DNA from: an uncultured Alphaproteobacteria bacterium | Lineage (GTDB): Bacteria > Pseudomonadota > Alphaproteobacteria > CAAHEQ01 > UBA3637 | NCBI GenBank assembly: GCA_944392145.1 | Contig: CALXVS010000004.1 | Coordinates: forward strand, 5,833-69,832 | Length of the DNA stretch: 64,000 nt | Reading direction: 5' to 3' | In this document: positions 1-64,000 of the stretch, in pieces | Layout of the letters: each line of letters begins with the position of its first letter | Position numbering within the stretch: position 1 is the stretch's first letter | Translations under genes and position numbers: made by a program | Notes under the pieces: generated by a model | What the model was told of the DNA's origin: nothing | The model's database searches: none | Seen by the model: only the letters and a program-made list of their open reading frames with translations

Positions 1-9001: not shown

Positions 9002-10662
9002 AGCATATCCCCTTGGTTCAAACAGGTTTCATCAATCTTTTTCTGACGACGATATTTTTTAAGTTGTGCCTCTACTTGTAACTCGGCTTCCTCACGTAAA
9101 GACCGAGCGGCACGCGATGCTTTAATTTGCCCTTCAATATCGGCAACATTGGCCCGCGTTAAATAAACATCTCCCTCTTCATCTGTTCGCAAAGCAGCAA
9201 TCAAACGACGCGCTTGTTCCTCGGGCGTCAAGCTGATAATTTCTTTAACTTGTTGATACAAAGCCTGTTTATCGGCACCATTTTTTATCTTTTGATTAAT
9301 ATAGGCTTCTTTAGCCGCCCGTTCAACCGGTGGCATTTGAACAGCCAACCCATTGGCCTCATTAGCGGCAATGGCAGCAGCGGCTTCATCCAGATAAGCC
9401 TTTTTACGTGCCTTGATTTGTTCTTTCAAGACTTTCATACGGGCTTCATTTTTAAAATCAATTTGCCCCGTAACATCCGGTTCGACCACAAGATTATATT
9501 TCGTCATCATCCCCTGCGCCGTTTTTTGAATCACATCGTGTTGGCGCTGTGTAACCTCCTGAATTTTTTCACTGGAACTTAATTGCTTTTTAAGGGCCTG
9601 ATATACTTCTAACCGATTGTGATTCAACGTATCGGGGGAGCGCTGTCCCACATCTGAACGCACCTGAAAGCTTCGCCCCACAAAATCCTGCCCCATTTCA
9701 CCATTCGGATTATAGGCCGTGAAACCGCTTTCGGCAAACGTTTGCCATGGCGCGGGTGTCTCGGGGAATAAGGCAGTGGTTCCATCTTGATTCTTTAAAT
9801 AAATAACACTTTCACCCACCGGCGGCAAAGGCTTAGGCGCCGCAGCAGGTGCCTGACGCATCCGATCTGGCATCAACAAGGCTCGTTCGGGCTTGGCCGC
9901 TGATAAAGCAGCAATATACGCATTATGCGCCAATACAACCTCACCATGTTGTTTATAATCATATTTTGAATCACCAATCAAAGGCCTTCCAGTCGGTGGA
10001 ATACCAAAAAATGCATTGATTTCATTATATTTTTGATCATACGCCCGATCAACTAAATACTTTTGGTCTTTCCACAATGGGAAAACAGCCGTATTGGGCT
10101 TTTTGGGTTCCCCCCATTGTTCGGGGTTTTGATAGACATCATTTAAAATCGCGCGCCCCAATGACCAATACATAAACATCTCACTTAATTCTTGATCTGT
10201 TGCCGGATGATTGCTGGTTAACAGCTGTGTCTTTTTTTCATCAGGCGACAAAACGGTTGATGAATTAAAATAAATGGCTAAGTCTTTTTCATCTCCGTCA
10301 TATTTTTCCTTCATTTTACGCCAAACTTCTTCCGGGTTCTTAAAATATTCTTCCAACCGTTGAATATTGCATGCCTCCATAGCCGCATAACGCCGCCGAT
10401 CCTGAACGGTTTGATCTTTTGCCCGTTCAAAACGGGTTTGATCTAATTTATAATCGGGGAGCTTGTTTAAAAAATTATGCAATTCCGTTGCCTTAAGAAG
10501 TGGTGTTTGATAATCGGCCGCTTTTTGCACTTGTGGCAAAGGTTTAGGCTGTGGCACCCGAGCACGTGTAAATGTATTTTGAGCATTTGCTGAAATAACA
10601 CTCCCCATAATTAAACCGAATAACAAAGTACCCGATAGAATGATCCTCTTCATTTGTAACAT
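8998..10662 (-). CDS. Secreted coiled-coil protein (554 aa), T4SS-locus associated, function unknown
   Basis: Signal peptide (…SVISANAQN). Long K/E/Q-rich predicted coiled coils. Start overlaps the downstream gene (ATGA), suggesting operon coupling. Confidence 0.35.
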   Translation of the reverse strand: MLQMKRIILSGTLLFGLIMGSVISANAQNTFTRARVPQPKPLPQVQKAADYQTPLLKATELHNFLNKLPDYKLDQTRFERAKDQTVQDRRRYAAMEACNIQRLEEYFKNPEEVWRKMKEKYDGDEKDLAIYFNSSTVLSPDEKKTQLLTSNHPATDQELSEMFMYWSLGRAILNDVYQNPEQWGEPKKPNTAVFPLWKDQKYLVDRAYDQKYNEINAFFGIPPTGRPLIGDSKYDYKQHGEVVLAHNAYIAALSAAKPERALLMPDRMRQAPAAAPKPLPPVGESVIYLKNQDGTTALFPETPAPWQTFAESGFTAYNPNGEMGQDFVGRSFQVRSDVGQRSPDTLNHNRLEVYQALKKQLSSSEKIQEVTQRQHDVIQKTAQGMMTKYNLVVEPDVTGQIDFKNEARMKVLKEQIKARKKAYLDEAAAAIAANEANGLAVQMPPVERAAKEAYINQKIKNGADKQALYQQVKEIISLTPEEQARRLIAALRTDEEGDVYLTRANVADIEGQIKASRAARSLREEAELQVEAQLKKYRRQKKIDETCLNQGDML

Positions 10663-10677
10663 GCCCCTTTTCCCACC

Positions 10678-11448
10678 TTAAATCGTTTTATTTGCATCTG
10701 CCGTGTTCTCTTGAACAGCGCCTGTCTCTATAATTGGTGTTGTCAATTCACCCACCTGACGTCGCATATCTAATGCCTTATGTTTTAACCGCAACGCTAA
10801 CACTTGTTGTTTATATGTCAACAATTGACTCCATACAACACGCAAAGCGGCATTACCGCGAAATGCCGCATTTAAATTTTCATCCGAGCCGTCTCCTTCC
10901 GTCGGACCAATTGCCTCAATTTCATCAGCCATTTTTTTCAACTCGGACAATTGGTTTTTCAAAAACAACACATTCGCCAACATATCAATTGTTTCGGATT
11001 GCCGCTCATAGGCATCTTCCATCTTTTTACGATTAATTGACTCCAACGTACCGGCATCACTGACCATTTTATTTTGTTCTGCATCAATAACTGATTCTGT
11101 CGGGTTATCAATCGGATCTTCCCCCTCTTTATTTCCGGAAACCTGATCCGTTGCTGCAGGAGCAGAAACTTTTTGAACCGCAGTTTGTCTTAAATCTTCA
11201 GCACCACCCGACAATAATGTTTGTTTTTCAATAGTCTGTGTCGTATCCAAGCGTGATTCTTGCACTGTTTGTAACTTTACATTTAACGATGACGATTTTT
11301 GCGATGTGCTGGCCGTATCCATAATCGGAAAAGGCGGGGGACAAACACCCGTCAATGTTTCGGGACATCCCATATATTGGGCATAAGCACTGCCAATAAA
11401 AACCATTGACATACACACACACCACATCATTTTATTTACATTTTTCAT
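10678..11448 (-). CDS. Secreted helical protein (256 aa), unknown; VirB5/TrbJ-like is speculative
   Basis: Signal peptide (MSMVFIGSAYAQ). Cysteine pair near the N-terminus. Coiled-coil C-terminal part. Confidence 0.3.
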   Translation of the reverse strand: MKNVNKMMWCVCMSMVFIGSAYAQYMGCPETLTGVCPPPFPIMDTASTSQKSSSLNVKLQTVQESRLDTTQTIEKQTLLSGGAEDLRQTAVQKVSAPAATDQVSGNKEGEDPIDNPTESVIDAEQNKMVSDAGTLESINRKKMEDAYERQSETIDMLANVLFLKNQLSELKKMADEIEAIGPTEGDGSDENLNAAFRGNAALRVVWSQLLTYKQQVLALRLKHKALDMRRQVGELTTPIIETGAVQENTADANKTI

Positions 11449-11621
11449 ATCTTATCCCATTCTTTTTTCTTACCTGCATCGCCTCTCATTTAAGCTTACA
11501 GCAAAAAACTGATACTGGTAAATACTTGAATAATCCTCTTTACCGGCGCTTTCACCCTTTGAGCTCAAACAAACAACTTTTTTCATATTTTTTATTTCTA
11601 TCAGCAACATCCTTATCCCCT

Positions 11622-12392
11622 TTACGGAACAATTGCCAACCTACCGGGCATAATTTGCGGTCCTTCGGCATCCGGCTCGGCCTCTTTTGGTGCTGGCGTT
11701 TCTGGTTCTTCCTGTTCGGGCAACGGATCGGGTTTTGAAAGCACTAATACCGGTTCAGTCTGTAATGTATCAACAACACTCCGTTCTAATAAGGCAATTT
11801 GGAAACCGATTTCAGCAATCGTTTGACGAATTAAGGCCTGCACAACAGTTGAATCAACAGCGATATCCTCTAAAATACCACAGGTCTCAGCCGACATTTC
11901 CGCGGCTTTTTTCTTATCATCTGCCAATTTTTCCAACACCCCCGCGGCCAAAGAACGCATGTGTTCTTGAAATTCCTCATTATAAGCTTGACGAGTATCC
12001 ATGATTTTTTGTTCAGCCTCAGGCGTCAGTGGCTCTTCCCCCGGTTCATAAAAATAAGTACTTTTAACAAAATCAAGAGCACTTTCTTTTGTTTTTTGTG
12101 GGGCATTGTATTTGGATGCGTCAGCCTTTTCAAAATATTCCGCATTCATAAAAGCGTAAGCCGTTGTCAATTCAGGTAATTTCACACCACATGATTCACT
12201 GTAACTTTGGTTTTGCTCATCGTTTTGGTCATTCTTCATTTTTTGCGCTTCCAATTGCTCTGTCCGGCCGGCCTGTTCACTTGGTAAATTAGACGTTGCC
12301 CGCGCGGCATCAAACGCCATCGGATCACCCGCAAAAACGGAAACATTCCAACAAACAACACCGATAATTATCAAAAAACATAATCCTCGCAT
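11622..12392 (-). CDS. Secreted acidic coiled-coil protein (256 aa), unknown
   Basis: Signal peptide (VVCWNVSVFAGD). Same operon orientation. Confidence 0.3.
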   Translation of the reverse strand: MRGLCFLIIIGVVCWNVSVFAGDPMAFDAARATSNLPSEQAGRTEQLEAQKMKNDQNDEQNQSYSESCGVKLPELTTAYAFMNAEYFEKADASKYNAPQKTKESALDFVKSTYFYEPGEEPLTPEAEQKIMDTRQAYNEEFQEHMRSLAAGVLEKLADDKKKAAEMSAETCGILEDIAVDSTVVQALIRQTIAEIGFQIALLERSVVDTLQTEPVLVLSKPDPLPEQEEPETPAPKEAEPDAEGPQIMPGRLAIVP

Positions 12393-12401
12393 TTTCTTTA
12401 C

Positions 12402-13601
12402 TCACTTATTTCCATACGCCTTTTTAAGACATTCTTGTCGTTGTACACCCGTAACAACAGTTCCAAGATCCCCATCATGAAAATAACAATATTCTCTCCC
12501 TTGTGCTTGACAGGTTTTATATTCTTGATACTTTGTTTCTGCTTGTGCTAATGCGTTTTGAATTTTCGCAACCATTTGTTTTTTCGTTATTTCCTTTATT
12601 CCCGGATAGTTTGAAACAACCTCTGCTTTTCTTTCAGCCGTGGACTTAAGACACGCATAGAAAACATCTCTGTCATACTTATCGGCTTTCTCTTCCAATG
12701 ACGCAATTTCCACAGTTTTTGTTTCTTGAGCCCGAGTTATTGACCCTGCGGCAGTATCCTTTTTACCGGTTGCCTCTTGAGCCCGTTTTTCGCGTTCCTC
12801 GGCTGTTAATTCGGCTCCCCGCAAACTGCCCAAAGCATCTAACTCCATCATTTGAGCATAAAGCCCTTTAATTTCATTTAATTTTTGATACGAATGAACC
12901 GTCGTTGAGGCCGTCGCAGACAATACCCCTGTAAATGTGGTTGCCGCTTCCACCTTTTGCCGATCCTCATCAATTTCCTGTTGCGCTTTAGCCGATAATT
13001 CAAAGGACCTCTTGGCATTATCCAATGCCCGCATCACTCCCGCCGCAACAAGACGATTTTGCAAATCTTGTGTTGCATAAAGCTGTTCTGGCTTTGATTT
13101 GTCAATTAAAACAACCTCGGCAATTTTTTTCTTTACTTGAGCCGGATCGGGTTGCTCTTCTTCCAGTAACAAAGCAATATCTTCTGGAACGATTGGTGGC
13201 AAAGAATCAATCGGCAAAATGCTATTTAATATGTCAGCACTGTTTGTATTACTCCCTTTAAGCTGTTTAACGGCAATAGATTCAACTGTTTTTTCAGTGT
13301 CATTTTCCACCACTGCTACAGACGCCAAATTATCTTGTTCCGTTAACACTGTTGTCTGATCTTGTGTATTTTGAGTTATATCCGACATCTGCGAAGAAAT
13401 GGATTCATCATAATTAAAATTATCCATATTAATTTTTTCTACAGAATACGTTGCGTTTTGATACATGTTCTCCTCTGAAACCGCAACATTATCCGACGTA
13501 TCTTCAACCAACTTAACGACATCTGGATGTTCCTGGGCAACCGCAGAAAGAACAATGCAACTCCCCGTCACAACCGACAAAATGATTTTACACAATTTCA
13601 T
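12402..13601 (-). CDS. Secreted coiled-coil protein (399 aa), unknown
   Basis: Signal peptide (…GSCIVLSAVAQE). Long coiled-coil. Confidence 0.3.
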   Translation of the reverse strand: MKLCKIILSVVTGSCIVLSAVAQEHPDVVKLVEDTSDNVAVSEENMYQNATYSVEKINMDNFNYDESISSQMSDITQNTQDQTTVLTEQDNLASVAVVENDTEKTVESIAVKQLKGSNTNSADILNSILPIDSLPPIVPEDIALLLEEEQPDPAQVKKKIAEVVLIDKSKPEQLYATQDLQNRLVAAGVMRALDNAKRSFELSAKAQQEIDEDRQKVEAATTFTGVLSATASTTVHSYQKLNEIKGLYAQMMELDALGSLRGAELTAEEREKRAQEATGKKDTAAGSITRAQETKTVEIASLEEKADKYDRDVFYACLKSTAERKAEVVSNYPGIKEITKKQMVAKIQNALAQAETKYQEYKTCQAQGREYCYFHDGDLGTVVTGVQRQECLKKAYGNK

Positions 13602-14260
13602 TCTACCCCCCCATTACCCGTTTCAGGCGCTTTTAGGGCATCGCCAACATTATATTGAATGGCACTGCTTTGAATAGACTGAGCCGCAATATCAATCAAA
13701 ACAGCCGTATCCCTTGCCAATTGAATCGTTGACAAAGACAAAACCGTAATCATATCTTTTTCCGTTGTGGCGGTCTGAATCCGCTGGTTCAGTTGATTTA
13801 TCTGATCTGGCAATTGTGCAGCACTCATTGAATAAACCCACGCATTGGCCAACCCTGTCATTCCCAGTTCTTTTTCGGCGGTGGCCTGATTTGTCCGAAC
13901 CGACTTCATCTGAGACATATCAACCTTTGACGTATCTTTGGGAACTTGCATGTTTTCTTTAATATTTGCTTTGGCAACGGCCGGATTTTTTTTATCTTCC
14001 GCACTAACACCGGGCACTTCCGGTTCGGCGGGTTCCAACAACGACTCTTTTAAAAAATCTATCCCGGGAACACCCAATTTCCCCAAACTATTTAAAATAC
14101 CGGCCAACGTTTGATCCAATGCTTGGCGCTTGGCTTCATTTCCCATTTCTGATGCCTTTTGCCCCGAAATTTGAACCAATGCTTGTGAATCCTGAACATT
14201 TTGGGCATAAGAAGGGAATCCCAACAAAAAAACAGCTAACGCGATTATGACTTTCTTCAT
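13598..14260 (-). CDS. Secreted protein (~220 aa), unknown
   Basis: Probable start MKKVIIALAVFLLGFPSYAQ; the ORF-track start further upstream looks like an extension. ATGA overlap with the neighbouring gene. Confidence 0.3.
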   Translation of the reverse strand: MKKVIIALAVFLLGFPSYAQNVQDSQALVQISGQKASEMGNEAKRQALDQTLAGILNSLGKLGVPGIDFLKESLLEPAEPEVPGVSAEDKKNPAVAKANIKENMQVPKDTSKVDMSQMKSVRTNQATAEKELGMTGLANAWVYSMSAAQLPDQINQLNQRIQTATTEKDMITVLSLSTIQLARDTAVLIDIAAQSIQSSAIQYNVGDALKAPETGNGGVE

Positions 14261-14634
14261 GAATCGGTATTCTCCTTTGTCGCAGTAACAGCACTTAAGG
14301 CACTGGTTGCCTCCATATGCGCTTGATATGCTATCAAGGTGAAAAAATCTATTTCCAACCACAAAAGTGTGATATCTGCCCCCGTCAGTGCCTTTAAAGC
14401 ACTTCGCTTATCCGTAGAAGCATTCTGAATATCCTGCTGCACTTTTTCCGAATTTCCCAAATACTCTTTGGCTAACTCGGAACGATTCAAAGCCTGTGCC
14501 AACGCTTCGGCAGTTACCTCTTTTGTATCGGGCAACTCGGAGGTTTCTTCCGTCTTTGTTTGAGCGTAAGCAACACCCGCCGACAAAAGAACCACTAATA
14601 TGATCCAAAATCTCCCTCGCATTACACTCACCAT
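14257..14634 (-). CDS. Secreted small protein (125 aa), unknown
   Basis: Signal peptide (ILVVLLSAGVAYAQT). Confidence 0.3.
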   Translation of the reverse strand: MVSVMRGRFWIILVVLLSAGVAYAQTKTEETSELPDTKEVTAEALAQALNRSELAKEYLGNSEKVQQDIQNASTDKRSALKALTGADITLLWLEIDFFTLIAYQAHMEATSALSAVTATKENTDS

Positions 14635-14945
14635 CCGGCAGCATCCTTAGCGGAACTACCCGCTGACGACAATGAATCAGTTGCCGATCCACCTCCAGTC
14701 GTCAATCCGGTTGAACCCAACACACCGTTCCCCGACATAGTCCCAGCAGTTCCCAACCCCAACCCTGTGTCTACACCTGTTGCCAACGTCGCAGTTTGAA
14801 TAACTTTTTGAGCGGAAATGCTGGCAATACCGTCTAATGTCAAGGGTAATTGATCATATCCAACAATCGGTACCAGCGCCCCTGCTGACATACTTTTAAA
14901 AAGTATAATCAAAAATACGCCCCAAATACCTTGCTTTAATGTCAT
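14628..14945 (-). CDS. Small hydrophobic Gly/Thr-rich protein (105 aa), first gene of the T4SS-associated operon
   Basis: N-terminal hydrophobic segment, then a GxG-rich tail. RBS-like AGGAGG upstream at ~14950. Confidence 0.3.
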   Translation of the reverse strand: MTLKQGIWGVFLIILFKSMSAGALVPIVGYDQLPLTLDGIASISAQKVIQTATLATGVDTGLGLGTAGTMSGNGVLGSTGLTTGGGSATDSLSSAGSSAKDAAGW

Positions 14946-15019
14946 GGGCAGGCCTCCTTTTTTAACGTTTATCTTTTCTTTTTATTATACCCCATTTTTC
15001 AAACGGCGCAAGTTTTTTT

Positions 15020-15877
15020 TCATACCTTTTGCATCGCGATTGAAACAACGTTTTTTAAAAGCATTGTTATCGTCATGGGGCCCACCCCGCCCGGCACAGG
15101 CGTCAAAGCCCCGGCTTGTCCTTCAACAGAAGTCCTGTCAACATCTCCGGTCAAATGACCATCTGCATTCTTTGTGATACCGACATCAATCACAATTGCA
15201 CCGGATTTAACATGATCTTTTGTAATCAATCCGCCATGTCCGGTCGCAGAAATCAAAATGTCGGCTTGTGACGTAATATCTTTCAGATTTTTAGTCCTGG
15301 AATGTGCCTGTGTAACCGTACATTGGGCATCTAACAATAATTGCGCCAACGGCTTACCGACAAGCCGCGACCGACCGACAATAACCGCATACATCCCTTC
15401 TGTAGAAGGGCAGACGGCGTGAATCAGCTCCAGGCATGCCATCGGCGTGCAAGGCACCAATGCCGGGTGACCGGCAAATAATTTTCCCAAATTAATACTG
15501 TGCAATCCATCAGCGTCCTTTTCAGGCGCAATACTTTCCAAAACCCGAGCCGTATCCATGTGTTCGGGTAACGGCAACTGTACCAAAACCGCATCAATTT
15601 CGGCATTTTCATTCAATTCCCGAATAAAAGAAATCAAGGCATCCTCGGTCATCACTGGAGATAAGTGAAATAACCGCGTCTCAATGCCGACTTTAGAGGC
15701 TTTTACTGTTTTGTTACGCACATATGTCAAACTGGCCGGATGATCACCGACCAAAACAACAGCTAAAACCGGTTTTTTAGGTAATTTTTCCACCTGCTGT
15801 GCCAATTCGGCCTGAATTTTTTCAGCCAATGCTTTGCCGTCAATGATTTGTGTCTGCATTTTATCCTCTTTCATCAA
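15020..15877 (-). CDS. folD: Bifunctional methylenetetrahydrofolate dehydrogenase/cyclohydrolase
   Basis: Conserved FolD blocks (IIDGKALAEKIQ…, VGDHPASLTYVRNK, PVPGGVGPMT). Confidence 0.85.
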   Translation of the reverse strand: MMKEDKMQTQIIDGKALAEKIQAELAQQVEKLPKKPVLAVVLVGDHPASLTYVRNKTVKASKVGIETRLFHLSPVMTEDALISFIRELNENAEIDAVLVQLPLPEHMDTARVLESIAPEKDADGLHSINLGKLFAGHPALVPCTPMACLELIHAVCPSTEGMYAVIVGRSRLVGKPLAQLLLDAQCTVTQAHSRTKNLKDITSQADILISATGHGGLITKDHVKSGAIVIDVGITKNADGHLTGDVDRTSVEGQAGALTPVPGGVGPMTITMLLKNVVSIAMQKV

Positions 15878-17028
15878 TGATAAACAATAACCGCTAACCG
15901 TTTATACCCCGTCAACAACTTATCTGACAACAGAGCCATTTGTTCTAACCGTGCTTGTTCTTTTAACTCCTCCAATGATGGAACCAATTTGCGTTGTGTT
16001 TCCTCGCATTTCATAAAATACATGACACCACTCTCAACCGTCACAGGCCCCGCCAAAGTGCCTGTTTTTAGTGGGGTCAGCAATTCTTTCAACGGAACAG
16101 GCAACTGTGCCGGTGATACCATACCGCGTTGTAAAGAACCGGGAAAAGCAGTTCCCTTCGCATGCATCTCAAATGTATCACATCCTTTAATGGGGGCTTC
16201 AAATGGTAACGGGAAAGAAGCCTGAACCACATCCCAAATATCAACATAATCCCCTGTTAAAGGGGCTTTTTTGTCATGAATCGCCACAATTAACCACCCT
16301 TTGTCAGTTTGAATCGGATCCGACAACTGTCCTGCATCCAACTTATCTAACACCGCCCAAACAGCCGCTCCATAATGCGCCGGCCCGATTTCACCGACAA
16401 AGCCCCCCTCTTTTTTCGTCGGCGCAATTGAATATAATCGTGCCAAATCATCAAAACGGGAATCTTTTAACCCTTCGGCCACCGTGCGTATTGTTGCTTC
16501 ATCTGCCACCAAAATTTCCGATACAATAGCTGCCGGCATCGCCAAAATCTTACGAATTTGCTCTTGTTTTTCCTTTAATGCTGCTTCAGAAACCTCAAAT
16601 GCATCTGTGCGATTCTTTTGCAACACTTGTAACCACAGTAAATCAGCTAAAATCTGATCTGTTAAGGTATTCAAAGCAATCCCGCGCTCTGTCAATGTTT
16701 TTGCAAGATCCCCTACTGCCATTTTGTTTTGCTGTTCTAAATGCCGAATGGCTTCCTGAATATCTGCTTCAGACACTGAAAATCCCTGTTTTAATGCAGC
16801 TTGCTTTTTAACAGCTTCCTCTATCAACATATCCAATACACGCCTTTGAATGGCCGCTGCAGATAAATTGTTAAATTCGCCGGGCTGTTGCAACCGAATC
16901 AATTTTGTTCGTTCAACAACATCAAAATTGGAAATCGGCACATCATTGACCGTCGCCGCAATTTTACCAGCCAATGCCGGCGATACCATAATCAAACTAC
17001 CAATAAAAAAAGCCGCGATTATCCTCAT
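15874..17028 (-). CDS. surA: Periplasmic chaperone / peptidyl-prolyl isomerase SurA
   Basis: Signal peptide; SurA N-domain and parvulin-like region. Immediately downstream of lptD (ATGA overlap), the canonical lptD-surA linkage. Confidence 0.8.
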   Translation of the reverse strand: MRIIAAFFIGSLIMVSPALAGKIAATVNDVPISNFDVVERTKLIRLQQPGEFNNLSAAAIQRRVLDMLIEEAVKKQAALKQGFSVSEADIQEAIRHLEQQNKMAVGDLAKTLTERGIALNTLTDQILADLLWLQVLQKNRTDAFEVSEAALKEKQEQIRKILAMPAAIVSEILVADEATIRTVAEGLKDSRFDDLARLYSIAPTKKEGGFVGEIGPAHYGAAVWAVLDKLDAGQLSDPIQTDKGWLIVAIHDKKAPLTGDYVDIWDVVQASFPLPFEAPIKGCDTFEMHAKGTAFPGSLQRGMVSPAQLPVPLKELLTPLKTGTLAGPVTVESGVMYFMKCEETQRKLVPSLEELKEQARLEQMALLSDKLLTGYKRLAVIVYH

Positions 17029-19175
17029 TCCATGCCCCCCAACGTTTTTAAAATAAACTTCACCATAAACGAAGTATCTCCTTTATAATCTCTATCTCGC
17101 GTATAAGAACGGCTGACATCAAATAAAATGCCTAAACACTCATTATCATACCTGGCCGTCACATCAAAACTGACCGGCCCGCCTGTCTTTCCCAAATTAT
17201 AACGGTAAGATCCTGCAAGTGTCCAATTTTGAGAAAATTTTGATGCTCCGTGTAGAACAATTTCTTCTCGCGACGGATAAAATGTATCCCCCATCTGCTC
17301 GCTTTTTAAATAGACATATTCAATGCCGACGCGCAAGGGGGCTGTTCCAGCCCATGCCTCAACCTCATGTTTGTTAGGGGTCAGGTTATCCTGATCCAAA
17401 CGAAAATGATATGCCAATGAAACCGGACCGTAATTCATTTTGATACGACCGACATAATCCGAAAAATTGGCATTATAGCCCATCAGAGCCCCCAAATCAT
17501 CATCTTTACGAAACCGATAAGATTGCCCGAATAACGTTGAAACCGACCGATTTTCCCGATCATACAATGCCCATTTGATACCGTAATTCAGGCGTGTCCC
17601 CGATTCAACCCGATCATAACCGGCAAAACGATTACGTGAAAATAAATTTGTATCATCAAAATCATAAATCAAACTGTCCATGTTAGGAATTTTTTTATCG
17701 TTACTGCCGTTCGGAGCAACAACACCCATCACAACGGGCTCTAATATCTGCATGACCCCCGTATCCGATACACGTGAAAGCGGGTAGCTTACCGTTGCCG
17801 AAAAACTGGGAAAAAAACGCCCTGTCACATAGGAATCATCAGCTTTGACACCCGTAAAACCATTTCTTCCGGAATCAATACTGTAACCGTCGGCACGAAT
17901 TGTTCCAACCATATCAACGGTCGCCCCAAAACCGGAAACATACGGCATCTGAAATCCTTGTGTAACAGATAAACGATTTGATTTAAAATGTTCTTTCGTA
18001 TTGATCAATGCCGCGTTAATATGCGAAAAAGCTGTTAGTCCTCCAGCCGTCAGCGGCAATGACGTCCGATAATAATTAAAAACCGGTAAAATGGTCGGAA
18101 TACTGTCGGATGAAACACCATCTTCTAAACTTTGAAAAGAGAGCCCACGCGCATTAAAATACACCCGTTCCCCAAAATATTCGGCCGTTGCATGCGAAGT
18201 TAAAAACGAATCGCTGTCATCTATCCCCTCAATATCATACCGCCGAAAATAAGTATCACTGGACACTTTAAACAATTCACCGGATAACCGCCAATCAGAG
18301 GTTAAATCATACACCCCCGCCGCACGGATGTGCCCTTGCTGTGACCCATCATCATCTCGTGTGCCACTTAAAGCCATTTTCAGTCCTGCTTTTGAAAAAA
18401 GCCCCTGATAATCCATTTGAATCAACGGATCATGCGTAACGGAAAGTGTGGGCGAAACAGTTAAATTTTGATTGGGAGCCACATCTATAAAAAAAGGCAG
18501 CGTTATTCCCCCCTTCATTGTTGACCCGTGGGATAAGCCCGGCGCCAAAAAACCCGTCTTACGTTTAACTGTATGATCCGGCATGCTTAAATAGGGGAAA
18601 TAAAACACAGGCACCCCACTCACATCAAAAAAAGAATGTTTAAAAACATACGCCTGATCCGGTGCATCATGCCGCATTTGCTTGGCACGTAATTGCCATA
18701 ACGGGTCTTTCCCCTCACATACATCACAAGGTGTATAACGTAAATTATTTAAATCTAAAATCGTCCCGCGTTCTTTTCGCTCTACATTTTCAGCTTTAAT
18801 TGTTGTTCCATCGGCCAACCGCATTTCAATCATTTTGCCTACCAATGCCGTCATATCGGCCGACAGCGTCATTTGCGCACTTTGTGTCACCGTGCCATCG
18901 GGTGAAATCAACGTTACTTGATCGGGCGCAAAAATTTGATTTTTACGTCGGTCAAATAAAATCCGTGGTGTTTTCAATACCGTTTTGTTTTGCGTGACAA
19001 TCACATTTCCCGTTGCCGTTACTACATCGTTTTGTGCATCATAAGCGATTGTGTCGGCTTCAAAATCAACGGGTTTATTTTGATTAAATCCATCAAAATC
19101 CGGTCGTGGCACGGCCAATGCCGATACAGATATCAGGCAAGTAACCACAATCGGTATTAACTTTTTGAAAAACAT
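17025..19175 (-). CDS. lptD: LPS assembly outer-membrane protein LptD (716 aa from internal Met 'MFFKKLIPIVVTCLISVSALAVP')
   Basis: OstA/LptD-like N-domain followed by a large beta-barrel with the C-terminal aromatic motif. Its own signal peptide starts at the internal ATG (revcomp of 19173-19175). Confidence 0.8.
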   Translation of the reverse strand: MFFKKLIPIVVTCLISVSALAVPRPDFDGFNQNKPVDFEADTIAYDAQNDVVTATGNVIVTQNKTVLKTPRILFDRRKNQIFAPDQVTLISPDGTVTQSAQMTLSADMTALVGKMIEMRLADGTTIKAENVERKERGTILDLNNLRYTPCDVCEGKDPLWQLRAKQMRHDAPDQAYVFKHSFFDVSGVPVFYFPYLSMPDHTVKRKTGFLAPGLSHGSTMKGGITLPFFIDVAPNQNLTVSPTLSVTHDPLIQMDYQGLFSKAGLKMALSGTRDDDGSQQGHIRAAGVYDLTSDWRLSGELFKVSSDTYFRRYDIEGIDDSDSFLTSHATAEYFGERVYFNARGLSFQSLEDGVSSDSIPTILPVFNYYRTSLPLTAGGLTAFSHINAALINTKEHFKSNRLSVTQGFQMPYVSGFGATVDMVGTIRADGYSIDSGRNGFTGVKADDSYVTGRFFPSFSATVSYPLSRVSDTGVMQILEPVVMGVVAPNGSNDKKIPNMDSLIYDFDDTNLFSRNRFAGYDRVESGTRLNYGIKWALYDRENRSVSTLFGQSYRFRKDDDLGALMGYNANFSDYVGRIKMNYGPVSLAYHFRLDQDNLTPNKHEVEAWAGTAPLRVGIEYVYLKSEQMGDTFYPSREEIVLHGASKFSQNWTLAGSYRYNLGKTGGPVSFDVTARYDNECLGILFDVSRSYTRDRDYKGDTSFMVKFILKTLGGME

Positions 19176-20261
19176 TCCCAACCGTCTGCCGGTCATCAAA
19201 ACATAAACCAAACCGATCGGAACCACGGCATTTAACACCATCATCGGCAAAAACCACAAGTTTTTACCGGCCATATTTTCAAAAGCCAACGCCAACGATT
19301 GAACCATTAACGCAGCCACAACGGCAGCATTGATACGTCCGATCTGACCACGGCGGTTATAATGCCCCGATAAAACACCGAACACCGCCAAAAAAACAAA
19401 CGTAAAATTATAAAGCGGTTGAACAAGCCGCTTTAATGCTTCAACTTTATACTTACGATAATGTGACATGTTCGGTGTATCTGCCGGTGTTGCCGATAAC
19501 AATTGACGCATATCATATTCGCGAATATCACTGCGCCGCTCACCGGTATTATCCCGGTCACTGAACCACATGGTATACCGGTCAAATTTCAAAACGGAAA
19601 ACTGACGCGTTTCGGGATTAAACTCTTGACGCGTTCCCTCTTGAAAAACAACCTGAATACCGGTATCTTCCTGAAAAATTGTTCCTTTTTGTGCAATTAA
19701 TGTTGCCACTTTTTTGGGATCTTTGGCATCATAGGCGATGACGCCCCGCACCGTGCCATCCTTGGCGCGTTCACGAACATAAAGGGTCAATCCGTTTTTA
19801 AAGGAGTTAAATTGTCCCTCCTGCAACAATAAATGTGACAGATCATTTCTGACTTTCCACTTTAACTCACGCAAATCCGTGTTGGATTGAGGAATCAACA
19901 CCAGTGTTAAAAAATATCCCACTCCCGCCAACACAACCGCCAACATCAGCGGGGCCGCCATAATCTGACGTCGGCTCATCCCGACAGCCTGCATAACCAT
20001 CAACTCTTTATCCGACTGCATCCGCGAAAAAACAAATAACACAACGGCAAACAAAGATAACGGTGATAAAATTTGAATAAAATTCGGCAAAACCAAAAGC
20101 GTCATTTTTAAAAAAACACCCACGGATACACCCTTGGTCACAATCATGTCCAACATCCGAAGCGATTGTGTCAGCCACACCAACGTTGTCATTCCCAATA
20201 AGACAACAACAAAGCCGACAATCAACTGTTTTAAAACATAGGCGTTTAAAATTTTCATCAA
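19176..20261 (-). CDS. lptG: LPS export permease LptG/LptF family (YjgP/YjgQ), 362 codons with no stop codon before lptD
   Basis: Six-TM permease (MMKILNAYVLKQLIVGFVVVLLG…). Reads in-frame into lptD ('…LMTGRRLG|MFFKK…'). Confidence 0.7.
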
Positions 20262-21166
20262 TCCGATCCTTTTGCCTCACTATACGCTAAAGGATGATAT
20301 TTTTCAACCGTCTTTTTTAACCGACCGGACAAAATATGCGTATAGATTTGCGTGGTGGCAACATCGGCATGCCCCAACATTTTTTGAACAGAAATCAAAT
20401 CGGCATCATGTGCGATCAAGTGGGAAGCAAATGAATGCCGCAGCACATGCGGTGAAATTCGGGCGGGCTCAATCGTTGTCTTGCATGCTGCCAATTTTTT
20501 CAATTCTTTAAAAAAACCATCACGCGTTAAATGCCCTGTTTTCCCATAAGAGGGGAACAACCATTTTGATTCCCGCCGATACCGTCCTTGCCGTTCAATC
20601 AACCAATCTTCCAACGCCGCAACTGCCATTTTTGTCAATGGCACCATGCGCTCTTTATGCCCTTTACCCACCACCGTTAAATGATGTGTATCATCGGTTA
20701 CGGCCACGACAGGCAGACAAACCAACTCACTAACACGTAACCCTGTGGCATAAAGCACCTCCAAAATTGTTTTTAACCGTGTGCTTTTTTCTCCAGCGGC
20801 CGCAGTTAATAAGGCTTCAATTTCCACCTCACTTAAATATTTGGGCAATACTTTACCGGATTTTGGCGACAACAAATAATCGGTCGGATTTTTCTTAATA
20901 CGTCCCTCGGAATACAAATATCGGTAAAATTCACGAATGGCAGACAGCCGCCGCCGCTGTGTCCGCACACTAAACCCTTGACGGGCCAAAGCATCTAAAT
21001 ATGTTTGTAATATCGCCTTATCAGCCTTTTCCAACCGAATGTTACGTGCTTTCAAAAAACCGAATAAATCACTTAAATCCCGACGATAAGCCGCCGTTGT
21101 ATTGTCCGCAGCGCCTCTTTCTGCCGTCAGCACATCCAAAAAGGCCTCAATTTGCGCTACTGTCAT
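20258..21166 (-). CDS. xerD: Tyrosine site-specific recombinase XerD (XerC/D family)
   Basis: R…HVLRHSFA…H…LGH…Y catalytic signature. Adjacent to aroK, as in many alphaproteobacteria. Confidence 0.8.
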   Translation of the reverse strand: MTVAQIEAFLDVLTAERGAADNTTAAYRRDLSDLFGFLKARNIRLEKADKAILQTYLDALARQGFSVRTQRRRLSAIREFYRYLYSEGRIKKNPTDYLLSPKSGKVLPKYLSEVEIEALLTAAAGEKSTRLKTILEVLYATGLRVSELVCLPVVAVTDDTHHLTVVGKGHKERMVPLTKMAVAALEDWLIERQGRYRRESKWLFPSYGKTGHLTRDGFFKELKKLAACKTTIEPARISPHVLRHSFASHLIAHDADLISVQKMLGHADVATTQIYTHILSGRLKKTVEKYHPLAYSEAKGSD

Positions 21167-22734
21167 CGTGACATTAACCTTTCACGCTCCAAAGCCGCAC
21201 CTGCTCCTTTAGGCAATAGTGTCTGAATCAACCATAACAACTCCCCTTCAAACGTTGGAGACGCATTTAATAATATCAACCCTTTTATAAGGGCTTCACC
21301 GTCTTTCATCCCCTCTTTCAAATGACGGATTTGTGCTGTAACAACCGGCGGATACACAGCCTTTTCTATCGGCCGAATTTCCGGATAAGATAAGACATCA
21401 GGCATAACAAAATAAGGAGTCAATCGTTCCATGAGCTCGTCACACGACGTCTTGTCTTCACGACACAAAAAAATCAATCCGTCCAACGACGGTAACCCCA
21501 TACCGGCTGTTTGAATAAGCGGCGCAACTTTCAAAGCGGCGATCGGATCGGCCTGAAGCACCTGATACCACAAATAAGCGGCCGATAAATTATTCTCACT
21601 TAAAAAAAGGATAACCGCATTTTGTGCCAATGCTTTATTTTCCGGTACCGGTTCAATATGACGAATGGCTTCGGCCAAAAACGGAGCGGTTTGGGAAAAA
21701 ACGCCATCCGCCCGCGCTGATGCGATAAACGCCGATACTGCCTTTATTTTATCGGAAACGGCAGAAGCCGTCCGAAGGACCGTTGCTGCCCGAATCCGAT
21801 CCGACAGCCCCTCTTCTTGGGAAAAAGTTTCGGCTTGCTCATAAACTGTTCTGAATGCTTCCGGTTCGCCCCCCATTCGTTCCATTGCTTTTAATCGTAT
21901 AACAGGCGGTAAACCACTTGATTGTTTGATAAAAGACATAACCCACATCGGTTGAGGAAACGCCAACAAATCCCCCTGCCCCAACGCTTCAATAAACGGC
22001 AAATGAACCGGCTTTAACATCACATGGTCCGGCTTTTTAAAAGGCCGTTCTTGAAAGAGTGCATCTCCCAACGCGGTGAACAAAGGATCGTCGTTTGCAT
22101 GATTTTCACGATACAGTTCATAGGCCAACGCAGCCCTGGCTTTATCACCATACGCGTTTAAACAAATCAACCGAATTTGATCGGAATATTCCAATTCCTG
22201 CATTTCCGCCGCTTGGCAAGCGGCTTCTCCCTGCCCGCTGAAAAAACGAGCAAAAAAAACAATCGTGTCCATTTCGGGGAGTCGGTCTTTTTCCGGTACG
22301 TATTGAATCAATTCGCTTCCCTCATGAAAGGCCCCCAATGAAAACAGTGTCCGCATGCGTGCCATCAAAAACGCCGTATCATCCAACGATTTAAGAGCCG
22401 GCCACACGGTATCCGTCGTATCGCTTAAAAGCAAATGAACCAATATGTCCCGCTCGGCCGGTGTCCAGTTAACACCGCTTACTTTATCAAACAATCGCAT
22501 CAGTTCCACAGGATCCGAATTAGCCCACAAACCAACCGGCCCCGCGACAGAACCAATTGTATTCAAACTCAACCGATCCAATTCGCGAATCGTAATCTTA
22601 TCCGCAGCCTGTGCTTTTAATACGATCGCCGTGACTATCAGGAAAATACCGCAAAAAAGTGCCGCGATTTTAGTTTTGATTCGCCCCATTGATGACTTCT
22701 TTTTCAATCGTTTGCACAGGCGGTGTTCCATCAA
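21163..22734 (-). CDS. Periplasmic protein of unknown function (523 aa)
   Basis: Signal peptide (…IVLKAQAADKI). Helical repeat-like composition. No recognisable motif. Confidence 0.4.
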   Translation of the reverse strand: MMEHRLCKRLKKKSSMGRIKTKIAALFCGIFLIVTAIVLKAQAADKITIRELDRLSLNTIGSVAGPVGLWANSDPVELMRLFDKVSGVNWTPAERDILVHLLLSDTTDTVWPALKSLDDTAFLMARMRTLFSLGAFHEGSELIQYVPEKDRLPEMDTIVFFARFFSGQGEAACQAAEMQELEYSDQIRLICLNAYGDKARAALAYELYRENHANDDPLFTALGDALFQERPFKKPDHVMLKPVHLPFIEALGQGDLLAFPQPMWVMSFIKQSSGLPPVIRLKAMERMGGEPEAFRTVYEQAETFSQEEGLSDRIRAATVLRTASAVSDKIKAVSAFIASARADGVFSQTAPFLAEAIRHIEPVPENKALAQNAVILFLSENNLSAAYLWYQVLQADPIAALKVAPLIQTAGMGLPSLDGLIFLCREDKTSCDELMERLTPYFVMPDVLSYPEIRPIEKAVYPPVVTAQIRHLKEGMKDGEALIKGLILLNASPTFEGELLWLIQTLLPKGAGAALERERLMSR

Positions 22735-22897
22735 TAAACGCTATAGCCGCAAAAAACAAAACGGCCAAAATGACCAGCGCTTTTAAAATATAGTGTTTTT
22801 TTTCACTTTTATAACGCATTTTATCATCCTTATACTAGACAGAGCATTAAAAAATTGATATAATCCCCTTGAATTAAGTTACAATTTTGCAAAAGAT

Positions 22898-23503
22898 TTG
22901 TCAAGAAAGAACATGAAATATCGACTGACGGAACCGAAAATCATTTTGCTTGTCGGCATGATGGGCGTTGGGAAAACTTCTTTAGGGCGTATTTTATCCA
23001 AAAAATTGGGTCTTCCTTTTACCGACAGTGATAAGGAAATAGAACGCACAACCGGTTTTACAATCTCTGAGTTATTTGCCAAATACGGGGAAGCGGCCTT
23101 TTGTGAAGGTGAGGAAAAAATTATGGCCCGTCTTTTAAACGGTGAGCCATGCGTTCTGTCATCGGGGGGCGGTGCTTTTTTATCCGAAAAAACGCGATCA
23201 ACAGCAGCTAAAAGTGCCATATCCATATGGTTAAAAGCCGAAACCGACATTTTATCAAAACGCACACAGGGACGGTCTCACCGCCCGCTTGTGCCGGCAG
23301 CAGACAATAAAAAAACGATTGAACGCCTTGTCAATGCCCGTTACCCGATTTATGAAAAAGCAGATATTACAGTCCCTTCTTATAATGAACCCCCGTTTAA
23401 AACCGTTTCACGGGTTGTTTATGAATTGAAAAAGCGCGGTTTGATCACAGAAATCGTTTGTGATAAACCGCTAAAACGTTTTAAGAATAAGGATCCCCGA
23501 TGA
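22898..23503 (+). CDS. aroK: Shikimate kinase
   Basis: Walker A 'GMMGVGKTS', LID and shikimate-binding blocks. Confidence 0.85.
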   Translation: MSRKNMKYRLTEPKIILLVGMMGVGKTSLGRILSKKLGLPFTDSDKEIERTTGFTISELFAKYGEAAFCEGEEKIMARLLNGEPCVLSSGGGAFLSEKTRSTAAKSAISIWLKAETDILSKRTQGRSHRPLVPAADNKKTIERLVNARYPIYEKADITVPSYNEPPFKTVSRVVYELKKRGLITEIVCDKPLKRFKNKDPR

Positions 23504-24753
23504 CCGCTTATCTTTTGCTGGTGATTTTATTAGGATGTTCGTTCTTTTTTTCGGGAACGGAAACAGCATTGACCGCCGTTTCACAACCTCTGTTGCATGA
23601 GCAGGAAAAACAAGGAATCCGTCGGGCAAAAACCTTAAATGCCCTGAGACAAAATTCACCCCGTTTAATCGGAACCTTGTTATTGGGAAACAATCTGGTT
23701 AATATTGCCATTACGGCCTTGGCAACCAGCTTGTTGATTGAAGCTTTCGGTGATTATTACGGTATTTTGCTGGCAACATTTGGTGTCAGTTTTGTCGTTC
23801 TTGTGTTTTCGGAAATTTTGCCGAAAACCTATGCCTTAAGCAACCCGTTATCCTTTTCACTGGCTGTGGCACCAATCGTAGCATTTGCCGTCAAAATTTT
23901 CGGCCCGTTCGTTACGGGGTTAAATTGGCTGTCCGCCCAAACAATGAAATTACTGCCCAAATCTCAAAGCGGCACATCGGAAGAAGAACTGCGCGCCGAA
24001 ATCCGCGGGGCAATTGATTTAAAAGCCGATAAAATGCCCCAAGAAAAAGGCATGCTGAAAAGTGTGCTTGATCTGTCCGACGTAACGGTTGAAGATATCA
24101 TGGTGCACCGTTCACAACTTGTTTCCTTAAACGCCGCCTTACCGGTCAAAGATGTTTTTGATTTTGTCACGCGCAGTCCGTTCAGCCGTATTCCTCTGTG
24201 GCGCGGCAAACAAGATAACATCATTGGTGTGCTGCACTCAAAAGCGGTTTTAAAAGCCATGAATACGTATTATTCGGGATATAAAAATATTCAATTAACC
24301 GACTATTGCACAAGACCCTGGTTTGTTTTAAACACAACCCCGTTGTTGGATCAACTGAATGAATTTAAGCGACGGCGTGATCATTTTGCCGTTGTGGTAG
24401 ATGAATACGGTGTCTTACAGGGAATTGTCACACTGGAAGATGTGCTGGAAGAAATTGTTGGTGATATTTCGGATGAAACTGATCGCCCAGAACTGTCAAC
24501 GTTACAAGTCATCAAAACCGATTCGGGCGCTTTTCGGTTAGACGGATCTGCGACCATTCGGGACATCAACCGTCATTTTAAATGGGAATTACCGGATGAT
24601 CATGCCGCAACATTGGCCGGTTATCTGATGTATGAAACCGAACGCATTCCCAACGTTGGTCAAACATTTGTTTTAAACGGCTTTACGTTTACGGTTGTTC
24701 AAAAAAACCGTAATCGCCTCACGCAAATAGATATTATTCCACCGGCAATTTAG
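23500..24753 (+). CDS. DUF21/CBS-pair/CorC-HlyC domain membrane protein (TlyC/CorC-type)
   Basis: Four N-terminal TMs, tandem CBS domains and a C-terminal transporter-associated domain. ATGA overlap with aroK. Confidence 0.8.
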   Translation: MTAYLLLVILLGCSFFFSGTETALTAVSQPLLHEQEKQGIRRAKTLNALRQNSPRLIGTLLLGNNLVNIAITALATSLLIEAFGDYYGILLATFGVSFVVLVFSEILPKTYALSNPLSFSLAVAPIVAFAVKIFGPFVTGLNWLSAQTMKLLPKSQSGTSEEELRAEIRGAIDLKADKMPQEKGMLKSVLDLSDVTVEDIMVHRSQLVSLNAALPVKDVFDFVTRSPFSRIPLWRGKQDNIIGVLHSKAVLKAMNTYYSGYKNIQLTDYCTRPWFVLNTTPLLDQLNEFKRRRDHFAVVVDEYGVLQGIVTLEDVLEEIVGDISDETDRPELSTLQVIKTDSGAFRLDGSATIRDINRHFKWELPDDHAATLAGYLMYETERIPNVGQTFVLNGFTFTVVQKNRNRLTQIDIIPPAI

Positions 24754-25354
24754 AACTTTCCCGATAACGATGATGGGCTTTTTCATCGGCTTTGAAACGC
24801 CCCAAAATAACAACATCGTCTACACCGGGCGTATTTTTAATAACAGACACGGCACGGGCTAACTCTTCAGACGTCTGAAAAATACCCATAACATACACAA
24901 CACCGTTTTCCATAACCAACTTATAATTGCTGGAAGAAATACCACGCGTAAATGTCAACTCCATTCTGATTTTGGCGGAAAGTGCTGCATCCTGATTCAC
25001 AACATCCAATCCCGGCGGCGGCGCCAAACGAATATAATTATAAACTTTATAGACATCAGGAACATTCCAAGCCGTTTCGCACACCTCATCAATCAAGGCT
25101 GGATCGGGTAATGCTCCCGTTAACAGAACAGCGCCCTCAAATACAGTCACTTCAATATCCAATCCATATTTGGCATCTCGCCGCACAAGACGATCGCGTA
25201 ACTCAATATTGATGCGTGTATCCGTCATATCGTCGGAAAAAGAACGGTCGTCCAACAAAATAACCGTGACACGGCTGACGCCGTTATAAACGGTGGTGAT
25301 GTATTGACATCCACTTAAACAAATCGCTAAAATCAAACAAATCCACAACCGCAT
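24734..25354 (-). CDS. Dual BON-domain outer-membrane lipoprotein (DolP/YraP-like)
   Basis: Likely start MRLWICLILAICLSGC (lipobox LSGC); the ORF-track N-extension looks spurious. Two BON-like segments. Confidence 0.6.
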   Translation of the reverse strand: MRLWICLILAICLSGCQYITTVYNGVSRVTVILLDDRSFSDDMTDTRINIELRDRLVRRDAKYGLDIEVTVFEGAVLLTGALPDPALIDEVCETAWNVPDVYKVYNYIRLAPPPGLDVVNQDAALSAKIRMELTFTRGISSSNYKLVMENGVVYVMGIFQTSEELARAVSVIKNTPGVDDVVILGRFKADEKAHHRYRESSKLPVE

Positions 25355-25355
25355 G

Positions 25356-25730
25356 TTACAAAACTCGCCATGCATTCTGAATATGTTTCGGTCCCCACGT
25401 TCCGGCTTGCCATAACAAGGCATCATACCGAATCAGGCATGTTCTAAACTGTGTGTTTTTCTTTAAAAACACACCCGATGACCGCACAACACGCATTTGA
25501 TTTTGAAGGGTAATGGCTTCAATAGCCTCACGGAATGTCGGACGCCGCTTAACCTCAACAAAAACAAGAATCTTGCCTTTTTGAACAATTAAATCAATTT
25601 CCCCCGCACCGGTCCCGCGACCGACCTTAAAATTTTGTGCAACCACATGGTACCCTTTCAGCCGCAAATACCACGCACTTAACCTTTCATATAAACGCCC
25701 CGTCCGATATGTGTCTTTTTTACAAGGCAT
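25356..25730 (-). CDS. yraN: YraN family (UPF0102) endonuclease-like protein
   Basis: Conserved 'GE.DLI…VFVEVK.R' core. Confidence 0.7.
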   Translation of the reverse strand: MPCKKDTYRTGRLYERLSAWYLRLKGYHVVAQNFKVGRGTGAGEIDLIVQKGKILVFVEVKRRPTFREAIEAITLQNQMRVVRSSGVFLKKNTQFRTCLIRYDALLWQAGTWGPKHIQNAWRVL

Positions 25731-26548
25731 TATTTCAACTCCAAAACCCGTTTGTAAACCGCGGCTTTAACCTGCCCCGTCATCGCGCATATTGTTTTAA
25801 CGGTATCGCGGACACTGTTTGTTTCAAGTGTTTTTAAAATCAGCCGATCAATCGCTTCCGGCGTCCACTCCTCTCCGGCTTGCGCCCGACCAATGACAAT
25901 GACCAATTCACCTTTCGGCGCCCCGTTTAATTGATAAAAATCTATCAATTCACGACAGCTGCCGCGCCGCGTTTCTTCAAATTTTTTTGTAATTTCACGC
26001 ACAACAGCCGCCGGCCGATCTCCCAAAATATCTGCCATATCCTGCAATGATTCAACCAACCGATTGGGGGCTTCATAAAAAATCAATGTGCCGGGAATGG
26101 TTTTAAGGGATGATAATACCTCCTGCCGCGCACCGCTTTTAACCGGCAAAAATCCTTTAAAAAAAAAGGCATCAGACGGCAATCCCGATAACTGCAACGC
26201 CGATAAAACCGCATTCGCTCCCGGCACCGTCGTCACTGTCACCCCCACTTCATGGCATGCCCGCACCAGTTTATAGCCCGGATCCGAAACAAGCGGTGTG
26301 CCCGCATCACTCACCAACGCAACCGTCATCCCCTCTTTTAACCGCCGCACTAACGTCGGCCGAACCCGATCGGCATTATGTTCATGGTAAGCGACCAATC
26401 GCTTCCCTTCAATGCCTGTCAATGTCAACAACTGATGCGTCACACGTGTATCTTCACACGCGATAATATCGGCACGGCGCAGTGTTTCTTTGGCCCGATC
26501 CGACAAATCCCCCAAATTGCCGATCGGCGTTGAAACAAGAATCAGCAT
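25730..26548 (-). CDS. rsmI: 16S rRNA (cytidine1402-2'-O)-methyltransferase
   Basis: Tetrapyrrole-methylase fold. Starts 'MLILVSTPIGNLGDLS…' (internal Met of the tracked ORF). Divergent from the lpoA-like gene, as in the E. coli rsmI/lpoA arrangement. Confidence 0.85.
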   Translation of the reverse strand: MLILVSTPIGNLGDLSDRAKETLRRADIIACEDTRVTHQLLTLTGIEGKRLVAYHEHNADRVRPTLVRRLKEGMTVALVSDAGTPLVSDPGYKLVRACHEVGVTVTTVPGANAVLSALQLSGLPSDAFFFKGFLPVKSGARQEVLSSLKTIPGTLIFYEAPNRLVESLQDMADILGDRPAAVVREITKKFEETRRGSCRELIDFYQLNGAPKGELVIVIGRAQAGEEWTPEAIDRLILKTLETNSVRDTVKTICAMTGQVKAAVYKRVLELK

Positions 26549-26638
26549 AAATCCGTTATCCCCTTTCAGATATCCCTTGAAAAAAACTGAAATCCAGTAT
26601 ATCATAGAAAAAGGTTTTTTGAAAAGGATTTATTAAAC

Positions 26639-27952
26639 ATGAAATCAAAAATCATCCTGGTTGCCGTTATTTTTTCCGTTTTAACAGGGTGTCAAACATC
26701 CACCATGAAACAACGACCGCATTTTGAACAAACACCGGTCTTGGAAAGCACCGAAACAACGTTTCGGCCAATGCCCAGCACAACGGTCATGCTGCTGCCT
26801 TTGTCGGGCCCGCAAAAAGCGGTTGGAGAGGCTCTGCAACAGGCCGGTATGATGGCTCAGGTTGAACGTCGTGGCAATCAAATGGAGTTGGTGTTTTTTG
26901 ATACCCATGGAACCGCCGAAGGAGCTGTTGCCGCTTATGAGAAAGCCCTACAAGTTCACCCGGATGTCATCTTGGGCCCTGTCTTTTCGGCCGAAGTCGC
27001 CGCCATAGCAAAACAAGATCCCAACATACCGGTTATTTCGTTTACCTCGGATAACAGTGTTTTAACGGACAATGTCTATACCATGGCCTTGCTGATTCCC
27101 TCACAAGTGCAACGGATTGTTGATTTTGCCTGTGCCTCCGGAAAACGTCGTTTAGCCGTTATGGGCCCCGAAAATAAAACAGGTGAATTGGCGATGAATG
27201 CGCTTTCTGAATCCATCAAAGTCTGTCCGGGCATGACACTTGAAAAAGTATCCCTTTATGCCCCTAAAACGGTTAATTTGGATCCGGCTGTCCTAAAAAT
27301 CATTCCCAAACCGATTGACCCCAAGAAAAAAGATCTGACACCCGAAGAACAAGAAATTCTGGCAACGCCTTTGGCCGACAGATTGACTTTTGATGCATTA
27401 TTTATCTTTGAAGACGGCGTTCGCTTACAGCAATTGGTTTCCCTGTTATCCTTTTACGATGTGACACCGACTGTCGTGCCGTTTTACGGCCTATCCAACT
27501 GGCAAAAAAGTAAAGATAAAAATTTGGCAGGTGCCTATTTCCCCAATTTACCAACATTCCGTTATCAACCCTTTGTTCAAAATTACCGCGCTGCTTTCGG
27601 TACGTCCCCCATGGAGCTGGCCGGATTCGCCTATGATGCCGTATCATTGGCATCGTTTTTAAATATGCAGCGCGCCATGAATCCGGCAACACTAACCGCC
27701 GAAACGGGATATAACGGCGTTCATGGTTATTTCCGTTTCTTACCCGACGGAACAAATGAACGATTATTGGGGATTTCCCAAAAAACACGACGGGGTCATT
27801 TACCCGTTGAACCGGCCGCCGAAACGTTTGAACGTCCGGTATTTGAGGCCTTACCTGATGAAACGTCTTTAAATGAGCCGTTTAATGAGTTCCCTAATGT
27901 GACACCGTCTTTTGAACAACAGACTCCTTTAAATACCATCCCCGCATTTTAA
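26639..27952 (+). CDS. Penicillin-binding-protein activator LpoA-like lipoprotein (periplasmic-binding-protein fold)
   Basis: Lipoprotein signal (VLTGCQ). PBP type-I-like domain. Conserved position next to rsmI/yraN. Confidence 0.5.
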   Translation: MKSKIILVAVIFSVLTGCQTSTMKQRPHFEQTPVLESTETTFRPMPSTTVMLLPLSGPQKAVGEALQQAGMMAQVERRGNQMELVFFDTHGTAEGAVAAYEKALQVHPDVILGPVFSAEVAAIAKQDPNIPVISFTSDNSVLTDNVYTMALLIPSQVQRIVDFACASGKRRLAVMGPENKTGELAMNALSESIKVCPGMTLEKVSLYAPKTVNLDPAVLKIIPKPIDPKKKDLTPEEQEILATPLADRLTFDALFIFEDGVRLQQLVSLLSFYDVTPTVVPFYGLSNWQKSKDKNLAGAYFPNLPTFRYQPFVQNYRAAFGTSPMELAGFAYDAVSLASFLNMQRAMNPATLTAETGYNGVHGYFRFLPDGTNERLLGISQKTRRGHLPVEPAAETFERPVFEALPDETSLNEPFNEFPNVTPSFEQQTPLNTIPAF

Positions 27953-27985
27953 TATAAAAAACAAACTGTTAGAACTTTTGAAAAA

Positions 27986-28140
27986 AGCGTTACAAAAAGG
28001 TTCCTTTTTTTGCAACCGTTTTTTTATGTTTTTTGAAAAAAAATAAAAAACAAGAAAATCCCTTAAGAATCAATCTGTTTTTTAAAAAATATCCGATAAG
28101 TCTTCTATCCGTTTGGACGGCGTTACAAAAAGGAACCTTT
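27986..28140. promoter_or_regulatory. Two copies of a 22-bp motif GCGTTACAAAAAGG-WW-CCTTT (27986-28007, 28119-28140) upstream of 28193 gene; candidate operator
   Basis: Direct repeat, each with an internal palindrome AAAGG-WW-CCTTT. The second copy is ~53 bp upstream of the ATG. Confidence 0.3.
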
Positions 28141-28192
28141 ATGTTACACTGCTAAGCATCTGTTTATACGTATCATAACGGGGGTTAGTATC

Positions 28193-29449
28193 ATGAAAAA
28201 AGACGTAACATCACAAACAATTTTATCCACAGACACCGGTCGCAGCATGGTAGAGATGTTGGGCACGTTGGCGATTGTGGGAGTATTAAGCATTGCCGGG
28301 ATTGCCGGATATCGGTATGCGATGGATAAATACCGCGCGAACGAGACGATAGATGAACTGAACAAACGGGCGTTTGTGTATGCCACACAGGTTTTAAATA
28401 ACGAGATACGGTCCGGAGAAACTTTAAGCAACGGCGAGTTTGGGAATAAAACCGCTTTGGGATATGATATAGAAGCGAACAAATCATATTATCCGGACGA
28501 ATTTGAAGTAACGTTAAGCAATTATCCGTCAGAGGTATGTCGTGATATTTTAAAAAATTACATGATACCGTATCAGATTATCGTTTCGGGGAAGGTTTAT
28601 GATCCGACATCAGATAATTATAGCATATGTGGAGAAGACGGTGAAACGGCCCCGGAAACGTTGTTTGTGTATACGGCGGATTTAAATCAAGAAAAAGAGG
28701 TTTTTGAAGAAGTAGAAGAAGAAGAAGTAACAACTTTTTATTACGATGAGGTCTGCACACCCGGTGAGGAGTTTGCGTCACAAGGCCAATGCTATCCGTG
28801 TGACAGCAGTGGGAGCTATTATATCGGCGATCAGTATGAATACGAATTGTGCCGCGCGTGTGGACGCCGGATGCCAGTTGGAAATTATTGCGTTCCGGGG
28901 TGCATGGCGGGACAGGTATATCATGCCGATAAAGAGGAATGTGTAACGCCCGAGTGCGTAACGAACAGTGATTGTGGTATAGGTAGTGGGAAATATTGTA
29001 AGTTGGATTCAAGCCAAAACAATTATTCCTGCACGGAAGCGCCGACGTATGGCACGTGTGAGAGCACCTCGGGCACACCAGTAACAGTTATCGGCGTTGG
29101 GAGATACCAAAAGTCCGGCAGCGGGATGAACTGGTGGAGTGCACAGAACTATTGTGAGGCGATTGGGGGACGTATGGCTACGGTTGCTGATTTTGGCTGC
29201 GGCTATGATTATGTGGGTGCAGGTAAGACGGGGTATTGCAATACGGATACAACAACGTCTTCAAGTGGGACACGCTCTGCTAATATGCAGGCGTTCCAAT
29301 CGGACAGTGCCTTTGGTAAGAGTAATTATTATTGGACAAGCGATTCGTATTCTGCGTGTTACGCTTACAACGTCCATCTGCACAATGGTAGCGTGCGCAA
29401 CGACAATCGCAGCCTCAGCACCTACGCTTTGTGCCGCGTCGGGGATTAG
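28193..29449 (+). CDS. Secreted protein with type IV prepilin-like N-terminus, Cys-rich middle and DUF1566/C-type-lectin-like C-terminal domain (418 aa)
   Basis: Leader MKKDVTSQTILSTDTG followed by RSMVEMLGTLAIVGVLSIAGIAGYRYAM (pilin-like hydrophobic helix with Glu at +5). ~25 Cys in the central part. C-terminal 'MNWWSAQNYCEAIGGRMATVADF…YYWTSD…ALCR'. Confidence 0.5.
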   Translation: MKKDVTSQTILSTDTGRSMVEMLGTLAIVGVLSIAGIAGYRYAMDKYRANETIDELNKRAFVYATQVLNNEIRSGETLSNGEFGNKTALGYDIEANKSYYPDEFEVTLSNYPSEVCRDILKNYMIPYQIIVSGKVYDPTSDNYSICGEDGETAPETLFVYTADLNQEKEVFEEVEEEEVTTFYYDEVCTPGEEFASQGQCYPCDSSGSYYIGDQYEYELCRACGRRMPVGNYCVPGCMAGQVYHADKEECVTPECVTNSDCGIGSGKYCKLDSSQNNYSCTEAPTYGTCESTSGTPVTVIGVGRYQKSGSGMNWWSAQNYCEAIGGRMATVADFGCGYDYVGAGKTGYCNTDTTTSSSGTRSANMQAFQSDSAFGKSNYYWTSDSYSACYAYNVHLHNGSVRNDNRSLSTYALCRVGD

Positions 29450-29567
29450 AGGCACAAATAAATCGGGTTCTTTTGCCTTGGGGCGGGTGTCTCCCATAAA
29501 ACTATTCCCGCCGATCAGCAAAAGAAAGCCCCCGTCGGCTCCCCGCCGGCGGGGGTGTTAAAAAAAC

Positions 29568-31202
29568 TCATCCTTGACTTAACGCCGCCGCAATAAAGGC
29601 GTTAAAAATCGGGTTCGGCCGGCCGGGACGCGAGGTAAATTCGGGATGGAATTGAACAGCGATAAAAAACGGGTGTTCCGGAATTTCCACAATTTCCGGC
29701 AACAATCCGTCGGGGGATTTGCCCGACACAATCATGCCGTGTTCGGCCAACACCGATTCATAGGCAATATCCATTTCATACCGATGCCGATGCCGCTCCC
29801 GAATTTCATCAGCCCCCTTATATAGGCGCTTGGCCAATGACCCTTCCTGTAACACACACGGATAAGCCCCCAAACGCATCGTTCCCCCCATATCGGCATT
29901 ATCGGGACGAATGTGCTGTTTCCCGTCTTGTTCCCAAACGGTCATTTTGGAAATGACAGGCGTGCATTTACCACCAAATTCGGCGGATGAAGCATCTTTA
30001 ATGCCGGCTAAATGGCGGGCTGCCTCAATCACCGCCATCTGCATGCCTAAACAAATACCGAAAAAGGGCGTTTTTTGTTCACGGGCAAATTGAATGGCTT
30101 TAATCTTTCCCTCAATACCACGAATGCCGAAACCGCCCGGCACCAAAATACCGTTAAATCCGCTTAAACGCTCTTTCAGGGCCGATTCATCCAACGCTTC
30201 CAACTCTTCGGCCTCCAACCAAGTGATTTTTACTTTAGCCCGATGTTGAATACCCGCATGAATCAATGCTTCGTGCAGGGATTTATAGGCCTCCAGCAAC
30301 CCGCAATATTTACCCACAACAGCAATTTTAACTTCTTTTTCATAATTGGAAACAATATGAGCGATTTCTTGCCATTTATCCAGTTTCGGTGCCGGTGCGC
30401 CCTCTAACAAACGAAAATGTTTTAATACCTGAATATCCAGGCCTTGCTCGTGATAGGTTAGCGGGATTTTATAAATATTATCCACATCCGGGGCAATCAC
30501 AACATCATCAGGGGATACATTGCAAAATAACGCCAACTTACGCCGTTCATCCGGCCCCATCATGACTTTACTGCGACACAGTAAAATATCTGCCTGAATC
30601 CCTGCTTCAAGCAGCGTTTTAACGGCATGCTGCGTCGGCTTTGTCTTTAATTCGCCGGCCGTATCAATATACGGTAACAATGTTAAAAAAATAATCAACA
30701 CATTTTCCCGTCCGGCATCGTTTGAAAATTGGCGAATCGCTTCTAAAAACAATGTTCCCTCAATATCCCCGACGGTGCCGCCAACCTCATACAACACAAA
30801 ATCTTCACCATGCAGGTCCGAAGCAATAAAATTTTTAATTTCGTTGGTGACATGCGGAATTGCCTGAACCGTCGCGCCCAAATAATCGCCGCGCCGTTCT
30901 TTTTGAATCACGTTAAAATAAATTCGCCCCCCCGAAATGCTATCGGTTTTGTGGCAATTTAAATCGGCAAACCGTTCATAATGGCCCAAGTCCAAATCCG
31001 TTTCGGCCCCGTCATCCGTCACAAATACCTCGCCGTGTTGATACGGTGACATTGTTCCCGGATCCACATTTAAATAGGGATCCAATTTCCGCATACGTAC
31101 CGAATAACCGCGCGCCTTTAATAAACTGCCAACCGCGGCCGAGGCAATTCCCTTACCCAATGATGAAACAACACCACCTAAAATAAAAATGTATTTTGTC
31201 AT
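29568..31202 (-). CDS. pyrG: CTP synthase
   Basis: Synthetase domain N-terminus (MTKYIFI…[10 protein letters not shown]) and GATase domain with 'GICLGMQ' Cys active site. Confidence 0.9.
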
Positions 31203-31489
31203 ATCATTCCCTTTCCCAAGATGTTAAAAGGTCGCTTTACCATAAAGCGACCTTTAAAAAAAACAGTTGTAACAAGAGGGAAAAACACCCGCCAAAAGCC
31301 GAAAATCTTTTGACACCCAAAATACAGACGCTTAAAACACGTTTTCGCATTGATGCACCCTTCATCACAAAAGATAATTGTATCGTTTCTTAAAACAAAA
31401 GGCAAGGATAAAAGAAAAAAAAGGTTGCCTGAACATCCGAAAAGGAGTATAATATAGAGCAATACATCTTTATTTTATAAAGGAAAACC

Positions 31490-32539
31490 ATGTCATTTTT
31501 AAAACAACTGAAAAATAAATTGTTTGTTACGGGTGCTTTCGTTGTAGGGGCTTCTGTCGGTTCAATCGGTGCCGTAAAAAAAAATGCACCCGAGTCTGCG
31601 TCATCAGTTCAAACCGCCACTGCACCGCAAAATGCCACAAAAAAAGAGGCCTTAATTAAAGCTTTCATGGCAACAATTGACAAGTTTGAAGGAATGTCTC
31701 TACATCCTTATTTGGATACAAAAGGGAACTTAACCATCGGATATGGTCAAAATATTCAATCGGCAGCGGCATTCGCTCAAGTTCGGTTTCAAGGGGATGC
31801 AAATATAAGCGACACACGCATTTCCCTTATGGAAAAACGAGCAAAATTTATGAATACTGTCACCAACTGGAAAACCATTCGGCAAAAAAACGGGCATTCA
31901 ACTAAAATCTTTAATGTAACAGCCACTGGACAAAAAGACATTTTCGGATCTGTTCGCATTACAAAAGCGGAAGCCAAACGATTATTGAAAAATCATCTGG
32001 CTGCCATTTTACCGGTTTTGGAAAACAATTTAAAATCCCAAAAATTGGATTTATATGCTTTGCCAATAATGGCACAAGTAGTCTTGTTGGATATTCACTA
32101 TAACACCGGCAATACGGCACCGGCGAAATGGCCCGCCCTGTATCAAGCATTAAAAGCCGGTGACTGGGAAAAAGCCGCCCGTGAATCCGCCCGCAAAGAT
32201 GTTCAATCCGCCCGTAATTTATGGGCGGCACGACAAATGCGACTGGCGGGGTTAACCCTTGAACTAAACCGTGCCGGCATTTCCTATGAACAACTGCCTG
32301 TGCCAACACGTGATGTAGTCAATTATATGTCAGCAATTTTAAAAAATCGTCTGACGGCACAAAAATGGCCCAAATTTTTTGATGCCCTTAAAAAACAAAA
32401 TTATACGGCCGCTGCCGCCGAATGTCGTATCCGCGGCATACCCGAGGCTAAAAACATTTGGATGAAAGAGCGCATGCTTGAAGCGGTTGCACCAAGTACA
32501 ACACAAACATATTATTTAAATCGGACTTGCTCCCGATAA
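31490..32539 (+). CDS. Secreted phage-type (GH24-like) lysozyme-domain protein with C-terminal extension
   Basis: Signal/TM, then 'IDKFEGMSLHPYLDTKGNLTIGYGQNI' (lysozyme catalytic block). Confidence 0.55.
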   Translation: MSFLKQLKNKLFVTGAFVVGASVGSIGAVKKNAPESASSVQTATAPQNATKKEALIKAFMATIDKFEGMSLHPYLDTKGNLTIGYGQNIQSAAAFAQVRFQGDANISDTRISLMEKRAKFMNTVTNWKTIRQKNGHSTKIFNVTATGQKDIFGSVRITKAEAKRLLKNHLAAILPVLENNLKSQKLDLYALPIMAQVVLLDIHYNTGNTAPAKWPALYQALKAGDWEKAARESARKDVQSARNLWAARQMRLAGLTLELNRAGISYEQLPVPTRDVVNYMSAILKNRLTAQKWPKFFDALKKQNYTAAAAECRIRGIPEAKNIWMKERMLEAVAPSTTQTYYLNRTCSR

Positions 32540-33789
32540 CATTCGGAGGACCCATGGCAAAAACATCTTCCATTTCTCCCAAAAAACAGCAAGATCAACT
32601 AACCGATCAATTATATTTGGCTGTTCAAACAAATAACGTAGCAGCAGCCGCTCGGTTAATTGAGCAAGGTGCCGATGCCAAGTGGTCGCATACATGTCGT
32701 TTTGATAAAGGGGATACGAAACCGAATGAAAGTTTGCTCAGCATCGCACTTAACAATAAAAACACAGACATGATGCGCTTGTTAATCAAACATGGGGCGA
32801 ACACAAAATTCCGCACCATTGCCGGCATTGTTCAAACGAATGATAACGAAATAATTGTTCAATATGAATCCTTATTACGCCAAGCTGCCAAAATAGATGA
32901 TCCTGTTTTTGCCGAAATTTTGATAAAAAACGGAGCCCCGATCAACGATGAAGAGGCGGAAGGGGCAAACGGTACAGCATTGTTTGATGCCGTGGCGCAA
33001 GGATGCCTAAAAACAGCGGCACTTTTGCTTGAAAACGGGGCACATCCGGGGGCATGTGCTTTACCAACACGGGAATTTATGAACGGTCGTTTTAATATGC
33101 GTCAAATTCCTTTAGGGGAAGCCGTGCGCCGTGGCGATTATGACATGACCTGCCTTTTATTACATTATGGCGCTGCCCAATATATCAATGATGATATTCG
33201 CACAACTTTAATCCATTTGGCGGCAGAGGGAACAAATAAACCTCTTGAAGCGATGTTGTTGGAAACACCACAGGATTTAAACGAAGCCTTTCAATTAATT
33301 CAATTCCGTAACCCCGATTGGGCACGACATTTAATCAATAAAGGGGCTCAAATCGGTTTCCCCGTTGATATTGGCAAGTGTCAGGAAGAGTATTTTATGG
33401 GACTGCAACAAGTTCCCGTCCAAATTGCATTGACCAGTCCCTTGGCCCGTGCCATCAAAGCCCAAAAATATGATATTGCCCGCTTGATGATCAAAAAAGG
33501 GACCAATTTGAATGTGGATGACTTAATCCATTTACTTAAAACAAAAAACTTTGATACTTTTTCAAAGGTTACACGCGGCAACACGCCCCTTTTAAAACAT
33601 CATGGTCATTTGTTTTTAAAAACCGTTCACCGTTTAATACATCCTCCTTACGAGCGTCGGCCGGATAAAAAAGCAGCCTTGTTTTATAAGTCATTATCCC
33701 GTAAAATAACGCTTTTAAATAAAAAAGAGGTGCAACATCCGTTATCCCGAAACACGGTGCAACAAAAACGGTTAAAAGTGCGTGAATAA
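32527..33789 (+). CDS. Ankyrin-repeat protein (420 aa), effector candidate
   Basis: Multiple 33-aa ANK-like units (…LLIKHGANTKF…, …ILIKNGAPINDE…GTALFDAV…LLLENGAHPG…). Confidence 0.6.
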   Translation: MLPITFGGPMAKTSSISPKKQQDQLTDQLYLAVQTNNVAAAARLIEQGADAKWSHTCRFDKGDTKPNESLLSIALNNKNTDMMRLLIKHGANTKFRTIAGIVQTNDNEIIVQYESLLRQAAKIDDPVFAEILIKNGAPINDEEAEGANGTALFDAVAQGCLKTAALLLENGAHPGACALPTREFMNGRFNMRQIPLGEAVRRGDYDMTCLLLHYGAAQYINDDIRTTLIHLAAEGTNKPLEAMLLETPQDLNEAFQLIQFRNPDWARHLINKGAQIGFPVDIGKCQEEYFMGLQQVPVQIALTSPLARAIKAQKYDIARLMIKKGTNLNVDDLIHLLKTKNFDTFSKVTRGNTPLLKHHGHLFLKTVHRLIHPPYERRPDKKAALFYKSLSRKITLLNKKEVQHPLSRNTVQQKRLKVRE

Positions 33790-33797
33790 AAATATCA

Positions 33798-34340
33798 TTA
33801 TGGTATTTGTTCTAAATCACACTTACCCGCATCACGAAAAAAATTATAAATCGTTTTAGAACTGACTCCCAACACACGGGCGATTTGTGTTTTGGGTATG
33901 CCGTTTTCATGCATGCGTAACACATCCTTGACCTTTCCATCCAAAACATGAATCTTGTTCTTACTTTCGTTCCGCCGTCCCAGCGGTCGGCCCTTGGCTT
34001 TTAAACGACGCAAAGCTTCTTTTGTGCGCTGACTGATAAATGTGCGTTCTATCTCGGCAACAAGCCCGAATGCAAAGGCAAAAACCTTGCTTTGAATATC
34101 CGTCCCTAACTTATAATTATCTTTAATCGTCCAAATCTGAATCTCTTTTTGCATACACAAATGCAAAAATGTCATAATTTGAAATAAATTACGTCCAACG
34201 CTCGTTTTTCAAAAGATAAAGCCCCACTGACCGTTTCCATAACCCATTCATCAATGCAAATATCCTGTCGTCGGCAAAAATTCTGAATCTCAAACCGTTG
34301 ATTCTCAAGCGTTTGTTTATCCGTACTGACACGCAGATAT
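33798..34340 (-). pseudogene. Frameshifted small serine recombinase (resolvase/invertase)
   Basis: Manual translation: N-part MIYGYLRVSTDKQTLENQ… (catalytic Ser) ends at a stop after 59 aa. C-part in a different frame = ORF 33798-34175 with 'GLVAEIERTFISQRTKEALRRLKAKGRPLGR' and an HTH domain. 59+125 aa = normal resolvase length. Confidence 0.6.
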
Positions 34341-35115
34341 CCGTAAATCATACTTTTTCTCCAATATATATAAAATGTTCAATCTTATATATATGAATAC
34401 CCACCCCTAAATTGCAAATACTCCGGATAAAATATTAAATATCAATAAAGGTAAAAACAAAAATCCGGTATTTTTGGCGGTTCAACCATATTTAAAAACA
34501 ACTCTCATATAACCATATATATTTATTATTAAAAATTAAAAACAAACGTCTGCTTATTTTGATTTTTTTTAGAACAATAGATTAATAATTTTTAAATGTA
34601 TTAACGAATATAAAATGATCCACTGAAAAAAATCAACAGGTAATTTTTTTTAAATAAAGACATCCTTATTAATTATAAAAGCTCTTTATCTTATGACATT
34701 ATCAATCTTTCTTTGATAATAATTAAATTTTATACCCTATAATAATGGAAAGAAGGATAATACAATTCCCCTGTCGTATTTTGGTATAATTAACGAAAAA
34801 ACAATCAATATTTTTGTCAAATCTTTACAAAAAAAGTGATTGATAAAAAAAGAAAAATATGTTTAAATGAAAAAAATAACATCGACTCAAAAGAAATATC
34901 TCGAAAACCAGAAAAACTTTTTAAAAACAAAGGAAGTATAAAAACATGAATGAAACCGACCAACGTATGGTTAAAATATCGGGTATGTTAAATCGGGGAG
35001 GAATACCTGTAACCGACATAGCAAGTTAGCCGGTTACGATGAATCAATATTGTGTGAACAAGATTTGAAAAAAATGATACAGATTAAACTATATAAAAAA
35101 TCAAAAAGAATATGT

Positions 35116-35670
35116 GTTATGAGTATTCTGGTTATTTTATTTTTTGAATTTTTTAAAATTGCTTTGTTGACAATCGGCGGCGGATTAGCCATGATTCCGG
35201 CCATTGAAGATGTTTTTGTTAACAAAAGGAAATTATTAAAAAATTCAGACATTTTAGATATGGTGGCTCTGACACAGAGCGTCCCCGGTTTAATCGCCAT
35301 TAATTCAGCGGTATTTGTAGGACATAAGTTAGCCGGATGGAAAGGAAGCTTATCGGCGATGCTGGGTGTTATCTTCCCGTCCATTGTCATCATTATACTG
35401 ATAGCCATGTTTTTCCCTTTGCTTCATTTGGAAGATAAACATTTACTAAAAGCTTTTAATTGTATTCGCGCCTGTGTCACGGGAATATTTGTTGTTTTGA
35501 TGGTAAAAATAGGCAAAGCTGTTTTAAAATCAAAATCAGAAACAATCATTGTGATTTTGTTGACCCTTTGTTTATTAACTGATATCAGTAAGGTTTGGAT
35601 TATTTTAGCAGCCTGCCTGTTGGGGTATATGGTTTTATTTCTATCAGAACAAACAGTGGTAAAAAAATGA
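35116..35670 (+). CDS. Chromate/sulfate transporter ChrA family, N-half (short CHR)
   Basis: 'ALLTIGGGLAMIP…' CHR signature. ATGA-overlapped with a second half-gene. Confidence 0.65.
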   Translation, partial: VMSILVILFFEFFKIALLTIGGGLAMIPAIEDVFVNKRKLLKNSDILDMVALTQSVPGLIAINSAVFVGHKLAGWKGSLSAMLGVIFPSIVIIILIAMFFPLLHLEDKHLLKAFNCIRACVTGIFVVLMVKIGKAVLKSKSETIIVILLTLCLLTDISKVWIILAACLLGYMVLFLSEQTVVKK

Positions 35671-36251
35671 TAAGCATTCTGTTATTTATCAATTTTTTCA
35701 AATTCGGAATTTTATGTTTCGGGGGCGGTTATATGATTATTCCGCTGTTGTATACCTCTTTTGTTAAAGAGTCAAAGCTATTTTCAGCAGAAGAATACGG
35801 GAATTTATTATCTATTTCACAGGTTACACCGGGGGCGGTAAGTATTAATACAGCAACATATGTGGGATATCTGGAAAATGGTATCATCGGAGGAATCAGC
35901 GCCAGTTTAGGGCTTTGCATGCCGTCTTTTATTTTGGCTATATTGGTTTTAAATTTTATGAAAAAATATAAAGAAAGCCTCTTTATTCAAGGGATACAAA
36001 AAGGAGCAAAATGGGCGGCTTTTGTCATGGTTGTCTTCGCGATTTGTTTTTTTGCAAATATCTCCATATTCAAAAATCCTGTTAAGACAGAAGACTTGGG
36101 AAATATTCTTGCTTCTTTTTCACTATCCAATCTCCGTTTATTTGAACTTTTTATTTTAATTTTAACGATTGTTTTATCACATTATAGAGTTTCCTTTATG
36201 GGGCTTATTTTATTTTCCGGAATCGTCGGATGGGGATACAGTTTTATATGA
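35667..36251 (+). CDS. Chromate/sulfate transporter ChrA family, C-half (short CHR)
   Basis: 'ILCFGGGYMIIPLL…' signature. Paired with 35116-35670. Confidence 0.65.
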   Translation: MISILLFINFFKFGILCFGGGYMIIPLLYTSFVKESKLFSAEEYGNLLSISQVTPGAVSINTATYVGYLENGIIGGISASLGLCMPSFILAILVLNFMKKYKESLFIQGIQKGAKWAAFVMVVFAICFFANISIFKNPVKTEDLGNILASFSLSNLRLFELFILILTIVLSHYRVSFMGLILFSGIVGWGYSFI

Positions 36252-36366
36252 TTGGGATTTTTATTCACGCGATGGTATCTGCCGGAGCAATTTATTGTTT
36301 CATGAATCATCAAATATATTATCTCCGGTGTTATCGGACAATTAATTAAGGAGTGTCTCAAATATA

Positions 36367-37242
36367 ATGGAGAATGCATTGAAAAATCACTTAATTGAAC
36401 TTGAAAACGAGTCTCTTGAATTAATCAGAGAGGTGTGTTTTACAAATGACTTTGATAAAATCGTTGTTTTGTATTCTATCGGAAAAGATTCTTCCGTATT
36501 ACTGCATTTATTTCAAAAGGCCTTTTACCCTTTTCCGATTCCCGTTCGCTTTATGCATATTGATACCGGTTGGAAGTTTAAGGAAATGTATACGTTCAGA
36601 GAAAAAATCAGTAAAGATATCAATCTGATTGTTTACAAAAATCCCGAAAATTTAAATCCGTTTACGGACGGATCTCGGTATACAGAGATTATGAAAACGG
36701 AAGCATTAAAGCAGGCTATTGAACAATATGGTTTCAAAATCGCTTTCGGTGGAGCACGACGGGATGAGGAAAAAAGTCGTTCTAAAGAAAGAATGGTTTC
36801 TATCCGTGATAAATATCATAAGTGGAATCCCAGAAATCAAAATCCTGAAATATCTCCGCTGTGGAATACGTATTATACAGAAGAAACGGAATTACGAGTT
36901 TTCCCATTATCTAATTGGACGGAATTAGATATATGGGAGTACATCAGACAGGAAAACATAAACGTTGTGGATTTGTACTTTGCGAAAGAGAGAAATGTTG
37001 TAAAAACACCCTCCGGTATGTATATTGCGACACAAGATAAGCATAAAGGAGAAAAACGCTCTGTTCGCTTTAGAACGCTCGGATGTTATCCGTTGACCGG
37101 TGCTGTTGAATCCGAAGCAAAAAATGTGGATGACGTTATAGAAGAATTAAAAACGGCAAAATATACCGAACGTATCACACGTGTCATTGACTATGATACG
37201 GAAGGTTCTATGGAAAAGAAAAAAAAGGATGGGTATTTTTAA
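36367..37242 (+). CDS. cysD: Sulfate adenylyltransferase subunit 2
   Basis: PAPS-reductase/ATP-sulfurylase small-subunit blocks ('[15 protein letters not shown]', '[10 protein letters not shown]'). Confidence 0.8.
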
Positions 37243-38453
37243 TGGATAAGATTTTTTCTTTTATATGTTGCGGAAGTGTTGATGACGGAAAATCTACGCT
37301 GATCGGCAGATTATTGCTTGATTCGGGAAACGTAAAAATTGATCAGCTGCAAGAGGCAGAAAAAATATCTAAAAGAAACGGCTCAAACAGAACGGAATTA
37401 AGCCTGTTATCTGACGGCCTGTTAAGTGAACGGGAACAACAAATTACAATAGACGTTGCACACCGTTATTTTGATTATAACAATATTCGTTTTCATATTT
37501 TAGATTGCCCGGGACACAAACAATACACAAGGAATATGGTCATTGCCGCGGCCATGACAAATACGGCTCTTTTAGTGGTTGATTGTATGGGAGGTATTCA
37601 AGAACAAACACTAAAACATATTGATATCTGTTCATTATTAAGGGTTCAAAATCTGTGTATTTGTATTACAAAATGTGATTTACTGCAGGGAGATTTGCAA
37701 GACAATCCGATTCTTAAAAACCTTTGTAAAAAAATTGAAACCCTGATGAAAAAGTATAATTTTAACTATACAATCATACCGATTTCTTCTGTCAGCGGTT
37801 ATAATATTGATAAGGTTTTTAACCAAATATATACTTATGCGCAAGAAGTTTTAGAGACACAGAATAAAAAATGTATTTTACATATCCAAGCAGCTCGATT
37901 ATCAAAGGATACTCGTTTTTATTATGCCAGGGAAACAACTCATACGTCTCCTGAAAAAGGAGAGAATTATACCTTATACCCCGCAAATATCGGCGTCGGA
38001 ATCAGTAACGTAACCGGTCATGGTGTTTTTAATATTGATTCAGATATTGATGTTGAAAGGGGTGATTGTATTACAAATACCCCTGTTCTTGTTCATAACA
38101 TCCTAAAACAAAAAACGATTTGGTTTAATGAACCATCCGAAGATATGTTACTGAAACATGGAACCAGAATCGTTAAAATTAAAAAATATACCGATGATTT
38201 AATTGAAACGGATGATGTTATCATTTTTAATGACATTGATGATATCAAAGAAAACGGATTTGCCGTCATTATTGATAATAAAACAAAAAGAACAATCGGA
38301 TGTTGTGTCTTTATTGATAACAAAAGAAGCAATCAACAAACGACAACACATAAAAATGAAGATGAAAGCAAGAAACAAAAATTAAAAAGTATATTAGCAA
38401 GTCAGGGATTTTCACAAGCTGATATTAATAAAATGATTGCGAGCATCAAATGA
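37242..38453 (+). CDS. cysN: Sulfate adenylyltransferase subunit 1 (GTPase; no APS-kinase domain)
   Basis: G1 'GSVDDGKST', G3 'DCPGH', G4 'TKCD'. Translationally coupled to cysD. Confidence 0.7.
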   Translation: MDKIFSFICCGSVDDGKSTLIGRLLLDSGNVKIDQLQEAEKISKRNGSNRTELSLLSDGLLSEREQQITIDVAHRYFDYNNIRFHILDCPGHKQYTRNMVIAAAMTNTALLVVDCMGGIQEQTLKHIDICSLLRVQNLCICITKCDLLQGDLQDNPILKNLCKKIETLMKKYNFNYTIIPISSVSGYNIDKVFNQIYTYAQEVLETQNKKCILHIQAARLSKDTRFYYARETTHTSPEKGENYTLYPANIGVGISNVTGHGVFNIDSDIDVERGDCITNTPVLVHNILKQKTIWFNEPSEDMLLKHGTRIVKIKKYTDDLIETDDVIIFNDIDDIKENGFAVIIDNKTKRTIGCCVFIDNKRSNQQTTTHKNEDESKKQKLKSILASQGFSQADINKMIASIK

Positions 38454-39046
38454 GATATATATTGTTTTTTCTGTATCTGCTGTTTCCATTCTGTGTGAAT
38501 GCCGATATTTCTTACATTACAGAACCGTTTGACAGGGAAAAATGTAAAAACGGAATGGCGGATCGTTGGGATAATGCATGCAAATGTCCAAATTTTTCAG
38601 AGTATGACGGTCAGTATTGTGATAAAAAAGAAATGAAACAATGTAAAACAAATCGAGATTGCCCAAACGGATCTTATTGTTATCTTGTTAACCAAGAGGG
38701 CGTATGTCATGAATTAACGGTATATGCTCCTGTTTTATACAATCAGAAAAAATTTTTTCTTTCCGGAGAAATTTTAAATTTAAAATCCGCAGATAATTTA
38801 TGTTCTGCCTTAGGTGCTCGTTCCTTAACAAGAGAAGATTTGGCGTGTAATCGGAGTGGTCCGGGATGTCTTGATACGGATACGATTATTCATTTACAGG
38901 AACATGTCGGAATTTTAGGATTTTATTGGTTGGAAAATGAAAGAAATAAATTTTATTATTTTGATATCAATGACGGAACCGTCTACTTTTTAGATAAGGA
39001 TTCTATCAGTCATATGCAGGCAATTTGCATTCTTGAGGACAAATAA
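38450..39046 (+). CDS. Secreted Cys-rich protein with DUF1566/C-type-lectin-like C-terminal half (198 aa)
   Basis: Signal peptide. 12+ Cys. '…ADNLCSALGARSLTREDLAC…GFYWLEN…AICI' resembles the C-terminus of the 28193 protein. Confidence 0.4.
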   Translation: MRYILFFLYLLFPFCVNADISYITEPFDREKCKNGMADRWDNACKCPNFSEYDGQYCDKKEMKQCKTNRDCPNGSYCYLVNQEGVCHELTVYAPVLYNQKKFFLSGEILNLKSADNLCSALGARSLTREDLACNRSGPGCLDTDTIIHLQEHVGILGFYWLENERNKFYYFDINDGTVYFLDKDSISHMQAICILEDK

Positions 39047-39047
39047 A

Positions 39048-40769
39048 ATGAAAAAATTTTTCATAATTATCGCATTATTATCAGGCTTTGCCATTCTATC
39101 GTTTTTCTATTTACAATTTGGTATTATTTCAAGTTTAAATATAAAAGTTAATCCATATGGATTTTCCCCTTTAACGGCATTAATTGACATAGAAACCAAA
39201 ATACCGACATCCGTTTTTTTAAGAGTAAAGGGGAAAAACGGGGTTGCCGATATTACAAAAGAATTTTCCGATTTGACAACAAAACATAGTATTCCGGTAT
39301 TGGGATTATATTTAAACCAGGAAACTGATGTCATTTTGACCGTAAAAAACAAAAATTTTTCAAAAGAAATTCCTTTAAAATTAAAGACAAATTATAAAGT
39401 AAGACTCCCTGAAATACAAATTGAAAAACAAACATCCGAAAAAAATACTTATTATTTTTTAGATGAAGGCTTAATCATTGATGAAAATGGAGATGTTCGT
39501 TTTATTTTTGATAAACCGAAAAATAGAATTAAATATTATATGAATGGTGAAATTATTACAGAGAACCGAATTAGCGGTATTATGCGCTTTGATTTATTGG
39601 GCCGTAACATTCGAAATTATCGTTATCCGAAAGGATTTACTTCATTTACCCATGGACTGGGGATTAAACCAAACGGCAATTTATTTGTAATAGGTGGTTT
39701 TTCAAATAAATCTCTTTTATATAACGGTGAATGGGTTCCTTCCCACCGCGAATTCGTCATAGAATTGGATGCCATAACAGGGGAAGTTGTCAATAAAATA
39801 GATTTGGCAGAAAGATTAAATCCTTATCGTTCAGAAATTGTTTCAGCCCCTTGTATTGATTACGGTATCAGTGATTGGTGCCATATTAACGGTGTAGATT
39901 ATGATGCAACGGACGACAGTATTGTTATCAGTTGTCGGCACTTCGGCATGTCTAAAATTGATCTTAAAACAAATAAATTAAAATGGTTGATTACACCTAA
40001 TATCGGTTTAAATATTTCCGGACGGGATGGTAAAAGCGGAGATATTTCAAATAAAGTTTTAACTGCAGTTGACTGGCAGGGAAAACCGCTTCCGGATGAT
40101 TTCCAAAAAGGACTAAAGGCTGATAAAGAATTCAGATGGCCTACAAAAAATCATCATCCTTCCGTCATAGATGGAAAATATTTTTCAATTTTCAATAATG
40201 CCGGAAATGTCTTTAATAAAAAAATATCATCAACAACCGATGCCAATGCGTTAATTTATTATGTAGACGATAAGGAAAATACAATTAAAAATATCTTTCA
40301 GTATCAATTAAATTTTCCATCGTCTGCGGCCGGGGCCGTAACTTATATACCGGAACAAAATACTGTTACAATTTATATTGCGGATGCACAACGTGAGAAT
40401 GACCAACGTTTGACAGATGGATATATTTATGTTATTGATTTTTCCTCTTATGAAATTTTGTTTAAAGCAAGGATCCATAGGGGTGGAAAAAATTATTTTT
40501 ACAAAGCAACACCCTTCAGTTGGTATACGGATGACGCTTTAAAAGTAATATCCGATATACATCAAGATAAAGAAACTTATCTGTATTTTAATCACAAACA
40601 TTGGAATGATTTTGTGTCAATAAAAAATGATAAGTTAATTAGAAATAATGGCGATACCGCTCGTATAATATCCAGAACGGATAATGAGATTACCGTTAAA
40701 TGGGATAAATACGGCACGGAAACTTTTGTGAAAGATGACTTGGGATATAGTTTGAAACAGAATAAATAA
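39048..40769 (+). CDS. Periplasmic arylsulfate sulfotransferase (ASST family) beta-propeller protein
   Basis: Signal anchor. Conserved '…DWCHINGVDYDATDDSIVISCRHFGMSKIDLKTNKLKW…' block typical of AssT. Immediately after cysDN. Confidence 0.6.
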   Translation: MKKFFIIIALLSGFAILSFFYLQFGIISSLNIKVNPYGFSPLTALIDIETKIPTSVFLRVKGKNGVADITKEFSDLTTKHSIPVLGLYLNQETDVILTVKNKNFSKEIPLKLKTNYKVRLPEIQIEKQTSEKNTYYFLDEGLIIDENGDVRFIFDKPKNRIKYYMNGEIITENRISGIMRFDLLGRNIRNYRYPKGFTSFTHGLGIKPNGNLFVIGGFSNKSLLYNGEWVPSHREFVIELDAITGEVVNKIDLAERLNPYRSEIVSAPCIDYGISDWCHINGVDYDATDDSIVISCRHFGMSKIDLKTNKLKWLITPNIGLNISGRDGKSGDISNKVLTAVDWQGKPLPDDFQKGLKADKEFRWPTKNHHPSVIDGKYFSIFNNAGNVFNKKISSTTDANALIYYVDDKENTIKNIFQYQLNFPSSAAGAVTYIPEQNTVTIYIADAQRENDQRLTDGYIYVIDFSSYEILFKARIHRGGKNYFYKATPFSWYTDDALKVISDIHQDKETYLYFNHKHWNDFVSIKNDKLIRNNGDTARIISRTDNEITVKWDKYGTETFVKDDLGYSLKQNK

Positions 40770-40865
40770 AAAAATTGCCTTGACAGTTTCTCGGCGTTCT
40801 TTCGTCCGCCGATGCCTGTGGCCGAACCTACTTTCCCGTAGGTTCAAATCAACTTCCCAATCCAT

Positions 40866-40899
40866 AAAAAAAGACAGACAATAAGTCTGTCTTTTTTTA
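40866..40899. terminator. Bidirectional Rho-independent terminator (AGACAGAC-aata-GTCTGTCT flanked by A/T runs)
   Basis: Perfect 8-bp stem, 4-nt loop, T7 run downstream and A-run upstream. Marks the end of the low-GC sulfation island. Confidence 0.6.
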
Positions 40900-41338
40900 T
40901 GGTCGGGGTTAGTAAGATAAAACCGAAAAAAATATACACTTTTTCTCACTAACTTTTTTCATAAGTTTAATCTACTTCAGAATTTTGTAATTTACAATAC
41001 CATTTTTTTATTTTTTGACTGATACCTTGGATTGTTCATAACTATCTAAGTTAGATGATAACTCTTTTTTTGAATAAGTTTTTTATTTATTTTCAATGAA
41101 TTATAAAATAATCAAAAAATTTTTCACCTGTTTGGTACTTTTTTGCCTCCTTGTGGATTTTTACCTTTCGAAAGGAGGTCAAAATGACCCTAGCAGAAAA
41201 TTTAGTAAAAACCATACTGCCGGAATTTTTAACATATTTAGATAAGTTAGAAAAAGGCGAAATAGTTGAGAAAGAACTGGATATAAATAAAAATCCAAGC
41301 ATTCATAGCGATGTAAACAAATCGAAAGGAGTCGAAAA

Positions 41339-41747
41339 ATGCAGTTAGCACTAGAAATCGCAAGATTAGAAACACTTCCGCTTACCGAATTACGTCGTTT
41401 ATGGAAGCATTACTTTAAAACCGATTGTGAAATCCAAAAAAAAGGATTATTACATTTCAAGAATTGCCTATCGTATGCAAGAACTGGAATTAGGCGGTTT
41501 GAAAGCATCAACTAAAAAGATGATTGCAGAAATTTGTGAGTCAACAAAAAAGCATAAAGCACTACCACCATACGGAACACGAATTGTTCGTGAATATAAA
41601 GGTGTTGAACACTCAGTCAAAATAGTTATGGGGGGCTTTGAATATAATGGAATGAAATATAAAAGTCTGTCCAGTATCGCAAAATTGATAACCGGTAGCA
41701 AAATATCGGGAAACTACTTTTTTGGATTAGAACGATATAAGGAGTAA
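41339..41747 (+). pseudogene. DUF2924-like recombinase-associated protein, frameshifted in an A8 run (41436-41443)
   Basis: Frame 1 gives MQLALEIARLETLPLTELRRLWKHYFKTDCEIQKK…. Frame 2 (ORF 41427-41747) continues …DYYISRIAYRMQELELGGLK…GTRIVREYKGVEHSVKIV…FFGL. Together they give a contiguous DUF2924 profile. Confidence 0.5.
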
Positions 41748-41749
41748 AC

Positions 41750-42142
41750 ATGGAACAGAAAACAATCAGATGTGCAGTATACACTCGTAAATCAACAGAA
41801 GAAGGGTTAGACAAGGAGTTTAACACTTTAGAAGCTCAACGAGAGGCTGGTGAAAACTATATCAAAAGCCAAAAACAACAAGGTTGGATCTTGCTTCCAC
41901 AGCATTATGATGATGGTGGTTATAGCGGTGGCACATTAAAACGTCCTGCCCTTCAAAGTCTATTGTCAGATGTGCAAAATGGTAATGTTGATATGATTGT
42001 TGTTTATAAAATTGACCGCTTAACCCGTTCTTTGCTAGATTTTTCACAACTGATTAAAACGCTTGATGCACATAATTGTTCTTTTGTTTCTGTTACACAA
42101 AATTTTAACACTTGCGATTCCATGGGTAAGCCGCCATTGTGA
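41750..42142 (+). pseudogene. Large serine recombinase, N-terminal catalytic domain only (130 aa, truncated)
   Basis: 'CAVYTRKSTEE…GYSGGTLKRPALQSLL…DMIVVYKIDRLTRS' resolvase-domain signature. Ends after 130 aa where portal homology begins. Confidence 0.6.
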
Positions 42143-42792
42143 ATGCAATGATTGCCGCATTTATTGAAACGCCGATGGATAATGAAGGCTTAAACGAACT
42201 GTTCGGTGGTTCAAGCGACGAATACTTGAATGCCAAAAAAGATTGGCAGGTCAAGTTAGAGGGTGGATCGATTATTCCGATATTCCCCGGAGATAAGGTC
42301 GCCCCATTTACCCCGTCTCGCCCGAACTCGGCATATGGTGCTTTCGTTGAAAACTTGCTCCGACACATCGGAACCGGATTAAACATTCCGTATGAGTTGC
42401 TGTTAAAAGACTTCTCAAAGACCAATTATTCGTCCGCTCGTTCTGCTTTATTAGAGGCTTGGCGATATTTCAACGGCCACCGGCAATGGCTGTCCGATTA
42501 CTGGGCAACACCGGTTTATGAACTATGGCTTGAAGAAGCTGTCAATAAGGGACTGGTTGATGCTCCGGACTTTTATGAGAACCGCTACGCATATACAAGA
42601 TGTAAGTGGATCGGTCCGGGTCGTGGTTGGGTGGATCCTGTCAAAGAGGCACAAGCCTGCCAAATCCGAATGGAGATAGGACTTTCAACATTAGAGGCCG
42701 AATGTGCCGGTCAAGGCTTGGACTGGGAAGAAGTTTTAGAGCAAAGAGCAAGAGAAAAGGAACGTATGAAAAAACTTTTTAACGAGCGTTGA
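42139..42792 (+). pseudogene. Phage portal protein (lambda gpB-like) C-terminal fragment
   Basis: C-terminal '…WIGPGRGWVDPVKEAQA…' block typical of lambda-family portals. N-terminal ~300 aa absent. Confidence 0.5.
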
Positions 42793-43134
42793 TAGCGAGG
42801 AAAATTAGTTTTTCTGGTTCCTTTCGCCGGATTACCGGTAAAATGCTGATAATAAAACATGCGACAGGCAAACTGCCAAACTCGCCGAATTAGGTTTAAC
42901 TTTAGGAGATTTAACCCGAAAGGAGGAAAAAACGATACAAAATGATGATGAAATACAGACTATAGAATAAAATTTTTATATATTTTGTAATTTTTATTGA
43001 ATTATTTGGGAATATCTGGGAAATTTTCTATTTTGCAAAATAGCAAAAATGCAAAAAAATAAAATAGGACTTGCTTTTATGTTTGTTTTTGGCTATATTG
43101 GAGTCATATTCCATTTTAGCCAAAAGGATGTCTT

Positions 43135-44358
43135 ATGTATCAAAGAACTTTATCACGTCATCTTGACCGATTAACTAAAAATTTTCCAGTATTATTAATT
43201 ACCGGCCCTCGTCAGGTCGGTAAATCAACGTTATTAGAAACTTATATTTCTGATAAATATAATCGTGTTACATTGGACGATTTGAATGAACGAGCAAAGG
43301 CAATTAATGATCCTGCTTTATTTTTGCAGGAACATCAACCCCCCGTTTTAATCGATGAAGTACAATATGCACCGGAACTTTTTAGTTATATAAAAATATA
43401 TGTTGATCAAAACAGAGATAAAAAAGGATTGTTTTTATTGACCGGTTCACAAAAATTTCATCTTATGAAAGGAATTCAAGAAACTTTGGCAGGTCGAGTA
43501 GCAATACTTGATTTATTGGGGTTGTCCAATCAAGAAATAAACAATCATCCTGATACTGTTCCTTTCCTTCCAACGGATGATTTTATTGATGAACTGAAAA
43601 AACAAAAAAAATCTCAAAGCACATTGCAAACGGTTTATACAAATATTTTTAACGGTTCTTTCCCTGAACTGGTAAGCAGAAACGGTGAAGACAGAGATAT
43701 TTATTACAGTTCTTATGTGAAAACATATATAGACCGAGATGTAAAAGGTTCTTATAATATATCTGACGCTATCAGATTTAATAATTTTATAAAAGCAGTG
43801 GCTGCACGAACTGGTCAATTATTAAACATTGCAGATATTGCCAGAGATGTATCTATTGATAATAAAACGGCCCAATCTTGGTTAAATATTTTAGAAGCTT
43901 CCGGTTTGGTGTATTTATTACATCCTTACTACAATAATATCACTAATCGTATTATAAAAACACCAAAGATTTATTTTTTGGATACAGGGTTATGTGCATA
44001 TTTAACAGGTTGGGATGCTCCAAAATCTCTTGAAGCGGGTGCTATGAGTGGAGCGATACTGGAGACATACGTGTTATCTGAAATACTCAAATCATATTGG
44101 CATAATGCTAAAGAACCAAATATTTATTTTTACAGAGATAAAGATGCTAAAGAAATTGATTTTATCATAGAGGCGAATAATACAATTTATCCGATAGAGG
44201 TAAAGAAAACAATGATGCCTGATTTAAATGCTTATAAAAACTTTAATGTACTTGAAAAACTGCAAAAGCCAATAGCAAAAGGTGTTGTTTTATGTTTAAA
44301 ACAGGAAGTATCTTTTATTTCTAGAGAAATTGTTGCAATACCTATTGCATTTATTTAA
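43135..44358 (+). CDS. AAA+ ATPase with DUF4143-like C-terminal domain
   Basis: Walker A 'GPRQVGKST', Walker B 'VLIDEVQ'. Widespread orphan ATPase family. Confidence 0.6.
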   Translation: MYQRTLSRHLDRLTKNFPVLLITGPRQVGKSTLLETYISDKYNRVTLDDLNERAKAINDPALFLQEHQPPVLIDEVQYAPELFSYIKIYVDQNRDKKGLFLLTGSQKFHLMKGIQETLAGRVAILDLLGLSNQEINNHPDTVPFLPTDDFIDELKKQKKSQSTLQTVYTNIFNGSFPELVSRNGEDRDIYYSSYVKTYIDRDVKGSYNISDAIRFNNFIKAVAARTGQLLNIADIARDVSIDNKTAQSWLNILEASGLVYLLHPYYNNITNRIIKTPKIYFLDTGLCAYLTGWDAPKSLEAGAMSGAILETYVLSEILKSYWHNAKEPNIYFYRDKDAKEIDFIIEANNTIYPIEVKKTMMPDLNAYKNFNVLEKLQKPIAKGVVLCLKQEVSFISREIVAIPIAFI

Positions 44359-44492
44359 GTATCTATCAAACAAAACAAAGCCTCACTTCTCGTGGGGCTT
44401 TTTTGTTATCCAAAACACAAAAAGTAAAGGTTATCAATTTATCCTTTACTTTCTCAAAAAGAAAGTAAAGGTTTTCATTTAAGTGAAAGGAA

Positions 44493-45398
44493 ATGAGAAT
44501 GAAACTATTAAACAAGACCGTTTGGGCAATAACGCCAGAGATGTTGCAGACGATGATGACGATAGCGAGGCAGAACAACAAAAGCCCTGAAGCAGTCGCC
44601 AGTCAAATTGGTAAAGAGATGAAAAACACAAACGCCGTTTCTATCCGAGACGGCGTTGCTGTTATCAGGGTTGCCGGCCCATTGTTCAGGTATGCAAACC
44701 TGTTAACTCGCATTTGTGGTGCAACCTCTTACGAGCTTTTCGCTCAGGACTTTAATAAAGCCCTCAAAGACCCGACAGTTCAAGCCATTTTGCTTGATGT
44801 TGACAGTCCGGGTGGCGAAGTAAACGGCTGTTCGGAAGTTGCCGATATGATTTATAAGGCTCGTGGCACAAAGCCGATTGTCGCTTATGCATCCGGTTAC
44901 TGTTGCTCGGGTGCTTATTGGATCGCCTCAGCCTGTGACAAGATTTATGCAACCGATACGGCCGTCATTGGCTCAATCGGTGTCGTTTCCATTTTTGAAA
45001 AGGATGATGAAAACAAAACCATAGAGATTGTTTCATCGCAAAGTCCGAATAAACGACCCAATGTGGAAACCGAGGAAGGTAAAGCCAAAATTCAAGAACA
45101 CGTTGATGCGTTGGCTGATGTTTTTATCAATAAAGTTGCACTTAACAGGGATATCTCCCCGGAAGAAGTTATCGAAAACTTTGGTGGTGGAGATGTGTTT
45201 GTTGGGCAAAAAGCCGTCACTATCGGTCTGGCGGACGGCTTGTCCTCATTCGAGGAATTAGTGTCAGACCTTAACACAGGGACGTATTACCAGTTAATAG
45301 GCAAAAATGGCAAGAGTAAAAATTGTTTTAGAACAATGGATTTTTCACAAAGTGTAACCCTGGGAACATCAGGTGGGGCTCTGATTGGCTCGGATTAA
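44493..45398 (+). CDS. S49-family serine peptidase (phage prohead protease gpC / SppA-like)
   Basis: '…LLDVDSPGGEV…' and '…GYCCSGAYWIASACDKIYA…' S49 catalytic blocks. Confidence 0.65.
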   Translation: MRMKLLNKTVWAITPEMLQTMMTIARQNNKSPEAVASQIGKEMKNTNAVSIRDGVAVIRVAGPLFRYANLLTRICGATSYELFAQDFNKALKDPTVQAILLDVDSPGGEVNGCSEVADMIYKARGTKPIVAYASGYCCSGAYWIASACDKIYATDTAVIGSIGVVSIFEKDDENKTIEIVSSQSPNKRPNVETEEGKAKIQEHVDALADVFINKVALNRDISPEEVIENFGGGDVFVGQKAVTIGLADGLSSFEELVSDLNTGTYYQLIGKNGKSKNCFRTMDFSQSVTLGTSGGALIGSD

Positions 45399-45402
45399 AA
45401 CA

Positions 45403-45433
45403 GGACGGAAAAGAACAAGATCCGTCCTTTTGT
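45403..45433 (+). terminator. Hairpin AGGACGGA-(12 nt)-TCCGTCCT followed by TTTT
   Basis: Directly after the S49 peptidase stop. Confidence 0.4.
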
Positions 45434-45466
45434 GTATTTATATCGGCCGTTTATGGTATTCGTGCG

Positions 45467-45733
45467 TTGGCAAGATTACTGCAAAACTATCAACGGATCC
45501 ATGGCTTAGATACGCCAAGAAAGATAATCAGCCGATACGCTCCGCCGAGTGAAAACCAAACACAAGCCTACATCCAAAGTGTGGCCGCTCAGCTTGGTAT
45601 CACACCGGATGGTAAAGTTGATTTGACCGAAATCGGTACTTTAACTGTGTTTATCAAGGCCATAATTCGTCATGAAAACGGAATGCAACCTTATTCAAAC
45701 GAAACCATTCAGAAAGGAATTGCTTTGCTATGA
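45467..45733 (+). CDS. Phage-associated protein fragment (88 aa)
   Basis: 'RYAPPSENQTQAYIQSVAAQLGITPDGKVDL…' block. Precedes the lysis-like genes. Identity uncertain. Confidence 0.25.
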   Translation: MARLLQNYQRIHGLDTPRKIISRYAPPSENQTQAYIQSVAAQLGITPDGKVDLTEIGTLTVFIKAIIRHENGMQPYSNETIQKGIALL

Positions 45734-45909
45734 AACGGAAATGGATACCAACAATCGGTTGGATTTTGTGCTACGGGATATTCCACAATTGTGTGGTTGT
45801 CCCGTTTTTTAGTGTCCCAAACGTGGATTGGGAGTATCTGCTGATGGGACTGGGTATTGTGCTTGGCGTAAGCGGAGTACGAGATATTGGGTTAAAGAAA
45901 GGAAAATAA
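45730..45909 (+). CDS. Small two-TM membrane protein (59 aa), holin-like
   Basis: Found manually (below the ORF-track threshold): MKRKWIPTIGWILCYGIFHNCVVVPFF…WEYLLMGLGIVLGVSGV…KKGK. ATGA-coupled to the upstream gene. Confidence 0.3.
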   Translation: MKRKWIPTIGWILCYGIFHNCVVVPFFSVPNVDWEYLLMGLGIVLGVSGVRDIGLKKGK

Positions 45910-46025
45910 ACGAGGTAATTGCTTTATTTTCGAACGGGGTTAGTGAGAAAATTTAGCAATACCGGTTTATTTGCCCGATTCAACAAAAAAAATCTAAACA
46001 CAAGAAAAATGGAAGGGAAACTACA

Positions 46026-46247
46026 ATGTTAGCACTCATAACAACGGCTTGGAATAAAGCAAAGTATTGGATTATAGGTGGTGGTTTGGCAATTTTATAT
46101 TTGCTTGGCTACCAAAAAGGAAAACATAAAGAGCAAGTGAAAGTAATGAAAGGAACGGTGGACAATGTCAAAACGGCTAAAAGAAGTCGGGATAGCCTGG
46201 CTGATCCTGAGCGCGTTAAGCGGTTGCACAACAAATATAAACGGTGA
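46026..46247 (+). CDS. Single-TM protein with highly basic tail (73 aa), holin or i-spanin-like
   Basis: TM 'YWIIGGGLAILYLLGY', then a K/R-rich C-terminus. Confidence 0.35.
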   Translation: MLALITTAWNKAKYWIIGGGLAILYLLGYQKGKHKEQVKVMKGTVDNVKTAKRSRDSLADPERVKRLHNKYKR

Positions 46248-46359
46248 TTTTTGCCTTTTATATGAACCGGTGTATGCAGATTATGAGCACGACACCCCCG
46301 AAACAGTCCGTCAAATTGATAGAAACAATGTGGTTTACGATGATTTATGTAAAAATTAA
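46165..46359 (+). CDS. Small lipoprotein (64 aa) overlapping the previous gene out of frame, o-spanin (Rz1)-like
   Basis: MSKRLKEVGIAWLILSALSGC (lipobox LSGC). Starts inside 46026-46247 in the +1 frame, the embedded/overlapped spanin architecture. Confidence 0.4.
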   Translation: MSKRLKEVGIAWLILSALSGCTTNINGDFCLLYEPVYADYEHDTPETVRQIDRNNVVYDDLCKN

Positions 46360-46456
46360 AAGATTTTGTTTGACTTTTCTTGCAAAAATGGCTCGAATTA
46401 TAGGCAGAGGTGTCATGAACCTCTGTAATCTTAATATTAAGAAAGGAAAATTAAAC

Positions 46457-46729
46457 ATGAATAAAACAGAATTTGTTGAAGCTATTGCTAAAACATCCGG
46501 TTTGACCAAAGCTGATGCTGGTCGTGCTGTTGCCGCCGCCATCGAAGTGGTCACAAAAGCCTTGAAAAAAGGTGATGCAGTTCAAATCACAGGTTTCGGT
46601 ACATTCGGCGTTGCTAAACGCGCCGCTCGTAAAGGCCGCAATCCTGCTACTGGCAAAGAAATTAAGATCGCCGCTTCTAAGGCTCCTAAGTTCAAAGCCG
46701 GTGCAGTTTTGAAAAAAGCTGTAAAGTAA
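46457..46729 (+). CDS. hupB: DNA-binding protein HU (90 aa)
   Basis: MNKTEFVEAIAK…GFGTFGVAKRAARKGRNPATGKEIKIAASKAPKFKAG. RBS AAAGGAAAA. The ORF-track N-extension is spurious. Confidence 0.85.
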   Translation: MNKTEFVEAIAKTSGLTKADAGRAVAAAIEVVTKALKKGDAVQITGFGTFGVAKRAARKGRNPATGKEIKIAASKAPKFKAGAVLKKAVK

Positions 46730-46749
46730 GTCAAATTTATCTTACTATA

Positions 46750-46781
46750 CCTCACAGGTTTTATCCCCGTGAGGTTTTTTT
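46750..46781 (+). terminator. Rho-independent terminator after hupB (CCTCAC…GTGAGG + T7)
   Basis: 6-9 bp GC stem followed by TTTTTTT. Confidence 0.6.
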
Positions 46782-46861
46782 GTTGCATTTTAATCTGCCA
46801 TGGGTTATAATGGGCGTGCTTGGTTAGTTATGCCCAATCAGGCTAGGATTCGATAAGTCCG

Positions 46862-46998
46862 ATTATCAGTATGGGCAGAAGGTATTTCTGTCGGCATCCG
46901 CCATGGATACGCCGAAAGATTGTGTTAGTTCATGGGTGGATGCCTGCCGAATAAGGTATCCACCCCAATAAGGCAGGACTATTTCTCATACTGATAAT
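46862..46998 (+). other. Structured intergenic element (candidate cis-regulatory RNA/sRNA) closed by a 12-bp long-range stem
   Basis: 'ATTATCAGTATG' (46862-73) pairs with 'CATACTGATAAT' (46987-98). Internal hairpins include GGCATCC/GGATGCC, GGGTGGAT/ATCCACCC (overlapping, mutually exclusive) and CCTGCC/GGCAGG. Confidence 0.3.
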
Positions 46999-47069
46999 AG
47001 TTTATCGACATCCACCCGCCTCATCACAGGTGGGTAAATTGTTGATATGGGGCGTATGAAGGGTGGATC

Positions 47070-47510
47070 ATGGGCAAGATATGCTCGTTTTTTGGACACA
47101 GTCATTTATATGGACAATCAGAAAGTATTGTCCATCAATTAAGGCAAATCATTATCAATTTAATTGGAAAAGGCGTTGATACCTTTTACGTTGGCAATCA
47201 TGGTGAGTTTGATATTTTTGCCAGCCGGGTAGCCTATGATCTGAAAAGTTTATATCCTAACATCCAAATCATTGTTGTTTTATGTTATCCAAATGAGTTG
47301 CAATACTTAAAATGTGCCTTCACGGATTTTTTGATGCCTCCGGAAATAGAAGCGGTCCCCAAACGGGCTTGCATTGTAACTCGCAATCATTGGGTTGCTG
47401 ATAATTCTGACTACGTCGTCTGCTTTATCAAATACAAAATGGGTGGAGCCTATGCGGCTATCGAATACGCCCAAAAGCACCATAAACAAATTATAGAGGT
47501 AAGAGCATGA
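47070..47510 (+). CDS. YpsA/DUF1273-like (SLOG-family) Rossmann-fold protein
   Basis: 'FFGHSH…YVGNHGEFDIFASRVAYDLKSLYPNIQIIVVLCYPNE' resembles the DUF1273 pattern. Confidence 0.35.
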   Translation: MGKICSFFGHSHLYGQSESIVHQLRQIIINLIGKGVDTFYVGNHGEFDIFASRVAYDLKSLYPNIQIIVVLCYPNELQYLKCAFTDFLMPPEIEAVPKRACIVTRNHWVADNSDYVVCFIKYKMGGAYAAIEYAQKHHKQIIEVRA

Positions 47511-47609
47511 AGCAAGCAGGCATTCGTCACATTTTGGCCGAACGGTTGACTTCGCAAGGGAAGACAGATAAAATTGGCCCGGTAAAAACTCTTAAAGAAT
47601 GGTGTAAAA

Positions 47610-48203
47610 ATGCGTAAAAATCAAGTCAGTCGAAATCAAAGGATTCATATTCCCAAAAAAGTGGAAGATGCTTCGGTACAATTAATGTTACCGGTAGATG
47701 TTGCTTCTGTAAAGCAAGCATTTGCAACAGCTAATGACAAACGATTTAAATATGCTGATGCGCTGGATCAAGCAACCAAAGAAGATCCGGAATTGCATCA
47801 AATTTCAACAATTCCAAGCGATTCAAGCGAATTAATTGTTATAACGAAACTTAAAAAACTGGGGGCTTATATTCTAGCCGTGACGGTTAAATCGCCGGCC
47901 AAATTCAGACCTGTTTTTATCAATCGGATGCAAAATTACAGCTTGTCGGCTTTGGAAAATTTATTGAATGCTAATTTTATTCGGATGGATAGCCCCGAAC
48001 ATAAAGCCCAGCGAGAAAAGCATCAAACGGATGCACTCATTCAGTTAAAAATGGTGGCATATGTTGCAATGCTGTCGGAAAATGCAAAGTGTATTTTGAT
48101 GAGGCAGTATAAACAAATATCAATTCAGGTTGGTGAAATTATTAACCTGATTATGGCATGGAAAAAAAGTGATGATAAACAATGGCAAACAAAAAAGTTT
48201 TGA
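47610..48203 (+). CDS. avd: DGR accessory variability determinant (Avd)-like protein with N-terminal extension
   Basis: C-terminal '…DALIQLKMVAYVAMLSENAKCILMRQYKQISIQVGEIINLIMAWKK' aligns with the BPP-1 Avd helices ('DAGLAMLRFWLRFL…QVLIAEVGRILGSWIAR'). Ends 40 bp before TR. Confidence 0.55.
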   Translation: MRKNQVSRNQRIHIPKKVEDASVQLMLPVDVASVKQAFATANDKRFKYADALDQATKEDPELHQISTIPSDSSELIVITKLKKLGAYILAVTVKSPAKFRPVFINRMQNYSLSALENLLNANFIRMDSPEHKAQREKHQTDALIQLKMVAYVAMLSENAKCILMRQYKQISIQVGEIINLIMAWKKSDDKQWQTKKF

Positions 48204-48243
48204 ATCCGAAAGGATCAAAAAAGGGAAAGTTGATAATGCGTAT

Positions 48244-48362
48244 TGTGCCTCTTGGTCCGCGTCTTCAAATGAAAATGAAAACGTGCGTTGCGTCAACTAT
48301 AAGGACGATAAGAACTGGAATAACACGAATAAACGTAAAATCTCGGCGCGCCCCGATTTGCT
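48244..48362 (+). repeat. DGR template repeat (TR), 119 bp
   Basis: Matches 49868-49986 with ~21 mismatches, ~20 of them at TR adenines. 3' GC-rich 'TCTCGGCGCGCCCCG' IMH*-like end. The overlapping ORF 48169-48561 is regarded as spurious. Confidence 0.85.
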
Positions 48363-48610
48363 TTTAAGGAGAACAACAAAATGTGGTCGGCAAAGACACA
48401 GATCTCTGAAACAAGCCAGATATGTGGATTTTAGAAAAAATCCGCCCGTGCTCAAAGCAAAGGAAACTTTCTCTTTTCTAACCGCTGTCAGCTTAATGCT
48501 CAGTGCGGTGGAAGAAGTAAAAATGCAGAGTTTGCGTTTTATGGGGTATCACATATATTGACACATTTTGTTTTAATATATTATCGGGTACCCCTTTTTT
48601 ATCAGAAAAG

Positions 48611-49690
48611 ATGACGATGAAGATTGAAGAGATATTTACATTTGAAAACCTGGTTGCGGCTCATAAAGCGTGTCGGCTGAGCAAGCAACATAAACGGGGA
48701 ACAATCATGTTTGAAATTGAGTTGGGGCGTAATGTCACCAATCTGGTCAAACAATTGACGAATAAAACATATCGTTTAAGTCCTTACAGATCCTTTACCA
48801 TTTATGATCCGAAGAAAAGATTAATTGAGGCTTTGCCTTACAAAGACAGAGTGGTTTTAATGTGCTTTTGTCAGCATTCGGTAGCTCCCCGGCTAGAGAG
48901 ACACCTTATTTATGATAATGCCGCCTCACGCAAAGAAAAAGGGACGCATTTTGCGGTGGATCGATTGCATTCATTTATGCGAAAGCTGTACATCAAAAAC
49001 AAAACAAATCGGATTTATTTTTTGAAATGCGATATCAGGAAATATTTTCAAAGCATCAATCATGAGATTTTACTGGAACAGTTGGCCAAAGTCGGTTTTT
49101 CGGCTGATGAGATGTGGTTTTTAAGGATGATTATTGAATCACACGGCTCTATCGGATTGCCCTTGGGTAATCAGACCAGCCAATGGTTTGCCTTGCTGTA
49201 TTTGAACGGAATGGACCGGCTGATTAAAGAACGCCTGCGTATGCTTTACTATGTGCGCTATATGGATGATTTTGTTATCCTAAGCGAAGATAAATCTAAA
49301 TTACAGTTATGCAAACAACAGATTGATGAATATGTTAAAGGGCTGAAGCTCTCCTTAAATCAAAAGACACAAATCGGGCTGTTATCGGATGGTATAGATT
49401 TTTTGGGATTTAACCACAAATTATCGGCCACCGAAAAGATTATTAAATCTCTGCGCGGATCGGCCAAAAGCCGCCAAAGAAAATACCTGAAAGCTATCCG
49501 TCACTACTATTTGAATGATGTTCTTGATGATGAGTACATAGACGTCCGTTTAGCCTCATATCGCGGGCATTTAAAGGGCACTAAGAACTGGCTACATATC
49601 TGCAACCGCTTGACCTCCTTGAAACACGAGAAACGTCGTACAAAAAAATTGTTGCAGAACAATAAATTGTATGATATACTGGGAGTATAA
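48611..49690 (+). CDS. DGR reverse transcriptase
   Basis: 'IFTFENLVAAHKA', 'YRLSPYRSFTIYDPKKRLIEALPYKDRVV', 'LGNQTSQWFALLYL' (DGR-type SQ motif), 'YVRYMDDFVIL' (YxDD), 'GIDFLGF'. Alignable with Bordetella phage bRT. Confidence 0.9.
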   Translation: MTMKIEEIFTFENLVAAHKACRLSKQHKRGTIMFEIELGRNVTNLVKQLTNKTYRLSPYRSFTIYDPKKRLIEALPYKDRVVLMCFCQHSVAPRLERHLIYDNAASRKEKGTHFAVDRLHSFMRKLYIKNKTNRIYFLKCDIRKYFQSINHEILLEQLAKVGFSADEMWFLRMIIESHGSIGLPLGNQTSQWFALLYLNGMDRLIKERLRMLYYVRYMDDFVILSEDKSKLQLCKQQIDEYVKGLKLSLNQKTQIGLLSDGIDFLGFNHKLSATEKIIKSLRGSAKSRQRKYLKAIRHYYLNDVLDDEYIDVRLASYRGHLKGTKNWLHICNRLTSLKHEKRRTKKLLQNNKLYDILGV

Positions 49691-49709
49691 GCTAAATTAG
49701 GAGGCTCGT

Positions 49710-51659
49710 ATGGGCTTTACGTTTTTGAAGGAAGATCAGATATGGGGCGATGATGCCCTGGATGTAATGAAACGTTATGGTACGAAGGTTGCGCCAACGG
49801 ATCTGACAGTCATATTGGGTGGTTATATGACCGGTGGTGGTGATCGTACTTCTGAAGATGATCTAACTTGTGCCTCTTGGTCCGCGTCTTCGAATGATTA
49901 TGGAGACGTGCGTTGCGTCTACTGTTTGGGCGTCCAGATCTGGAATGACGCGCATAAGCGTACGATCTCGGCGCGCCCCGCTTTGCCTCCATCGGAGGCA
50001 TCTAAAATCAGCCCGAGCGAAGCGAGGGCTATCGCTGGAATCCGCGTAGCGGAATATGGGGAATACCCGCAAACGGTCGCCGATGAGCGCACCAGTGCAA
50101 AATTAGAAAAATTACATGATTCAAGATCTCTCCGTCCGACCGGAAAAAATTACACATTTGATTCAGTTGATTTAGGCGATTATGGCACGTCTTTTAAGGC
50201 CACATCCTATCAGGAATATGAAATGGATGGCAAAAGGTATATCCGTGTTCCTGGACGGCCTGCTGACGGCGATAGCAAGCTATCTACAGGTGAACAGGTA
50301 GAAGAAGGAAAGCCATACTGGGTTGAGGTCCAACCGATAGAATGGCTGATGGATAGAAGCGGCACAATGGTCGCCAAAAAATGCTTATTCGCCGGTATTC
50401 AATTTGATACGAAAGATTCATATGATGGCGGCTTTTCCAAAACGTCCATAAAGCACTATTTGGACACTTATTTTGCCAAAGAAATGGAGCCGACCGGACG
50501 TGTGGCCGCAAGAACGGTATCAAGAGACTATGAAGAAGAGCCGGAAAGAAAAGAACCCGTTAAAAAGAAAGAACCGACAGCCAGACAGAAGAAATACGGG
50601 ATCGAGGTATCTGATGAGCCTATGCCCGTCAAAGACCAAATAAACTTCTATATTCAAAACGGAATGAGCTTCATGCTCCATGGCCCGTCCGGTGTCGGTA
50701 AATCACAACGTGTGAAAGAAATTGATCCGGATTTGACCTCAATTACACTGTGTAACGGAATTTTGCCTGAAGATGTTATCGGTAAAACAATCTATCCAAA
50801 CGGCGTGGGAGCCGATGGGGCCTCCGGTGGTGTTTGGGTGCCGCCTAAGTGGTACACGGATTTGTGCAGAAAATGCGAAACAGAACCGGACAAACAGCAC
50901 GTCTTATTTATCGATGAAGTGACCAATGCGCGTGAAACAACACAAAGTTTGATCTATCACGTAGCGTTGGAAAAATCAATTGCCCAGGGCGTTGGCAAAC
51001 TGCCTAATAATGCTGTGGTCGTGTTGGCCGGTAACAGCAAGGAAGAATCAGGAGCCGCTTATAACATGCCGGCCCCGTTGTTCAGACGTTTAAGCCATAT
51101 TTACTTGGACTTGAATATTCAGGATTGGTTGGAATGGGGCTCGGAACACAGCAAGAGCCATCCGGAAGATCCGGATCGCTTAAACATCCATCCGTTAGTC
51201 GCCAGTTTTGTGGCAACCTACGGACGGCAAGTGTTCTATTCCGAGTATGATGAAGAAAACCCCGGTAAGTTTGCTCTTGACCCACGAAAATGGGAAAAGG
51301 TATCAGATAAAATCTATGCCAATAAGGGTGTGATGCGCCGTGAGATTTTGGAAGCTGATATCGGGCCTGAATTGGCGGCCAGTTTATTGTCATATGCTAA
51401 AAATCCGCCGCTATCTTTGGAAGAAGTGATTGAGGGCGAATATACCCGCGAGGATATTCCTACGGGACAGGATGCCCGTTTGGCGTTGGCGTTGAGTTTG
51501 CGTCATGCAACACCGAAACAAGTCGGAAAAGTACGTCAATTTGTTGAAACACAGTTAGGCGCAGAAAATCGTGCGATTTTTGACTCTGTTTGGGTGGGCA
51601 AGGATGATACACGCGCCATGCAGATCGCCACTCTACATAACTTAAAGGGAGGAAGATAA
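49710..51659 (+). CDS. DGR target protein: N-terminal variable region fused to a MoxR-like AAA+ ATPase (649 aa)
   Basis: Strong RBS AGGAGG. VR encodes aa ~53-92 ('CASWSASSNDYGDVRCVYCLGVQIWNDAHKRTISARP'). Walker A 'GPSGVGKS' and Walker B 'VLFIDEV' further downstream. Confidence 0.75.
   Translation: MGFTFLKEDQIWGDDALDVMKRYGTKVAPTDLTVILGGYMTGGGDRTSEDDLTCASWSASSNDYGDVRCVYCLGVQIWNDAHKRTISARPALPPSEASKISPSEARAIAGIRVAEYGEYPQTVADERTSAKLEKLHDSRSLRPTGKNYTFDSVDLGDYGTSFKATSYQEYEMDGKRYIRVPGRPADGDSKLSTGEQVEEGKPYWVEVQPIEWLMDRSGTMVAKKCLFAGIQFDTKDSYDGGFSKTSIKHYLDTYFAKEMEPTGRVAARTVSRDYEEEPERKEPVKKKEPTARQKKYGIEVSDEPMPVKDQINFYIQNGMSFMLHGPSGVGKSQRVKEIDPDLTSITLCNGILPEDVIGKTIYPNGVGADGASGGVWVPPKWYTDLCRKCETEPDKQHVLFIDEVTNARETTQSLIYHVALEKSIAQGVGKLPNNAVVVLAGNSKEESGAAYNMPAPLFRRLSHIYLDLNIQDWLEWGSEHSKSHPEDPDRLNIHPLVASFVATYGRQVFYSEYDEENPGKFALDPRKWEKVSDKIYANKGVMRREILEADIGPELAASLLSYAKNPPLSLEEVIEGEYTREDIPTGQDARLALALSLRHATPKQVGKVRQFVETQLGAENRAIFDSVWVGKDDTRAMQIATLHNLKGGR
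49868..49986 (+). repeat. DGR variable repeat (VR) with IMH at the 3' end
   Basis: 119-bp partner of TR. In frame in the target gene. GC-rich 'TCTCGGCGCGCCCCGC' terminus differs from TR by one base. Confidence 0.85.
49985..49999 (+). promoter_or_regulatory. GC-rich hairpin (GCCTCC-atc-GGAGGC) immediately 3' of the VR
   Basis: Equivalent position and shape to the hairpin/cruciform element that enhances DGR retrohoming in Bordetella phage. Confidence 0.5.
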
Positions 51660-51660
51660 A

Positions 51661-52131
51661 ATGTCATTAAAAGAAATGCTTGAAAAAAATCGGAAGAAAC
51701 GCAAGAATGGCTTAGTCATCCAACCTGATATAGGATGGGCCGGACCGAAACCCGCCCGAACAAAAGCCGAAAAGATTAATCAAATCAAAACGGAATTTAT
51801 TGATGATAGAGCTTTGTTGATTGTCGGAGCCAAAGCATCCGACTTTGCAGAATATCCGAAGATAGAGGCTGATATCTCAGTCCAAGACTTAATCAAGCAT
51901 ATTGAACAATTAGAATCTGTAAAACAGAGACTGAAAAAGAAGATGTTGCTTGTTATAACCGGACTGGATAAGATTTCGGCTGACGAACAGGCAAAATTCA
52001 TTCCTCTCTTGAAGGATAGGCAAATTATGGCAAGTAAATTGCCTGATGCAGTTCAAATTGTTATGCCTGTTGCTGATGCTGATGCAGTTTCTCATGCAAC
52101 AAAGTCACTCATTTTTGAATTGAAAGTATAA
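51661..52131 (+). CDS. Hypothetical protein (156 aa) between the AAA+ and VWA genes
   Basis: ATG 2 bp after the upstream stop. No motif recognised. Confidence 0.3.
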   Translation: MSLKEMLEKNRKKRKNGLVIQPDIGWAGPKPARTKAEKINQIKTEFIDDRALLIVGAKASDFAEYPKIEADISVQDLIKHIEQLESVKQRLKKKMLLVITGLDKISADEQAKFIPLLKDRQIMASKLPDAVQIVMPVADADAVSHATKSLIFELKV

Positions 52132-52133
52132 TA

Positions 52134-53972
52134 ATGCCTAATATGGTCACAGAGCAACAGGAAGAAATTCAATATATCAAAGAACAGGTTTTGGCCAAGT
52201 TCCCTTTGCTCGGCGTGACGATGAGACCCTTATCGGTTGTTCCTGATGATAGAATTGGAACAGCGGCCACAGACGGGCATCGCATTATCTATTCTCCAAA
52301 GTTTTTTAGCACTTTATCGGATGAACAGAAACAATTTGTCTTTGCGCATGAAGTGATGCATGTCGCTTTTAACCACATTTTGCGCAGTAAGGGCCGTAAT
52401 CAAAGGTTGTGGAATATCGCAACCGATTCTGTTATCAACCAAATTCTGAAAAATGAAAAATTGCCATTAACGGAAGGTGGTGTTGATATTGCAGAAGCTG
52501 TCAACCATTCGGCCGAAGAAATGTATGAAAAACTCTTGAAAAAGAAAGAACAGCGTGATCAGGAAAAGGGGCAAAATCAAGAGCAACAGCAACAATCACA
52601 ATCCGGTGGGACGGACCAGCCTCAGGATCAGGATGCACAAAATCAGCCTGAACAGGAACAACCTCAGGATCAAGACGGACAAAATCAATCCGGACAAGAC
52701 CAGCCTCAGGATCAAGACGGGCAAAAGGGACAAGAACAATCCGATCAACAATCAGACGGTTCGGAAAATCAAGATGAACAAAACAAAAATTCATCAGAAG
52801 GCTCGGAAGGATCCGAACAACAGAAAGATCAATCTCAAGATGGTGATTCAAACTCTGATCAAAACAGTTCTTCCGGTCAGGGAGACGAAAATCAATCTGA
52901 TTCAAATTCCGAACAATCAAGCGACAATCAACAAGGATCCTCTAAACCCCAAAAGGGTGGTCAACGTTCGCAATCCGGTTCTTCCTCTCAATCAGAAGAC
53001 ACCGACTGGGATGACAGCAATATCGATTGGGACAATGAAGATGAACAAGTAGGCCACGATACACACGATATTTGGAAAGAAGCGGTTGAAGAGGCAGAAC
53101 GTGAAGAACAACGGAAACAGGAACAAGCGAATAAGAAGAGTTTGTGGGATAGGCTGAAAGAAGCCATGGGGCAAAAAGAAGTTAAAGAGGATCAGCAAGG
53201 CGAACCTCAAGAAAAAGAAGCTCCTATACCGCAAGATGAAAACATGGATGCGTATGAAAAAGGCTTCTTGGCAGAAAATCAAGAAAAACGTCATGAGATG
53301 GCCGAACAGGTGCGCGAGCAATTAAACAGGATAAAAGGAAGCCTCCGTCAATCAAATGATCATACCACCCTCGGGGATGTTGGGGAAACTCAAACGCCGG
53401 TGGTTGATTGGAAAAAAATGCTTAAAAAATCTTTTGATGAAGAGCGTGATCGTTGGTCCTATCGTCGTTCCGGTTCTGAAAACGACTATATGGCTCGGGT
53501 GGAAGAATTGGAAGATGAAGGCCGTCCGGATACGGAAGTCATGTTGGATGTGAGCGGTTCTGTAAATATCCGCTTGTTACGTGAATTTTTAAGACAACTT
53601 AAACCGCTCCTCAAATCCTCTAAATTAAAGGTCGGTTGCTTTGATGAGTTTGTTTATGACTTTAAGGAAATAAAGACTAAAGAGGATATTGACCATTTCC
53701 AAATTACGGCAAAATCTCAATGGACTGAAAACTGGGATGCGGCTGTCCGGGCATTTTCTAAGAAAAAAGAAGTGAATAAAATTATTTTTACAGACGGATA
53801 TCCATGCCCAGGAACAATGCCTAAAGAAGATTTAAAGGGTAAGAATGTTATTTGGATAGTTTACGGAAATAAAGATTTTAATCCATGCTGTGGTAAAGTC
53901 ATCCAGGTTTCTGAACGACAACTTCAGTCGTATATTCAGACGGCCGCTCCACTTTCTAGAGGTGGAAGATAA
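52134..53972 (+). CDS. Putative metallopeptidase (HExxH) - acidic low-complexity linker - VWA (MIDAS) domain protein; MoxR partner
   Basis: 'HEVMHVAFNH' zinc-binding motif. Long Q/D/E/S-rich linker. C-terminal 'DVSGSV…' MIDAS-type VWA. Confidence 0.6.
   Translation: MPNMVTEQQEEIQYIKEQVLAKFPLLGVTMRPLSVVPDDRIGTAATDGHRIIYSPKFFSTLSDEQKQFVFAHEVMHVAFNHILRSKGRNQRLWNIATDSVINQILKNEKLPLTEGGVDIAEAVNHSAEEMYEKLLKKKEQRDQEKGQNQEQQQQSQSGGTDQPQDQDAQNQPEQEQPQDQDGQNQSGQDQPQDQDGQKGQEQSDQQSDGSENQDEQNKNSSEGSEGSEQQKDQSQDGDSNSDQNSSSGQGDENQSDSNSEQSSDNQQGSSKPQKGGQRSQSGSSSQSEDTDWDDSNIDWDNEDEQVGHDTHDIWKEAVEEAEREEQRKQEQANKKSLWDRLKEAMGQKEVKEDQQGEPQEKEAPIPQDENMDAYEKGFLAENQEKRHEMAEQVREQLNRIKGSLRQSNDHTTLGDVGETQTPVVDWKKMLKKSFDEERDRWSYRRSGSENDYMARVEELEDEGRPDTEVMLDVSGSVNIRLLREFLRQLKPLLKSSKLKVGCFDEFVYDFKEIKTKEDIDHFQITAKSQWTENWDAAVRAFSKKKEVNKIIFTDGYPCPGTMPKEDLKGKNVIWIVYGNKDFNPCCGKVIQVSERQLQSYIQTAAPLSRGGR
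52605..52745 (+). repeat. Imperfect tandem repeats (CAGCCTCAGGATCARGAYGG.CAAAA…) encoding (Q-P-Q-D-Q-D-G-Q-N-Q)n
   Basis: Three visible copies within the linker of 52134-53972. Confidence 0.45.
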
Positions 53973-54014
53973 GATACAACACCATTCTTAGACGATGAAT
54001 GGGAAAGTGTTAAA

Positions 54015-56046
54015 TTAATATAAATTAGCCTCAAAAATTTGATAAAGGTCAAATTCTATACCGTCAACGCCTCTGATGAGGTCTATTTCGTCTTCGGCGG
54101 CGACATCAATTCGGGCCTGATCCAAAAACAAGCCTTCTTCTTTTTTGCGGAGTTGTTTTTCCATTTCGTTGATTTGCTTTTGAATTTTAAGTTCTTCTAA
54201 GCGGTCTTTGGCACTACCGATACTTTCTTTAATTTTTGATGTTTCTTGGCGTAAGGATTCAAGAGTTTGTTCTAATACGGCTTTTTGACGAGATGAACGC
54301 ATTTTGATAATATCAATATCCGTATTAAAAGCACCTTCTTGTTGTTTGATATAGTTGTTTTTCAACTCATCTTCTAAGAATACTGGCAACCTGTCAGAAA
54401 ACGAACTGTTTGCTAGCCAATAAGAGCGTTCTCTATCCTTATTTTCAACAGATTTAATTGGCTGTGATAAAATTTTGACACATTCTTCTTGGGTTAAAAT
54501 CTTGTCATCTTCTGTTTTGCCGGTTAAAACATCATAATTTTTAAGAAACTTTCCCTTTCGGCGTAATTCAACATTATACATACTGATTTGGCAAGATTCA
54601 ATGCTTGTTTCAAGCTGTATTTCGCCCTCTGTAGCACACTCAATTTCACTAAAAATTCCCTTAGCTAAAATAGAAGTTAAGGTAATTCTTCCGCTTGCCG
54701 GTTTAAAATCTTTGGTCATGCCATACTGACGTTTTCCCGTATAAGGTGTGTTTCTTGTCCCGGTCCAATAATAGAACATATGTGGCAATTCACAATCATC
54801 CGGTAAAGTTAATGTTTGATTGATATCATCAATAATATATTGAGGATGATGCTTTTCAAAATAAAACTTCACAACCTCCCATAAGTCCCGATTGAGAAAT
54901 TCTGCCTGTTCTTGAATATATTGAGGTGAGACCTGTATTTTTTCGGCCACATCCTTTGTAAATGTCGTAAATAAAACACTTTCGGCATCCGAAACAACTT
55001 GTGCGTTGGCATCTTTATTTATCTCTAAATTCTGTGCAAAATCCCGTTGAATATCGGGCAAGGTTCGGCGTTTTTGCAAAACTGCTTCCAATGTTTCATC
55101 AAAGTTGCCCACCATATCATCCGACATCCCGAAAATACCCTGAAATTGTAAAGTTCGTTTGTTAATCAATTCCAAAATACGCACATCAGACATATTTTCC
55201 TGACTGAGCAAATTGATAACCAACACATCGGATTGTTGCCCTTGACGGTGGCAACGACAAATTCGTTGTTCCATCTCAACGGCATTATAAAGTAAATCAT
55301 AGTTCGCGACAACCGGACAGTATTCTATGTCTAAACCTTTGGCAGTTGCATCGTTTGTGATGAGAATTTGAATATTTTTATCTTCTCTAAAAATCCTCAA
55401 AGCATTATCATCTGTGTGTTTTATAACTGAATAATGTCCCTTCAATAACTTTGATAAAACGGATATCCTGCTCCTGATTGATGATATTTTCAGCCTTTTT
55501 AAAAGCGTCAATGTTGATAATCATAATTTCAATGTTGCTGGAAGTCGCAAAAGCCCGAACATCTGACAGTTTTGCCGAATTATAGATAAAATATCTGTAA
55601 GGCACGCTGTCATATTGATTTTTAAAGTGTTCTTCGGTGATTTGGAAGGATTTATTCACACCTTCACGAATAGCAATACTTGGCACAACAATGATAAACT
55701 TTGTAAAGCCGTAACGTTTATTGAGTTCCAAAATTGTTTTTGTGTAAACATAGGTTTTACCGGTTCCGGTTTCCATTTCAATAGAAATAGGCAAGGCTTT
55801 GCCGGATTCAATATCTGTTTGAGGCAAAGATTGACCTTTTTGAATATTTTTCAAATTAGAAACAAGCGTTTCCTTATCAAGCAGAAGTTTGTTACCAAAA
55901 CCAAAATCATTTTGCAATAAACTAAATTGAGCCGAATTATCAACGATAGAAAAAGTTGTTCCGGCTTTTTCTTGTCCTTTGAATAAATCAGCAACAGCAT
56001 TAACTGCCTTTTCTTGAAATTCCTGTTTCTTAAATTTTAGTTTCAT
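54015..56046 (-). pseudogene. Type III restriction enzyme Res subunit (SF2 helicase-nuclease), frameshifted/internally deleted
   Basis: N-part ORF 55408-56046 carries Walker A 'METGTGKTYVY'. C-part ORF 54015-55511 begins with helicase motif 'ILITNDATAKGLDI' and 'QRICRCHRQG'. The two ORFs overlap out of frame at 55408-55511. Combined length is short for Res. Confidence 0.55.
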
Positions 56047-56995
56047 TGCTATCGCCTATTGCTTCTTTGTTTTTATCAGAAACATCTATTGTATTAGGAT
56101 GAGATTGGTATGGGCTAGAAAATACATTACCTATTTGTGTCATAGCTCCTTGAGCTTGAGCGGCACCAATCTTTTGATGTATGTATTTCACTCTATCTAA
56201 ATTCACATAATCTTGCATATTTCTATATACCGAAGTCTTCATATTATCTTTTAATATTCTTTTCTCAAGAATTTTATATTCATCTTTTAAAATACTAATT
56301 TTCGCATTATTGCATACAACATCTTGATTTTCTATTGTTGTTTTTTCGGGAATATTAACGATTTCAGCTTCAAAATTGTAGCAAACTTGTTCGTTTGCTG
56401 ATGTTAAGTAGTCTATTGTACAATCAAAATTTAAAATTGTTTGATTGTTCTTATCCAACTCTTCCCAAAGTTTATCTCTTTGTTCTGTATTATGCATTCT
56501 TACGATAATTTCTTCATTTCCTCTTAATAAATTTACAAAATTTGAGAAATGATCTTCTATTTTTGCATCTGAACTTGTCTTTAATATTGTTTTTATATCT
56601 AATTTTACCGAATGTATATCTTTTTTGCTTTCATTTTTTATAGAAAATAAGCGATTATTTTGGATATTTCTTTTTTCATTATCATCAAAAAAATCAAAAC
56701 CATCTTTATCAGATGAAACGAGTAATACTCTATCTCGAATATTAAAAAGAATAAGTTCCTCAATAATTCCAAAAAAACTTCCCATTTTAATGGTAGGCTT
56801 AATGATTACCATATTATTACGTCTATTTTGATACTCTTTATCTTTCTCATACAGTTCAACAGTCTTTTTATTTGTGTACCAAACCGCTATAAATGTTACT
56901 ATAGCAGTTAATACACCAGCAAATATAGTTGCACCAAACATCCACCAGTCTGTTATGGCTTCCATTATTATTTCTGTTTCTTGGGTATCCATCAT
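56030..56995 (-). CDS. Hypothetical membrane-anchored protein (321 aa) between mod and res
   Basis: One N-terminal TM (WWMFGATIFAGVLTAIVTFIAVWY). K/N/E-rich. No motif. Confidence 0.3.
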   Translation of the reverse strand: MMDTQETEIIMEAITDWWMFGATIFAGVLTAIVTFIAVWYTNKKTVELYEKDKEYQNRRNNMVIIKPTIKMGSFFGIIEELILFNIRDRVLLVSSDKDGFDFFDDNEKRNIQNNRLFSIKNESKKDIHSVKLDIKTILKTSSDAKIEDHFSNFVNLLRGNEEIIVRMHNTEQRDKLWEELDKNNQTILNFDCTIDYLTSANEQVCYNFEAEIVNIPEKTTIENQDVVCNNAKISILKDEYKILEKRILKDNMKTSVYRNMQDYVNLDRVKYIHQKIGAAQAQGAMTQIGNVFSSPYQSHPNTIDVSDKNKEAIGDSNETKI

Positions 56996-57004
56996 TCAAA
57001 TCCT

Positions 57005-57703
57005 CTACAACAACTCAATCTCAATGCCTTTGTCTTTACTGATATAATAGGCGTTGGAAAGGGCGACATCGTCCTTAAAGGCTTCTTCGGCGGCGACGAT
57101 TTTGGCTGGTGTCAAATCGCACATAGCCGTAATATCTTCCGGTGTAATACCTCCGTTAGAACCATCCAAGCATACGAGAACAAGTCCGTCTTCGCCAATG
57201 GAATAGACTTTACGGCCGTTAATGTCAATCGGGGCTACCTTGTATGTAACGGGAATACCCAATTTTAACATCACTTCATACACCACGTCCAATTCCGAAC
57301 GGTCAAATTTCAAGCTTTTAATCATAGTATCAAAGCGTTCTTTCAAGGCATTTGCATCGTCAGTCGGTGTATCATCCCATTTGACGAGGTTGGAGGTATC
57401 CAACTTCAATGTTTTGAAACCGGTATCAACTTCGGGATGTTCGGCTTTAATCTTAGCTCCGGCACGGAGGATACGTTCTTTGCCGATTTCGCAAATGTTT
57501 TTGTATCCGGCTTTAAAGGCTTCTGATTTCTCGTCTGTTACTTCCGGCAGTTGTACCATAATGAATTGACGTTTTCCGCCATCTTCAGCATTTAATTGCA
57601 TAACGGCATGAGCCGTAGTTGCAGAGCCAGAGAAAAAGTCGAGGATGATATCGTCATCTTTATCTGTTGCTATTTGTAGCATTTCTTTTATATATGGTAT
57701 TGG
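57005..57703 (-). pseudogene. Type III Mod (N6-adenine methyltransferase) C-terminal fragment
   Basis: '…[36 protein letters not shown]…' (motif I region of beta-class MTases). The ORF-track N-terminus (57707-57898) is antisense read-through of the groEL fragment. Confidence 0.6.
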
Positions 57704-57704
57704 T

Positions 57705-58247
57705 TTAGCTAAGTTATCCGGCGGCGTAGCCGTTATTAAAGTCGGTGGAGCAACTGAAGTTGAAGTCAAAGAAAAGAAAGATCGTATTGATGATGCTTTA
57801 CATGCAACACGTGCTGCTGTTAAAGAAGGTGTTGTTGTTGGTGGTGGTGTTGCTTTATTGTATGCAACACGTGCATTAGAAGACTTAAAACCAGCCAATG
57901 ATGACCAACGTGTTGGTGTTGATATTATTCGTCGAGCAATTCAGGCTCCATTGCGTCAAATCGTTTCAAACGCGGGTGAGGATGGCGCTGTTGTCGTTGG
58001 AAAACTGTTGGAAAAATATGATACCAATATGGGTTATGATGCTCAAAAGGATGAGTATACAAATATGTTTGACGCAGGTATTGTTGACCCGACTAAAGTG
58101 GTTAGAACAGCTTTAGAAGGCGCATCTTCTGTCGCTAGCTTGCTAATTACAACAGAAGCTATGGTGGGTGATAAGCCGGAAGATGAATGTTCTTGTGGTA
58201 AAAATGCTGCCGCAGGTGGCATGCCAGGTATGGGTGGTATGTACTAA
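57705..58247 (+). pseudogene. groEL: groEL 3' fragment (C-terminal ~180 codons of chaperonin GroEL)
   Basis: '[52 protein letters not shown]…' to the GGM-rich tail. Homology starts abruptly at ~57705 with no N-terminal part. Confidence 0.7.
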
Positions 58248-58270
58248 TAAGCTCCGCTATCCTTGGTTTA

Positions 58271-58300
58271 AAAAAGCTCTTCGAAAGAAGAGCTTTTTTT
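58271..58300 (+). terminator. Rho-independent terminator after the groEL fragment (AAAGCTCTTC-gaaa-GAAGAGCTTT + T-run)
   Basis: Perfect 10-bp stem, T7 tail. Confidence 0.55.
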
Positions 58301-58511
58301 ATTTCTTTACAAGATAAATATATTTTTTTCTTTTAAAATGAATAAAAGAATGTTAAGTTTTTAAAAAAGGATAAATTTGTTAGGATGGCCAGCATGTTTT
58401 CTTTTATAAAAAATTTACTTATTATAAGATTAAATAACTTTTTAACAAAATAATGGTTGACGACTTTTTTTTATAAATTAAAAATAAAATATGAATTTTA
58501 TAAATTATATT

Positions 58512-58561
58512 CAAGGAGTTTGTTAATGATTACCCCCCCCATGCAAATCACGAAACAATAA
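58512..58561 (+). promoter_or_regulatory. RBS (AAGGAG) + 11-codon mini-ORF (58526-58561) containing a C8 homopolymer (58533-58540) upstream of the Cys-rich gene
   Basis: ATGATTACCCCCCCCATGCAAATCACGAAACAATAA. A -1 change in the C tract fuses this ATG in frame with the downstream ORF. Confidence 0.4.
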
Positions 58562-58619
58562 TATCAATACTCGCAAAAGTTTAAAAAAATCTTTTTTTTC
58601 CTTTCAATCAGGTCGGAGC

Positions 58620-61139
58620 ATGATAGAGATGCTGGGAGTACTGGTTATTGTAGGTGTATTGAGCGTAGCGGCATTATTTGGATTTACCTATGCGATGAAC
58701 AAGTATAAAGCGAACGAGACGATTCATGATGTGATGTTACGTGCTTCGAATGTCCCGATGATAGATGAGTATTATCAGATACGACCGACAAATTATGCAT
58801 TTAAATTTCCGGATTTACAGGATGAGTTGTCTTCTATGGGGTATACGATGAAGACATTAAAGACGGATGAATTTGGGTATGTGTATAAGGTGGAAGCCCC
58901 TTCGGTGCCGAGACGGATATGCAGTTTAATTTTACAGATGGAACCGACGGACATAGATGAGATCCGGATAGGGACGGAGAAGATATTATATACGGCGGGA
59001 CATTCAGAGCTATGTGAAGAGTACAAGGATAGTTCAACGGAAAGCACGATGATGACCTTTTACTTTGAACGGGGTTGTGAGACGAATGCGGACTGTAGTA
59101 AGTGTCAAGAATGTTATCAAGGTCGTTGTAAAGCGAACTATGATTTACCGGGATGTGGAGAACCTGTAGAATGTAATGGAGATGATGATTGTCCGGATGG
59201 TTTATGTTGTCGTGATGGTTCTTGTACGACGAATTGTGGTATAGAAACATGTGATCCACCTTGTGATGAGTGTCACACATGTGATGAGAGTTTGCGTCAA
59301 TGTATTAAGAATACTTGTTCTATAGAGAGTTGTCCTGAGGGGCAAGAAGCGAGTGGCTATGATAAGTGTGGATGTATAGAAGGCTGTATAGAGAAGTGTC
59401 CAGATTTGAAGTGTAATGAGGAATGCACAGTCCCGAATTACGACACCTGTAGTTGTGAGGCGGATTCGGATCCCTGTTGTGGGTTCGAAGGAGCTGCGTT
59501 GACTTGCTGTCTAGGAGGATTGAGTTGCACGGAGCCGTGTCAAGAGGCGAATTACGAGAGTTGTACCTGTGAACCGAAGGTTTGTACATTAGAATGTAAA
59601 GAAGGGGAAGAAGCGACGGGGTATGATAGTTGTGGCTGTCCGACGGGTTGTTCTCGTCCGTGTACAGATGATTGGGAGTGTAATGGGTTTTGTTCAGTTT
59701 GTGAGGGAGGATATTGTGTAGATAAGACGGAGCAACAAGATATATCGGAATGTTGTGATGGTAGTTCATACACGAGTTGTTGTCCGTTAAATGGGAATAA
59801 TTGTGGTTGTACGCCCAATACATGTGCTTTAGTTGTTTCAGAGATACCGGTTGGTCAAGAGGCCTGTTATGAGAATGTTCCTGAAGGAGGAGAGATATGT
59901 GGTGAAGTCTGTTCTGGAGGGTATAAGAAGAAAGCGTGTCCGAGTGGGGATCATTGTCCTGAAGGAGAACGAGAGATAGGGCGAGATGAATGTGGATGCC
60001 CCTATTGTGAACCATGTCCTGATGGTGAATTTTCTTGTGGGACGGAATGTTGTAATGCTGCTAGCGAAACTTGTTGTGGAGGGAGTATTTGTTGTCCGGT
60101 AGGGCATGCCTGTTGTGAAGGGGTATGTTGTGGAGAGGGGCAAACTTGTGGAAATAATGGTGTTTGTTGTTCTCCTTGTGAATTGACATGTTTAGGACAA
60201 GGCTTAGAATTAGACGCTTGTGGGTGTCCGACTATTTGCGGTTGTGATGATGAAAAACAATGTCGTGCAAATGAAATCACTGAAGATGACAATATTGACT
60301 GTTGTGAATTTGTAGGCGGTGTTTACCATGATAACCATTGTTGTTCAACAGATCTTCCTTATTGGTCTGACGAAGAAAAAAAATGTGTAAAATGTTTAAT
60401 TGATCAGCATTGTCAAGAACGGAAGGATGGAAAAATAAGGTGTAATCAAGAAACAAAAATATGTGAATGTCCGGAAGATAAACCTTATTTTTCAGGAGAA
60501 AAATGTGTCGAATGCTTAAATAATGCAAATTGTTCAGATAGAACGGACGGAAAAACGCAATGTGATACAGAAACTTATACTTGTATTTCTGGTTGTATTT
60601 CTTTAGGAGAAACATGTGAAAAAGACAATGGAGAAGGTGGCCTTTGTGTTAAGGAGAGCAATTCTTCTTCTACACTTGTTTGTTGTTCAGTTGATAAAAT
60701 GGTTGTGAAACTTAATGGCATCGGATGTCCAGCTTCTCCACCAAATCAATATAAAGAATGTTGCGAGGATGGTAAAGTTTATCGTCCTAAATCAGTTGGA
60801 ACTGGTTGCTGTCGTTCTCCTAATGTTTGGATGTCGTCTGTTTCTTCTCTTTCTTTTTCCTCTAAACACTGTGATATTCCTCTTCCAGATGAGTATTTGA
60901 TGAGATCATGTTGTTGCCCTGGTCTAAATTATATTTGTTCTGAAACAGGAGATTGTGTAAAGATAGATGAAGTGGATGATATCGGAGAATGTACAGAAAT
61001 ATGTACAAGGACTGATAAGTTGTATAAAGTTTGTTGTAAAGGTGGAACGCCGACACAAACAGCAGGTGGATGGTATAGCTGTCCAGGATGTGAATGTACG
61101 GAAGCTTTATTGCCGGAAACTTGCTCCTTTGGTGGTTAA
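58620..61139 (+). CDS. Giant cysteine-rich protein (839 aa from first ATG) with type IV pilin-like N-terminal helix
   Basis: '(GRS)MIEMLGVLVIVGVLSVAALFGFTYAMNKYKANETI' homologous to the N-terminus of the 28193 protein. ~120 Cys (~15 %) in CxxC, CC and CxC arrays. AGA/AGG/ATA-rich codon usage unlike the core genes. In-frame upstream extension to 58530 lacks a canonical start. Confidence 0.6.
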   Translation: MIEMLGVLVIVGVLSVAALFGFTYAMNKYKANETIHDVMLRASNVPMIDEYYQIRPTNYAFKFPDLQDELSSMGYTMKTLKTDEFGYVYKVEAPSVPRRICSLILQMEPTDIDEIRIGTEKILYTAGHSELCEEYKDSSTESTMMTFYFERGCETNADCSKCQECYQGRCKANYDLPGCGEPVECNGDDDCPDGLCCRDGSCTTNCGIETCDPPCDECHTCDESLRQCIKNTCSIESCPEGQEASGYDKCGCIEGCIEKCPDLKCNEECTVPNYDTCSCEADSDPCCGFEGAALTCCLGGLSCTEPCQEANYESCTCEPKVCTLECKEGEEATGYDSCGCPTGCSRPCTDDWECNGFCSVCEGGYCVDKTEQQDISECCDGSSYTSCCPLNGNNCGCTPNTCALVVSEIPVGQEACYENVPEGGEICGEVCSGGYKKKACPSGDHCPEGEREIGRDECGCPYCEPCPDGEFSCGTECCNAASETCCGGSICCPVGHACCEGVCCGEGQTCGNNGVCCSPCELTCLGQGLELDACGCPTICGCDDEKQCRANEITEDDNIDCCEFVGGVYHDNHCCSTDLPYWSDEEKKCVKCLIDQHCQERKDGKIRCNQETKICECPEDKPYFSGEKCVECLNNANCSDRTDGKTQCDTETYTCISGCISLGETCEKDNGEGGLCVKESNSSSTLVCCSVDKMVVKLNGIGCPASPPNQYKECCEDGKVYRPKSVGTGCCRSPNVWMSSVSSLSFSSKHCDIPLPDEYLMRSCCCPGLNYICSETGDCVKIDEVDDIGECTEICTRTDKLYKVCCKGGTPTQTAGGWYSCPGCECTEALLPETCSFGG

Positions 61140-61297
61140 AAGGTGTTTTATCTTGCTATCTATCGTAAGGGAGACTCTCAATGAAAAGTTTTATTTTCAA
61201 AAATGAAATTTTCTGGAAGTGTTTTTTAGGACAAACTAGTTTCTAGTTTTGTTCAGATAATTAAAACTTTGTTCTTGTGTGTTTTAAGGTAAACTTT

Positions 61298-62095
61298 CTA
61301 TTTTTCAACAGATTTTTTTGAAATTAATGTAGAATAAATAGTAGCTTGTTGGTTGTCTTTTTTATCATAAGTAGAACAAGAGTTTTCTTTTAATAGTTGT
61401 AAAATCTCAGGATCTTGAGGCATATATTGGCCTGTTTTTAAATCTAATCTATTTTGGTAAAGATGCATTGCTTGTTCAGAAGAACGAGCACCTCCATTGA
61501 TTAAGGCTTTTATTGTATGTTTATCTCCATAACGAGCCGCATGCATTAAAAGAGAAGTGCCGTTAGTGTCCGTTTCATTTACATCAGCTCCTTTTTTTAT
61601 AAGAGTTTCAAGAATTGGCGTTAACTCAGGTTTACCATGTGCGGCAATAATAGCTAAGTACAAAGGGGATTGGTTCATATGATTTTTTTTATTAGCTTGT
61701 GCGCCAACATTCAACAATGTTTCAACAAGCTGTGATTTTCCATTCAACACTGCTGCTGTCAGGAGTGTTTGTCCCCACCCATTCTTAATGTCATTTAGTC
61801 CGGGAGCTGTTAGATGTTCTTTTTCAATATGGTGTATAGGAATATTTTTCACGCCGTGATCTGTAAGTATTTGATATTGCCATTGATCTAAAGGAAATGT
61901 CGGTTGATTGAAGAAATCAATTCCATCAAAAGATTGAACTAGTTTTGTTTTTTCGGATTGTTTTTCCGCCGCCTGAGCTGTTTGTGTTTCTAAAGAAAGG
62001 GCCGCAGCTCCAATTAGAATCGTTTTTTTTAATACATCTTTTAAGGACATATTTCCCTCCTTCTCATAGTATAACACAAATAAAAGTATTTTCAA
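61298..62095 (-). CDS. Secreted ankyrin-repeat protein (265 aa)
   Basis: Signal peptide (…AAALSLETQTAQA). ANK units ('GQTLLTAAVLNGKSQLVETLLNVGAQAN', 'GTSLLMHAARYGDKHTIKALINGGA'). Confidence 0.6.
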   Translation of the reverse strand: MKILLFVLYYEKEGNMSLKDVLKKTILIGAAALSLETQTAQAAEKQSEKTKLVQSFDGIDFFNQPTFPLDQWQYQILTDHGVKNIPIHHIEKEHLTAPGLNDIKNGWGQTLLTAAVLNGKSQLVETLLNVGAQANKKNHMNQSPLYLAIIAAHGKPELTPILETLIKKGADVNETDTNGTSLLMHAARYGDKHTIKALINGGARSSEQAMHLYQNRLDLKTGQYMPQDPEILQLLKENSCSTYDKKDNQQATIYSTLISKKSVEK

Positions 62096-62259
62096 ATAGT
62101 TTTTTCATATTTTATGAAAAAACTAAAAGAGGAGATGAAACTGAATATGAATTTTTATTTGATATGAAAAAAGAAGGAGAGGTTTTTTCTTTGATGTCAA
62201 GTTCTATAAAAAAATCAGGTGTTGATAGGTTTTACTGATGTTGTCAATTGATTTTTTTC

Positions 62260-63396
62260 TTAAAAAATATGTTGTTCTTTAGGTGTATCAAAGACAATAC
62301 TTTCAAATAAATTTTTTATTTCATCAGCCGCATTAGCAGCATTTGATACATTATCCCATAAAGTTTCAGGTATTTTTCCTTTGTTTTCATATATAAAGAG
62401 CTTACGATATATGTTATCACCATGTATAATCAATTTATTATCTTCATCCATTTTGGTTAGATTTTCTTTACTAAACAACCACAATCTTTCAGAAAAATAC
62501 TGACCTGATTTACTTGTAAAATCGTACTTAACACCTCCTTGCGTACCTCTTGCCCAGCAGGCTAACATTCTATAATCGCCACGAGGATCATTGTCTGGAT
62601 TTTTATAGGCTTTTTTAGTTTCGTCATCTAATTCAAGAAAATTTGTATTAAAATAATCTTTTGATTTTGAATAGAGAACTAAATATTCGTGAGCTTTACT
62701 AAACCATCTTGCTGAATTATCGCGTCCTCTTTTTCTTTTCCAAACTATTTGTGCTACAAAATTTTCTTCTCCGAAAACCTCATCACAAATACGACGAAGA
62801 TTCGTCACCTCATTATCATCAATGCTGATAAAAATCACACCATCATCACGAAGTAAGTTAGAGGCTAAACGCAAGCGAGGATACATCATATTCAACCAGT
62901 TGGTATGATATCTGCCCATTGTTTCGGGATTTAATTTTGTTGTTTGACTTGTAATTTCTTTATATTTTGCCATTGGGTCCTTAAAATCATCTTCATAAAC
63001 AAAATCATTACCGGTATTATACGGTGGATCAATGTAAATCATCTTAACTTTGCGATAATAGGCTGTTTGTAAAAGTTTCAAAACTTCCAAATTGTCGCCT
63101 TCAATATACAGATTATTGGTGTTTTCAAAATCAACGCTTTCCTCCGGACAAGGACGGAGTGTTCCGGTTGAACGCTTACCTGCAATCCGATAGCATTCAG
63201 ATTTGCCTTTCCATTCAAATTTATACTTTTCAAAGTCGTTGTCTATATATTCGCCACATAAAGACAAAAGTTTATCAATATCCAAATTACCCTCGGTAAA
63301 ACACTCAGGAAAAACCGTTTTCAACTTTTCCTTGTTTACGCCCGTCACATCAAAGCTTTTGCCGTCCATTTTTTGAATTTGAATATCGTCTGCCAT
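62260..63396 (-). pseudogene. Type III Mod methyltransferase N-terminal fragment (378 aa)
   Basis: 'IYIDPPYNTGNDFVYEDDF' (motif IV DPPY) … ends '…IVFDTPKEQHIF*' where the KP…LI region and motif I should follow. Confidence 0.65.
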
Positions 63397-63854
63397 GAAA
63401 ACACCTCATTTATCAGCATAAAATTATAATCCGTCATATTTTAATGACTTCTACCTAAAATTGCAAGAAAATAGTCATTTTTTCAAAAAAAATGAAAATC
63501 TCTTTATATGCTCCAAACACCATGTGTGTAAGTTATAAAAAATTTAAACTCCTTATAAAATAAGGCTTTTAGAGGTATGTGTAAATTGTGGTATCAGTTT
63601 TTGGGTTTCTAAACCAACCAGTGCTTGGCAAGATTCGGAAAGTTAATGTCATACCATTACAATCAATTATTCAAAAACAATAACTTACGGTCAAGTGGCT
63701 CTGGCGAAAAAATCACATTGCACAAGGTATATATATTCGGGCAAAAGTATATATCAATTTGGAAAAATCTCGGCAACCACATCGATTTTGGTATAAAATC
63801 ACTTTTTAACAGTTGGCTGTCCTAGGGCTTTGCAGGGGATTTAGATAATAAAAA

Positions 63855-63881
63855 AAGCGAAAGTATAAACTTCCGCTTTTT
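63855..63881 (+). terminator. Hairpin AGCGAAAGT-ataa-ACTTCCGCT + TTTTT
   Basis: 9-bp stem with one mismatch, T-run. Confidence 0.35.
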
Positions 63882-64000
63882 GATATTGGTCGGCGACATC
63901 TAGGGAAAATCCCTACTTTGATACAGCCTCGTTTTCATTTAGATGAATTATAGCGATATAACGCTGAAAACACTAGGGCTTTCTCAATTTTTACAAACCA

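Follow-up and report, generated by a model that had tools for sequence, protein, structure and literature searches.

The open reading frame at 28193..29449 on the forward strand of the window (the whole 64,000-nucleotide stretch of DNA analysed here, from an uncultured Alphaproteobacteria bacterium) appears to encode a modular, type IVb-like prepilin with a C-type-lectin-like domain (CTLD) as its head, whose expression would be, or would once have been, governed by an Mpi-type invertible cassette. We place the probability of this reading at roughly 60%. The product is probably a minor pilin or a tip pilin, and uncultured gut Alphaproteobacteria have many pilins paralogous to it, which have the N-terminal module in common and carry different modules at the C-terminus. 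The features of the locus and the related features of the window are as follows.

27989..28016, forward strand: site 1, GTTACAAAAAGG-TT-CCTTTTTTTGCAAC, an imperfect palindrome of two half-sites of about 12 bp with a central TT at 28001-28002
28017..28121, no strand assigned: spacer of the putative invertible cassette, with a distal A/T-rich phased-tract element, ttttttatgttttttgaaaaaaaataaaaaac
28122..28147, forward strand: site 2, GTTACAAAAAGG-AA-CCTTTATGTTAC, with a central AA at 28134-28135
28193..28240, forward strand: leader peptide, residues 1-16, MKKDVTSQTILSTDTG, ending in Gly-1; a predicted class III (prepilin) signal, disordered (pLDDT <50)
28241..28687, forward strand: pilin module, residues 17-165, with the invariant start RSMVEMLG (Arg+1, Glu+5)
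28688..28747, forward strand: acidic disordered linker, residues 166-185, starting EKEVFEEVEEEEV, with pLDDT <50 at residues 168-185
28748..29062, forward strand: Cys-rich module, residues 186-290, with 13 Cys and the conserved knot C-x-TN-x-DC...YC
29081..29446, forward strand: C-terminal CTLD, residues 297-418, compact and of the Lcl_C / NK-receptor type
33798..34351, reverse strand: disrupted gene for an Mpi-family serine DNA invertase, found by a tblastn match split over two frames and by alignment to the copy in locus L084
38450..39046, forward strand: small secreted protein with a Cys-knot and a CTLD start like those of the 28193-29449 protein (BLASTP E 7e-8)
58526..61139, forward strand: giant pilin-like protein of Cys-rich, modular build, a second member of the family within the window, with 57% identity over 53 residues in the N-terminus

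The frame was read and translated anew and gives the 418-residue protein that the sequence-only reading had described. Its N-terminus has the properties of a class III signal, namely a leader that runs to Gly-1 and is directly followed by RSMVEMLGTLAIVGVLSIAGIAGYRYAM, Glu at +5 and about 20 hydrophobic residues (MLGTLAIVGVLSIAGIAG). The Glu+5 and the unusual Arg+1 had both been pointed out from the sequence, and they prove to be constant in the family: Gly16 and Glu21 (Gly-1 and Glu+5) are invariant in the 121 homologs that carry the motif, and all 121 also have Arg at +1, so that the usual expectation of a hydrophobic or small residue at this position (Phe, Met, Leu and others) is not met. 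To our knowledge, Arg at +1 has not been described for any characterised pilin.

Curated profiles do not recognise the protein. Neither TIGR02532 nor PF07963 matched it at E<=1 in the NCBIfam and Pfam searches, none of 81 relatives matched PF07963 (N_methyl) at E<=0.01, and a single one of the 81 matched PilS_N, the Pfam domain for type IVb pilin N-termini. The best signal in NCBIfam was a weak one for a prepilin-peptidase-dependent protein (E 0.059). With regard to the C-terminus, the Pfam match to Lcl_C (PF07603/DUF1566) remained below threshold (E 0.017, 15.9 bits against a cut-off of 34.9) and covered residues 361-413 only, while one of the 81 relatives matched PF07603 at E<0.01. The two profile searches by which the prepilin and DUF1566 assignments were to be checked have thus failed to support them, and the AlphaFold prediction proposed for the C-terminus has supported its part, with a compact domain that adopts a CTLD fold.

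The AlphaFold2 model was built from 81 sequences and has a mean pLDDT of 81. In its N-terminal part, a disordered leader (residues 1-17) precedes a helix of 48 residues (22-69) and a beta-sheet head (92-161), and this combination of a long alpha-1 with the strands at 92-161 fulfils the definition of a pilin fold. Two cysteines of the module, Cys116 and Cys146, vary little or not at all among relatives, from which a disulfide is inferred without a check of the coordinates. In the C-terminal part, a disordered linker (168-185) leads to the Cys-rich module (186-290) and to the compact domain (297-415, pLDDT >90), for which structure comparison returned dozens of CTLDs among the matches and confirmed the CTLD fold. 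Likewise, the fold of the pilin head resembles those of CofA and TcpA in structure comparison. A profile of the N-terminal module compared with the PDB gave eight matches, seven of which are type IV pilins or geopilins (8tob at E 0.0023, TcpA at E 0.053, FimA, PAK pilin, PilA and geopilins); the eighth is a marginal match to an engineered protein in which no domain passed the threshold. The alignments coincide at Glu5 and, in the case of TcpA, also through the conserved Cys. The domain reading is thus supported by fold and motif and not by curated family membership; in this sense the architecture originally suggested, a prepilin-like N-terminus joined to a Cys-rich module and a DUF1566/CTLD-like domain, holds, with further support from the PDB matches of the N-terminal profile and from a type IVb operon neighbouring a family member in a related metagenome-assembled genome (MAG). 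The number of cysteines had been overestimated at about 25, since the protein contains 20, of which the pilin head has two, the Cys-rich module 13 and the C-terminal domain five. The Cys-rich module has only weak, EGF/Dumpy-like matches. Inspection of residues 297-418 by eye revealed no EPN/QPD or WND motif for calcium and sugar binding; without these canonical motifs, lectin activity is not implied.

The homolog search returned 630 proteins, nearly all of them unnamed and derived from MAGs. A scan restricted to one genome per species yielded at least 567 loci; of the 80 that were listed, 78 lie in MAGs that bear the label of uncultured Alphaproteobacteria or proteobacteria, the named sources being human, ruminant and rabbit gut. 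Several family loci per MAG are common. The first 36 residues are extremely conserved, and all 121 homologs that carry the region agree with the consensus (E/D/Q)(S/T)G↓RSMVEMLG(V/T)LAI(I/M)GVLS..GGIAGY, in which the arrow marks the predicted cleavage point. The leader, of 16 residues in the window protein, mostly has 7-18 residues among the relatives. When the pilin module alone (residues 1-170) was used as the query, it matched 4,884 clusters at 50% identity with E<=1e-3, and 1,099 with E<=1e-10, in proteins of about 120 to 1,000 residues. The fetched loci contain a short class, often in tandem, with mature lengths of 113-160 residues and a C-terminal Cys pair, whose members look like major pilins, as well as longer members, the lengths of which extend up to about 1,600 residues. 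No description of such a family was found in the literature searched, and a protein-based scan of JGI metagenome contigs found distant relatives only, at 29-39% identity. The reduced genomes of gut Alphaproteobacteria have been noted to encode many hypothetical membrane proteins, possibly for cell-cell interaction (PMC12306168).

The absence of pilus assembly genes near the gene, remarked upon from the sequence, stands as far as the search went: no type IV pilus or type II secretion system (T2SS) assembly genes were found among the window ORFs scanned, which were a subset of all ORFs. The neighbours include genes for RsmI, an LpoA-like protein, CTP synthase, a lysozyme-like protein and an ankyrin protein, VirB8 and VirB9 type IV secretion genes lie at 5507-9001, and no constant neighbour gene was found across 80 related loci. 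In one related MAG, however, a family member is directly preceded by such genes (locus L061). The operon comprises TcpQ, a PilN-type secretin, PAP_PilO, a PilP-like protein, T2SSE and T2SSF, and the family member that follows begins with MTSKNTVQSG↓RSMVEMLG. The secretin matches TIGR02520, the PilN type IVB family, with E 1e-81. Judged by its gene content, the operon has the hallmarks of an R64/TCP-like type IVb pilus machinery and not of a Gsp C-M set. The same operon is present in loci L102-L105, without an adjacent pilin or peptidase. For its platform protein, over 1,000 close homologs exist; few of them have a named source, and in all but one of these cases it is an Alphaproteobacteria MAG. 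The type IVb operon is widespread in related MAGs; it is absent from the window ORFs scanned, and its presence in the genome from which the window derives has not been shown. An A24 prepilin peptidase was likewise not found, as neither a GxGDxK motif nor a suitable multi-TM ORF was present in the window or in 1.36 Mb of related loci; the flanks of the pilus operon carry no peptidase either.

Two other readings of the protein are possible, both of them less well supported than the prepilin reading. The N-terminus could be an uncleaved signal-anchor, in which case the product would be a type II inner-membrane protein that is not built into any filament and exposes its Cys-rich/CTLD part to the periplasm or at the surface. 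The failure of the pilin profiles, the missing peptidase, the lack of assembly genes beside the gene and the atypical Arg+1 are all compatible with such an anchor. Nevertheless, we regard it as improbable, because a simple anchor has no need of the invariant G-R-S-M-V-E-M-L-G with its Glu+5, and because the hydrophobic segment runs on into an amphipathic helix that is packed against the TcpA/CofA-like beta head. The likeness of the short members to classical major pilins, and the family member that occupies the pilin slot of the type IVb operon, also speak against it. More remote still is a pseudopilin or other component related to the T2SS. It finds support in database naming, as one relative (P0071) bears the name 'type II secretion system protein [Alphaproteobacteria bacterium]', and in the weak NCBIfam match mentioned above. 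The machinery associated with the family is nonetheless of the type IVb kind (TcpQ, PilN-family secretin, PAP_PilO and PilP, without a Gsp C-M set), the structural matches are to type IVb pilins and not to GspG-K, and a pseudopilus would not be expected to come with dozens of paralogs in each genome that carry adhesin-like modules.

As for the control of the gene, a repeated palindromic motif of 22 bp upstream had been noticed earlier and considered as a possible promoter element. The two copies are indeed there: GCGTTACAAAAAGG(TT/AA)CCTTT occurs at 27987-28007 and at 28120-28140, and a third match on the reverse strand overlaps the second copy. These were the only three matches with up to three mismatches allowed, and none of 100 dinucleotide-preserving shuffles contained one. 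The repeats are better seen as an inverted pair of imperfect palindromes of about 26-28 bp, and the promoter-motif idea has given way to the more specific reading that they are recombination sites of an Mpi-family serine invertase. Since the AA at the centre of site 2 is the reverse complement of the TT of site 1, the sites are in inverted orientation, and the window thus has the arrangement of inverted repeats flanking a short segment upstream of a gene. The sites resemble the hix-type sites of the Hin and Gin invertases, which have a 2-bp crossover centre. A sigma-70 consensus scan of the window spacer gave no clear promoter. A sigma-54 promoter in site 1 (GG-N-GC) was considered and rejected on inspection, the spacing being wrong and the element lying about 200 nt upstream of the ATG.

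Comparable cassettes are found upstream of paralogs. They consist of two matching sites 115-142 bp apart and end 50-130 nt ahead of the Gly codon, and inverted repeats of at least 20 nt were detected upstream of 14 of 97 family genes as opposed to one of 97 control genes. The sequence of the sites varies between cassettes (with cores such as GGATCC, CGTACG, GGTACC and GACGGTCGTC) and always agrees within one cassette; those of L043 and L061 have a like architecture, with the reverse-complementary centres GT and AC. Several cassettes carry the core AAACGTACGT, which appears to match the Bacteroides fragilis inverted repeat consensus. The cassette of the window type is present in seven contigs (the window, L081, L082, L084, L107, L108 and L109), in at least five genomic contexts, and outside the distal A/T-rich element it is 91-100% identical across the seven copies; its spacer is more conserved than the coding sequence. 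All seven copies have the same orientation. The six besides the window were reached via P0002, P0003, P0005, P0010, P0011 and P0013; the P0009 contig lacks the cassette, its upstream region being a different one. Three of the seven contigs stop just upstream of the cassette, which fits a repeated or heteromorphic element without proving one. A search for the flipped state with one exact 24-mer of the spacer found no match in JGI metagenome contigs.

Related cassettes, on the other hand, occur in both orientations. Within the MAG E20__bin339, the spacers of L001 and L008 are 90% identical in reverse and only 59% in the forward direction, with a right flank that is 97% identical forward; within Lapin-026__bin93, the spacers of L055 and L068 are 95% identical in reverse as against 22% forward. 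Furthermore, the asymmetric A/T-rich element is distal to the gene in ten cassettes and proximal to it in two. The L008 spacer contains TTGACA-N17-TAAAAA directed toward the gene, and that of L001 has it directed away. In L006, two pilin genes with 69% identity diverge from a single cassette that lies between them. Inversion at the window locus itself has not been observed and is inferred from these homologous cassettes.

A candidate enzyme is close by. The syntenic ortholog of the window locus, L084, encodes a serine recombinase of 202 residues 4.4 kb downstream, which scores 276.7 bits against NF009949, 'master DNA invertase Mpi family' (NCBIfam), with a cut-off of 272. Homologs lie directly upstream of family genes and divergent from them in L040, L042 and L043. 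The window copy is 96% identical in its C-terminal part and, relative to the intact gene of L084, has suffered a frameshifting deletion of 64 bp that removes part of the catalytic domain. With the adjacent invertase broken by this deletion, the switch in the window may be locked.

The uniform orientation and the broken enzyme could also be expected if the palindromes were paired operators of a dimeric DNA-looping regulator around a promoter and not sites of recombination; in addition, site 1 might form a hairpin that acts as a weak terminator of the LpoA-like gene upstream. Both sites are imperfect palindromes in themselves, a T-run follows site 1, and conservation of the spacer above that of the coding sequence is what a regulatory region would display. 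This is the most serious of the three competing explanations, although we still consider it unlikely and less well supported than recombination. Sites that differ across paralogs and yet match within each cassette are better accounted for as recombination partners than as targets of a single regulator, and the asymmetric central dinucleotides are reverse-complementary between the sites. In addition, homologous cassettes have been seen flipped, Mpi-family invertase genes adjoin cassettes, and a terminator scan found nothing.

Two other proteins of the window had been named as relatives. The smaller one, at 38450-39046, is related in its Cys-knot and lectin-like start and in nothing beyond these; by sequence reading its N-terminus is of the ordinary Sec type, and its gene is translationally coupled, between those for CysN and an arylsulfotransferase. 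The larger one, described as a giant paralog at 58620-61139, is a paralog in its pilin-like N-terminus alone and lacks a lectin-like end. Its Shine-Dalgarno sequence and ATG at 58526 do not share the reading frame of GRSMIEMLG, the shift being due to a C8 tract at 58533-58540. Slipped-strand variation of this tract was considered and dropped for want of evidence, as the tract is identical in a second sample. The window also holds a diversity-generating retroelement (DGR), with a reverse transcriptase at 48611-49690. The targets of DGRs often have CLec folds. The CTLD was discarded as a variable region of this element, since the sole partner of the template repeat lies at 49868-49986 and none is found in the 28193-29449 gene.

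On the modular type IVb prepilin reading, the following sequence of events may be proposed. A prepilin peptidase would cut after Gly16, and the subunit would enter a type IVb pilus by means of its hydrophobic alpha-1 helix, which begins with RSMVEMLG. Assembly of the pilus would fall to an R64/TCP-like machine (TcpQ/PilM, PilN secretin, PilO, PilP, PilQ ATPase and PilR platform) whose genes are presumed to lie elsewhere in the genome. As its C-terminal part, the Cys-rich stalk with the CTLD head, is bulky, the subunit would most likely sit at the tip as an adhesin, in keeping with what has been argued for modular pilins (PMC8179133); both the tip position and the ligand are inference only. Expression would be controlled by the cassette of about 130 bp between the two inverted serine-invertase sites, which an Mpi-family invertase is inferred to flip.

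Two kinds of system that are already known, the modular type IVb pilin and the Mpi inverton, are brought together in this finding. The protein has in common with TcpA/TcpB of Vibrio cholerae, CofA/CofB of ETEC and PilS/PilV of R64 and S. Typhi a leader ending in Gly, Glu+5, an alpha-1 of the VLxIxGVxSxG type and a head fold as in CofA and TcpA, and the machinery in the related MAG is that of type IVb systems (TcpQ, a PilN-type lipoprotein secretin, PilO, PilP, one ATPase and one platform protein). It differs from these pilins in the invariant Arg+1, where the known ones have Met, Leu, Trp or Ser, in the failure of the N_methyl profiles to match the family, in the nature of the extra module, a Cys-rich stalk with a CTLD, and in the absence of a peptidase gene in or next to the operon. 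Moreover, R64 has one pilV diversified by a shufflon, whereas the family consists of dozens of dispersed paralogs. Large minor pilins with extra C-terminal binding domains are known, CofB and PilV being examples (see also PMC8179133). Modular type IV pilins of Streptococcus sanguinis are PilB, whose module is of the vWA type, and PilC, which has a lectin as its module (Raynaud et al. 2021, PMC8179133), and the same authors argue that many modular pilins remain undetected, as their modules lack database signatures. The window protein is like PilB and PilC in joining a pilin module through a linker to a binding module presumed to be exposed at the tip. The S. sanguinis proteins, by contrast, are defined by the IPR012902 motif that is absent from the family, and they are type IVa-like pilins of a monoderm, whereas the module here is a CTLD behind a disulfide-rich stalk. 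The CTLD also differs from the C-terminal domain (PF07603) of Legionella Lcl and from that of the Bdellovibrio Bd2740 fibre, since it is borne by a pilin and not by a collagen-like or trimeric fibre, and with 15.9 bits its membership of PF07603/DUF1566 fails at the sequence level.

With regard to the switch, a single global invertase of B. fragilis, Mpi, flips seven capsule promoters (PMC12632263). The gut alphaproteobacterial system resembles it in having a serine recombinase of about 200 residues above the NCBIfam Mpi cut-off (in L084) and promoter-sized segments, flanked by inverted repeats, ahead of many dispersed genes for surface structures. It is distinguished by its host, by pilin targets in place of capsule loci, by shorter spacers (about 115-140 bp) and by the fact that no inversion has been seen for the cassette type of the window. 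What is new, then, is the host lineage, an unrecognised pilin signature with an invariant Arg+1, and a repertoire of many genes where R64 has a shufflon.

A broader proposition can be put forward only tentatively, and we would not yet rely on it: that the family represents an unrecognised class of pilins (G↓RSMVEMLG, Arg+1) from which uncultured gut Alphaproteobacteria form a type IVb pilus, and that its major subunit as well as dozens of modular tip adhesins are switched individually by promoter inversion of the Mpi type. If this is true, these bacteria would have a combinatorial, phase-variable adhesin repertoire, analogous in function to the PilV shufflon of R64 and assembled from whole genes, by which small-genome, possibly partner-dependent cells might bind host glycans as these change, or other bacteria that serve as partner or prey. 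It would carry the Mpi style of multi-promoter inversion from the capsules of Bacteroides to pilus adhesins in a different phylum. The pilin module itself marks out a very large family, of about 4,900 clusters at 50% identity, and since the standard pilin and lectin profiles miss it, IPR012902-based surveys of type IV filaments and modular pilins overlook it. It may also explain many of the 'hypothetical membrane/surface proteins' of uncultured gut Alphaproteobacteria. The invariant Arg+1 would be informative about the tolerance of prepilin peptidases and about filament packing, and the diagnostic motif, the architecture of the sites and the invertase would provide targets for studying how uncultured gut bacteria attach to their hosts and to other microbes.

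The Mpi-family serine invertase gene (33798-34351, minus strand) carries a 64-bp internal deletion in comparison with its intact counterpart in L084, the syntenic ortholog of the window locus, and this deletion may lock whatever the invertase formerly flipped. In three independent assemblies, the contigs of the related loci L082, L107 and L109 stop 230-365 nt upstream of the pilin-like gene, just beyond the cassette formed by the two inverted sites and the segment between them; repeats, or a mixture of orientations, may underlie these breaks. In sample ERZ24773292, L084 occurs together with its paralog L109, with the same cassette and similar coverage.

A different arrangement was observed in L006, a related locus with two short, divergent pilin genes (L006 8930-10209) that are 69% identical and share their first 48 residues without any change. 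A single inverted-repeat cassette lies between them, ~110 nt from each start, and a second inverted repeat, perfect and 36 nt long, spans the start regions of both genes. Such an arrangement could act as a toggle between two major-pilin variants.

The giant Cys-rich family member has, at 58526, an SD and ATG of good quality, which a C8 tract (58533-58540) shifts out of the GRSMIEMLG reading frame; with one C fewer, a 31-residue leader is restored. This could correspond to slipped-strand phase variation or to a pseudogene, and the tract did not differ in a second sample (L106).

The window also harbours a complete diversity-generating retroelement (47610-51659), whose parts are listed here with a gene further along:

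47610-48203, bAvd-like ORF
48243-48361, template repeat
48611-49690, reverse transcriptase
49868-49986, variable repeat
52134-53972, DUF2201 metallopeptidase/VWA protein, after the 649-aa variable-region protein

Mismatches between the template and variable repeats are found almost exclusively at template adenines. The variable region occupies residues ~53-92 of the 649-aa protein, an unusual placement close to the N-terminus, and the same protein also contains a P-loop (LHGPSGVGKS).

Further features of the window are as follows:

5507-14362, minus strand, a VirB9/CagX-like gene and two VirB8-like genes, then five further ORFs
17025-20261, minus strand, single 1,078-aa ORF with an LptF/LptG permease domain and the N- and C-terminal domains of LptD
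32527-33789, plus strand, ankyrin-repeat ORF adjoining a lysozyme-like protein
36367-40769, plus strand, operon of CysD, CysN, a small secreted Cys-knot/CTLD protein (38450-39046) and an arylsulfotransferase, in this order

The first of these probably represents a gene cluster for type IV secretion or for conjugation, with no Pfam matches for its five further ORFs; in L102-L104, a TrbC/VirB2 gene adjoins the type IVb pilus operon. The Lpt ORF, an unusual fusion joining inner- and outer-membrane parts of LPS transport, is kept in L084, as is the sulfation operon, which is tightly coupled through overlapping stops and starts and in which the presence of a lectin-like protein remains without explanation.

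At 1-4800 (minus strand), degenerate repeats of 51 nt (17 aa) form a long array, which is probably part of a very large repeat protein extending beyond the window edge. Ankyrin-repeat proteins, which form cluster 4 in the clustering of neighbours around family genes, were repeatedly encountered near these genes, both in the window (31490-33789, plus strand) and in L076, L006 and L011, and may hint at host interaction.

Follow-up and report, generated by a model that had tools for sequence, protein, structure and literature searches.

A low-GC operon of an uncultured gut alphaproteobacterium combines anion permease genes, a kinase-decayed CysDN pair and a periplasmic aryl-sulfate sulfotransferase with a lectin-like partner

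The window analysed here, a 64-kb stretch (64,000 nucleotides) of the genome of an uncultured gut alphaproteobacterium, is confirmed to contain a low-GC cluster for sulfate activation and an aryl-sulfate sulfotransferase (ASST). Specifically, positions 35119-40769 of the plus strand hold a six-gene operon that codes for the two halves of a short-chain CHR (SCHR) permease (chr1 and chr2), CysD, a CysN-like protein, a Cys-rich lectin-like protein, and the ASST. The GC content of the operon is 0.336 (0.319-0.361 for the single genes) versus 0.446 for window positions 1-33790. The operon is translationally coupled, with overlaps of 4 nt (chr1/chr2), 1 nt (cysD/cysN), and 4 nt (cysN/Cys-rich gene), and with a gap of 1 nt between the Cys-rich gene and the ASST gene. 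Purifying selection acts on each of the six genes (pN/pS 0.08-0.34), and the cluster is fixed, being present in 16/16 sampled strains. The preliminary description had correctly reported the gene content (an ASST and CysDN without CysC), the low GC, and a single orientation with start/stop overlaps, here 1-4-nt overlaps or spacings; its term "island" holds by composition only, as the cluster is fixed in all sampled strains and neither att repeats nor a tRNA was found for it. The operon came from a lower-GC relative and was later fixed in this bacterium.

The left edge is marked by an inactivated small serine invertase/resolvase of the Mpi family (33798-34351, minus strand), broken into ORFs of 59 and 125 aa that both match NF009949, the best model, and PF00239. 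Its frameshift corresponds to an exact 64-bp deletion near 34196 by comparison with the intact alleles of L001 and L034, and 7 of the 16 strain contigs carry an uninterrupted copy of 202-206 aa; relatives of this invertase lie close to the cluster in L008 and L027. The AT-rich leader that follows (34352-35118, plus strand; GC 0.243) is the presumed promoter region of the operon. It yielded no convincing inverted repeats and no Rfam match, its promoter-like sites are not more frequent than in shuffled sequences, and none of the 16 copies is inverted. At the right edge, two GC-rich hairpins directly follow the ASST stop codon (40777-40845, plus strand); the first (40777-40822) is kept in all strain types, while synteny between strains stops at 40827 or 40847, inside or just past the second. 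Next comes a bidirectional intrinsic terminator (40862-40902) with perfect 18-nt arms, a 5-nt loop, and flanking A- and T-tracts, a hairpin that the consensus scanner did not pick up. As RNA, 40765-40900 folds with an energy of -47.1 kcal/mol (z = -8.6), and L003 has an analogous but different hairpin at the position of the terminator. Both borders agree with those first proposed, namely a frameshifted resolvase with an AT-rich tract and a strong bidirectional terminator.

The first two genes of the operon, chr1 (35119-35670, plus strand, 183 aa) and chr2 (35667-36251, plus strand, 194 aa), each match PF02417 (135 and 123 bits). The former is supported by a gene call in identical contigs, codes for at least four hydrophobic segments, and has a pN/pS of 0.12. 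The view of a split ChrA-family transporter is rejected, since the two PF02417 halves form the normal, unbroken two-gene SCHR arrangement, as in Bacillus subtilis YwrA/YwrB, two adjacent genes of about 190 aa with one CHR domain each, whose function requires both proteins (PMC2751784). Unlike YwrA/YwrB, the pair is set amid sulfate activation instead of chromate resistance, and an extracytoplasmic EGF-like/lectin-like domain has repeatedly become fused to its second half. Such fusions between a chr2 orthologue and the Cys-rich domain number at least seven (L016, L026, P0070, P0074, P0079, P0080, and P0081, the last five being representatives of 50%-identity clusters), and the fusion point is the last transmembrane helix, at the periplasmic end of the second CHR half, indicating that the lectin-like partner sits where the permease opens to the periplasm.

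Downstream, cysD (36367-37242, plus strand) codes for the small subunit of sulfate adenylyltransferase, a 291-aa protein (TIGR02039, 378 bits; NF003587, 372 bits against a cutoff of 195) that is 71-77% identical to its orthologues in related clusters and has a pN/pS of 0.08. The adjoining gene (37242-38453, plus strand) codes for a 403-aa CysN-like GTPase subunit of a distinct subfamily, and family matches cover only its GTPase domain. This G domain matches CysN best (1ZUN_B, E = 1e-38), whereas the TIGR02034 score of the protein, 193 bits, stays under the cutoff of 336. The alignment shows that a decayed APS-kinase (CysC) domain survives as the final ~40 residues of the protein (about 38335-38453), and a second Walker A motif is absent. 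The basal members of the subfamily are CysN-CysC fusions that stand alone in the genome. In contrast, all ASST-linked CysN proteins, including that of the window, fall into a single clade in which the kinase domain has decayed, a relationship that is new here; among the proteins examined, ASST linkage applies to 15/15 kinase-less and 0/5 kinase-bearing CysN. The decay of the APS kinase indicates that the module yields APS and not PAPS. No cysC, cysH, or cysI lies near the cluster, and neither the 64-kb window nor about 25 related neighbourhoods contain cys regulon genes (cysH, cysI, cysJ, and cysK included), so that, locally, this cysDN pair is not embedded in a normal cys regulon.

The fifth gene (38450-39046, plus strand) codes for a secreted Cys-rich protein of 198 aa. 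In the alignments, it consists of a signal peptide, an EGF-like 4-Cys module, a variable Cys-rich insert, and a C-type-lectin-like domain (CTLD). By sequence, it matches no Pfam or PDB family significantly, the once suggested DUF1566 included, and its lectin-like nature is probable at the fold level: the AF2 model (pLDDT 89.3) gives the C-terminal ~110 aa a predicted CTLD fold, and all top Foldseek matches are CTLDs (TMt up to 0.66), among them LLT1, CD72, and LOX-1 (TMt 0.55-0.66), with the DUF1566-type C-terminal domain of Legionella Lcl (PDB 8Q4E) at rank 27. It differs from known CTLDs in the extra N-terminal EGF-like module and in the tiny size of its family, which numbers only 28 representatives in a set of 1.84 billion proteins and is restricted to this gene context. 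The gene had been regarded as inserted; instead, it accompanies the ASST gene more constantly than any other, lying immediately 5' of it in 20/22 related loci.

The last gene (39048-40769, plus strand) codes for a membrane-anchored periplasmic ASST of 573 aa (PF05935, 183 bits, and PF17425). Its membership of the family is upheld by the conservation of the residues aligned with H252, H356, N358, R374, and H436 of Escherichia coli AssT and by the fold of the AF2 model (pLDDT 85.7), which matches 3ELQ/3ETT with E = 1e-27 and TM 0.68-0.70; the second-best structural match is Cpz4 (9KF6, E = 7.5e-12). E. coli AssT (assT-dsbL-dsbI; PDB 3ELQ) shares with it the PF05935 fold, the PF17425 Ig-like domain, the sulfo-histidine (H436), and the extracytoplasmic location, but identity is only about 20%. 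Moreover, the ASST described here is anchored through an N-terminal helix (residues 2-24), lacks the C418-C424 disulfide and Dsb partner genes, carries two clade-invariant Cys beside the catalytic His and Arg (WCHIN, SCRH) and an additional C-terminal beta domain (aa ~510-569), and has a lectin-like partner as well as linkage to cysDN and a permease.

Uncultured gut Alphaproteobacteria share a conserved module of which the operon is one version; the module comprises one or more anion permeases (the SCHR pair and/or TauE/TSUP), CysD with the kinase-decayed CysN, and the extracytoplasmic ASST with its obligate secreted lectin-like partner. The module is kept in more than 20 of these bacteria, where its GC equals that of the flanks, and its recurrence as the same set despite rearrangement bears out the proposal that the genes form one unit. 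In the window and in 18 other loci, cysDN adjoins an ASST-family gene, a linkage that spans two cysDN types, two ASST paralogue types, and shuffled order and strand; cysDN lies upstream of the Cys-rich/ASST pair in this species and downstream of it in all genome-scan loci. Eight loci have TauE instead of the CHR pair, three (L008, L011, and L027) have both permease types together, and most loci have a single type. At least one permease is present in 19/19 cysDN-containing loci and none in L007, L013, and L028, where the ASST and the lectin-like protein stand alone with no cysDN nearby. This distribution is what an uptake-plus-activation pair would show and also indicates that an adjacent cysDN is not strictly required by the ASST. 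The kinase-bearing cysD-cysNC, in turn, occurs alone, and in L049 a GT2 glycosyltransferase gene lies within the operon, between cysN and the ASST gene.

Dedicated sulfate-activation systems are found in rhizobia (NodPQ/NodH), Xanthomonas (RaxPQ/RaxST), and Bacteroides (cysDNC-SULT clusters), in which a second CysDN(C) pair shares its cluster with a sulfotransferase and, in some cases, a transporter, PAPS is produced, and the sulfotransferases are cytoplasmic and PAPS-dependent. The operon described here, by contrast, has lost the kinase and has a periplasmic, PAPS-independent transferase. The two-step sulfation of caprazamycin similarly places an ASST-type enzyme (Cpz4) downstream of sulfate activation (PMC13426309, PMC4257720), but it belongs to cytoplasmic actinomycete secondary metabolism and requires PAPS, a PAPS-dependent transferase (Cpz8), and a phenolic carrier made by a type III PKS (Cpz6), none of which is encoded here, where the PAPS-making kinase has decayed. 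A Cpz8/Cpz6-type route is excluded by the lack of a cytoplasmic sulfotransferase or carrier-making enzyme. Lastly, Corynebacterium glutamicum fpr2-cysIXHDNYZ also has a TSUP-type permease, the sulfate importer CysZ, adjoining cysDN (PMC5840216, PMC1266029), whereas APS/PAPS reductase, sulfite reductase, and cysteine synthase are linked in 0 of ~25 neighbourhoods here, with the ASST and the lectin-like protein in place of the reductive genes.

Tentatively, and as a possibility that falls short of probable, we interpret the operon as an inward route of sulfuryl salvage from sulfate esters to APS. The ASST-lectin unit would dock on the permease, the ASST would use its sulfo-histidine intermediate to strip aryl or glycan sulfates of host or dietary origin of their sulfuryl groups, the freed sulfate would be imported by the CHR pair (by TauE in other species), and CysDN would trap it as APS for enzymes encoded elsewhere. 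In favour of this salvage, the cysDN-ASST linkage is conserved, every cysDN locus has a permease, the six genes are under selection, the fusion of the lectin-like domain to chr2 agrees with the tethered extracytoplasmic binding domains typical of importers, and the ASST is very sulfur-poor (Cys+Met 1.05% versus a background of 4.0%), although the CysN-like protein (13 Cys) and the mature Cys-rich chain (12 Cys) are not sulfur-sparing. The gut, however, is rich in sulfide and cysteine, so that sulfate assimilation is often dispensable there, the assimilatory fate of APS is undocumented given the lack of linked cysH, cysI, cysJ, or cysK, and the GT2 gene of L049 hints at biosynthesis. Characterised ASSTs move sulfuryl groups between phenols, with a sulfo-His intermediate stable enough for crystals (3ETS/3ETT), and the release of sulfate would therefore require a hydrolytic variant; an ASST-type enzyme deprived of acceptor did act like a typical aryl sulfatase (2026 review, PMC13426309, section 5). 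Chromate, as an analogue of sulfate, makes use of sulfate systems, but the CHR proteins characterised so far are chromate exporters (PMC2751784).

The same parts could be read outward, a possibility that we rate only slightly lower: sulfate would be activated to APS in the cytoplasm, APS or another activated sulfuryl carrier would be exported by the CHR pair or TauE, possibly against sulfate, and the lectin-docked ASST would capture it at the mouth of the permease and pass the sulfuryl group to phenolics or glycans of the envelope, the host, or the lumen. The coincidence of kinase decay with ASST linkage would be expected if a PAPS-independent family had replaced PAPS-dependent sulfation with APS as the end product, but kinase loss is a single event, and the association thus counts as one observation. 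The absence of reductive assimilation genes near every locus, a self-contained module moved horizontally as a unit, and the GT2 of L049 are also compatible with outward sulfation, and a lectin fold, with the Lcl CTLD among its matches, could choose a glycan acceptor. The three loci with both permease types resemble an import-plus-export pair, whereas most loci have one type only, CHR and TSUP proteins are small-anion permeases, and ASST-lectin pairs exist apart from cysDN and permease. To our knowledge, no bacterial exporter of APS or PAPS has been described. The sulfation of host or envelope with CysDN-derived sulfate, as initially suggested, is not supported, since an activated donor must cross the inner membrane and the family of the periplasmic enzyme is known only with aryl sulfates; sulfate-ester salvage fits the parts at least equally. 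Still, the natural donor of ASSTs is not known (PMC12809581, PMC13426309), and Cpz4, the sole ASST with an established role, acts downstream of sulfate activation (PMC4257720, PMC13426309).

It is unlikely, although it needs no new biochemistry, that the operon joins two mechanistically separate functions through a shared sulfur/sulfate-ester response, with ordinary sulfate uptake and activation by the permease and CysDN, and an ASST-lectin unit that exchanges sulfuryl groups between phenolics of the lumen and so serves detoxification or the modification of metabolites. The solitary ASST-lectin pairs and the solitary cysD-cysNC suit this separation, as does the in vitro activity of gut-bacterial ASSTs on p-cresol sulfate, acetaminophen sulfate, and similar compounds (PMC12809581), but the 1-4-nt overlaps or spacings couple genes across the functional boundary, the lectin-like partner is fused to the permease, the linkage survives rearrangement and holds for two types each of cysDN and ASST paralogue, and kinase decay is limited to the ASST-linked clade. 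A chromate or oxyanion resistance island, in which the CHR pair exports chromate and its neighbours offset the interference of chromate with sulfate metabolism, is very improbable: characterised CHR proteins, including the B. subtilis pair, do confer chromate resistance (PMC2751784), yet TauE can substitute for the CHR pair, chrB, chrR, and other resistance genes are absent, the habitat is the animal gut, and the constant core is the ASST with its lectin-like protein instead of CHR.

The operon under study (35119-40769) comprises six plus-strand genes, namely two short-chain CHR genes, chr1 (35119-35670, 183 aa) and chr2 (35667-36251, 194 aa), each encoding a complete single Chromate_transp domain, cysD (36367-37242; NF003587, 371.9 bits, cutoff 195), and the genes for a CysN-like GTPase (37242-38453, 403 aa), a Cys-rich secreted protein (38450-39046, 198 aa), and an arylsulfotransferase, ASST (39048-40769, 573 aa, PF05935 and PF17425). 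The junctions from cysD to ASST consist of 1-4 nt of overlap or spacing, in agreement with the preliminary description, which had reported a gene set in one orientation with overlapping start and stop codons. The low GC content claimed there also stands, with 0.336 for the operon vs 0.446 for positions 1-33790 and with values of 0.29-0.36 in 1-kb windows across 34-42 kb vs approximately 0.44 upstream. Both proposed edges are likewise recognizable: on the left, the frameshifted resolvase gene carries an exact 64-bp deletion and the AT-rich tract is a 767-bp leader with a GC content of 0.243, and on the right, the strong bidirectional terminator is a perfect hairpin with 18-nt arms and A and T tracts (40862-40902), preceded by two GC-rich hairpins. 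The folding energy of the segment 40765-40900 is -47.1 kcal/mol (z = -8.6). An Rfam search of the 767-bp leader detected no riboswitch or known RNA. The leader holds a 27-codon ORF (MNETDQRMVKISGMLNRGGIPVTDIAS, 34947-35030, plus strand) with an AAGGAAG ribosome-binding-like site, located just 5' of chr1. In the strain comparison, purifying selection acts on each of the six operon genes (pN/pS 0.08-0.34; 0.04 for pyrG).

The last gene encodes a genuine member of the ASST family, and the earlier assignment to this family is upheld by PF05935 (182.9 bits, cutoff 24.2), by the conserved catalytic residues, and by the fold match to 3ELQ and 3ETT. Specifically, PF17425, the N-terminal Ig-like domain, scores 59.2 bits, a phmmer comparison with 3ELQ gives E = 6e-28, and the protein is identical to the E. 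coli AssT at positions H252, H356, N358, R374, and the sulfo-histidine H436 (numbering checked against the H436N entry 4P04), within the catalytic motifs FTH, WCHIN, SCRH, and KNHH. Among 23 homologues, H202, H279, N281, and H369 (window numbering) do not vary at all and R297 is found in at least 90%. The AF2 model (pLDDT 85.7) comprises an N-terminal membrane helix, an Ig-like domain, a beta-propeller, and an extra C-terminal beta domain; Foldseek aligns it to 3ETT/3ELQ with E = 1e-27 and TM of 0.68-0.70, and the next structural match is Cpz4 (E = 7.5e-12). The N-terminus, MKK followed by a 19-residue hydrophobic helix, is that of a protein predicted to be exported to the periplasm. In comparison with the E. 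coli enzyme, the window ASST lacks the Cys residues of the C418-C424 disulfide at the aligned positions, its operon contains neither DsbL/DsbI partners nor any thioredoxin-like gene, two clade-invariant Cys residues lie beside the catalytic His and Arg, and an extra C-terminal domain is present. The Dsb partners and the C418-C424 disulfide are marks of the enterobacterial operon and not of the ASST family. The extra beta domain (aa ~510-569, 40560-40769) is missing from most orthologues, which are about 500 aa long, and a 39-40% identical domain is N-terminal in the ASST homologues of two related loci, L022 (10001-10153) and L024 (10001-10174). Because it is C-terminal in the window and N-terminal in these two loci, this small domain appears to have been shuffled.

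The most constant neighbour of ASST is the Cys-rich protein. A homologue with 30-41% identity lies immediately 5' of ASST in 20 of the 22 alphaproteobacterial loci retrieved by a genome scan with an ASST profile, a recurrence which shows that this gene is not the insertion for which it was taken earlier. The protein consists, in order, of a signal peptide, an EGF-like module whose C-x11-C-x-C-x10-C pattern is invariant in the alignment, a variable Cys-rich insert, and a conserved C-terminal domain of ~110 aa. The Foldseek matches of its AlphaFold model (pLDDT 89.3) are C-type-lectin-like domains only (LLT1, CD72, LOX-1; TMt up to 0.66), with the DUF1566 domain of Legionella Lcl at rank 27, while a Pfam search returned nothing above threshold, neither Lectin_C nor DUF1566, and a profile of the orthologues searched against PDB sequences returned CD72 alone at a non-significant E = 0.16. 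The preliminary label "lectin-like" is therefore right for the fold and wrong for the family: the protein appears lectin-like by its modelled fold, with modest Foldseek E-values, and not by family membership, since it has no significant sequence match. An exhaustive HMMER search of 1.84 billion representatives found just 28 relatives. The candidate role of a tyrosine-sulfation substrate was rejected as the acidic SEYDGQY motif is not conserved, and that of a Dsb-like or FGE-like maturation factor was rejected as the thioredoxin fold is absent and FGE does not appear among the fold matches.

The transporter genes were previously taken for a split ChrA. They are two neighbouring genes for CHR proteins of ~190 aa, the usual short-chain arrangement (PMC2751784), and in the B. 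subtilis short-chain pair both halves are required for function (PMC2751784). PF02417 covers both halves at model positions 3-166 of 166, the two genes overlap by 4 nt, the halves share 36% identity, and the NCBIfam ChrA/ChrB equivalogs score 45-74 bits against them, far under the cutoffs of 250. In two related loci (L016, L026) and in five representatives of 50%-identity protein clusters (P0070, P0074, P0079, P0080, P0081), the lectin-like domain is joined in frame to the C-terminus of chr2, where it begins directly after the last transmembrane helix. The fusions thus place the C-terminus of the second CHR half in the periplasm and the domain at the mouth of the permease. Given this fusion to a CHR half and the coupling of its gene to ASST, the lectin-like protein probably links ASST and permease as an adaptor or substrate-binding element.

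The sulfate-activation genes overlap by 1 nt. CysD retains the SIGKDS motif and scores 378.1 bits with TIGR02039, just below the cutoff of 396.6. The G domain of the CysN-like protein is closest to the CysN 1ZUN_B (E = 1e-38) and bears the motifs G1 GSVDDGKST, G3 DCPGH, and, replacing NKxD at G4, a TKCD that is invariant in the subfamily. TIGR02034 reaches 193 bits vs a cutoff of 336, with a match limited to aa 6-200; PF22594 and PF03144 are not detected in this protein, whereas both are found in the canonical CysN of two related loci (L016, L019), and the region past aa 200, which matches no domain II/III model, is yet conserved within the subfamily, whose members share 44-58% identity with the window protein as compared with 31-35% for canonical CysN. 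Neither PF01583 nor a second Walker A motif is present, so the recognition of CysDN without CysC was correct. An APS kinase with an intact Walker A motif occupies the C-terminus of 14 of the 76 subfamily members (531-538 aa) and is absent from the other 62. In the alignment, the kinase-less proteins retain the kinase in degenerate and truncated form: the P-loop GLSGAGKT of the kinase-bearing forms becomes NTSDKEKE, ICAREK-GD, or VKSGED, and in the window protein, whose tail aligns to the start of the kinase domain of relatives, only about 40 residues persist. The five kinase-bearing genes examined stand alone as cysD-DUF2061-cysNC, with ASST, CHR, and TauE (the TSUP permease) absent within 8-10 kb, and the kinase-less genes examined are all linked to ASST (15/15), a linkage kept through divergence to about 44% identity. 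In a quick neighbour-joining tree of the sulfurylase core, which carries no support values, 60 kinase-less proteins form one clade and the kinase-bearing forms are basal. Because of this topology, the APS kinase appears to have been lost once, about when cysDN became tied to ASST; the association between kinase loss and ASST linkage is one evolutionary event. As judged from the domain content, the product of the module is predicted to be APS and not PAPS. Two places in which a cysC might have been concealed were discarded, namely the gap of ~750 bp between ASST and cysD of relatives, which holds a TauE/TSUP permease gene, and the 588-aa CysN of L019 and L023, in which no kinase domain was found.

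Additional features accompany the cysDN genes of relatives. In four of the five kinase-bearing loci (L044-L048), a gene for a DUF2061 membrane protein of 72-79 aa lies between cysD and cysNC and overlaps both; it is not called in L044 and is absent from the ASST-linked versions. In L046, two divergent GGDEF/HD genes form the centre of a mirrored gene order in which each gene recurs inversely, which looks like a palindromic assembly artefact. In L023, a gene for a HIT-family protein (7987-8421, minus strand) directly adjoins the canonical cysD; some HIT proteins act on adenylyl-sulfate-type substrates.

Across relatives, the recurrent set consists of an optional chr pair, an optional TauE gene, the lectin-like gene, ASST, TauE at an alternative position, cysD, and cysN, sometimes accompanied by DUF4352 and a second ASST paralogue. 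Cluster-type cysDN, that is, of the window's kind, lies immediately 3' of ASST in 12 loci, and canonical cysDN is on the opposite strand in four (L016, L019, L023, L026), forming in L016 one operon with DUF4352 and the second ASST paralogue. In L049 and L050, cluster-type cysDN is linked to this second paralogue. The loci of the genome scan place cysDN after ASST; the window order differs and is matched only by L049, found later. CHR is the only permease in nine loci, the window included, TauE in eight, and the two co-occur in three; no locus with cysDN lacks a permease, and L007, L013, and L028 consist of the lectin-like gene and ASST only, with no permease. The genes cysC, cysH, cysI, cysJ, and cysK were found neither in the 64-kb window nor in the neighbourhoods examined.

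The proposal that this segment is an island holds for its composition and fails for strain presence/absence polymorphism, att repeats, and a tRNA target. In 16 metagenome contigs, the pyrG, lysozyme-like, ankyrin, and invertase genes and the six operon genes follow one another in the same order with 99-100% identity, and the cluster is found in every contig with an identical pyrG, always at the same site, which led to the rejection of a strain-variable island. Strain synteny stops 60-80 bp past the ASST stop codon, at 40827 or 40847, and continues into at least three different right flanks, that of the window being a decayed prophage or mobile element. A search of the window for tRNAs and of the cluster surroundings for att-like or flanking direct repeats found none, and integration at an att or tRNA site was rejected on these grounds; an initial resemblance to a tRNA at 40824-40850 was not borne out. 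In the other species (that of the window is not among the GTDB representatives recovered), the orthologous clusters differ in GC from their own flanks by at most 0.043, and mostly by under 0.025, owing to the GC content of 0.32-0.40 of the genomes concerned. A donor from a foreign phylum was also rejected, as the relatives of ASST, of the CysN-like protein, and of the Cys-rich protein are all uncultured gut Alphaproteobacteria MAGs with the exception of three weak Polyangiaceae matches. The simplest reading is that the operon was acquired horizontally from a lower-GC member of the gut alphaproteobacterial group and then fixed.

The best model for the small serine recombinase left of the operon is an Mpi-family invertase, and the window allele is null by the 64-bp deletion, located at 34196. 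This deletion is polymorphic: 7 of the 16 strain contigs carry an intact gene of 202-206 aa, and further ones carry a second split allele (122+59 aa); the observation covers L001, L032, L034-L036, L038, and L039. A phase-variable promoter controlled by the invertase was considered and rejected, given that the repeats are short, AT-rich, and imperfect, that the copies are collinear (16/16), and that the invertase is null; no inverted promoter orientation occurs among the 16 copies, the assemblies showing the majority orientation only. Since related invertases also lie near the modules of L008 and L027, an Mpi-type recombinase may travel with the module. To the right of the terminator, the stretch 41750-42792 contains DUF2924, 130 aa of a truncated large serine recombinase, and a lambda-type portal protein of which the C-terminal third is left. 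They are what remains of a phage-like element that was integrated at the junction where the strains diverge. Further along, in the prophage remnant, a 119-nt imperfect repeat (48243-48361 and 49868-49986) flanks an RVT_1 reverse transcriptase gene (48611-49690), with about 20 mismatches almost all at adenines of the upstream copy. This arrangement has the signature of a putative diversity-generating retroelement, whose template repeat would be the upstream copy and whose variable repeat would lie in the ORF 49710-51659.

At the opposite end of the window (~1-15000, minus strand), type IV secretion genes encode two VirB8-like proteins and one CagX/VirB9-like protein, together with a giant TrbI/VirB10-like protein of ~2294 aa with RHS-like repeats that runs past the window start, and are adjoined by lptD, surA, and folD. 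In every strain, lysozyme-like and ankyrin-repeat genes (31490-33789) lie between pyrG and the invertase gene; a second ankyrin-repeat gene is at 61298-62095 and another ankyrin protein is encoded beside the cluster of L008. The type IV secretion and ankyrin-repeat genes suggest a host-cell-interacting lifestyle.

The families of the parts, their coupling, the fusions, the kinase loss, and the purifying selection are established, with an extracytoplasmic placement predicted for ASST and its partner; the direction of sulfur flow through the module can be read in opposite ways. Tentatively, the module may serve the inward salvage of sulfate esters, whereby ASST docked at the permease would remove the sulfuryl groups of esters from the host or the diet, CHR or TauE would let the sulfate in, and CysDN would then trap it as APS. 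The co-occurrence of permeases with cysDN is consistent with such a route, as are the ability of ASST and the lectin-like protein to stand alone, the very low sulfur content of ASST (in a sulfur-economy test with mixed overall outcome), and the tethered binding domains, which are typical of importers. Moreover, the TSUP family includes a sulfate importer (PMC5840216), and an ASST-type enzyme is reported to be sulfatase-like when the acceptor is absent (PMC13426309). However, characterised ASSTs form a stable sulfo-histidine intermediate, the ASST partner protein is Cys-rich, assimilation genes are not linked to the module, and the operon of L049 includes a GT2 gene. The latter two features argue instead for outward sulfation, in which APS or another activated carrier would be exported and then used by ASST, as do the decay of the APS kinase, the self-contained and mobile nature of the module, and the presence of both permease types in three loci. 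The natural donor of ASST is still unknown (PMC12809581), which also counts in favour of export. Against export stand the single permease of most loci and the fact that, to our knowledge, there is no bacterial exporter of activated sulfate; moreover, the module lacks a cytoplasmic carrier-making transferase, unlike the caprazamycin pathway (PMC4257720). On balance, the outward route is only slightly less likely than inward salvage.

The more specific proposal that the ASST of this clade uses cytoplasmic APS delivered by the CHR pair or TauE, perhaps working as an APS/sulfate exchanger, with the lectin-like adaptor holding ASST at its mouth, is to be regarded as unlikely; if true, it would imply a periplasmic sulfation that does not depend on PAPS and acts on glycans or phenolics of the envelope, the host, or the lumen. 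Bacteria would then have their first export route for activated sulfate, and periplasmic ASSTs their first assigned natural donor. Co-regulation of mechanistically separate functions that share an operon is more doubtful still, weakened as it is by the lectin-permease fusions and by translational coupling, and chromate resistance is scarcely credible because TauE substitutes for CHR in eight loci.

ASST, CysD, the CysN G-domain lineage, the short-chain CHR proteins, and the C-type-lectin-like fold all belong to known families, and their combination in one module was not described in the literature searched. The 2026 AST review (PMC13426309) and the 2025 BvASST paper do not give the gene-cluster context, a Sutterella survey of 17 asst genes reports genes standing alone with no operon context (PMC10932419), and a literature search that combined PAPS-independent transferases with sulfate adenylyltransferase turned up nothing but PAPS-based or engineered systems. 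ASSTs occur widely among gut bacteria and pathogens and serve as biocatalysts, and according to papers from 2025-2026 it is still unknown which donors and acceptors they use in nature and what their physiological roles are (PMC12809581, PMC13426309). The module supplies the missing genetic context: ASST has long been coupled to sulfate activation that stops at APS, to anion permeases, and to a lectin-like protein of its own, which in some cases forms one polypeptide with the permease. This narrows the question of the ASST role to two opposite models. The loss of CysC from CysNC is, in turn, a clear example of a domain that decayed in connection with a switch of pathway partner. The module would be categorically new only if the outward APS route were real; in either direction of flow, it bears on how uncultured gut Alphaproteobacteria with type IV secretion and ankyrin-repeat genes handle the sulfated-metabolite pool of the host.

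Follow-up and report, generated by a model that had tools for sequence, protein, structure and literature searches.

The 64,000-nucleotide stretch of DNA analyzed here (hereafter the window) very probably carries a genuine and complete diversity-generating retroelement (DGR) of an uncultured gut alphaproteobacterium, organized as avd, template repeat (TR), structured spacer RNA, reverse transcriptase (RT) and target gene on the forward strand, and with a target of unusual architecture. DGR targets are usually diversified at the tip of a tail fibre or at the C-terminus of a surface protein. What is new here is that hypermutation affects a lectin-like domain forming the N-terminal part of a cytoplasmic MoxR-type AAA+ ATPase.

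Broadly, the element is defined by a single direct repeat pair identified by repeat search and direct comparison, with a TR at 48243–48361 (+) and a variable repeat (VR) at 49868–49986 (+) (119 nt each, offset 1625), and no further VR-like copies on either strand of the window. The two copies differ at 21 positions, 20 of which are TR adenines (nine A>G, seven A>T and four A>C), so that 20 of the 37 TR adenines but only 1 of the 82 other positions are changed (Fisher p = 1.1e-11). The mismatches are adenine-specific, the sole exception being a T>C at 48309. A first-pass annotation of the sequence had reported about 21 differences, about 20 of them at adenines of the upstream copy, and one T>C; these counts and the adenine enrichment hold on tabulation, as do its VR coordinates, but its TR (48244–48362) was one base off. 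Read in the frame of the VR, the TR has nine codons of the AAY type, as well as four (AAA/AAG) that are prone to become stops. The VR encodes target residues 53–92 and has no stop codon in the window; VR stops in other metagenome-assembled genomes (MAGs) derive from TR codons AAA, AAG and TAA.

The same arrangement (avd, RT and an adenine-biased TR/VR pair) was found at 13 further distinct loci in MAGs of gut Alphaproteobacteria, with the VR situated some 160 nt inside the target gene, and at a fourteenth (L045) where about 8 kb separates the VR from the TR and RT upstream of it. Among the distant loci, RT and Avd are only 46–64% identical to those of the window. TRs of relatives are identical or differ by one base, and their VRs differ at 15–25 adenine sites. 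Strains 92–97% identical overall differ at 14–17 of the 31 target residues 61–91, and two of them, P0001 and P0129, show only five residue differences outside 61–91. Across 38 relatives (80–97% identity), the highest-entropy columns are residues 62–66, 71–73, 75–77, 79–83 and 85, all encoded by TR-adenine codons. VRs differ between strains among the assembled genomes compared, contrary to the lack of VR heterogeneity that the first-pass annotation had named as part of a refutation.

The RT (48611–49690 (+), 359 aa) is intact and includes the motifs LGNQTSQ and YVRYMDD, the “SQ” and YVRYMDD signatures from which it had first been called as DGR-type. It matches the profiles RVT_1 (E = 5e-21) and phrog_1423 (E = 4.8e-96). 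Its best PDB match, the Bordetella phage DGR RT bRT (8ub7_A, E = 1.4e-41, residues 5–322), groups it with the DGR RT rather than with group II intron RTs (3e-15), and scores against the NCBIfam group II, retron and DRT models were far under cut-offs. Upstream, avd (47610–48203 (+), 197 aa) ends 39 nt before the TR (about 40 bp in the first-pass annotation, which also gave the gene order avd-TR-RT-target read here). Residues 72–190 of its product correspond to the Avd four-helix-bundle region, preceded by an uncharacterised N-terminal extension (residues 1–71). The Avd assignment suggested earlier is recovered by phrog_3206 (“Avd protein of DGR”, E = 6.7e-11), PF22296 bAvd (E = 1e-5, profile positions 1–106 of 107) and NF033474 DivGenRetAVD (E = 4.6e-5, positions 1–104 of 104), but the latter two matches stay under the curated Pfam and NCBIfam cut-offs. 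In 10 distant loci, homologues with 46–57% identity precede the TR. All DGR components proposed in the first-pass annotation are present, each supported by a test of its own.

TR and VR share a 3' end, TCTCGGCGCGCCCCG-[A/C]-TTTGC, in which the discriminator base (A in TR, C in VR) is invariant across the 13 related loci examined; this is the GC-rich element that the first-pass annotation had described as one base apart between copies (IMH vs. IMH*). The IMH*-like TR 3' end (CC-GA-UUUGCUUU, 48353–48364 (+)) is predicted to pair with spacer positions 48454–48463 (AAAGCAAAGG). This duplex, helix 1 in the consensus structure, comprises 10 pairs that form in 100% of cells across 10 loci, one of them with a compensatory change. 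It is a candidate for the template:primer duplex that would allow cis-priming, a role we infer by analogy with the TR117–129:Sp47–56 duplex of the Bordetella phage DGR RNA (bioRxiv 10.1101/2023.10.23.563531). The fixed discriminator, at 48356, is on the 3' side of the position where cDNA synthesis is predicted to begin.

The spacer between TR and RT (48362–48610 (+)) is itself highly structured. A 10-locus alignment gave a mean column identity of 72% (vs. 52–64% identity for the flanking proteins) and a consensus structure of 63 pairs, 27 of them with changes on both sides, that includes helices at 48381–48401, 48414–48452, 48424–48445, 48474–48515 and 48520–48540 and ends in a long terminal hairpin (48543–48594) followed by a U-run. 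Overall, 95.3% of cells were paired, compared to 40–55% with partners slid, and none of 500 shuffles reached the observed values. By this strong covariation, the spacer RNA is under purifying selection for structure; it matched no Rfam family. Upstream of the TR and just past the avd stop codon, MFE folding predicts a stem-loop with a GNRA tetraloop (AUCC-GAAA-GGAU, 48204–48215 (+)), whose stem covaries in related loci (AACC-GAAA-GGUU, AGCC-GCAA-GGCU and GAGCC-GAAA-GGCUC). A long-range duplex, 48220–48232 (+) with 48464–48476, is further predicted to bracket the TR: 11–13 of 13 positions pair at the equivalent place in 11 loci, with compensatory changes (e.g., GGGAAAGUU/AACUUUCUC vs. GGCAAAGCUU/AAGCUUUGUC), and the single-sequence MFE fold includes it as well. 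Support for this duplex is only moderate, since a composition-matched shuffle control was non-discriminating.

The target gene (49710–51659 (+), 649 aa) follows a strong Shine-Dalgarno sequence (AGGAGG) and encodes a lectin-like region (residues 1–95), a beta-rich subdomain (100–260), a disordered linker (264–286) and a MoxR-type AAA+ ATPase (~300–649); neither a signal peptide nor a transmembrane segment is obvious from its sequence. Structure models (full-length AF2, pLDDT 84; residues 1–260, hereafter the N-module, pLDDT 96.4 and pTM 0.93) place the diversified residues in a compact C-type-lectin-like fold that forms the very N-terminal end of this cytoplasmic ATPase. About 20 surface codons (residues 62–85) are diversified, for a theoretical repertoire of 1e18–1e19 peptides. 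The N-module had no Pfam match even at E <= 10; its 160-residue beta-rich subdomain includes a conserved EYGEYPQT motif. The C-terminal half has the MoxR ATPases NorQ and CbbQ as top Foldseek matches and resembles the phrog_1297 ATPase (E = 4.8e-37), and its Walker A (G328/G330/K331) and Walker B (D402/E403) residues are invariant in 85 homologues. Both the N-terminal position of the VR in its target and the nature of that target, a MoxR-type AAA+ ATPase and not a receptor-binding or surface protein, had been overlooked in the first-pass annotation.

Two genes follow. The first (51661–52131 (+)) encodes a 156-aa protein of unassigned fold, without a match in Pfam, PHROGs, PADLOC or NCBIfam, whose homologues occupy the equivalent position, the middle of an ATPase-small protein-VWA module, in most related loci whether or not a DGR is present. 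The second (52134–53972 (+), 612 aa) is likewise conserved 3' of the ATPase gene in most loci and, based on domain matches and motifs in its translation, starts with a putative zinc metallopeptidase domain of the DUF2201_N type (HEVMH; PF13203, E = 3.2e-26) and ends in a VWA-like domain with the MIDAS motif DVSGS (PF09967, E = 7e-7), the two being separated by an insert of low complexity rich in Q/D/E/S. The protein also matches phrog_1314 (E = 1.6e-49).

The prototype DGR, mtd-avd-TR-brt of Bordetella phage BPP-1, shares with this element an RT of the same clade, an Avd accessory protein, adenine-specific TR-to-VR transfer, a GC-rich IMH with a TR/VR discriminator, structured RNA flanking the TR (including one duplex between the TR 3' end and the spacer and another, of upstream with downstream sequence, that brackets the TR) and a VR within a C-type-lectin-like fold. 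It differs in that the order here is avd-TR-RT-target, the element lies in the cellular genome of a gut alphaproteobacterium, Avd carries an N-terminal extension of about 70 aa, the spacer is about 250 nt long and ends in a long hairpin and U-run, the TR has four stop-prone codons, and the target is no tail fibre, its lectin-like domain being N-terminal on a cytoplasmic ATPase rather than C-terminal on a receptor-binding protein. Closest among known systems are the published cyanobacterial conflict systems in which MoxR-vWA genes are linked to a DGR (Kaur et al., 2020, PMC7159879; Dore et al., 2024, PMC10907252). These VMAP or MoxR-vWA ternary systems (cyanobacteria, Chromatiales) likewise unite a DGR, a MoxR-type AAA+ ATPase, a vWA protein and a third component, include a peptidase domain, and diversify a cytoplasmic binding domain of lectin fold (FGS) for which an antigen-sensing role has been proposed. 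Their variable domain, however, is C-terminal on the vWA protein or on a separate target, with all other domains N-terminal to it, whereas the present one heads the ATPase itself as an N-terminal fusion. The present locus also shows no recognisable VMAP protein, caspase, trypsin, TIR or effector-associated adaptor domain, its vWA partner bears a DUF2201_N metallopeptidase domain, and the hosts are apparently unicellular gut Alphaproteobacteria rather than multicellular bacteria. As for the lectin-like fold, the bacterial C-type-lectin-like domains of Treponema denticola TvpA, Legionella Lcl (C-terminal) and T. ramosa IgA-peptidase (N-terminal) differ from the N-module, which has no detectable sequence family membership, runs on into the beta-rich subdomain and is N-terminal in its proteins.

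In the mechanism we propose, a functional, chromosomally carried DGR would be transcribed across the avd 3' end, TR and spacer into an RNA adopting the conserved fold, as analogy and covariation suggest. An RT-Avd complex would then reverse-transcribe the TR from the cis-primed TR:spacer duplex, misincorporating opposite adenines (as the mismatch spectrum indicates), and the cDNA would take the place of the VR, with directionality given by the IMH and its fixed A/C discriminator. The hypervariable head could thereby act as a ligand-recognition module whose intracellular target keeps changing (most plausibly a phage protein or one from another mobile element), and ligand binding might lead the ATPase to remodel or activate the VWA-metallopeptidase partner. 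It is tempting to speculate that this forms a conflict or sensor system analogous to that of cyanobacteria, although we hold this functional reading tentatively, at somewhat less than even likelihood. Indirect evidence favours it: the published DGR-MoxR-vWA links, fusions of the N-module elsewhere to other C-terminal output domains (ankyrin, MORN and others), and neighbouring defence genes, which include PDC-S01 and type III R-M genes and, at L086, a UvrD-family helicase adjoining an AAA_15/AAA_21/SMC_N ATPase, a pair we read as Gabija-like.

The target module could instead be a housekeeping MoxR-VWA chaperone pair that matures a cellular complex or inserts its cofactor, as NorQ/NorD and CbbQ/CbbO do; the DGR would then be real, but its variable head would only tune the choice of substrate or adaptor, with no role in conflict with phages or mobile elements. 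NorQ/NorD and CbbQ/CbbO, maturation factors that provide the best structural match to residues ~300–649, also have a neighbouring VWA partner with a MIDAS motif, and PADLOC models match none of the ATPase, the 156-aa protein and the VWA partner. At L085 and L087, moreover, housekeeping genes surround the three-gene module and no DGR occurs within 10 kb of it, so that a non-defence cellular role is possible. Yet NorQ and CbbQ are about 250–270 aa long, have no N-terminal recognition module and no DGR association, and mature a fixed enzyme substrate, which would not need about 1e18 binding-site variants. The recurrence of defence genes beside the locus, a metallopeptidase rather than a known cofactor-delivery domain on the partner, and the occurrence of the N-module on unrelated C-terminal domains, DGR-linked also in proteins without the ATPase, further weigh against it, and we consider this reading unlikely.

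That the DGR is decaying or inactive, with a fossil TR/VR pair and a VR now fixed, seems improbable. The window's exact VR allele does recur on nine contigs from several samples (apparently one cohort), which implies diversification that is not rapid relative to strain spread, or is regulated; next to the locus are degraded genes of a prophage and a type III restriction gene that is split, and the T>C mismatch is a non-adenine change. But none of Avd, RT, TR, VR and the target ORF is disrupted, relatives whose TR is the same or differs by one base have different VRs, these VRs hold most amino-acid differences between strains, and the spacer RNA structure is maintained by purifying selection.

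A phage-borne DGR for tropism switching, with a prophage virion or receptor-binding protein as target, is more doubtful still. Located 2–7 kb upstream in the window are a portal fragment, an S49 head protease and a lysozyme-like fragment, and both the ATPase and the VWA protein have matches among PHROG families. But the prophage remnants are fragmentary and missing from distant DGR-bearing loci, and the target is a non-structural AAA+ ATPase. IMG/VR gave only two weak relatives of the ATPase core, none with the N-module, and matches in cultured phage or plasmid records are confined to target residues ~307–600 (25–30% identity). Finally, an ordinary duplication diverged by chance or general mutational bias, without any retroelement, has no specific support beyond the T>C mismatch (which shows that ordinary mutation occurs too) and can be practically dismissed, being refuted by a mismatch spectrum in which 20 of 21 differences fall on adenines of one copy only; this asymmetry is recurrent in 14 further distinct loci, and an RT and an Avd lie beside the copies.

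Upstream of avd, a promoter-like site (TTGACT-17-TAAAAT, 47546–47574 (+)) is the best consensus match in the region (10/12) and a weak candidate for its promoter, the count of such sites being not above shuffled expectation. Downstream of the VR lies the GC-rich hairpin seen in the first-pass annotation (TGCCTCC-ATC-GGAGGCA, 49984–50000 (+); 7-bp stem, 3-nt loop, DNA fold -8.5 kcal/mol, z = -2.4), which overlaps the final three VR bases inside the conserved LPPSEA coding sequence. Its presence stands but its conservation across the family does not, a point that annotation had missed: the hairpin is missing or register-shifted in distant DGR loci and retained in close relatives.

A repeat search of the window returned a single pair of 119-nt direct repeats (82% identity), at 48243-48361 (TR) and 49868-49986 (VR), the latter exactly where the first-pass annotation had placed its downstream copy and the former one base below the position that it had given. 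Compared base by base, the two copies differ at 21 positions, 20 of which are TR adenines (A>G 9, A>T 7, A>C 4), the sole non-adenine mismatch being a T>C change at 48309. Changes affect 20 of 37 TR adenines vs. 1 of 82 other bases (Fisher p = 1.1e-11); the ~20 upstream adenines among ~21 differences and the lone T>C change first read from the sequence are both recovered, and the enrichment at TR adenines holds on realignment. Similarity ends abruptly on either side of the repeat, and no additional VR-like copy was found on either strand of the 64-kb window with up to 25 non-A mismatches allowed, so that a second VR within the window was rejected.

Both copies end in TCTCGGCGCGCCCCG, followed by A (TR) or C (VR) and then TTTGC, which confirms the GC-rich shared end with a one-base difference previously proposed. 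This discriminator (CCCG[A/C]TTTGC) is unchanged across the 13 loci examined, and the invariant GC-rich element with its A or C base represents a sequence-level fit to a candidate IMH/IMH* pair. The GC hairpin already noticed after the VR is likewise real (TGCCTCC-ATC-GGAGGCA, 49984-50000, -8.5 kcal/mol as DNA, z = -2.4) and is kept only among close relatives; it is therefore not a family feature, and a post-VR cruciform conserved throughout the family was rejected. Read in the VR frame, the TR includes nine AAY codons, an AAY-rich TR being the classical design of diversity-generating retroelements (DGRs), together with two AAG and two AAA codons able to mutate to stops. The repertoire accessible from this TR is ~1e18-1e19 peptides, with a stop expected in ~20% of fully randomised VR variants. 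A 130-aa ORF annotated as a gene in public metagenomes (48169-48561, + strand) corresponds to the TR in the VR frame running into the spacer RNA, and is almost certainly spurious.

The reverse transcriptase (RT) gene (48611-49690) is intact and encodes 359 aa, matching RVT_1 (E = 5e-21) and phrog_1423 (E = 4.8e-96), with the motifs LGNQTSQ and YVRYMDD in its translation. Among solved structures in the PDB, its nearest match is the Bordetella phage DGR RT (8ub7_A, E = 1.4e-41) vs. 3e-15 for group II intron RTs and 5e-7 for retron-type RTs, and its scores against the NCBIfam models of group II (105 bits, cut-off 300), retron and DRT enzymes all fall far short of the cut-offs. These sequence comparisons point to an RT of the DGR clade, separate from those of group II introns, retrons and DRT systems, as its SQ and YVRYMDD motifs had first indicated. 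The Avd-like gene proposed from the sequence (47610-48203, 197 aa) matches phrog_3206 (“Avd protein of DGR,” E = 6.7e-11), and spans the whole Pfam bAvd profile at 26 bits (curated cut-off 40) and the whole NCBIfam DivGenRetAVD profile at 24 bits (curated cut-off 80), scores below the cut-offs for which we count it as a divergent member. Its length is steady in distant relatives (197-201 aa, e.g., in the related loci L086 and L123), and its residues 1-71 (47610-47820) form a ~70-residue N-terminal extension with no database match. PDB sequence searches with Avd and with the target returned nothing useful.

Beyond the window, 594 homologues of the target were found, and the identical 649-aa protein occurs on 9 metagenome contigs. 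Across 38 relatives (80-97% identity), the top-entropy columns are residues 62-66, 71-73, 75-77, 79-83 and 85, every one of which is encoded in the target by a TR-adenine codon. Each protein of the closest clade (92-97% overall identity) shows 14-17 differences from the window within residues 61-91, with two of these proteins having only 5 differences in 618 positions outside this stretch. Between the closest strains, TRs are the same or one base apart, and VRs are separated by 15-25 adenine-site differences. Judged from these sequences, a constant TR and a VR varying between strains suggest recent or ongoing mutagenic retrohoming. The VR allele of the window is common to several samples (apparently from one cohort), and this activity is seen between strains and not within a population. 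Strong variability (entropy 2-3.2 bits among relatives of 80-97% identity) was also observed outside the VR, at residues 39-45 (49824-49844), 156, 159, 185, 187, 199, 236 and 237; these residues have no TR counterpart, and their variability may stem from diversifying selection of the ordinary kind acting on the same binding surface.

A scan limited to one genome per species yielded 79 related loci, the majority in MAGs of uncultured Alphaproteobacteria and Clostridia from human and ruminant guts. In 14 further distinct loci, the target is immediately preceded by homologues of Avd and RT, and 13 of these loci also have a TR/VR pair with adenine bias whose VR is located ~160 nt inside the target gene. 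L045 is one more locus, with its TR and RT ~8 kb upstream of the VR. In the more distant DGR loci, RT and Avd are merely 46-64% identical to those of the window. Taken with the RT and Avd matches, the TR/VR mismatch spectrum, the strain variation and a conserved RNA (see below), this supports the complete DGR, in the order avd-TR-RT-target, called by the first-pass annotation. As a DGR, the element belongs to a well-known kind, catalogued in thousands, and is ordinary per se. Among ~16 DGR-bearing relatives, the MAG consensus VR of eight (L010, L015, L017, L020, L023, L026, L032 and L045, with the VR around 8160-8280 in most) contains in-frame stops or differs from the TR by 1-2 nt in length. 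The stops mostly trace to stop-prone TR codons (AAA/AAG to TAA/TAG, TAA to TGA), the TR itself having TAA at such a codon in L015 and L017; these may be real off-alleles, i.e., phase variation driven by the DGR, or chimeras produced in assembly from mixed VR populations.

The 250-nt spacer between TR and RT (48362-48610) has a mean column identity of 72% in 10 loci, above the conservation of the flanking proteins. Its RNAalifold consensus includes eight helices and 63 pairs, 27 of them with changes on both sides; 95.3% of the cells are paired, vs. 40-55% after sliding the 3' partners by 1-3 columns, and none of 500 shuffles matched the observed percentage paired, compensatory pair count or covariation score. 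The TR is thus surrounded by a structured RNA of the kind that supports cis-primed reverse transcription, priming itself being predicted here by analogy with the Bordetella phage DGR RNA. The latter, resolved by cryo-EM (bioRxiv 10.1101/2023.10.23.563531), is the only DGR RNA with a characterised structure, and this well-conserved RNA can be compared with it.

Three elements parallel the Bordetella phage RNA. The 3' end of the TR (48353-48364) is predicted to pair with an invariant AAAGCAAAGG at 48454-48463, forming a helix that resembles the template:primer duplex of the phage. If priming works as in this phage, cDNA would start 5' of 48353, which would account for the A/C discriminator at 48356 never being transferred. 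In 11 loci, compensatory changes accompany pairing between 48464-48476 and a purine-rich stretch located 10-17 nt 5' of the TR (48220-48232); the single-sequence MFE fold contains this pairing too, and the TR-bracketing duplex resembles the phage “cPRT Stop” duplex. Shuffled sequences gave duplex energies no different from those of the spacer with the region upstream of the TR, both strands being low-complexity, and the bracketing duplex was judged on positional consistency and compensatory changes. The third element is a GNRA-capped stem-loop (48204-48215) right after the avd stop codon. At its 3' end, the spacer closes with a long co-varying hairpin (48543-48594) and a U-run directly before the RT start. 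No Rfam family matched 47500-50200 at E <= 1, and a scan for consensus promoters and terminators gave nothing above shuffled expectation.

The VR encodes residues 53-92 of the 649-aa target (49710-51659), i.e., its N-terminal part, and not the target C-terminus as is typical of (though not defining for) DGRs. N-terminal VRs are just a handful among 372 DGRs (Wu et al., PMC5758913), VRs being nearly always C-terminal, with NTPase domains, if any, upstream of the VR (PMC5758913; Roux et al.). An AlphaFold2 model of the full-length target, built with 85 homologues, reached a pLDDT of 84 and includes a disordered linker at residues 264-286; modelled alone, the N-module (residues 1-262) reached a pLDDT of 96.4 and a pTM of 0.93. 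In these models, the VR falls within the final strands of a compact fold resembling lectins, suggesting a ligand-binding-type domain of the C-type-lectin fold, similar to canonical DGR targets except that the domain is here N-terminal. Pfam searches with residues 1-100 and 101-262 separately, and with five homologues, returned only noise at E <= 10, and no viral fold in BFVD matched the N-module at E <= 0.001.

The C-terminal half of the target is a MoxR-clade AAA+ ATPase with intact Walker motifs: its top 18 Foldseek matches are NorQ and CbbQ (E = 3e-9 to 7e-8), its matches include NorQ-NorD(VWA) complexes, and Walker A (GPSGVGKS) and Walker B (FIDE) are invariant in 85 homologues, with Pfam AAA_3 and AAA_5 matching under cut-off. 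Because no obvious signal peptide or transmembrane segment was seen on sequence inspection, the target is probably cytoplasmic.

Searching 1.8 billion representative proteins with the lectin-like head (residues 1-105) retrieved 268 relatives, nearly all with the module at the N-terminus. Many of these (among the homologues P0144-P0230) are stand-alone proteins of 265-333 aa made of the whole residue 1-260 module, and others are fusions, to ankyrin repeats on the C-terminal side (P0145), to MORN repeats on the N-terminal side (P0149) or to other C-terminal domains. Moreover, in two metagenome loci, avd, RT and a TR/VR pair with adenine bias flank a target (L121, 5706-6488; L123, 6001-7314) that bears the head and has no ATPase. 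Since the head varies in its fusions and is DGR-linked even without the ATPase, we regard DGR and head as a conserved partnership, of which the ATPase is one of several outputs. An ATPase homologue (P0073) carries ankyrin repeats where the lectin-like head would be, a hint that the protein-binding head on this ATPase is exchanged for others; ankyrin-repeat proteins are also encoded in the window, at 32527-33789 (+) and 61298-62095 (-).

Downstream of the target lie a 156-aa protein (51661-52131) with no recognisable domain in four libraries, and a 612-aa partner (52134-53972) composed of a DUF2201_N putative zinc metallopeptidase (HEVMH), a low-complexity insert and a VWA-like domain (PF09967, E = 7e-7) with the MIDAS motif DVSGS in its translation. 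Most of the 79 loci retain the order ATPase-156 aa-VWA, with the VWA gene kept downstream of the ATPase, and many loci, mostly from Clostridia, have an ATPase without lectin-like head and no DGR. The partner insert (52550-53300, + strand) comprises ~190 Q/D/E/S-rich residues between the two domains and contains three 42-nt tandem repeats (52613-52738); homologues elsewhere are 476-539 aa long, apparently without most of it.

MoxR ATPases with VWA partners remodel specific protein substrates, as established for NorQ/NorD and CbbQ/CbbO. A hypervariable head on such a motor would select an intracellular ligand that changes, the most plausible being a protein of a phage or mobile element, and its binding would be coupled to ATP-driven remodelling or to activation of the VWA-metallopeptidase. 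We tentatively entertain such a sensor role for the ATPase-VWA-metallopeptidase system, at slightly less than even chances. It is indirectly supported by defence neighbours, both in the window (a PDC-S01 candidate and type III restriction-modification remnants) and in related loci, with a UvrD-family helicase adjoining an AAA_15/AAA_21/SMC_N ATPase in L086, a pair which we read as Gabija-like, and a type III R-M system in L087. As further indirect support, a connection between lectin-fold domains diversified by DGRs and the “ternary” MoxR-vWA conflict systems is already on record for cyanobacteria and Chromatiales (PMC7159879; PMC10907252). Against a sensor role stand the loci L085 and L087, where the module sits amid housekeeping genes with no local DGR, and the absence of PADLOC-DB 2.0 matches for the ATPase, 156-aa and VWA proteins (the RT alone matching generic RT models). 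That the module would be a housekeeping chaperone seems improbable to us given the same defence neighbours, even if its setting in L085 and L087 would suit one. A prophage tail-fibre target was rejected, since the ATPase is NorQ/CbbQ-like and its relatives are limited to the ATPase core at 25-30% identity in cultured phage and plasmid records and to two weak ones in IMG/VR; the target family is cellular, not viral, and 47000-54000 had no DNA similarity to GenBank phages.

Returning to the sensor role, it is tempting to speculate further that the head is a portable, anticipatory “antigen-recognition head,” joined in this lineage straight to an AAA+ motor, and that its DGR variation would re-programme the intracellular (probably phage or mobile-element) protein that the ATPase-VWA-metallopeptidase captures or that sets it off. 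Such a repertoire-based immune sensor in unicellular gut bacteria is a more doubtful proposal than the sensor role as such; if true, the stop-prone TR codons would add an on/off switch.

To our knowledge, DGRs are the only prokaryotic makers of antibody-scale protein repertoires, and the roles of their cellular targets, phage tail fibres aside, are largely unknown. The literature searched gave the DGR-MoxR-vWA link and yielded no account of a MoxR ATPase bearing its VR at the N-terminus, so that an ATPase with the sensor N-terminal and the output C-terminal is an architecture undescribed there for DGR targets; unlike in the DGRs described in it, the diversified lectin-like domain is here N-terminal. 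In the DGR-MoxR-vWA cases described, the variable domain is carried by the C-terminus of the vWA protein or of a separate target, whereas here it is borne by the MoxR ATPase; the vWA partner here has a DUF2201_N metallopeptidase, with no VMAP, caspase, trypsin or TIR recognised, and the hosts here are gut Alphaproteobacteria. The VMAP ternary family is defined by a VMAP protein and a vWA protein with C-terminal effector/FGS domains (Kaur et al., 2020). This locus, in which the lectin-like VR domain is on the ATPase and the 156-aa gene is domainless by general, not VMAP-specific, models, is not a member of that family as defined, and plausibly works like one of its systems. Overall, we describe a conserved family from human and ruminant gut Alphaproteobacteria in which an N-terminal, hypervariable and predicted lectin-fold head is joined to a probably cytoplasmic MoxR AAA+ ATPase with a VWA-metallopeptidase. 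It would offer a compact, experimentally tractable three-gene case for DGRs diversifying intracellular invader sensors, and would extend this idea past multicellular cyanobacteria and Chromatiales.

Elsewhere in the window, degraded prophage remnants (41750-45733, + strand) include a serine resolvase abutting a C-terminal fragment of a portal protein, an S49 head-maturation protease and an 88-aa lysozyme-like fragment, with the PDC-S01 candidate defence gene (43135-44358) inserted between them. The type III restriction gene (54015-56046, - strand) is split into two overlapping ORFs, a helicase C part and a ResIII part, and a frameshift has probably made it a pseudogene; nearby are two genes for DNA methylases (57005-57898 and 62260-63396, both - strand). 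Finally, a 1078-aa ORF (17025-20261, - strand) combines an LptF/LptG permease (residues 8-348) with LptD_N/LptD (residues 401-1013), and is either an unusual fusion of inner- and outer-membrane LPS-transport proteins or two genes without an intervening stop.

What the first reader, a model, noticed from the sequence alone, without database searches (positions are those of the whole stretch)
49710..53972. DGR hypervariation aimed at the N-terminal region of a MoxR-like AAA+ ATPase that is paired with a metallopeptidase-VWA protein - unusual target architecture
In described DGRs the VR usually forms the C-terminal ~40 residues of a C-type-lectin or Ig-like ligand-binding domain. Here the VR encodes residues ~53-92 of a 649-aa protein ('CASWSASS…RCV…ISARP', reminiscent of CLec VR ends). 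Only ~50 residues lie upstream, so a conventional CLec fold cannot be complete. A MoxR/CbbQ-type ATPase (GPSGVGKS / VLFIDEV) follows. The next genes encode a 156-aa unknown and an HExxH-metallopeptidase plus MIDAS-VWA protein, the classic MoxR partner. This suggests a diversified recognition module feeding an ATPase-VWA remodelling or sensing machine rather than a phage receptor-binding protein.
Basis: partly seen in the sequence, partly recalled or inferred. Interest (0 to 1): 0.85.

Follow-up and report, generated by a model that had tools for sequence, protein, structure and literature searches.

The report
Hypermutated binding head on MoxR ATPase
A gut alphaproteobacterium uses a retroelement (DGR) to rewrite about 20 codons in a binding module at the front end of an intracellular MoxR-type ATPase that is paired with a protease-VWA protein; this combines two published themes in a way I did not find described.

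Summary
A complete DGR (Avd 47610-48203, TR 48243-48361, RT 48611-49690) lies 19 nt upstream of a 649-aa target. Its VR (49868-49986, aa 53-93) differs from the TR at 21 positions, 20 of them TR adenines. It was active recently: a MAG 99.3% identical over 5.8 kb carries 25 of its 33 differences inside the VR.

The fusion is not an artefact. More than 70 full-length homologues exist, and 14 of 14 RT-bearing related loci place the VR at aa 53-93.

Residues 300-649 fold as a CbbQ/NorQ-class MoxR AAA+ ATPase. The partner protein is DUF2201_N (HEVMH) plus DUF2201 VWA (DVSGS).

Residues 1-262 are predicted as one rigid unit (pTM 0.93). They appear to be a circularly permuted relative of DUF6273, the lectin-like DGR target domain of phage "tentaclins".

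The cis elements lie inside the ORF. A hairpin with compensatory changes sits 24 nt past the VR, and codons 91-107 show the gene's highest synonymous conservation.

A close relative carries ankyrin repeats in place of this head.

My best reading is a hypervariable ligand selector for a MoxR-VWA-zincin machine, probably acting in biological conflict. That function is inferred, not shown.

Novelty: a new variant of known kinds.

The parts
47070..47510 (+). SLOG/YpsA-like 146-aa gene directly upstream of avd; possible accessory restricted to this clade
   Evidence: Pfam YpsA E 1.8e-5, below the cut-off. Found upstream of avd only in the window's close clade, L003-L005 and L007.
47610..48203 (+). 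Avd accessory protein of the DGR (197 aa)
   Evidence: PHROG 3206 'Avd protein of DGR' 6.7e-11; Pfam bAvd 1e-5; NCBIfam DivGenRetAVD 4.6e-5. The best promoter-like site of the region lies at 47546-47574.
48243..48361 (+). Template repeat (TR), 37 adenines
   Evidence: 119-nt direct repeat of the VR; 20 of 21 mismatches are at TR adenines. It is the only other copy in the window.
48611..49690 (+). DGR reverse transcriptase (359 aa; YMDD aa 217-220; LGNQTSQ aa 185-191)
   Evidence: Pfam RVT_1 5e-21; PHROG 1423 4.8e-96; 35% identity to the FP_Toutatis DGR RT, E 8e-47; motifs located.
49710..51659 (+). DGR target: 649-aa protein made of N1N2 binding head, disordered linker and MoxR-class AAA+ ATPase
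   Evidence: 594 homologues, more than 70 of them full length. AF2 mean pLDDT 85.5.
49710..49985 (+). N1 sub-domain (aa 1-92), which carries the VR; equivalent to the C-terminal half of DUF6273
   Evidence: pLDDT about 96. An N1 profile finds 886 cluster representatives, with N1 almost always at residues 1-100. hhalign aligns aa 47-93 to FP_Toutatis gp24 136-178, P 0.002.
49868..49986 (+). Variable repeat (VR), aa 53-93; about 20 mutable codons (62-66, 71-77, 79-83, 85-86, 91)
   Evidence: Theoretical diversity is about 10^19 sequences.
49968..49988 (+). GC-rich IMH-like 3' end of the VR (TCGGCGCGCCCCGCTTTGCCT), coding for SARPAL
   Evidence: TR/VR homology ends at 49986. These nucleotides are invariant or nearly so across diverged loci. 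R89 and P90 are invariant in the proteins.
50010..50030 (+). Conserved hairpin inside the ORF (AGCCC-GA-GC-GAA-GC-GA-GGGCT), 24 nt after the VR; candidate DGR target-recognition hairpin
   Evidence: 84.9% of cells are paired and 6 of 7 pairs change on both sides; 0 of 500 shuffles reach the score, and slid controls pair at 27-36%. Codons 91-107 have the gene's highest synonymous identity, 0.74-0.79 against 0.46 gene-wide.
50016..50495 (+). N2 sub-domain (aa 103-262); its C-terminal strand and helix (aa ~200-260) are equivalent to the N-terminal part of DUF6273
   Evidence: pLDDT about 97 and pTM 0.93 when modelled together with N1. hhalign aligns aa 214-257 to gp24 31-76, P 0.004. In tandem protein P0136, Pfam DUF6273 spans N2 C-terminus plus the next N1.
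50607..51659 (+). MoxR/CbbQ/NorQ-class AAA+ ATPase module (aa 300-649; Walker A 50682-50705, Walker B 50901-50918)
   Evidence: Foldseek PDB hits 6l1q CbbQ2 and 9qh4 NorQ, E 1e-9. PHROG 1297 ATPase 4.8e-37. Pfam AAA_3 and AAA_5 match only below the cut-off.
51661..52131 (+). Conserved 156-aa protein of unknown function, starting 2 nt after the target's stop codon
   Evidence: No family hit. Present between the ATPase and VWA genes in most loci.
52134..53972 (+). Zincin-like metallopeptidase (HEVMH 52347-52361), acidic low-complexity spacer and VWA domain with MIDAS DVSGS (53547-53561)
   Evidence: Pfam DUF2201_N 3.2e-26 and DUF2201 7e-7. PHROG 1314 1.6e-49. Motifs located.

Best explanation
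A recently active DGR (avd-TR-RT) sits immediately upstream of, and probably in one transcript with, three genes. The first encodes a cytoplasmic protein whose N-terminal ~260 residues (N1N2) form a lectin-like, DUF6273-related ligand-binding head. The head joins a MoxR/CbbQ/NorQ-class AAA+ ATPase through a disordered linker.

Mutagenic retrohoming rewrites about 20 codons, giving roughly 10^19 possible sequences. These codons lie in loops and in a beta-hairpin of the head.

[quoted passage not shown] They are a GC-rich IMH and a hairpin 24 nt downstream, and they occupy the linker between N1 and N2.

Inferred mechanism: the hypervariable head selects a variable protein or other ligand. The ATPase ring works with the MIDAS-VWA domain of the co-encoded zincin-VWA protein, as NorQ-NorD, CbbQ-CbbO and RavA-ViaA do. 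The bound ligand is then remodelled, or handed to or used to trigger the metallopeptidase. The most likely setting is biological conflict, such as sensing or neutralising invader proteins.

Shown here: DGR activity, domain architecture, ATPase fold class, operon conservation, swappable head, embedded cis elements.

Inferred: ligand binding, coupling to the peptidase, and the biological role.
For: DGR activity.

A real, conserved fusion.

MoxR fold: (CbbQ2 and NorQ/NorQD complexes, E 1e-9).

Zincin-VWA partner with intact HExxH and MIDAS. It is conserved downstream in nearly all alphaproteobacterial loci.

The head is one rigid, confidently predicted unit: pLDDT 96.4, pTM 0.93.

Relation of the head to DUF6273:
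- Recurrent weak CLec-fold hits include TvpA.
- In tandem protein P0136, Pfam DUF6273 spans the N2-C-terminus/N1 junction.
- hhalign maps the two halves in swapped order.
- The TR peptide resembles the FP_Toutatis DUF6273 TR.

The head is a modular binding unit: N1N2 occurs with coiled-coil, MORN, DUF4116, ankyrin and AAA partners. Relative P0073 keeps the same ATPase (84% identity over the aligned C-terminal 58% of the query) but has ankyrin repeats in place of N1N2.

Embedded cis elements: set against Guo 2011 (hairpins 4-34 bp downstream of the VR; PMC3240598).

Cellular rather than viral.

Neighbours include type III R-M genes (window; L085) and a Gabija-like pair, so named from Pfam AAA_15/AAA_21 plus UvrD-helicase only (L002).

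Precedent for DGR-diversified lectin sensors in MoxR-vWA systems.
Against: - No experimental or direct computational evidence shows ligand binding, ATPase-VWA contact or peptidase activity.
- PADLOC finds no known defence family for the ATPase, the 156-aa protein or the VWA protein.
- Pfam AAA_3 and AAA_5 hits are below gathering thresholds.
- The window protein itself does not hit Pfam DUF6273, even when artificially permuted.
- About 11 loci that carry N1 lack an RT within 6 kb, so the module can exist without a local DGR.
- Neighbourhoods are mostly housekeeping genes, so the defence-island signal is weak.
- MoxR-VWA pairs also serve metal-cofactor insertion and assembly.
Confidence: 0.6

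Rival explanations
1. The trio is a phage or prophage accessory module. It would serve virion or tail assembly (as MoxR-VWA does in archaeal viruses), host takeover or superinfection exclusion, with the DGR adapting it to host variation in the way it adapts phage receptor-binding proteins.
For: The ATPase and VWA proteins match PHROG families 1297 and 1314. The window has prophage remnants just upstream: portal fragment, S49 head protease, lysozyme-like fragment, DUF2924 and a resolvase. The cassette order Avd-TR-RT-target and the VR class match gut-phage DGRs such as FP_Toutatis. Phage_lysozyme genes occur near L084 and L086.
Against: There is no signal peptide, Ig or tail domains; the C-terminus is an ATPase. 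IMG/VR scans found only 2 distant ATPase-only relatives and no N1N2, and there was no megablast match in 50,697 phage records. Related loci sit among housekeeping genes without phage structural modules. The phage genes in the window are truncated fragments.
Confidence: 0.2
2. It is an ordinary MoxR-VWA chaperone for cofactor insertion or complex assembly (NorQD, CbbQO, CobST or RavA-ViaA type). Its N-terminal domain happens to be a DGR target, and the variation has little functional meaning.
For: The best structural matches are NorQ and CbbQ, which are metal-centre or Rubisco chaperones. Many family members lack N1 or a local DGR. Chromosomal neighbourhoods are largely housekeeping.
Against: The DGR-target arrangement is conserved across RTs that are only 60-64% identical. 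Nucleotide-level selection maintains the cis elements. Scaffold residues in the VR are conserved (G74, R84). The head can be replaced by ankyrin repeats, a protein-binding module. No client enzyme gene is conserved next to the operon.
Confidence: 0.1
3. Artefact or relic: the 649-aa ORF is a frameshift or assembly fusion of a small C-terminal-VR protein with an ATPase, or the DGR is dead.
For: Some related MAG loci show stops or frameshifts inside the VR: L007, L012, L020, L023, L044 and L051. Four TR codons can mutate to stop codons.
Against: More than 70 independent full-length homologues at 46-97% identity share the same architecture. AF2 models aa 1-262 as one unit continuous with the ORF. 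RT (YMDD), Avd and TR are intact. The near-identical MAG L003 differs almost only at TR-A positions of the VR.
Confidence: 0.02

Closest known systems
Tentaclins and Hoc-like DGR targets of gut phages (Baykov et al. 2023, PMC10743442; FP_Toutatis, bioRxiv 10.1101/2024.10.15.618418)
   Same: The cassette order is the same: Avd-TR-RT, then the target about 20 nt downstream. [quoted passage not shown] The variable residues fall in a beta-hairpin and its flanking loops. The VR and TR peptides are of the same kind (W..S....V..V...........[VA]RP[AD]L).
   Different: Here the domain after the head is a MoxR AAA+ ATPase, not Ig/Fn3 domains with a virion-anchoring C-terminus. The protein is cytoplasmic and chromosomal in Alphaproteobacteria rather than a phage particle protein. 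The head is a permuted two-part unit (N1, an insert, then the N2 C-terminus) that does not itself reach the Pfam DUF6273 threshold.
DGR-linked MoxR-vWA 'VMAP ternary' conflict systems (Kaur et al. 2020, PMC7159879; Doré et al. 2024, PMC10907252)
   Same: A DGR-diversified lectin-fold domain is genetically and physically coupled to a MoxR ATPase and a vWA protein, often together with a peptidase. A sensor or effector role in conflict has been proposed.
   Different: In those systems the lectin (FGS/FGE-type) domain is always C-terminal and is fused to the vWA component or to a separate target. A VMAP protein is the third component, and the hosts are mainly multicellular cyanobacteria, actinobacteria and Chromatiales. 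Here the VR module is N-terminal and is fused to the ATPase itself. The vWA protein is of the DUF2201 zincin-VWA type, no VMAP is evident, and the hosts are gut Alphaproteobacteria.
NorQ-NorD, CbbQ-CbbO and RavA-ViaA MoxR-VWA chaperone pairs
   Same: The ATPase fold class and an adjacent MIDAS-VWA partner gene are shared.
   Different: Those ATPases have no hypervariable N-terminal head and no DGR. Their VWA partners lack a zincin domain, and they have defined metabolic clients.
CPR DGR targets with Midasin-like AAA or P-loop domains (UVR4 and category g1 of Wu et al. 2018, PMC5758913)
   Same: A DGR target protein contains an AAA-type NTPase domain.
   Different: The lineage (CPR) and the VR class (unclassified UVR4) differ. 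In category g1 the P-loop domain lies upstream of the VR, that is, the VR is C-terminal. No DUF2201 partner is described.

Membership tests
Diversity-generating retroelement (DGR) | TR/VR repeat pair whose mismatches fall almost only at TR adenines | tested here: met
   20 of 21 mismatches are at TR-A. The same holds in 14 of 14 related RT-bearing loci.
Diversity-generating retroelement (DGR) | DGR-type reverse transcriptase next to the TR, plus an Avd accessory protein | tested here: met
   RVT_1 5e-21; PHROG RT 4.8e-96; YMDD and LGNQTSQ motifs present; Avd PHROG 6.7e-11.
Diversity-generating retroelement (DGR) | GC-rich IMH at the 3' end of the VR and a hairpin/cruciform 4-34 bp downstream (Guo 2011) | tested here: met
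   The GC-rich end lies at 49968-49988. The hairpin at 50010-50030 shows compensatory changes and a peak of synonymous constraint. Its loop is a GNA triloop rather than the 4-nt GRNA loop, and its function was not tested.
Diversity-generating retroelement (DGR) | Evidence of ongoing diversification | tested here: met
   In L003, which is 99.3% identical, 25 of 33 differences lie in the VR. Variable columns coincide with A-containing TR codons.
MoxR-class AAA+ ATPase | AAA+ core with Walker A and B motifs and structural similarity to MoxR members | tested here: met
   Walker A aa 325-332 and Walker B aa 398-403. Foldseek hits CbbQ2 and NorQ at E 1e-9, TM(target) about 0.6.
MoxR-class AAA+ ATPase | Pfam AAA_3 or AAA_5 match above the gathering score | tested here: not met
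   AAA_3 scores 17.4 bits (cut-off 27) and AAA_5 scores 16.6 bits (cut-off 22). This is a divergent member.
MoxR-class AAA+ ATPase | Adjacent VWA/MIDAS partner gene | tested here: met
   DUF2201 VWA 7e-7 with DVSGS, conserved across loci.
VMAP ternary MoxR-vWA conflict system (Kaur 2020) | Third component carrying a VMAP-C domain | not testable with these tools
   No VMAP profile was available. The only third gene is a 156-aa protein with no family hit.
VMAP ternary MoxR-vWA conflict system (Kaur 2020) | Diversified FGS/CLec domain at the C-terminus of the vWA component | tested here: not met
   The VR is at aa 53-93 of the ATPase. The vWA protein has no VR.
Tentaclins | N-terminal lectin-like (DUF6273) domain that carries the VR | tested here: inconclusive
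Tentaclins | [quoted passage not shown] | tested here: not met
   The C-terminal 350 aa are an AAA+ ATPase. No Ig or Fn3 hit was found.
C-type lectin fold DGR variable proteins | VR on a CLec-fold scaffold | tested here: inconclusive

The most novel reading that the evidence does not exclude
This would be a protein-level anticipatory immune or targeting device in ordinary, non-multicellular gut bacteria. The DGR-rewritten head acts as a programmable substrate selector on an AAA+ ring and delivers whatever it binds, for example phage or plasmid proteins, to a VWA-tethered zincin protease. The head module is interchangeable (N1N2 or ankyrin). The DGR also works as an on/off switch, because about 20% of fully rewritten VRs would truncate the whole ATPase.
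Probability: 0.25. Interest if true: 0.85.

Novelty: new variant of a known kind. Interest (0 to 1): 0.6.

Why it matters
It would extend DGR-guided MoxR-vWA systems beyond multicellular bacteria into abundant gut Alphaproteobacteria. It would also do so with a different wiring, in which the hypervariable sensor sits on the ATPase's N-terminal domain. That is the position where AAA+ machines normally recognise substrates or adaptors.

The locus also gives a clear natural example of how a DGR can target the 5' end of a long gene. The IMH and the recognition hairpin are encoded inside a structurally permissive inter-domain linker. The signatures are measurable: compensatory base pairs and the strongest synonymous constraint in the gene. 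This speaks to the published argument that VRs are C-terminal because the cis elements need non-coding space.

The compact, self-contained cassette is about 6.4 kb from avd to the VWA gene. It could serve as a template for engineering in vivo diversification of N-terminal binding domains.

Tried and rejected
- Frameshift or fusion artefact. Rejected: more than 70 full-length homologues exist.
- A second VR or a second N1N2 copy in the window. None found.
- Direct family assignment of aa 1-262. Pfam at E<=10 gave nothing. phmmer and a profile search against PDB sequences gave only spurious hits to designed propeller repeats. Foldseek against BFVD gave nothing. The afdb50 library was not available.
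- The hairpin GCCTCC-ATC-GGAGGC at 49985-49999, right after the VR. It is present only in the window's close clade and is not conserved (56% paired), so I did not take it as the general element.
- PADLOC scan of the ATPase, the 156-aa protein and the VWA protein. No hits.
- NCBIfam scan. No informative names.
- Rfam scan of 45.5-54.5 kb. One sub-threshold chance hit only.
- Promoter and terminator scan. Not above shuffled expectation.
- Megablast of the region against phage records. No match.
- Whether standalone N1N2 proteins (P0122, P0126, P0135) sit next to DGRs. The contigs were short or showed no RT, so this was uninformative.
- The 156-aa protein. Only weak and conflicting similarities were found: AIM2 pyrin domain at E 0.06, and the ATPase's own Walker-B half at hhalign E 0.06. 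Left unassigned.

Full report
**1. Observation**

The + strand between 47.0 and 54.0 kb carries a tight gene row:
- a SLOG/YpsA-like gene (47070-47510);
- avd (47610-48203);
- a non-coding TR (48243-48361);
- a reverse transcriptase (48611-49690);
- after a 19-nt gap containing GGAGG, a 649-aa ORF (49710-51659);
- a 156-aa ORF (51661-52131);
- a 612-aa ORF (52134-53972).

TR and VR (49868-49986) form a 119-nt repeat with 21 mismatches, 20 of them at TR adenines.

The component genes are confirmed by profile searches. The RT scores RVT_1 5e-21 and PHROG 4.8e-96, and has YMDD and LGNQTSQ motifs. Avd scores PHROG 6.7e-11.

**2. The DGR is active and the fusion is real**

A protein search returned 594 relatives. 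More than 70 are full length at 46-97% identity. In the alignment, hypervariability is confined to residues ~55-86.

Among the eleven closest sequences, the variable columns are exactly the TR codons with A at position 1 or 2 (62-66, 71-73, 75-77, 79-83, 85-86). A-free codons are invariant. G74 is fixed even though its TR codon is mutable, which indicates scaffold selection.

A different MAG (L003) is 99.3% identical over 5.8 kb. Of its 33 differences in the shared 47.0-51.65 kb stretch, 25 fall in the VR and 23 fall at TR-A positions.

A scan of one genome per species recovered 79 loci, mostly gut Alphaproteobacteria MAGs with some Clostridia. Fourteen of them carry Avd and RT upstream. All fourteen have an A-biased TR/VR pair with the VR at residues 53-93, although their RTs are only 60-64% identical to the window's.

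**3. Domain anatomy of the target**

AlphaFold2 on a 72-sequence alignment gives mean pLDDT 85.5. Residues 1-260 score about 95, residues 263-286 form a disordered linker, and an AAA+ module runs from ~300 to 649.

Foldseek against the PDB puts CbbQ2 (6l1q) and NorQ/NorQ-NorD (9qh4 and others) on top at E 1e-9. These are MoxR-class ATPases that work with VWA partners. Pfam AAA_3 and AAA_5 match only below threshold, while PHROG 1297 'ATPase' matches at 4.8e-37. Walker A and B motifs are intact.

The 612-aa protein is DUF2201_N (3.2e-26, HEVMH) plus DUF2201 VWA (7e-7, MIDAS DVSGS). The two domains are separated by an acidic low-complexity spacer of about 170 aa. The 156-aa protein has no assignable family.

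**4. What the N-terminal head is**

Modelled alone, residues 1-262 give pLDDT 96.4 and pTM 0.93. That is one rigid unit made of N1 (1-92, containing the VR), a short linker and N2 (103-260).

A profile of N1 searched against 1.84 billion cluster representatives finds 886 proteins at E<=1e-3 and 365 at E<=1e-10. N1 is almost always at residues 1-100 and is almost always followed by N2.

N1N2 occurs in several contexts:
- alone;
- with coiled-coil tails;
- in tandem;
- with MORN, DUF4116 or ankyrin repeats;
- with the ATPase.

No direct Pfam hit exists for the window's head. Four indirect lines tie it to DUF6273, the lectin-like DGR target domain of phage tentaclins and FP_Toutatis:
- In the tandem protein P0136, Pfam DUF6273 (E 7.8e-6, above the gathering score) covers profile positions 5-170 across the junction 'C-terminus of N2 plus the next N1'.
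- hhalign maps N1 residues 47-93 onto FP_Toutatis gp24 136-178 (P 0.002) and N2 residues 214-257 onto gp24 31-76 (P 0.004). The two halves are in swapped order.
- The TR-encoded peptide resembles the FP_Toutatis TR peptide, and the cassette order Avd-TR-RT-target is identical. The RTs share 35% identity.

My reading is that N1N2 is a circularly permuted, insert-bearing relative of DUF6273. This would explain how a VR only ~50 residues from the N-terminus can sit on a complete scaffold: the remainder is supplied by residues ~200-260.

By the model's secondary structure, the variable positions fall in the 62-66 loop, in and around the beta-hairpin 67-70/76-79, and in the following loop. That pattern matches the one described for tentaclins.

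**5. Cis elements inside the ORF**

Published work argues that VRs are C-terminal because the IMH and hairpin need non-coding space (Roux 2021). It also notes that N-terminal VRs must encode the IMH within the protein-coding sequence (Wu 2018).

Here the GC-rich 3' end of the VR (49968-49988) encodes the invariant SARPAL. Twenty-four nucleotides further on, a hairpin at 50010-50030 (AGCCC-GA-GC-GAA-GC-GA-GGGCT) is conserved across diverged loci with compensatory changes:
- GCCC/GGGC changes to GTCC/GGAC, GGTC/GACC and ACCC/GGGT;
- the inner GC..GC changes to AC..GT.

Overall 84.9% of cells are paired and 6 of 7 pairs change on both sides. None of 500 shuffles reaches the score, and slid controls pair at 27-36%.

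Independently, I measured synonymous-codon identity among 86 diverged gene pairs. It is 0.46 gene-wide and reaches its maximum for the whole gene, 0.74-0.79, at codons 91-107.

Position and stem character fit the DGR target hairpins of Guo 2011, which lie 4-34 bp downstream of the VR. The loop, however, is a GNA triloop rather than a 4-nt GRNA loop. The element lies in the N1-N2 linker. The TR side lacks it.

**6. Function**

Nothing here tests function directly. The following observations bear on it:
- The head sits where AAA+ proteins normally carry their substrate- or adaptor-binding N-domain.
- P0073 keeps the ATPase at 84% identity over the aligned C-terminal 58% of the query, but has ankyrin repeats instead of N1N2. 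The N-terminus is therefore an exchangeable protein-binding module.
- The ATPase-small protein-zincin/VWA trio is conserved with or without the head and with or without a DGR.
- The family is essentially absent from IMG/VR and from phage records. It lies in bacterial chromosomes, sometimes beside R-M or Gabija-like genes. The 'Gabija-like' label is my reading of Pfam AAA_15/AAA_21 plus UvrD-helicase only. More often the neighbours are housekeeping genes.
- DGR-diversified lectin domains are already proposed as sensors in MoxR-vWA conflict systems.

I therefore favour a hypervariable ligand selector for a MoxR-VWA-zincin machine acting in biological conflict (confidence about 0.6 overall; the architecture itself about 0.9). 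The rivals are a prophage-derived accessory function (0.2), an ordinary cofactor or assembly chaperone (0.1) and an artefact or relic (0.02).

One corollary follows from the N-terminal position. Four TR codons (two AAG and two AAA) can mutate to stop codons, so about 20% of fully rewritten VRs would truncate the entire ATPase. In-frame stops occur at such positions in L012 and L044, although assembly artefacts cannot be excluded.

**7. Comparison and novelty**

N-terminal VRs (Wu 2018; tentaclins 2023) and DGR-MoxR-vWA coupling (Kaur 2020; Doré 2024) are both published. Full-text searches gave the following:
- DGR plus MoxR: 8 papers;
- DGR plus DUF2201: none;
- DGR plus 'AAA ATPase': 4 papers.

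None describes a VR-bearing head fused to the MoxR ATPase with a DUF2201 zincin-VWA partner.

The VMAP systems differ in several respects. Their lectin domain is always C-terminal and sits on the vWA component, a VMAP protein is the third component, and their hosts are multicellular bacteria.

I rate this a new variant of known kinds. It is real and well supported as an architecture, it carries an informative embedded cis element, and its function is untested.

Noticed in passing
window 57005-58247: A C-terminal GroEL fragment (ORF 57645-58247, +) abuts and overlaps a truncated type III R-M methyltransferase ORF on the - strand (57005-57898). The N-terminus of that ORF is merely the reverse-frame read of groEL. 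This looks like a rearrangement or pseudogene junction, or an assembly chimera. The neighbouring res/helicase genes (54015-56046) are also split into fragments.
   Followed up: no
window 58620-61139: An 839-aa, extremely cysteine-rich protein with a type IV pilin-like hydrophobic N-terminus (MIEMLGVLVIVGVLSVAALFG...). GC skew is strongly positive here.
   Followed up: no
window 41427-45733: A run of prophage remnants just upstream of the DGR: DUF2924, a 130-aa truncated serine-recombinase N-domain, a 217-aa C-terminal fragment of a lambda-type portal, a DUF4143/AAA_14 ATPase, an S49 head-maturation protease, and an 88-aa fragment matching an internal domain of phage endolysin or tape-measure proteins.
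   Followed up: partly
window 34000-44000: A low-GC block (0.32-0.37, against 0.41-0.48 upstream) carries a chromate-transporter fragment, PAPS-reductase-family and EF-Tu-type GTPase genes that I read as CysD/CysN-like, and an arylsulfotransferase. An ankyrin-repeat protein lies at 32527-33789.
   Followed up: no
window 51661-52131 (and alignment A6 of 19 orthologues): The conserved small protein has a motif hhhhxGLDxIxxxEQxKFxxLLKDRRxGxxKLPxxVQIVxPV. It resembles weakly both the AIM2 pyrin (Death-fold) domain (E 0.06-0.1) and the Walker-B-to-sensor half of the neighbouring ATPase (hhalign E 0.06). Neither match is significant.
   Followed up: partly
L012:4465-4586 and 6162-6283; L044:6001-6360: In L012 the TR itself carries TAA at the position of the conserved Trp78 codon. 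Its VR has two in-frame stops (TGA there, and TAA at the codon-85 position). L044, which has no RT nearby, has a stop at the codon-85 position. These could be DGR-generated null alleles, decaying copies or consensus artefacts.
   Followed up: partly
P0073 (metagenomic protein, 548 aa): It has the same MoxR ATPase (84% identity over the aligned C-terminal 58% of the query) but four to five ankyrin repeats in place of the N1N2 head. P0135 is N1N2 followed by ankyrin repeats and lies next to another ankyrin protein.
   Followed up: partly
window 49985-49999 and 50041-50053: There are two further small hairpins in the ORF. GCCTCC-ATC-GGAGGC lies directly after the VR and is found only in the window's close clade. 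TCCGC-GTA-GCGGA has in-register counterparts in other loci (for example TTGCCC-GAA-GGGCAA in L010 and TTTCC-AAC-GGAAA in L014). That second hairpin is decayed in L001, which lacks a nearby RT.
   Followed up: partly
window 52530-53050 (aa ~135-305 of the 612-aa protein): A long acidic Q/D/E/S-rich low-complexity spacer lies between the zincin and VWA domains. Its length varies strongly among orthologues (total protein length 476-612 aa), and it creates spurious overlapping ORFs on both strands.
   Followed up: no
L006:5941-6001 versus window 49650-49710: In L006, homology to the window begins 40 nt before the RT stop codon and the whole avd-TR-RT cassette is missing, while the target trio is retained. 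L008 keeps only a ~117-nt RT remnant. This suggests the DGR cassette has been lost repeatedly from this locus.
   Followed up: partly

Follow-up and report, generated by a model that had tools for sequence, protein, structure and literature searches.

In double illegitimate recombination (DIR) and its short-patch form (SPDIR), heterologous DNA is reported to be joined to bacterial sequences at short microhomologies (Hulter and Wackernagel 2008; Harms et al. 2016). Experiments in bacteria have described SPDIR/DIR as a mechanism in which DNA anneals at microhomologies and is integrated as replication proceeds (bioRxiv 10.1101/2023.11.22.568220). The gene affected here belongs to a type III restriction-modification system. 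In such systems, mod encodes a beta-class N6_N4 methylase, in which the DPPY motif stands before FxGxG, and is followed by a ResIII/RE_endonuc gene; the intact relatives of the present locus have this layout. Inactivation of mod abolishes both activities of a type III system. Unlike the usual mod-res pair, these relatives have an extra 321-aa gene between mod and res and a DUF559 domain inside their Mods. In the locus described here, a one-off microhomology-mediated illegitimate event has probably placed about 4.57 kb of ordinary chromosome into mod, destroying it.

The split mod gene and its empty site

The window is the whole stretch of DNA that was analysed (64 kb), from an alphaproteobacterium of the gut that is uncultured. 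The locus within it has the following features, listed by position.

54015-55465, minus strand: 3' part of a SNF2-like helicase gene, now joined directly to res because 6,139 bp present in L009 have been deleted
55466-56046, minus strand: 5' fragment of res, codons 1-194, all of res that is left in the window; Pfam ResIII; 98% amino acid identity to residues 1-194 of the L007 Res
56030-56995, minus strand: 321-aa gene of no assigned function; L009 has it at the same place, with mod and res on either side
57005-57708, minus strand: 3' fragment of mod, running from PIPYIKEML through motif I (DFFSGSATT) to the C-terminus; Pfam profile positions 166-206; 80-90% nucleotide identity to L007/L009
57704-57708, plus strand: left TTTAG copy, common to the mod target and native groEL (codons R-L-A, cgT TTA Gct)
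57709-62277, plus strand: inserted segment of 4,569 bp, a copy of the chromosomal groEL'-CysRich-ank block
57708-58247, plus strand: promoterless 3' fragment of groEL, the last 179 of 551 codons; Pfam Cpn60 positions 332-489 of 490
58270-58300, plus strand: groEL terminator hairpin, AAAAAAGCTCTTC-GAAA-GAAGAGCTTTTTTT, read directly in the sequence
58620-61139, plus strand: Cys-rich protein of 839 aa, pilin-like and hydrophobic at its N-terminus; the gene natively follows directly downstream of groEL
61298-62050, minus strand: 250-aa ankyrin-repeat protein with an N-terminal signal-like segment; ankyrin repeats by Pfam (protein given there as 265 aa); convergent with the Cys-rich gene, as in the native loci
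62278-62282, plus strand: right TTTAG copy, common to the mod target and the native donor (upstream of ank)
62278-63396, minus strand: 5' fragment of mod, codons 1-373, with DPPY motif IV and without the AdoMet motif I; Pfam N6_N4_Mtase positions 1-133; 91-96% nucleotide identity to the intact mod of L007/L009

Both TTTAG copies (57704-57708 and 62278-62282) were read from the window sequence. They enclose 4,569 bp, or 4,574 bp with one TTTAG included. Removal of 57709-62282 gives an open Mod frame of 605 codons (605 aa). Over residues 1-462, a stretch that includes the junction, the rebuilt protein has 96-98% identity to intact Mods. The rebuilt junction is found as the exact sequence in P0122, P0129 and P0130 (768-782 aa) and in P0128. 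The N6_N4_Mtase profile (PF01555) is matched at positions 1-133 in the N fragment and 166-206 in the C fragment, which supports one domain split between the two. With IDPPYN on the N-terminal piece and DFFSGSATT on the C-terminal one, motif IV (DPPY) stands before motif I (FxGxG). The open reading frame at 62260-63396 takes its final 5 codons and its stop from the insert, and mod homology stops at 62278.

At the DNA level, two stretches of the window, 57445-57708 and 62278-63893, align to the intact loci L007, L008 and L009. These alignments overlap by exactly 5 bp, TTTAG, in the intact gene, and the intact alleles carry a single TTTAG exactly at the split point. They are the true empty site of the insertion. 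The first-pass annotation had described mod as cleanly split by an insertion whose junctions restore the reading frame, and the relatives, in which mod is a single gene, bear this out.

Among the intact relatives, Res has 813 aa in L009 and 1047 aa in L007, with ResIII and RE_endonuc domains, and is encoded in the same operon as mod. The best NCBIfam match of the L009 Res is a type III endonuclease model, at 355 bits against an equivalog cut-off of 564 bits. In the window, the locus is decaying in other ways besides the mod insertion: a clean 6.1-kb deletion joins res codon 194 to the SNF2 helicase gene, and variant strains show further rearrangement. The DUF559 domain of about 155 aa, present in the intact Mod alleles, is absent from the C-terminal part of Mod. 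The window also contains phage remnants, namely a lambda-like portal and an S49 protease, which are not RcGTA-like.

The native groEL-ank block and the origin of the insert

The insert is a contiguous piece of a conserved groES-groEL-(Cys-rich protein)-ank block from the same alphaproteobacterial lineage and not an element. This gene order, with ank convergent, is native in two related lineages, L016-L021 and L045. The groEL fragment differs from the native groEL of L045 by 10 substitutions and one 9-bp indel, and is 96% identical to the L016 GroEL at the amino acid level. Identity between L045 and the insert is about 98% in groEL and 97.2-97.7% in ank, and the native loci are overall 97-98% identical to it. 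Judged by the identity of its groEL and ank parts, the donor would be of conspecific grade; the window and the native loci have no housekeeping genes in common. The contents of the insert are as first annotated: a promoterless groEL 3' fragment with its terminator, the Cys-rich gene and the ankyrin gene. Their earlier description as newly acquired host-interaction cargo was overstated, as these are genes that the lineage itself has beside groEL, here in a second copy.

L045 matches the insert from window position 57703 on the left to 62282 on the right, so its homology runs through both TTTAG copies and stops there. Its left border lies inside groEL (gaacgTTTAG/ctaagttatcc) and its right border upstream of ank (gttgttc/TTTAG/caaat), with the two TTTAG copies at L045 coordinates 3018-3022 and 6470-6474. 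The right-border TTTAG is also shown independently by the native locus L022, one of two native loci (L022 and L023) found in an ank scan of genome contigs. Because TTTAG is present at both donor borders in L045, the repeat that flanks the insert is a pre-existing microhomology between donor and target. The target-site duplication proposed in the first-pass annotation thus gives way to a pentamer that was already in place. The frequency of TTTAG is about 0.9 per kb on each strand, and the probability of finding it at both donor borders by chance is about 1e-6. The G at 57703 is also common to target and donor, which extends the left microhomology to 6 bp (GTTTAG); the microhomology at the junctions is only 5-6 bp long.

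Other searches were directed at the donor. A search for homologues of the GroEL fragment returned short or partial proteins only and missed full-length GroELs; its best non-self match had 88% amino acid identity (the L016 GroEL has 96%). L003 and L004 are not the donor lineage. Exact-protein look-ups with the Cys-rich and ankyrin proteins gave insert-context contigs only, with no native copy carrying identical proteins. A GroEL peptide of 16 residues had no match in a JGI metagenome scan.

The groEL-fragment ORF was found on 7 contigs, and 12 contigs encode the exact ank protein; they come from several samples and assemblers. Among the contigs examined at the DNA level, the same mod-N/insert junction occurs in L001, L002, L005, L006 and L039-L043, and L044 ends about 36 bp short of it. 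L039-L043 share the right junction with the window and represent a different structural variant that is further rearranged; the variant strains carry a breakpoint at 59570. The insertion is older than at least two structural variants, which are 99.5% identical to each other. The contigs assemble straight through the insert, suggesting that no identical second copy now exists in the same genome.

The probable microhomology-mediated insertion and its alternatives

The simplest route for a microhomology-mediated insertion would be copy-choice, a replication template switch. A nascent strand ending in (G)TTTAG would depart from the mod template and pair with the same motif in groEL. The strand would then copy the donor, beginning midway in groEL, passing the Cys-rich gene and ending 230 bp upstream of the ankyrin gene, with the second TTTAG included. 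It would finally re-pair with the original mod motif, and synthesis would go on. The outcome would be an insertion with zero target bases lost and an apparent 5-bp direct repeat. This route agrees with a single motif copy in the empty site (L007-L009) and with a contiguous donor that has the motif at each border (L045 for both; L022 for the right). Other illegitimate scars in the same locus, the res/SNF2 deletion and the 59570 breakpoint, also count in favour of the mechanism. Against it, a 4.6-kb template-switch excursion is rare, as is kb-scale double illegitimate integration with zero target loss; moreover, the same pentamer at both junctions would also result from a sequence-specific enzyme. 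The apparent lack of an identical second copy and the second rearrangement border at the other TTGGTTTAG of the window also count against it.

The donor may have been the cell's own groEL locus or incoming DNA of a close relative, and the resident locus is somewhat favoured. In another version of this mechanism, conspecific DNA in linear or single-stranded form could have been integrated by double illegitimate recombination at the same microhomology. Such a linear fragment of about 4.6 kb from a relative would have arrived by transformation, transduction or a gene transfer agent (GTA). RcGTA-type agents of Alphaproteobacteria package a headful of about 4-4.5 kb, and the size of the insert (4.57 kb), the one suggestive feature for a GTA, is close to it. 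Even the closest native loci differ from the insert, with 97-98% identity and not 100%, and the insert appears to assemble as a single copy; both points are consistent with an outside source. The distribution of GTAs is among the subjects reviewed in PMC10883770, and extracellular DNA raises the number of such illegitimate events in Acinetobacter (bioRxiv 10.1101/2023.11.22.568220). However, a fragment fully homologous to the recipient groEL-ank locus would normally recombine at that locus. No competence or GTA genes were identified here, and the phage remnants do not resemble RcGTA. Two independent end-joinings on the same 5 target bp are also a less economical explanation than a strand that leaves one template position and comes back to it. 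An exogenous donor is considered rather unlikely, and a resident donor is mildly preferred within the microhomology-mediated class.

A sequence-specific enzyme acting at TTTAG could also have cut out or copied a segment with this motif at its borders and inserted it beside a further TTTAG. The candidates are a single-strand HUH transposase of the IS200/IS605 type acting in trans, or a nuclease that makes staggered cuts, with subsequent ligation. The product does have a peel-and-paste anatomy: the pentamer of the target flanks it on the left, and on the right it ends in the same five bases. This layout formally fits IS200/IS605 insertion 3' of a pentanucleotide, and microhomology explains it equally. 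The 9-mer TTGGTTTAG exists only twice in the whole window, as an inverted pair that encloses the promoter and N-part of mod, and each copy falls on a rearrangement border: one is the insertion target, and the other marks the precise edge of a 137-bp deletion seen in variant strains (L041). This coincidence was spotted post hoc, however, and the motif is absent at the other breakpoints of the locus. Six internal TTTAGs of the insert were left unused. DNA folds of both ends on both strands revealed no hairpins that could serve as guides (z -0.3 to -0.7), and the scanned parts of the window showed neither an HUH transposase nor a TnpB gene. An enzyme of this kind is very improbable. Nor is it any more probable that TTTAG or the longer TTGG^TTTAG is the recognition or cleavage motif of a putative sequence-specific strand-transfer or nuclease activity in this lineage that moves arbitrary motif-bounded chromosomal segments and also makes deletions; such an activity would act like hairpin-less IS200/IS605 peel-and-paste on non-element DNA.

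The first-pass annotation had favoured trans-mobilisation, in which a non-autonomous transposable element would have left a 5-bp target-site duplication, or else an uncharacterised insertion mechanism. A perfect 5-bp direct repeat around the insert and the retention of all target bases are what an element would leave, and a lone IS3-family OrfA remnant (HTH_Tnp_1), the nearest transposase-like ORF, lies about 650 bp past the mod start, outside the window. The absence of a transposase among the insert ORFs (groEL fragment, Cys-rich and ankyrin only) and of terminal inverted repeats at the insert ends had been noted correctly. Further TTTAG-flanked copies of the ends had also been envisaged, and within the 64-kb window the ends are unique. 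Only one insertion event exists among all contigs retrieved, and 12 of 12 exact-ank contigs have the same mod-insert context. The ends are not defined termini but arbitrary points of a conserved syntenic block, the left one within a run of groEL codons and the right one in an intergenic region, and both continue as chromosome in L045. With the pentamer present at both donor borders, no duplication is needed. The donor-border sequences already contradict a trans-mobilised element, and its probability is minimal.

The window derives from metagenome-assembled data, in which TTTAG-scale overlaps alone could not produce misjoins. A chimera of a mod contig and a groEL contig is refuted, as an identical 8-kb structure was recovered from different samples and assemblers (L001/L006, L002, L005), and the right junction recurs in 5 more contigs of another structural variant (L039-L043).

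Further candidates were considered and rejected. Resemblances to integrons (GTTRRRY) and to IS91 (GTTC target) were judged by eye; there is no attC, integrase or IS91 end, and in the donor the chromosome runs on without a break. Had mod and groEL been joined by an inversion or a reciprocal exchange, the essential groEL would have been lost, and more steps would have been needed.

Comparison with known systems

Compared with a working type III mod-res pair, the window locus has a split mod and a res truncated by deletion into the neighbouring SNF2 gene. Transposons with a 5-bp target-site duplication, such as the Tn3 family and the IS2 group, likewise leave a 5-bp direct repeat around a gene-disrupting insertion. 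Unlike them, the insert has no transposase, inverted-repeat ends or other copies, and its repeat pre-exists at the donor borders. Even when 5-bp direct repeats flank an insertion perfectly, they can have another origin than target-site duplication. The peel-and-paste elements of the IS200/IS605 family insert 3' of a specific pentanucleotide, a pattern with which the present insert is formally compatible, and they too show no true duplication and no terminal inverted repeats. Unlike these elements, the present insert has no subterminal hairpins, TnpA or TnpB, and the supposed element is continuous housekeeping chromosome in the native loci.

The closest likeness is to SPDIR/DIR and template switching (copy-choice, MMBIR-like), in which both junctions are joined at 3-8-bp (micro)homologies, as here. 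SPDIR/DIR also involves no recombinase sites and no element ends, and its donor may be intragenomic or extragenomic. The case differs in that experimental SPDIR patches are 3 to about 100 bp long, whereas the insert is 4.57 kb, and in that the same pentamer is used at both junctions and at one target position, with no target base lost or gained. No new mobile element or new insertion mechanism is revealed. The case shows, for uncultured gut bacteria, that chromosomal segments with several genes can be duplicated, and defence genes inactivated, through microhomology-mediated events. Unlike laboratory-measured SPDIR, the event is a fixed natural allele, and all three parties to a kb-scale illegitimate insertion have been recovered (the empty target, the donor-type locus and the product), which makes the case ordinary in kind and unusually well resolved.

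Insertion into the mod gene

The type III methylase gene mod is interrupted in the window, and its parts lie in the order given below.

Features of the split locus, in minus-strand order
63396-62278, minus strand: mod 5' fragment
62277-57709: 4,569 bp of DNA unrelated to mod (the insert)
57708-57005, minus strand: mod 3' fragment
Minus strand, between the mod 3' fragment and res: 321-aa gene, function unknown
Minus strand, after the 321-aa gene: first 194 codons of the endonuclease gene res

Copies of TTTAG are located at 57704-57708 and 62278-62282, and in silico deletion of 57709-62282 produced a 605-codon open frame. The Pfam profile N6_N4_Mtase is divided between the two parts: the N fragment covers its positions 1-133 and the C fragment its positions 166-206. 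Clustering at 90% identity grouped the N fragment with intact Mods. Three of them (P0122, P0129, and P0130) are 768-782 aa long, and these and P0128 all read through the split point with one common 14-residue sequence; the reconstituted Mod is 96-98% identical to the four over residues 1-462. The intact loci L007, L008, and L009 match the window at 57445-57708 and 62278-63893, and the two alignments overlap by exactly 5 bases, the TTTAG of the intact gene. Because these empty-site loci align on both sides and overlap by TTTAG alone, the clean splitting of mod by an insertion, proposed in the first-pass annotation, was confirmed. An assembly artefact was ruled out, as the same 8-kb structure is found in contigs of differing samples and assemblers, and five contigs that represent a second structural variant (L039-L043) share the right junction; L044 stops ~36 bp before this junction.

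The mod alleles also vary elsewhere. A DUF559 (Vsr-like endonuclease) domain of ~155 aa lies within the C-terminal part of P0122, P0129, and P0130 (L007-L009) and is missing from the window allele (compared region 57005-57420). P0128 (498 aa) is unbroken at the TTTAG site and divergent past ...YKNICEI, pointing to another disruption of mod, independent of the first.

Chromosomal source and borders of the insert

Native loci were reached by searching for homologues of the ankyrin protein. The order in L016-L021 is groES, groEL (551 aa), a Cys-rich pilin-like protein (641-657 aa), a 101-aa ORF, and a convergent ankyrin-repeat gene (ank), and beyond ank in L013-L015 and L022 come Ank229, Amidase_2, RuvC, and YebC. 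A single contig, L045, holds the entire block: NTP-transferase, groES, groEL, CysRich (542 aa), convergent ank, Ank229, Amidase_2, RuvC, and YebC. Since these loci show the block, the insert has the gene order and orientation of a conserved chromosome stretch. Its groEL fragment is alphaproteobacterial, and proteins of the host region cluster with those from "Alphaproteobacteria bacterium" MAGs; the contigs are named as in metagenome-assembly collections. The similarity between the insert and L045 is conspecific-grade, with 10 substitutions and one 9-bp indel across 545 nt of groEL, 97.2-97.7% identity in ank, and 98.7-99.4% in the spacer between CysRich and ank. The two diverge in the middle part of the Cys-rich gene, as do members throughout this hypervariable family.

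L045 is homologous to the window from 57703 to 62282, where mod resumes, a span that covers both TTTAG copies. The left border in L045 is ...gaa gaa cgT TTA Gct aag tta tcc..., encoding E-E-R-L-A-K-L-S of GroEL, and L045 equals the window from GTTTAG on (>120 nt identical). The right border in L045 and L022 is ...aatatgttgttcTTTAGcaaatatg....

Context of TTTAG in target and donor
Target (intact mod): tggTTTAGgtg
Donor, left border: acgTTTAGcta
Donor, right border: ttcTTTAGcaa

TTTAG occurs ~0.9 times per kb per strand, so the chance of finding it at both donor borders is ~1e-6. In more distant relatives the left border reads TTTGG or GTTGG and the right one CTACAG; therefore, TTTAG belongs to the closest donor lineage and is not conserved as a site. 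Judged from these alignments, the repeat is microhomology that pre-existed in the target and at both donor borders, and no duplication is needed. Its earlier reading as a target-site duplication is not upheld, because the pentamer is already present at both native borders (L045; the right one also in L022).

The insert contains no transposase, and its ends have no terminal inverted repeats, as stated previously. Both insert ends were checked for hairpins on both strands, and none was found (z -0.3 to -0.7); there is no second copy of either end within the window. As these element features are all absent and the native groEL-CysRich-ank arrangement is retained, the proposal of mobilised cargo was rejected. 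A solitary IS3-family OrfA (HTH_Tnp_1, 96 aa) without OrfB lies ~20 bp past the window end and ~650 bp upstream of the mod start (L001 12043-12333); this remnant has no connection to the insert junctions.

The Cys-rich gene (839 aa in the insert), with ~220 bp upstream and ~200 bp downstream (58403-61337), is also found in another genome (L010 7771-10526; L011), with flanks 97-99% identical. That copy is situated between rpsM and adk within the ribosomal-protein operon, and downstream of it lies the 3' remnant of another Cys-rich gene (L010 10527-10886). About 100 members make up the family, which has conserved N-termini and hypervariable Cys-rich bodies and behaves like recombining cassettes beside highly expressed housekeeping genes. 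In the stretch just upstream of the gene (58526-58620), a short ORF (MITPPMQITKQ*) holds a C8 tract at 58533-58540 (C6AC6 in L010), followed by A7 and T8 tracts. In frame ahead of the ATG is ...QSGRS|MIEML, which is prepilin-leader-like and has no start codon; phase variation by strand slippage may occur here. Ankyrin-repeat proteins, signal-bearing and others, recur across the retrieved loci of the lineage, often next to core genes.

Examples of ankyrin-repeat genes
L007 3291-3779
L012 50-1132
L013 3818-4507
L018 6845-7525

Decay of the defence locus and neighbouring features

The order in L009 is mod, a 319-aa gene, res, NUDIX, an oxidoreductase (Pfam DAO, faint), DNA glycosylase, gmk, and SNF2. 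Compared with L009, 6,139 bp (L009 4450-10588) are cleanly deleted from the window, and the deletion fuses res codon 194 to approximately codon 372 of an SNF2-like (DISARM DrmD-like) helicase in the same orientation (54015-56046). No microhomology was found at this joint. From 59570 on, variants L039-L044 are ~99.5% identical to the window; the match crosses the right junction in L039-L043 and reaches 63476 in L041. Left of 59570 they carry unrelated DNA with terminase (GpA) fragments, and some copies differ by ~220 bp in length at 60277/60278. The right junction is common to L039-L043, and therefore the insertion predates these variants. The defence locus is decaying, and it has been rearranged repeatedly by events without long homology.

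Two further features lie in the window. Prophage debris at 41750-46729 comprises a resolvase N-terminal fragment, a lambda-type portal C-terminal fragment, a DUF4143 ATPase, an S49 protease, and an HU-like protein. A diversity-generating retroelement occupies 47610-50005; its template/variable mismatches within the repeat are all on template adenines, and its variable repeat is unusually close to the 5' end of a long ORF.

Parts of the diversity-generating retroelement
47610-48203: bAvd-like gene
48243-48361: template repeat
48611-49690: reverse transcriptase
49868-49986: variable repeat, near the start of the 649-aa ORF 49710-51659

Probable microhomology-mediated insertion and its alternatives

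Microhomology-mediated illegitimate insertion is the best-supported explanation for the split mod. In a copy-choice route, the nascent strand would quit mod at (G)TTTAG, prime on the identical motif in groEL, copy 4.57 kb of donor and, after synthesis of the second donor TTTAG, re-enter mod at the same motif. Such a route would leave an intact target, an apparent 5-bp repeat, and arbitrary donor end points. It accounts for every feature. The target, donor type, product, and microhomology are seen in the loci compared; the strand switch and the donor location are inferred. Alternatively, an incoming conspecific fragment may have been integrated at the microhomologies by double illegitimate recombination, an event of the same class. 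The headful size of RcGTA is approximately that of the insert fragment.

A sequence-specific activity at TTGGTTTAG/TTTAG has low probability. The 9-mer TTGGTTTAG has only two copies in the window (0.8 expected), at 57700-57708 (+) and 63609-63617 (-). The copies are inverted relative to each other, with the promoter and N-part of mod between them, and intact loci have this pair too. Both copies are at rearrangement borders: the first is the insertion target, and the second coincides with the right border of a deletion in L041 (137 bp, 63477-63613, upstream of mod), which ends exactly at CTAAA|CCAAC, the reverse complement of this other copy. However, TTTAG is missing from the other breakpoints, and the border match is treated as a post-hoc coincidence.

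For microhomology-mediated insertion, the principle of annealing at microhomology has been described for Acinetobacter (bioRxiv 10.1101/2023.11.22.568220). Of the first-pass interpretation, the insertion stands, and the duplication, the mobilised cargo, and the new insertion mechanism do not; the event is of a known kind, and this instance is unusually fully documented.
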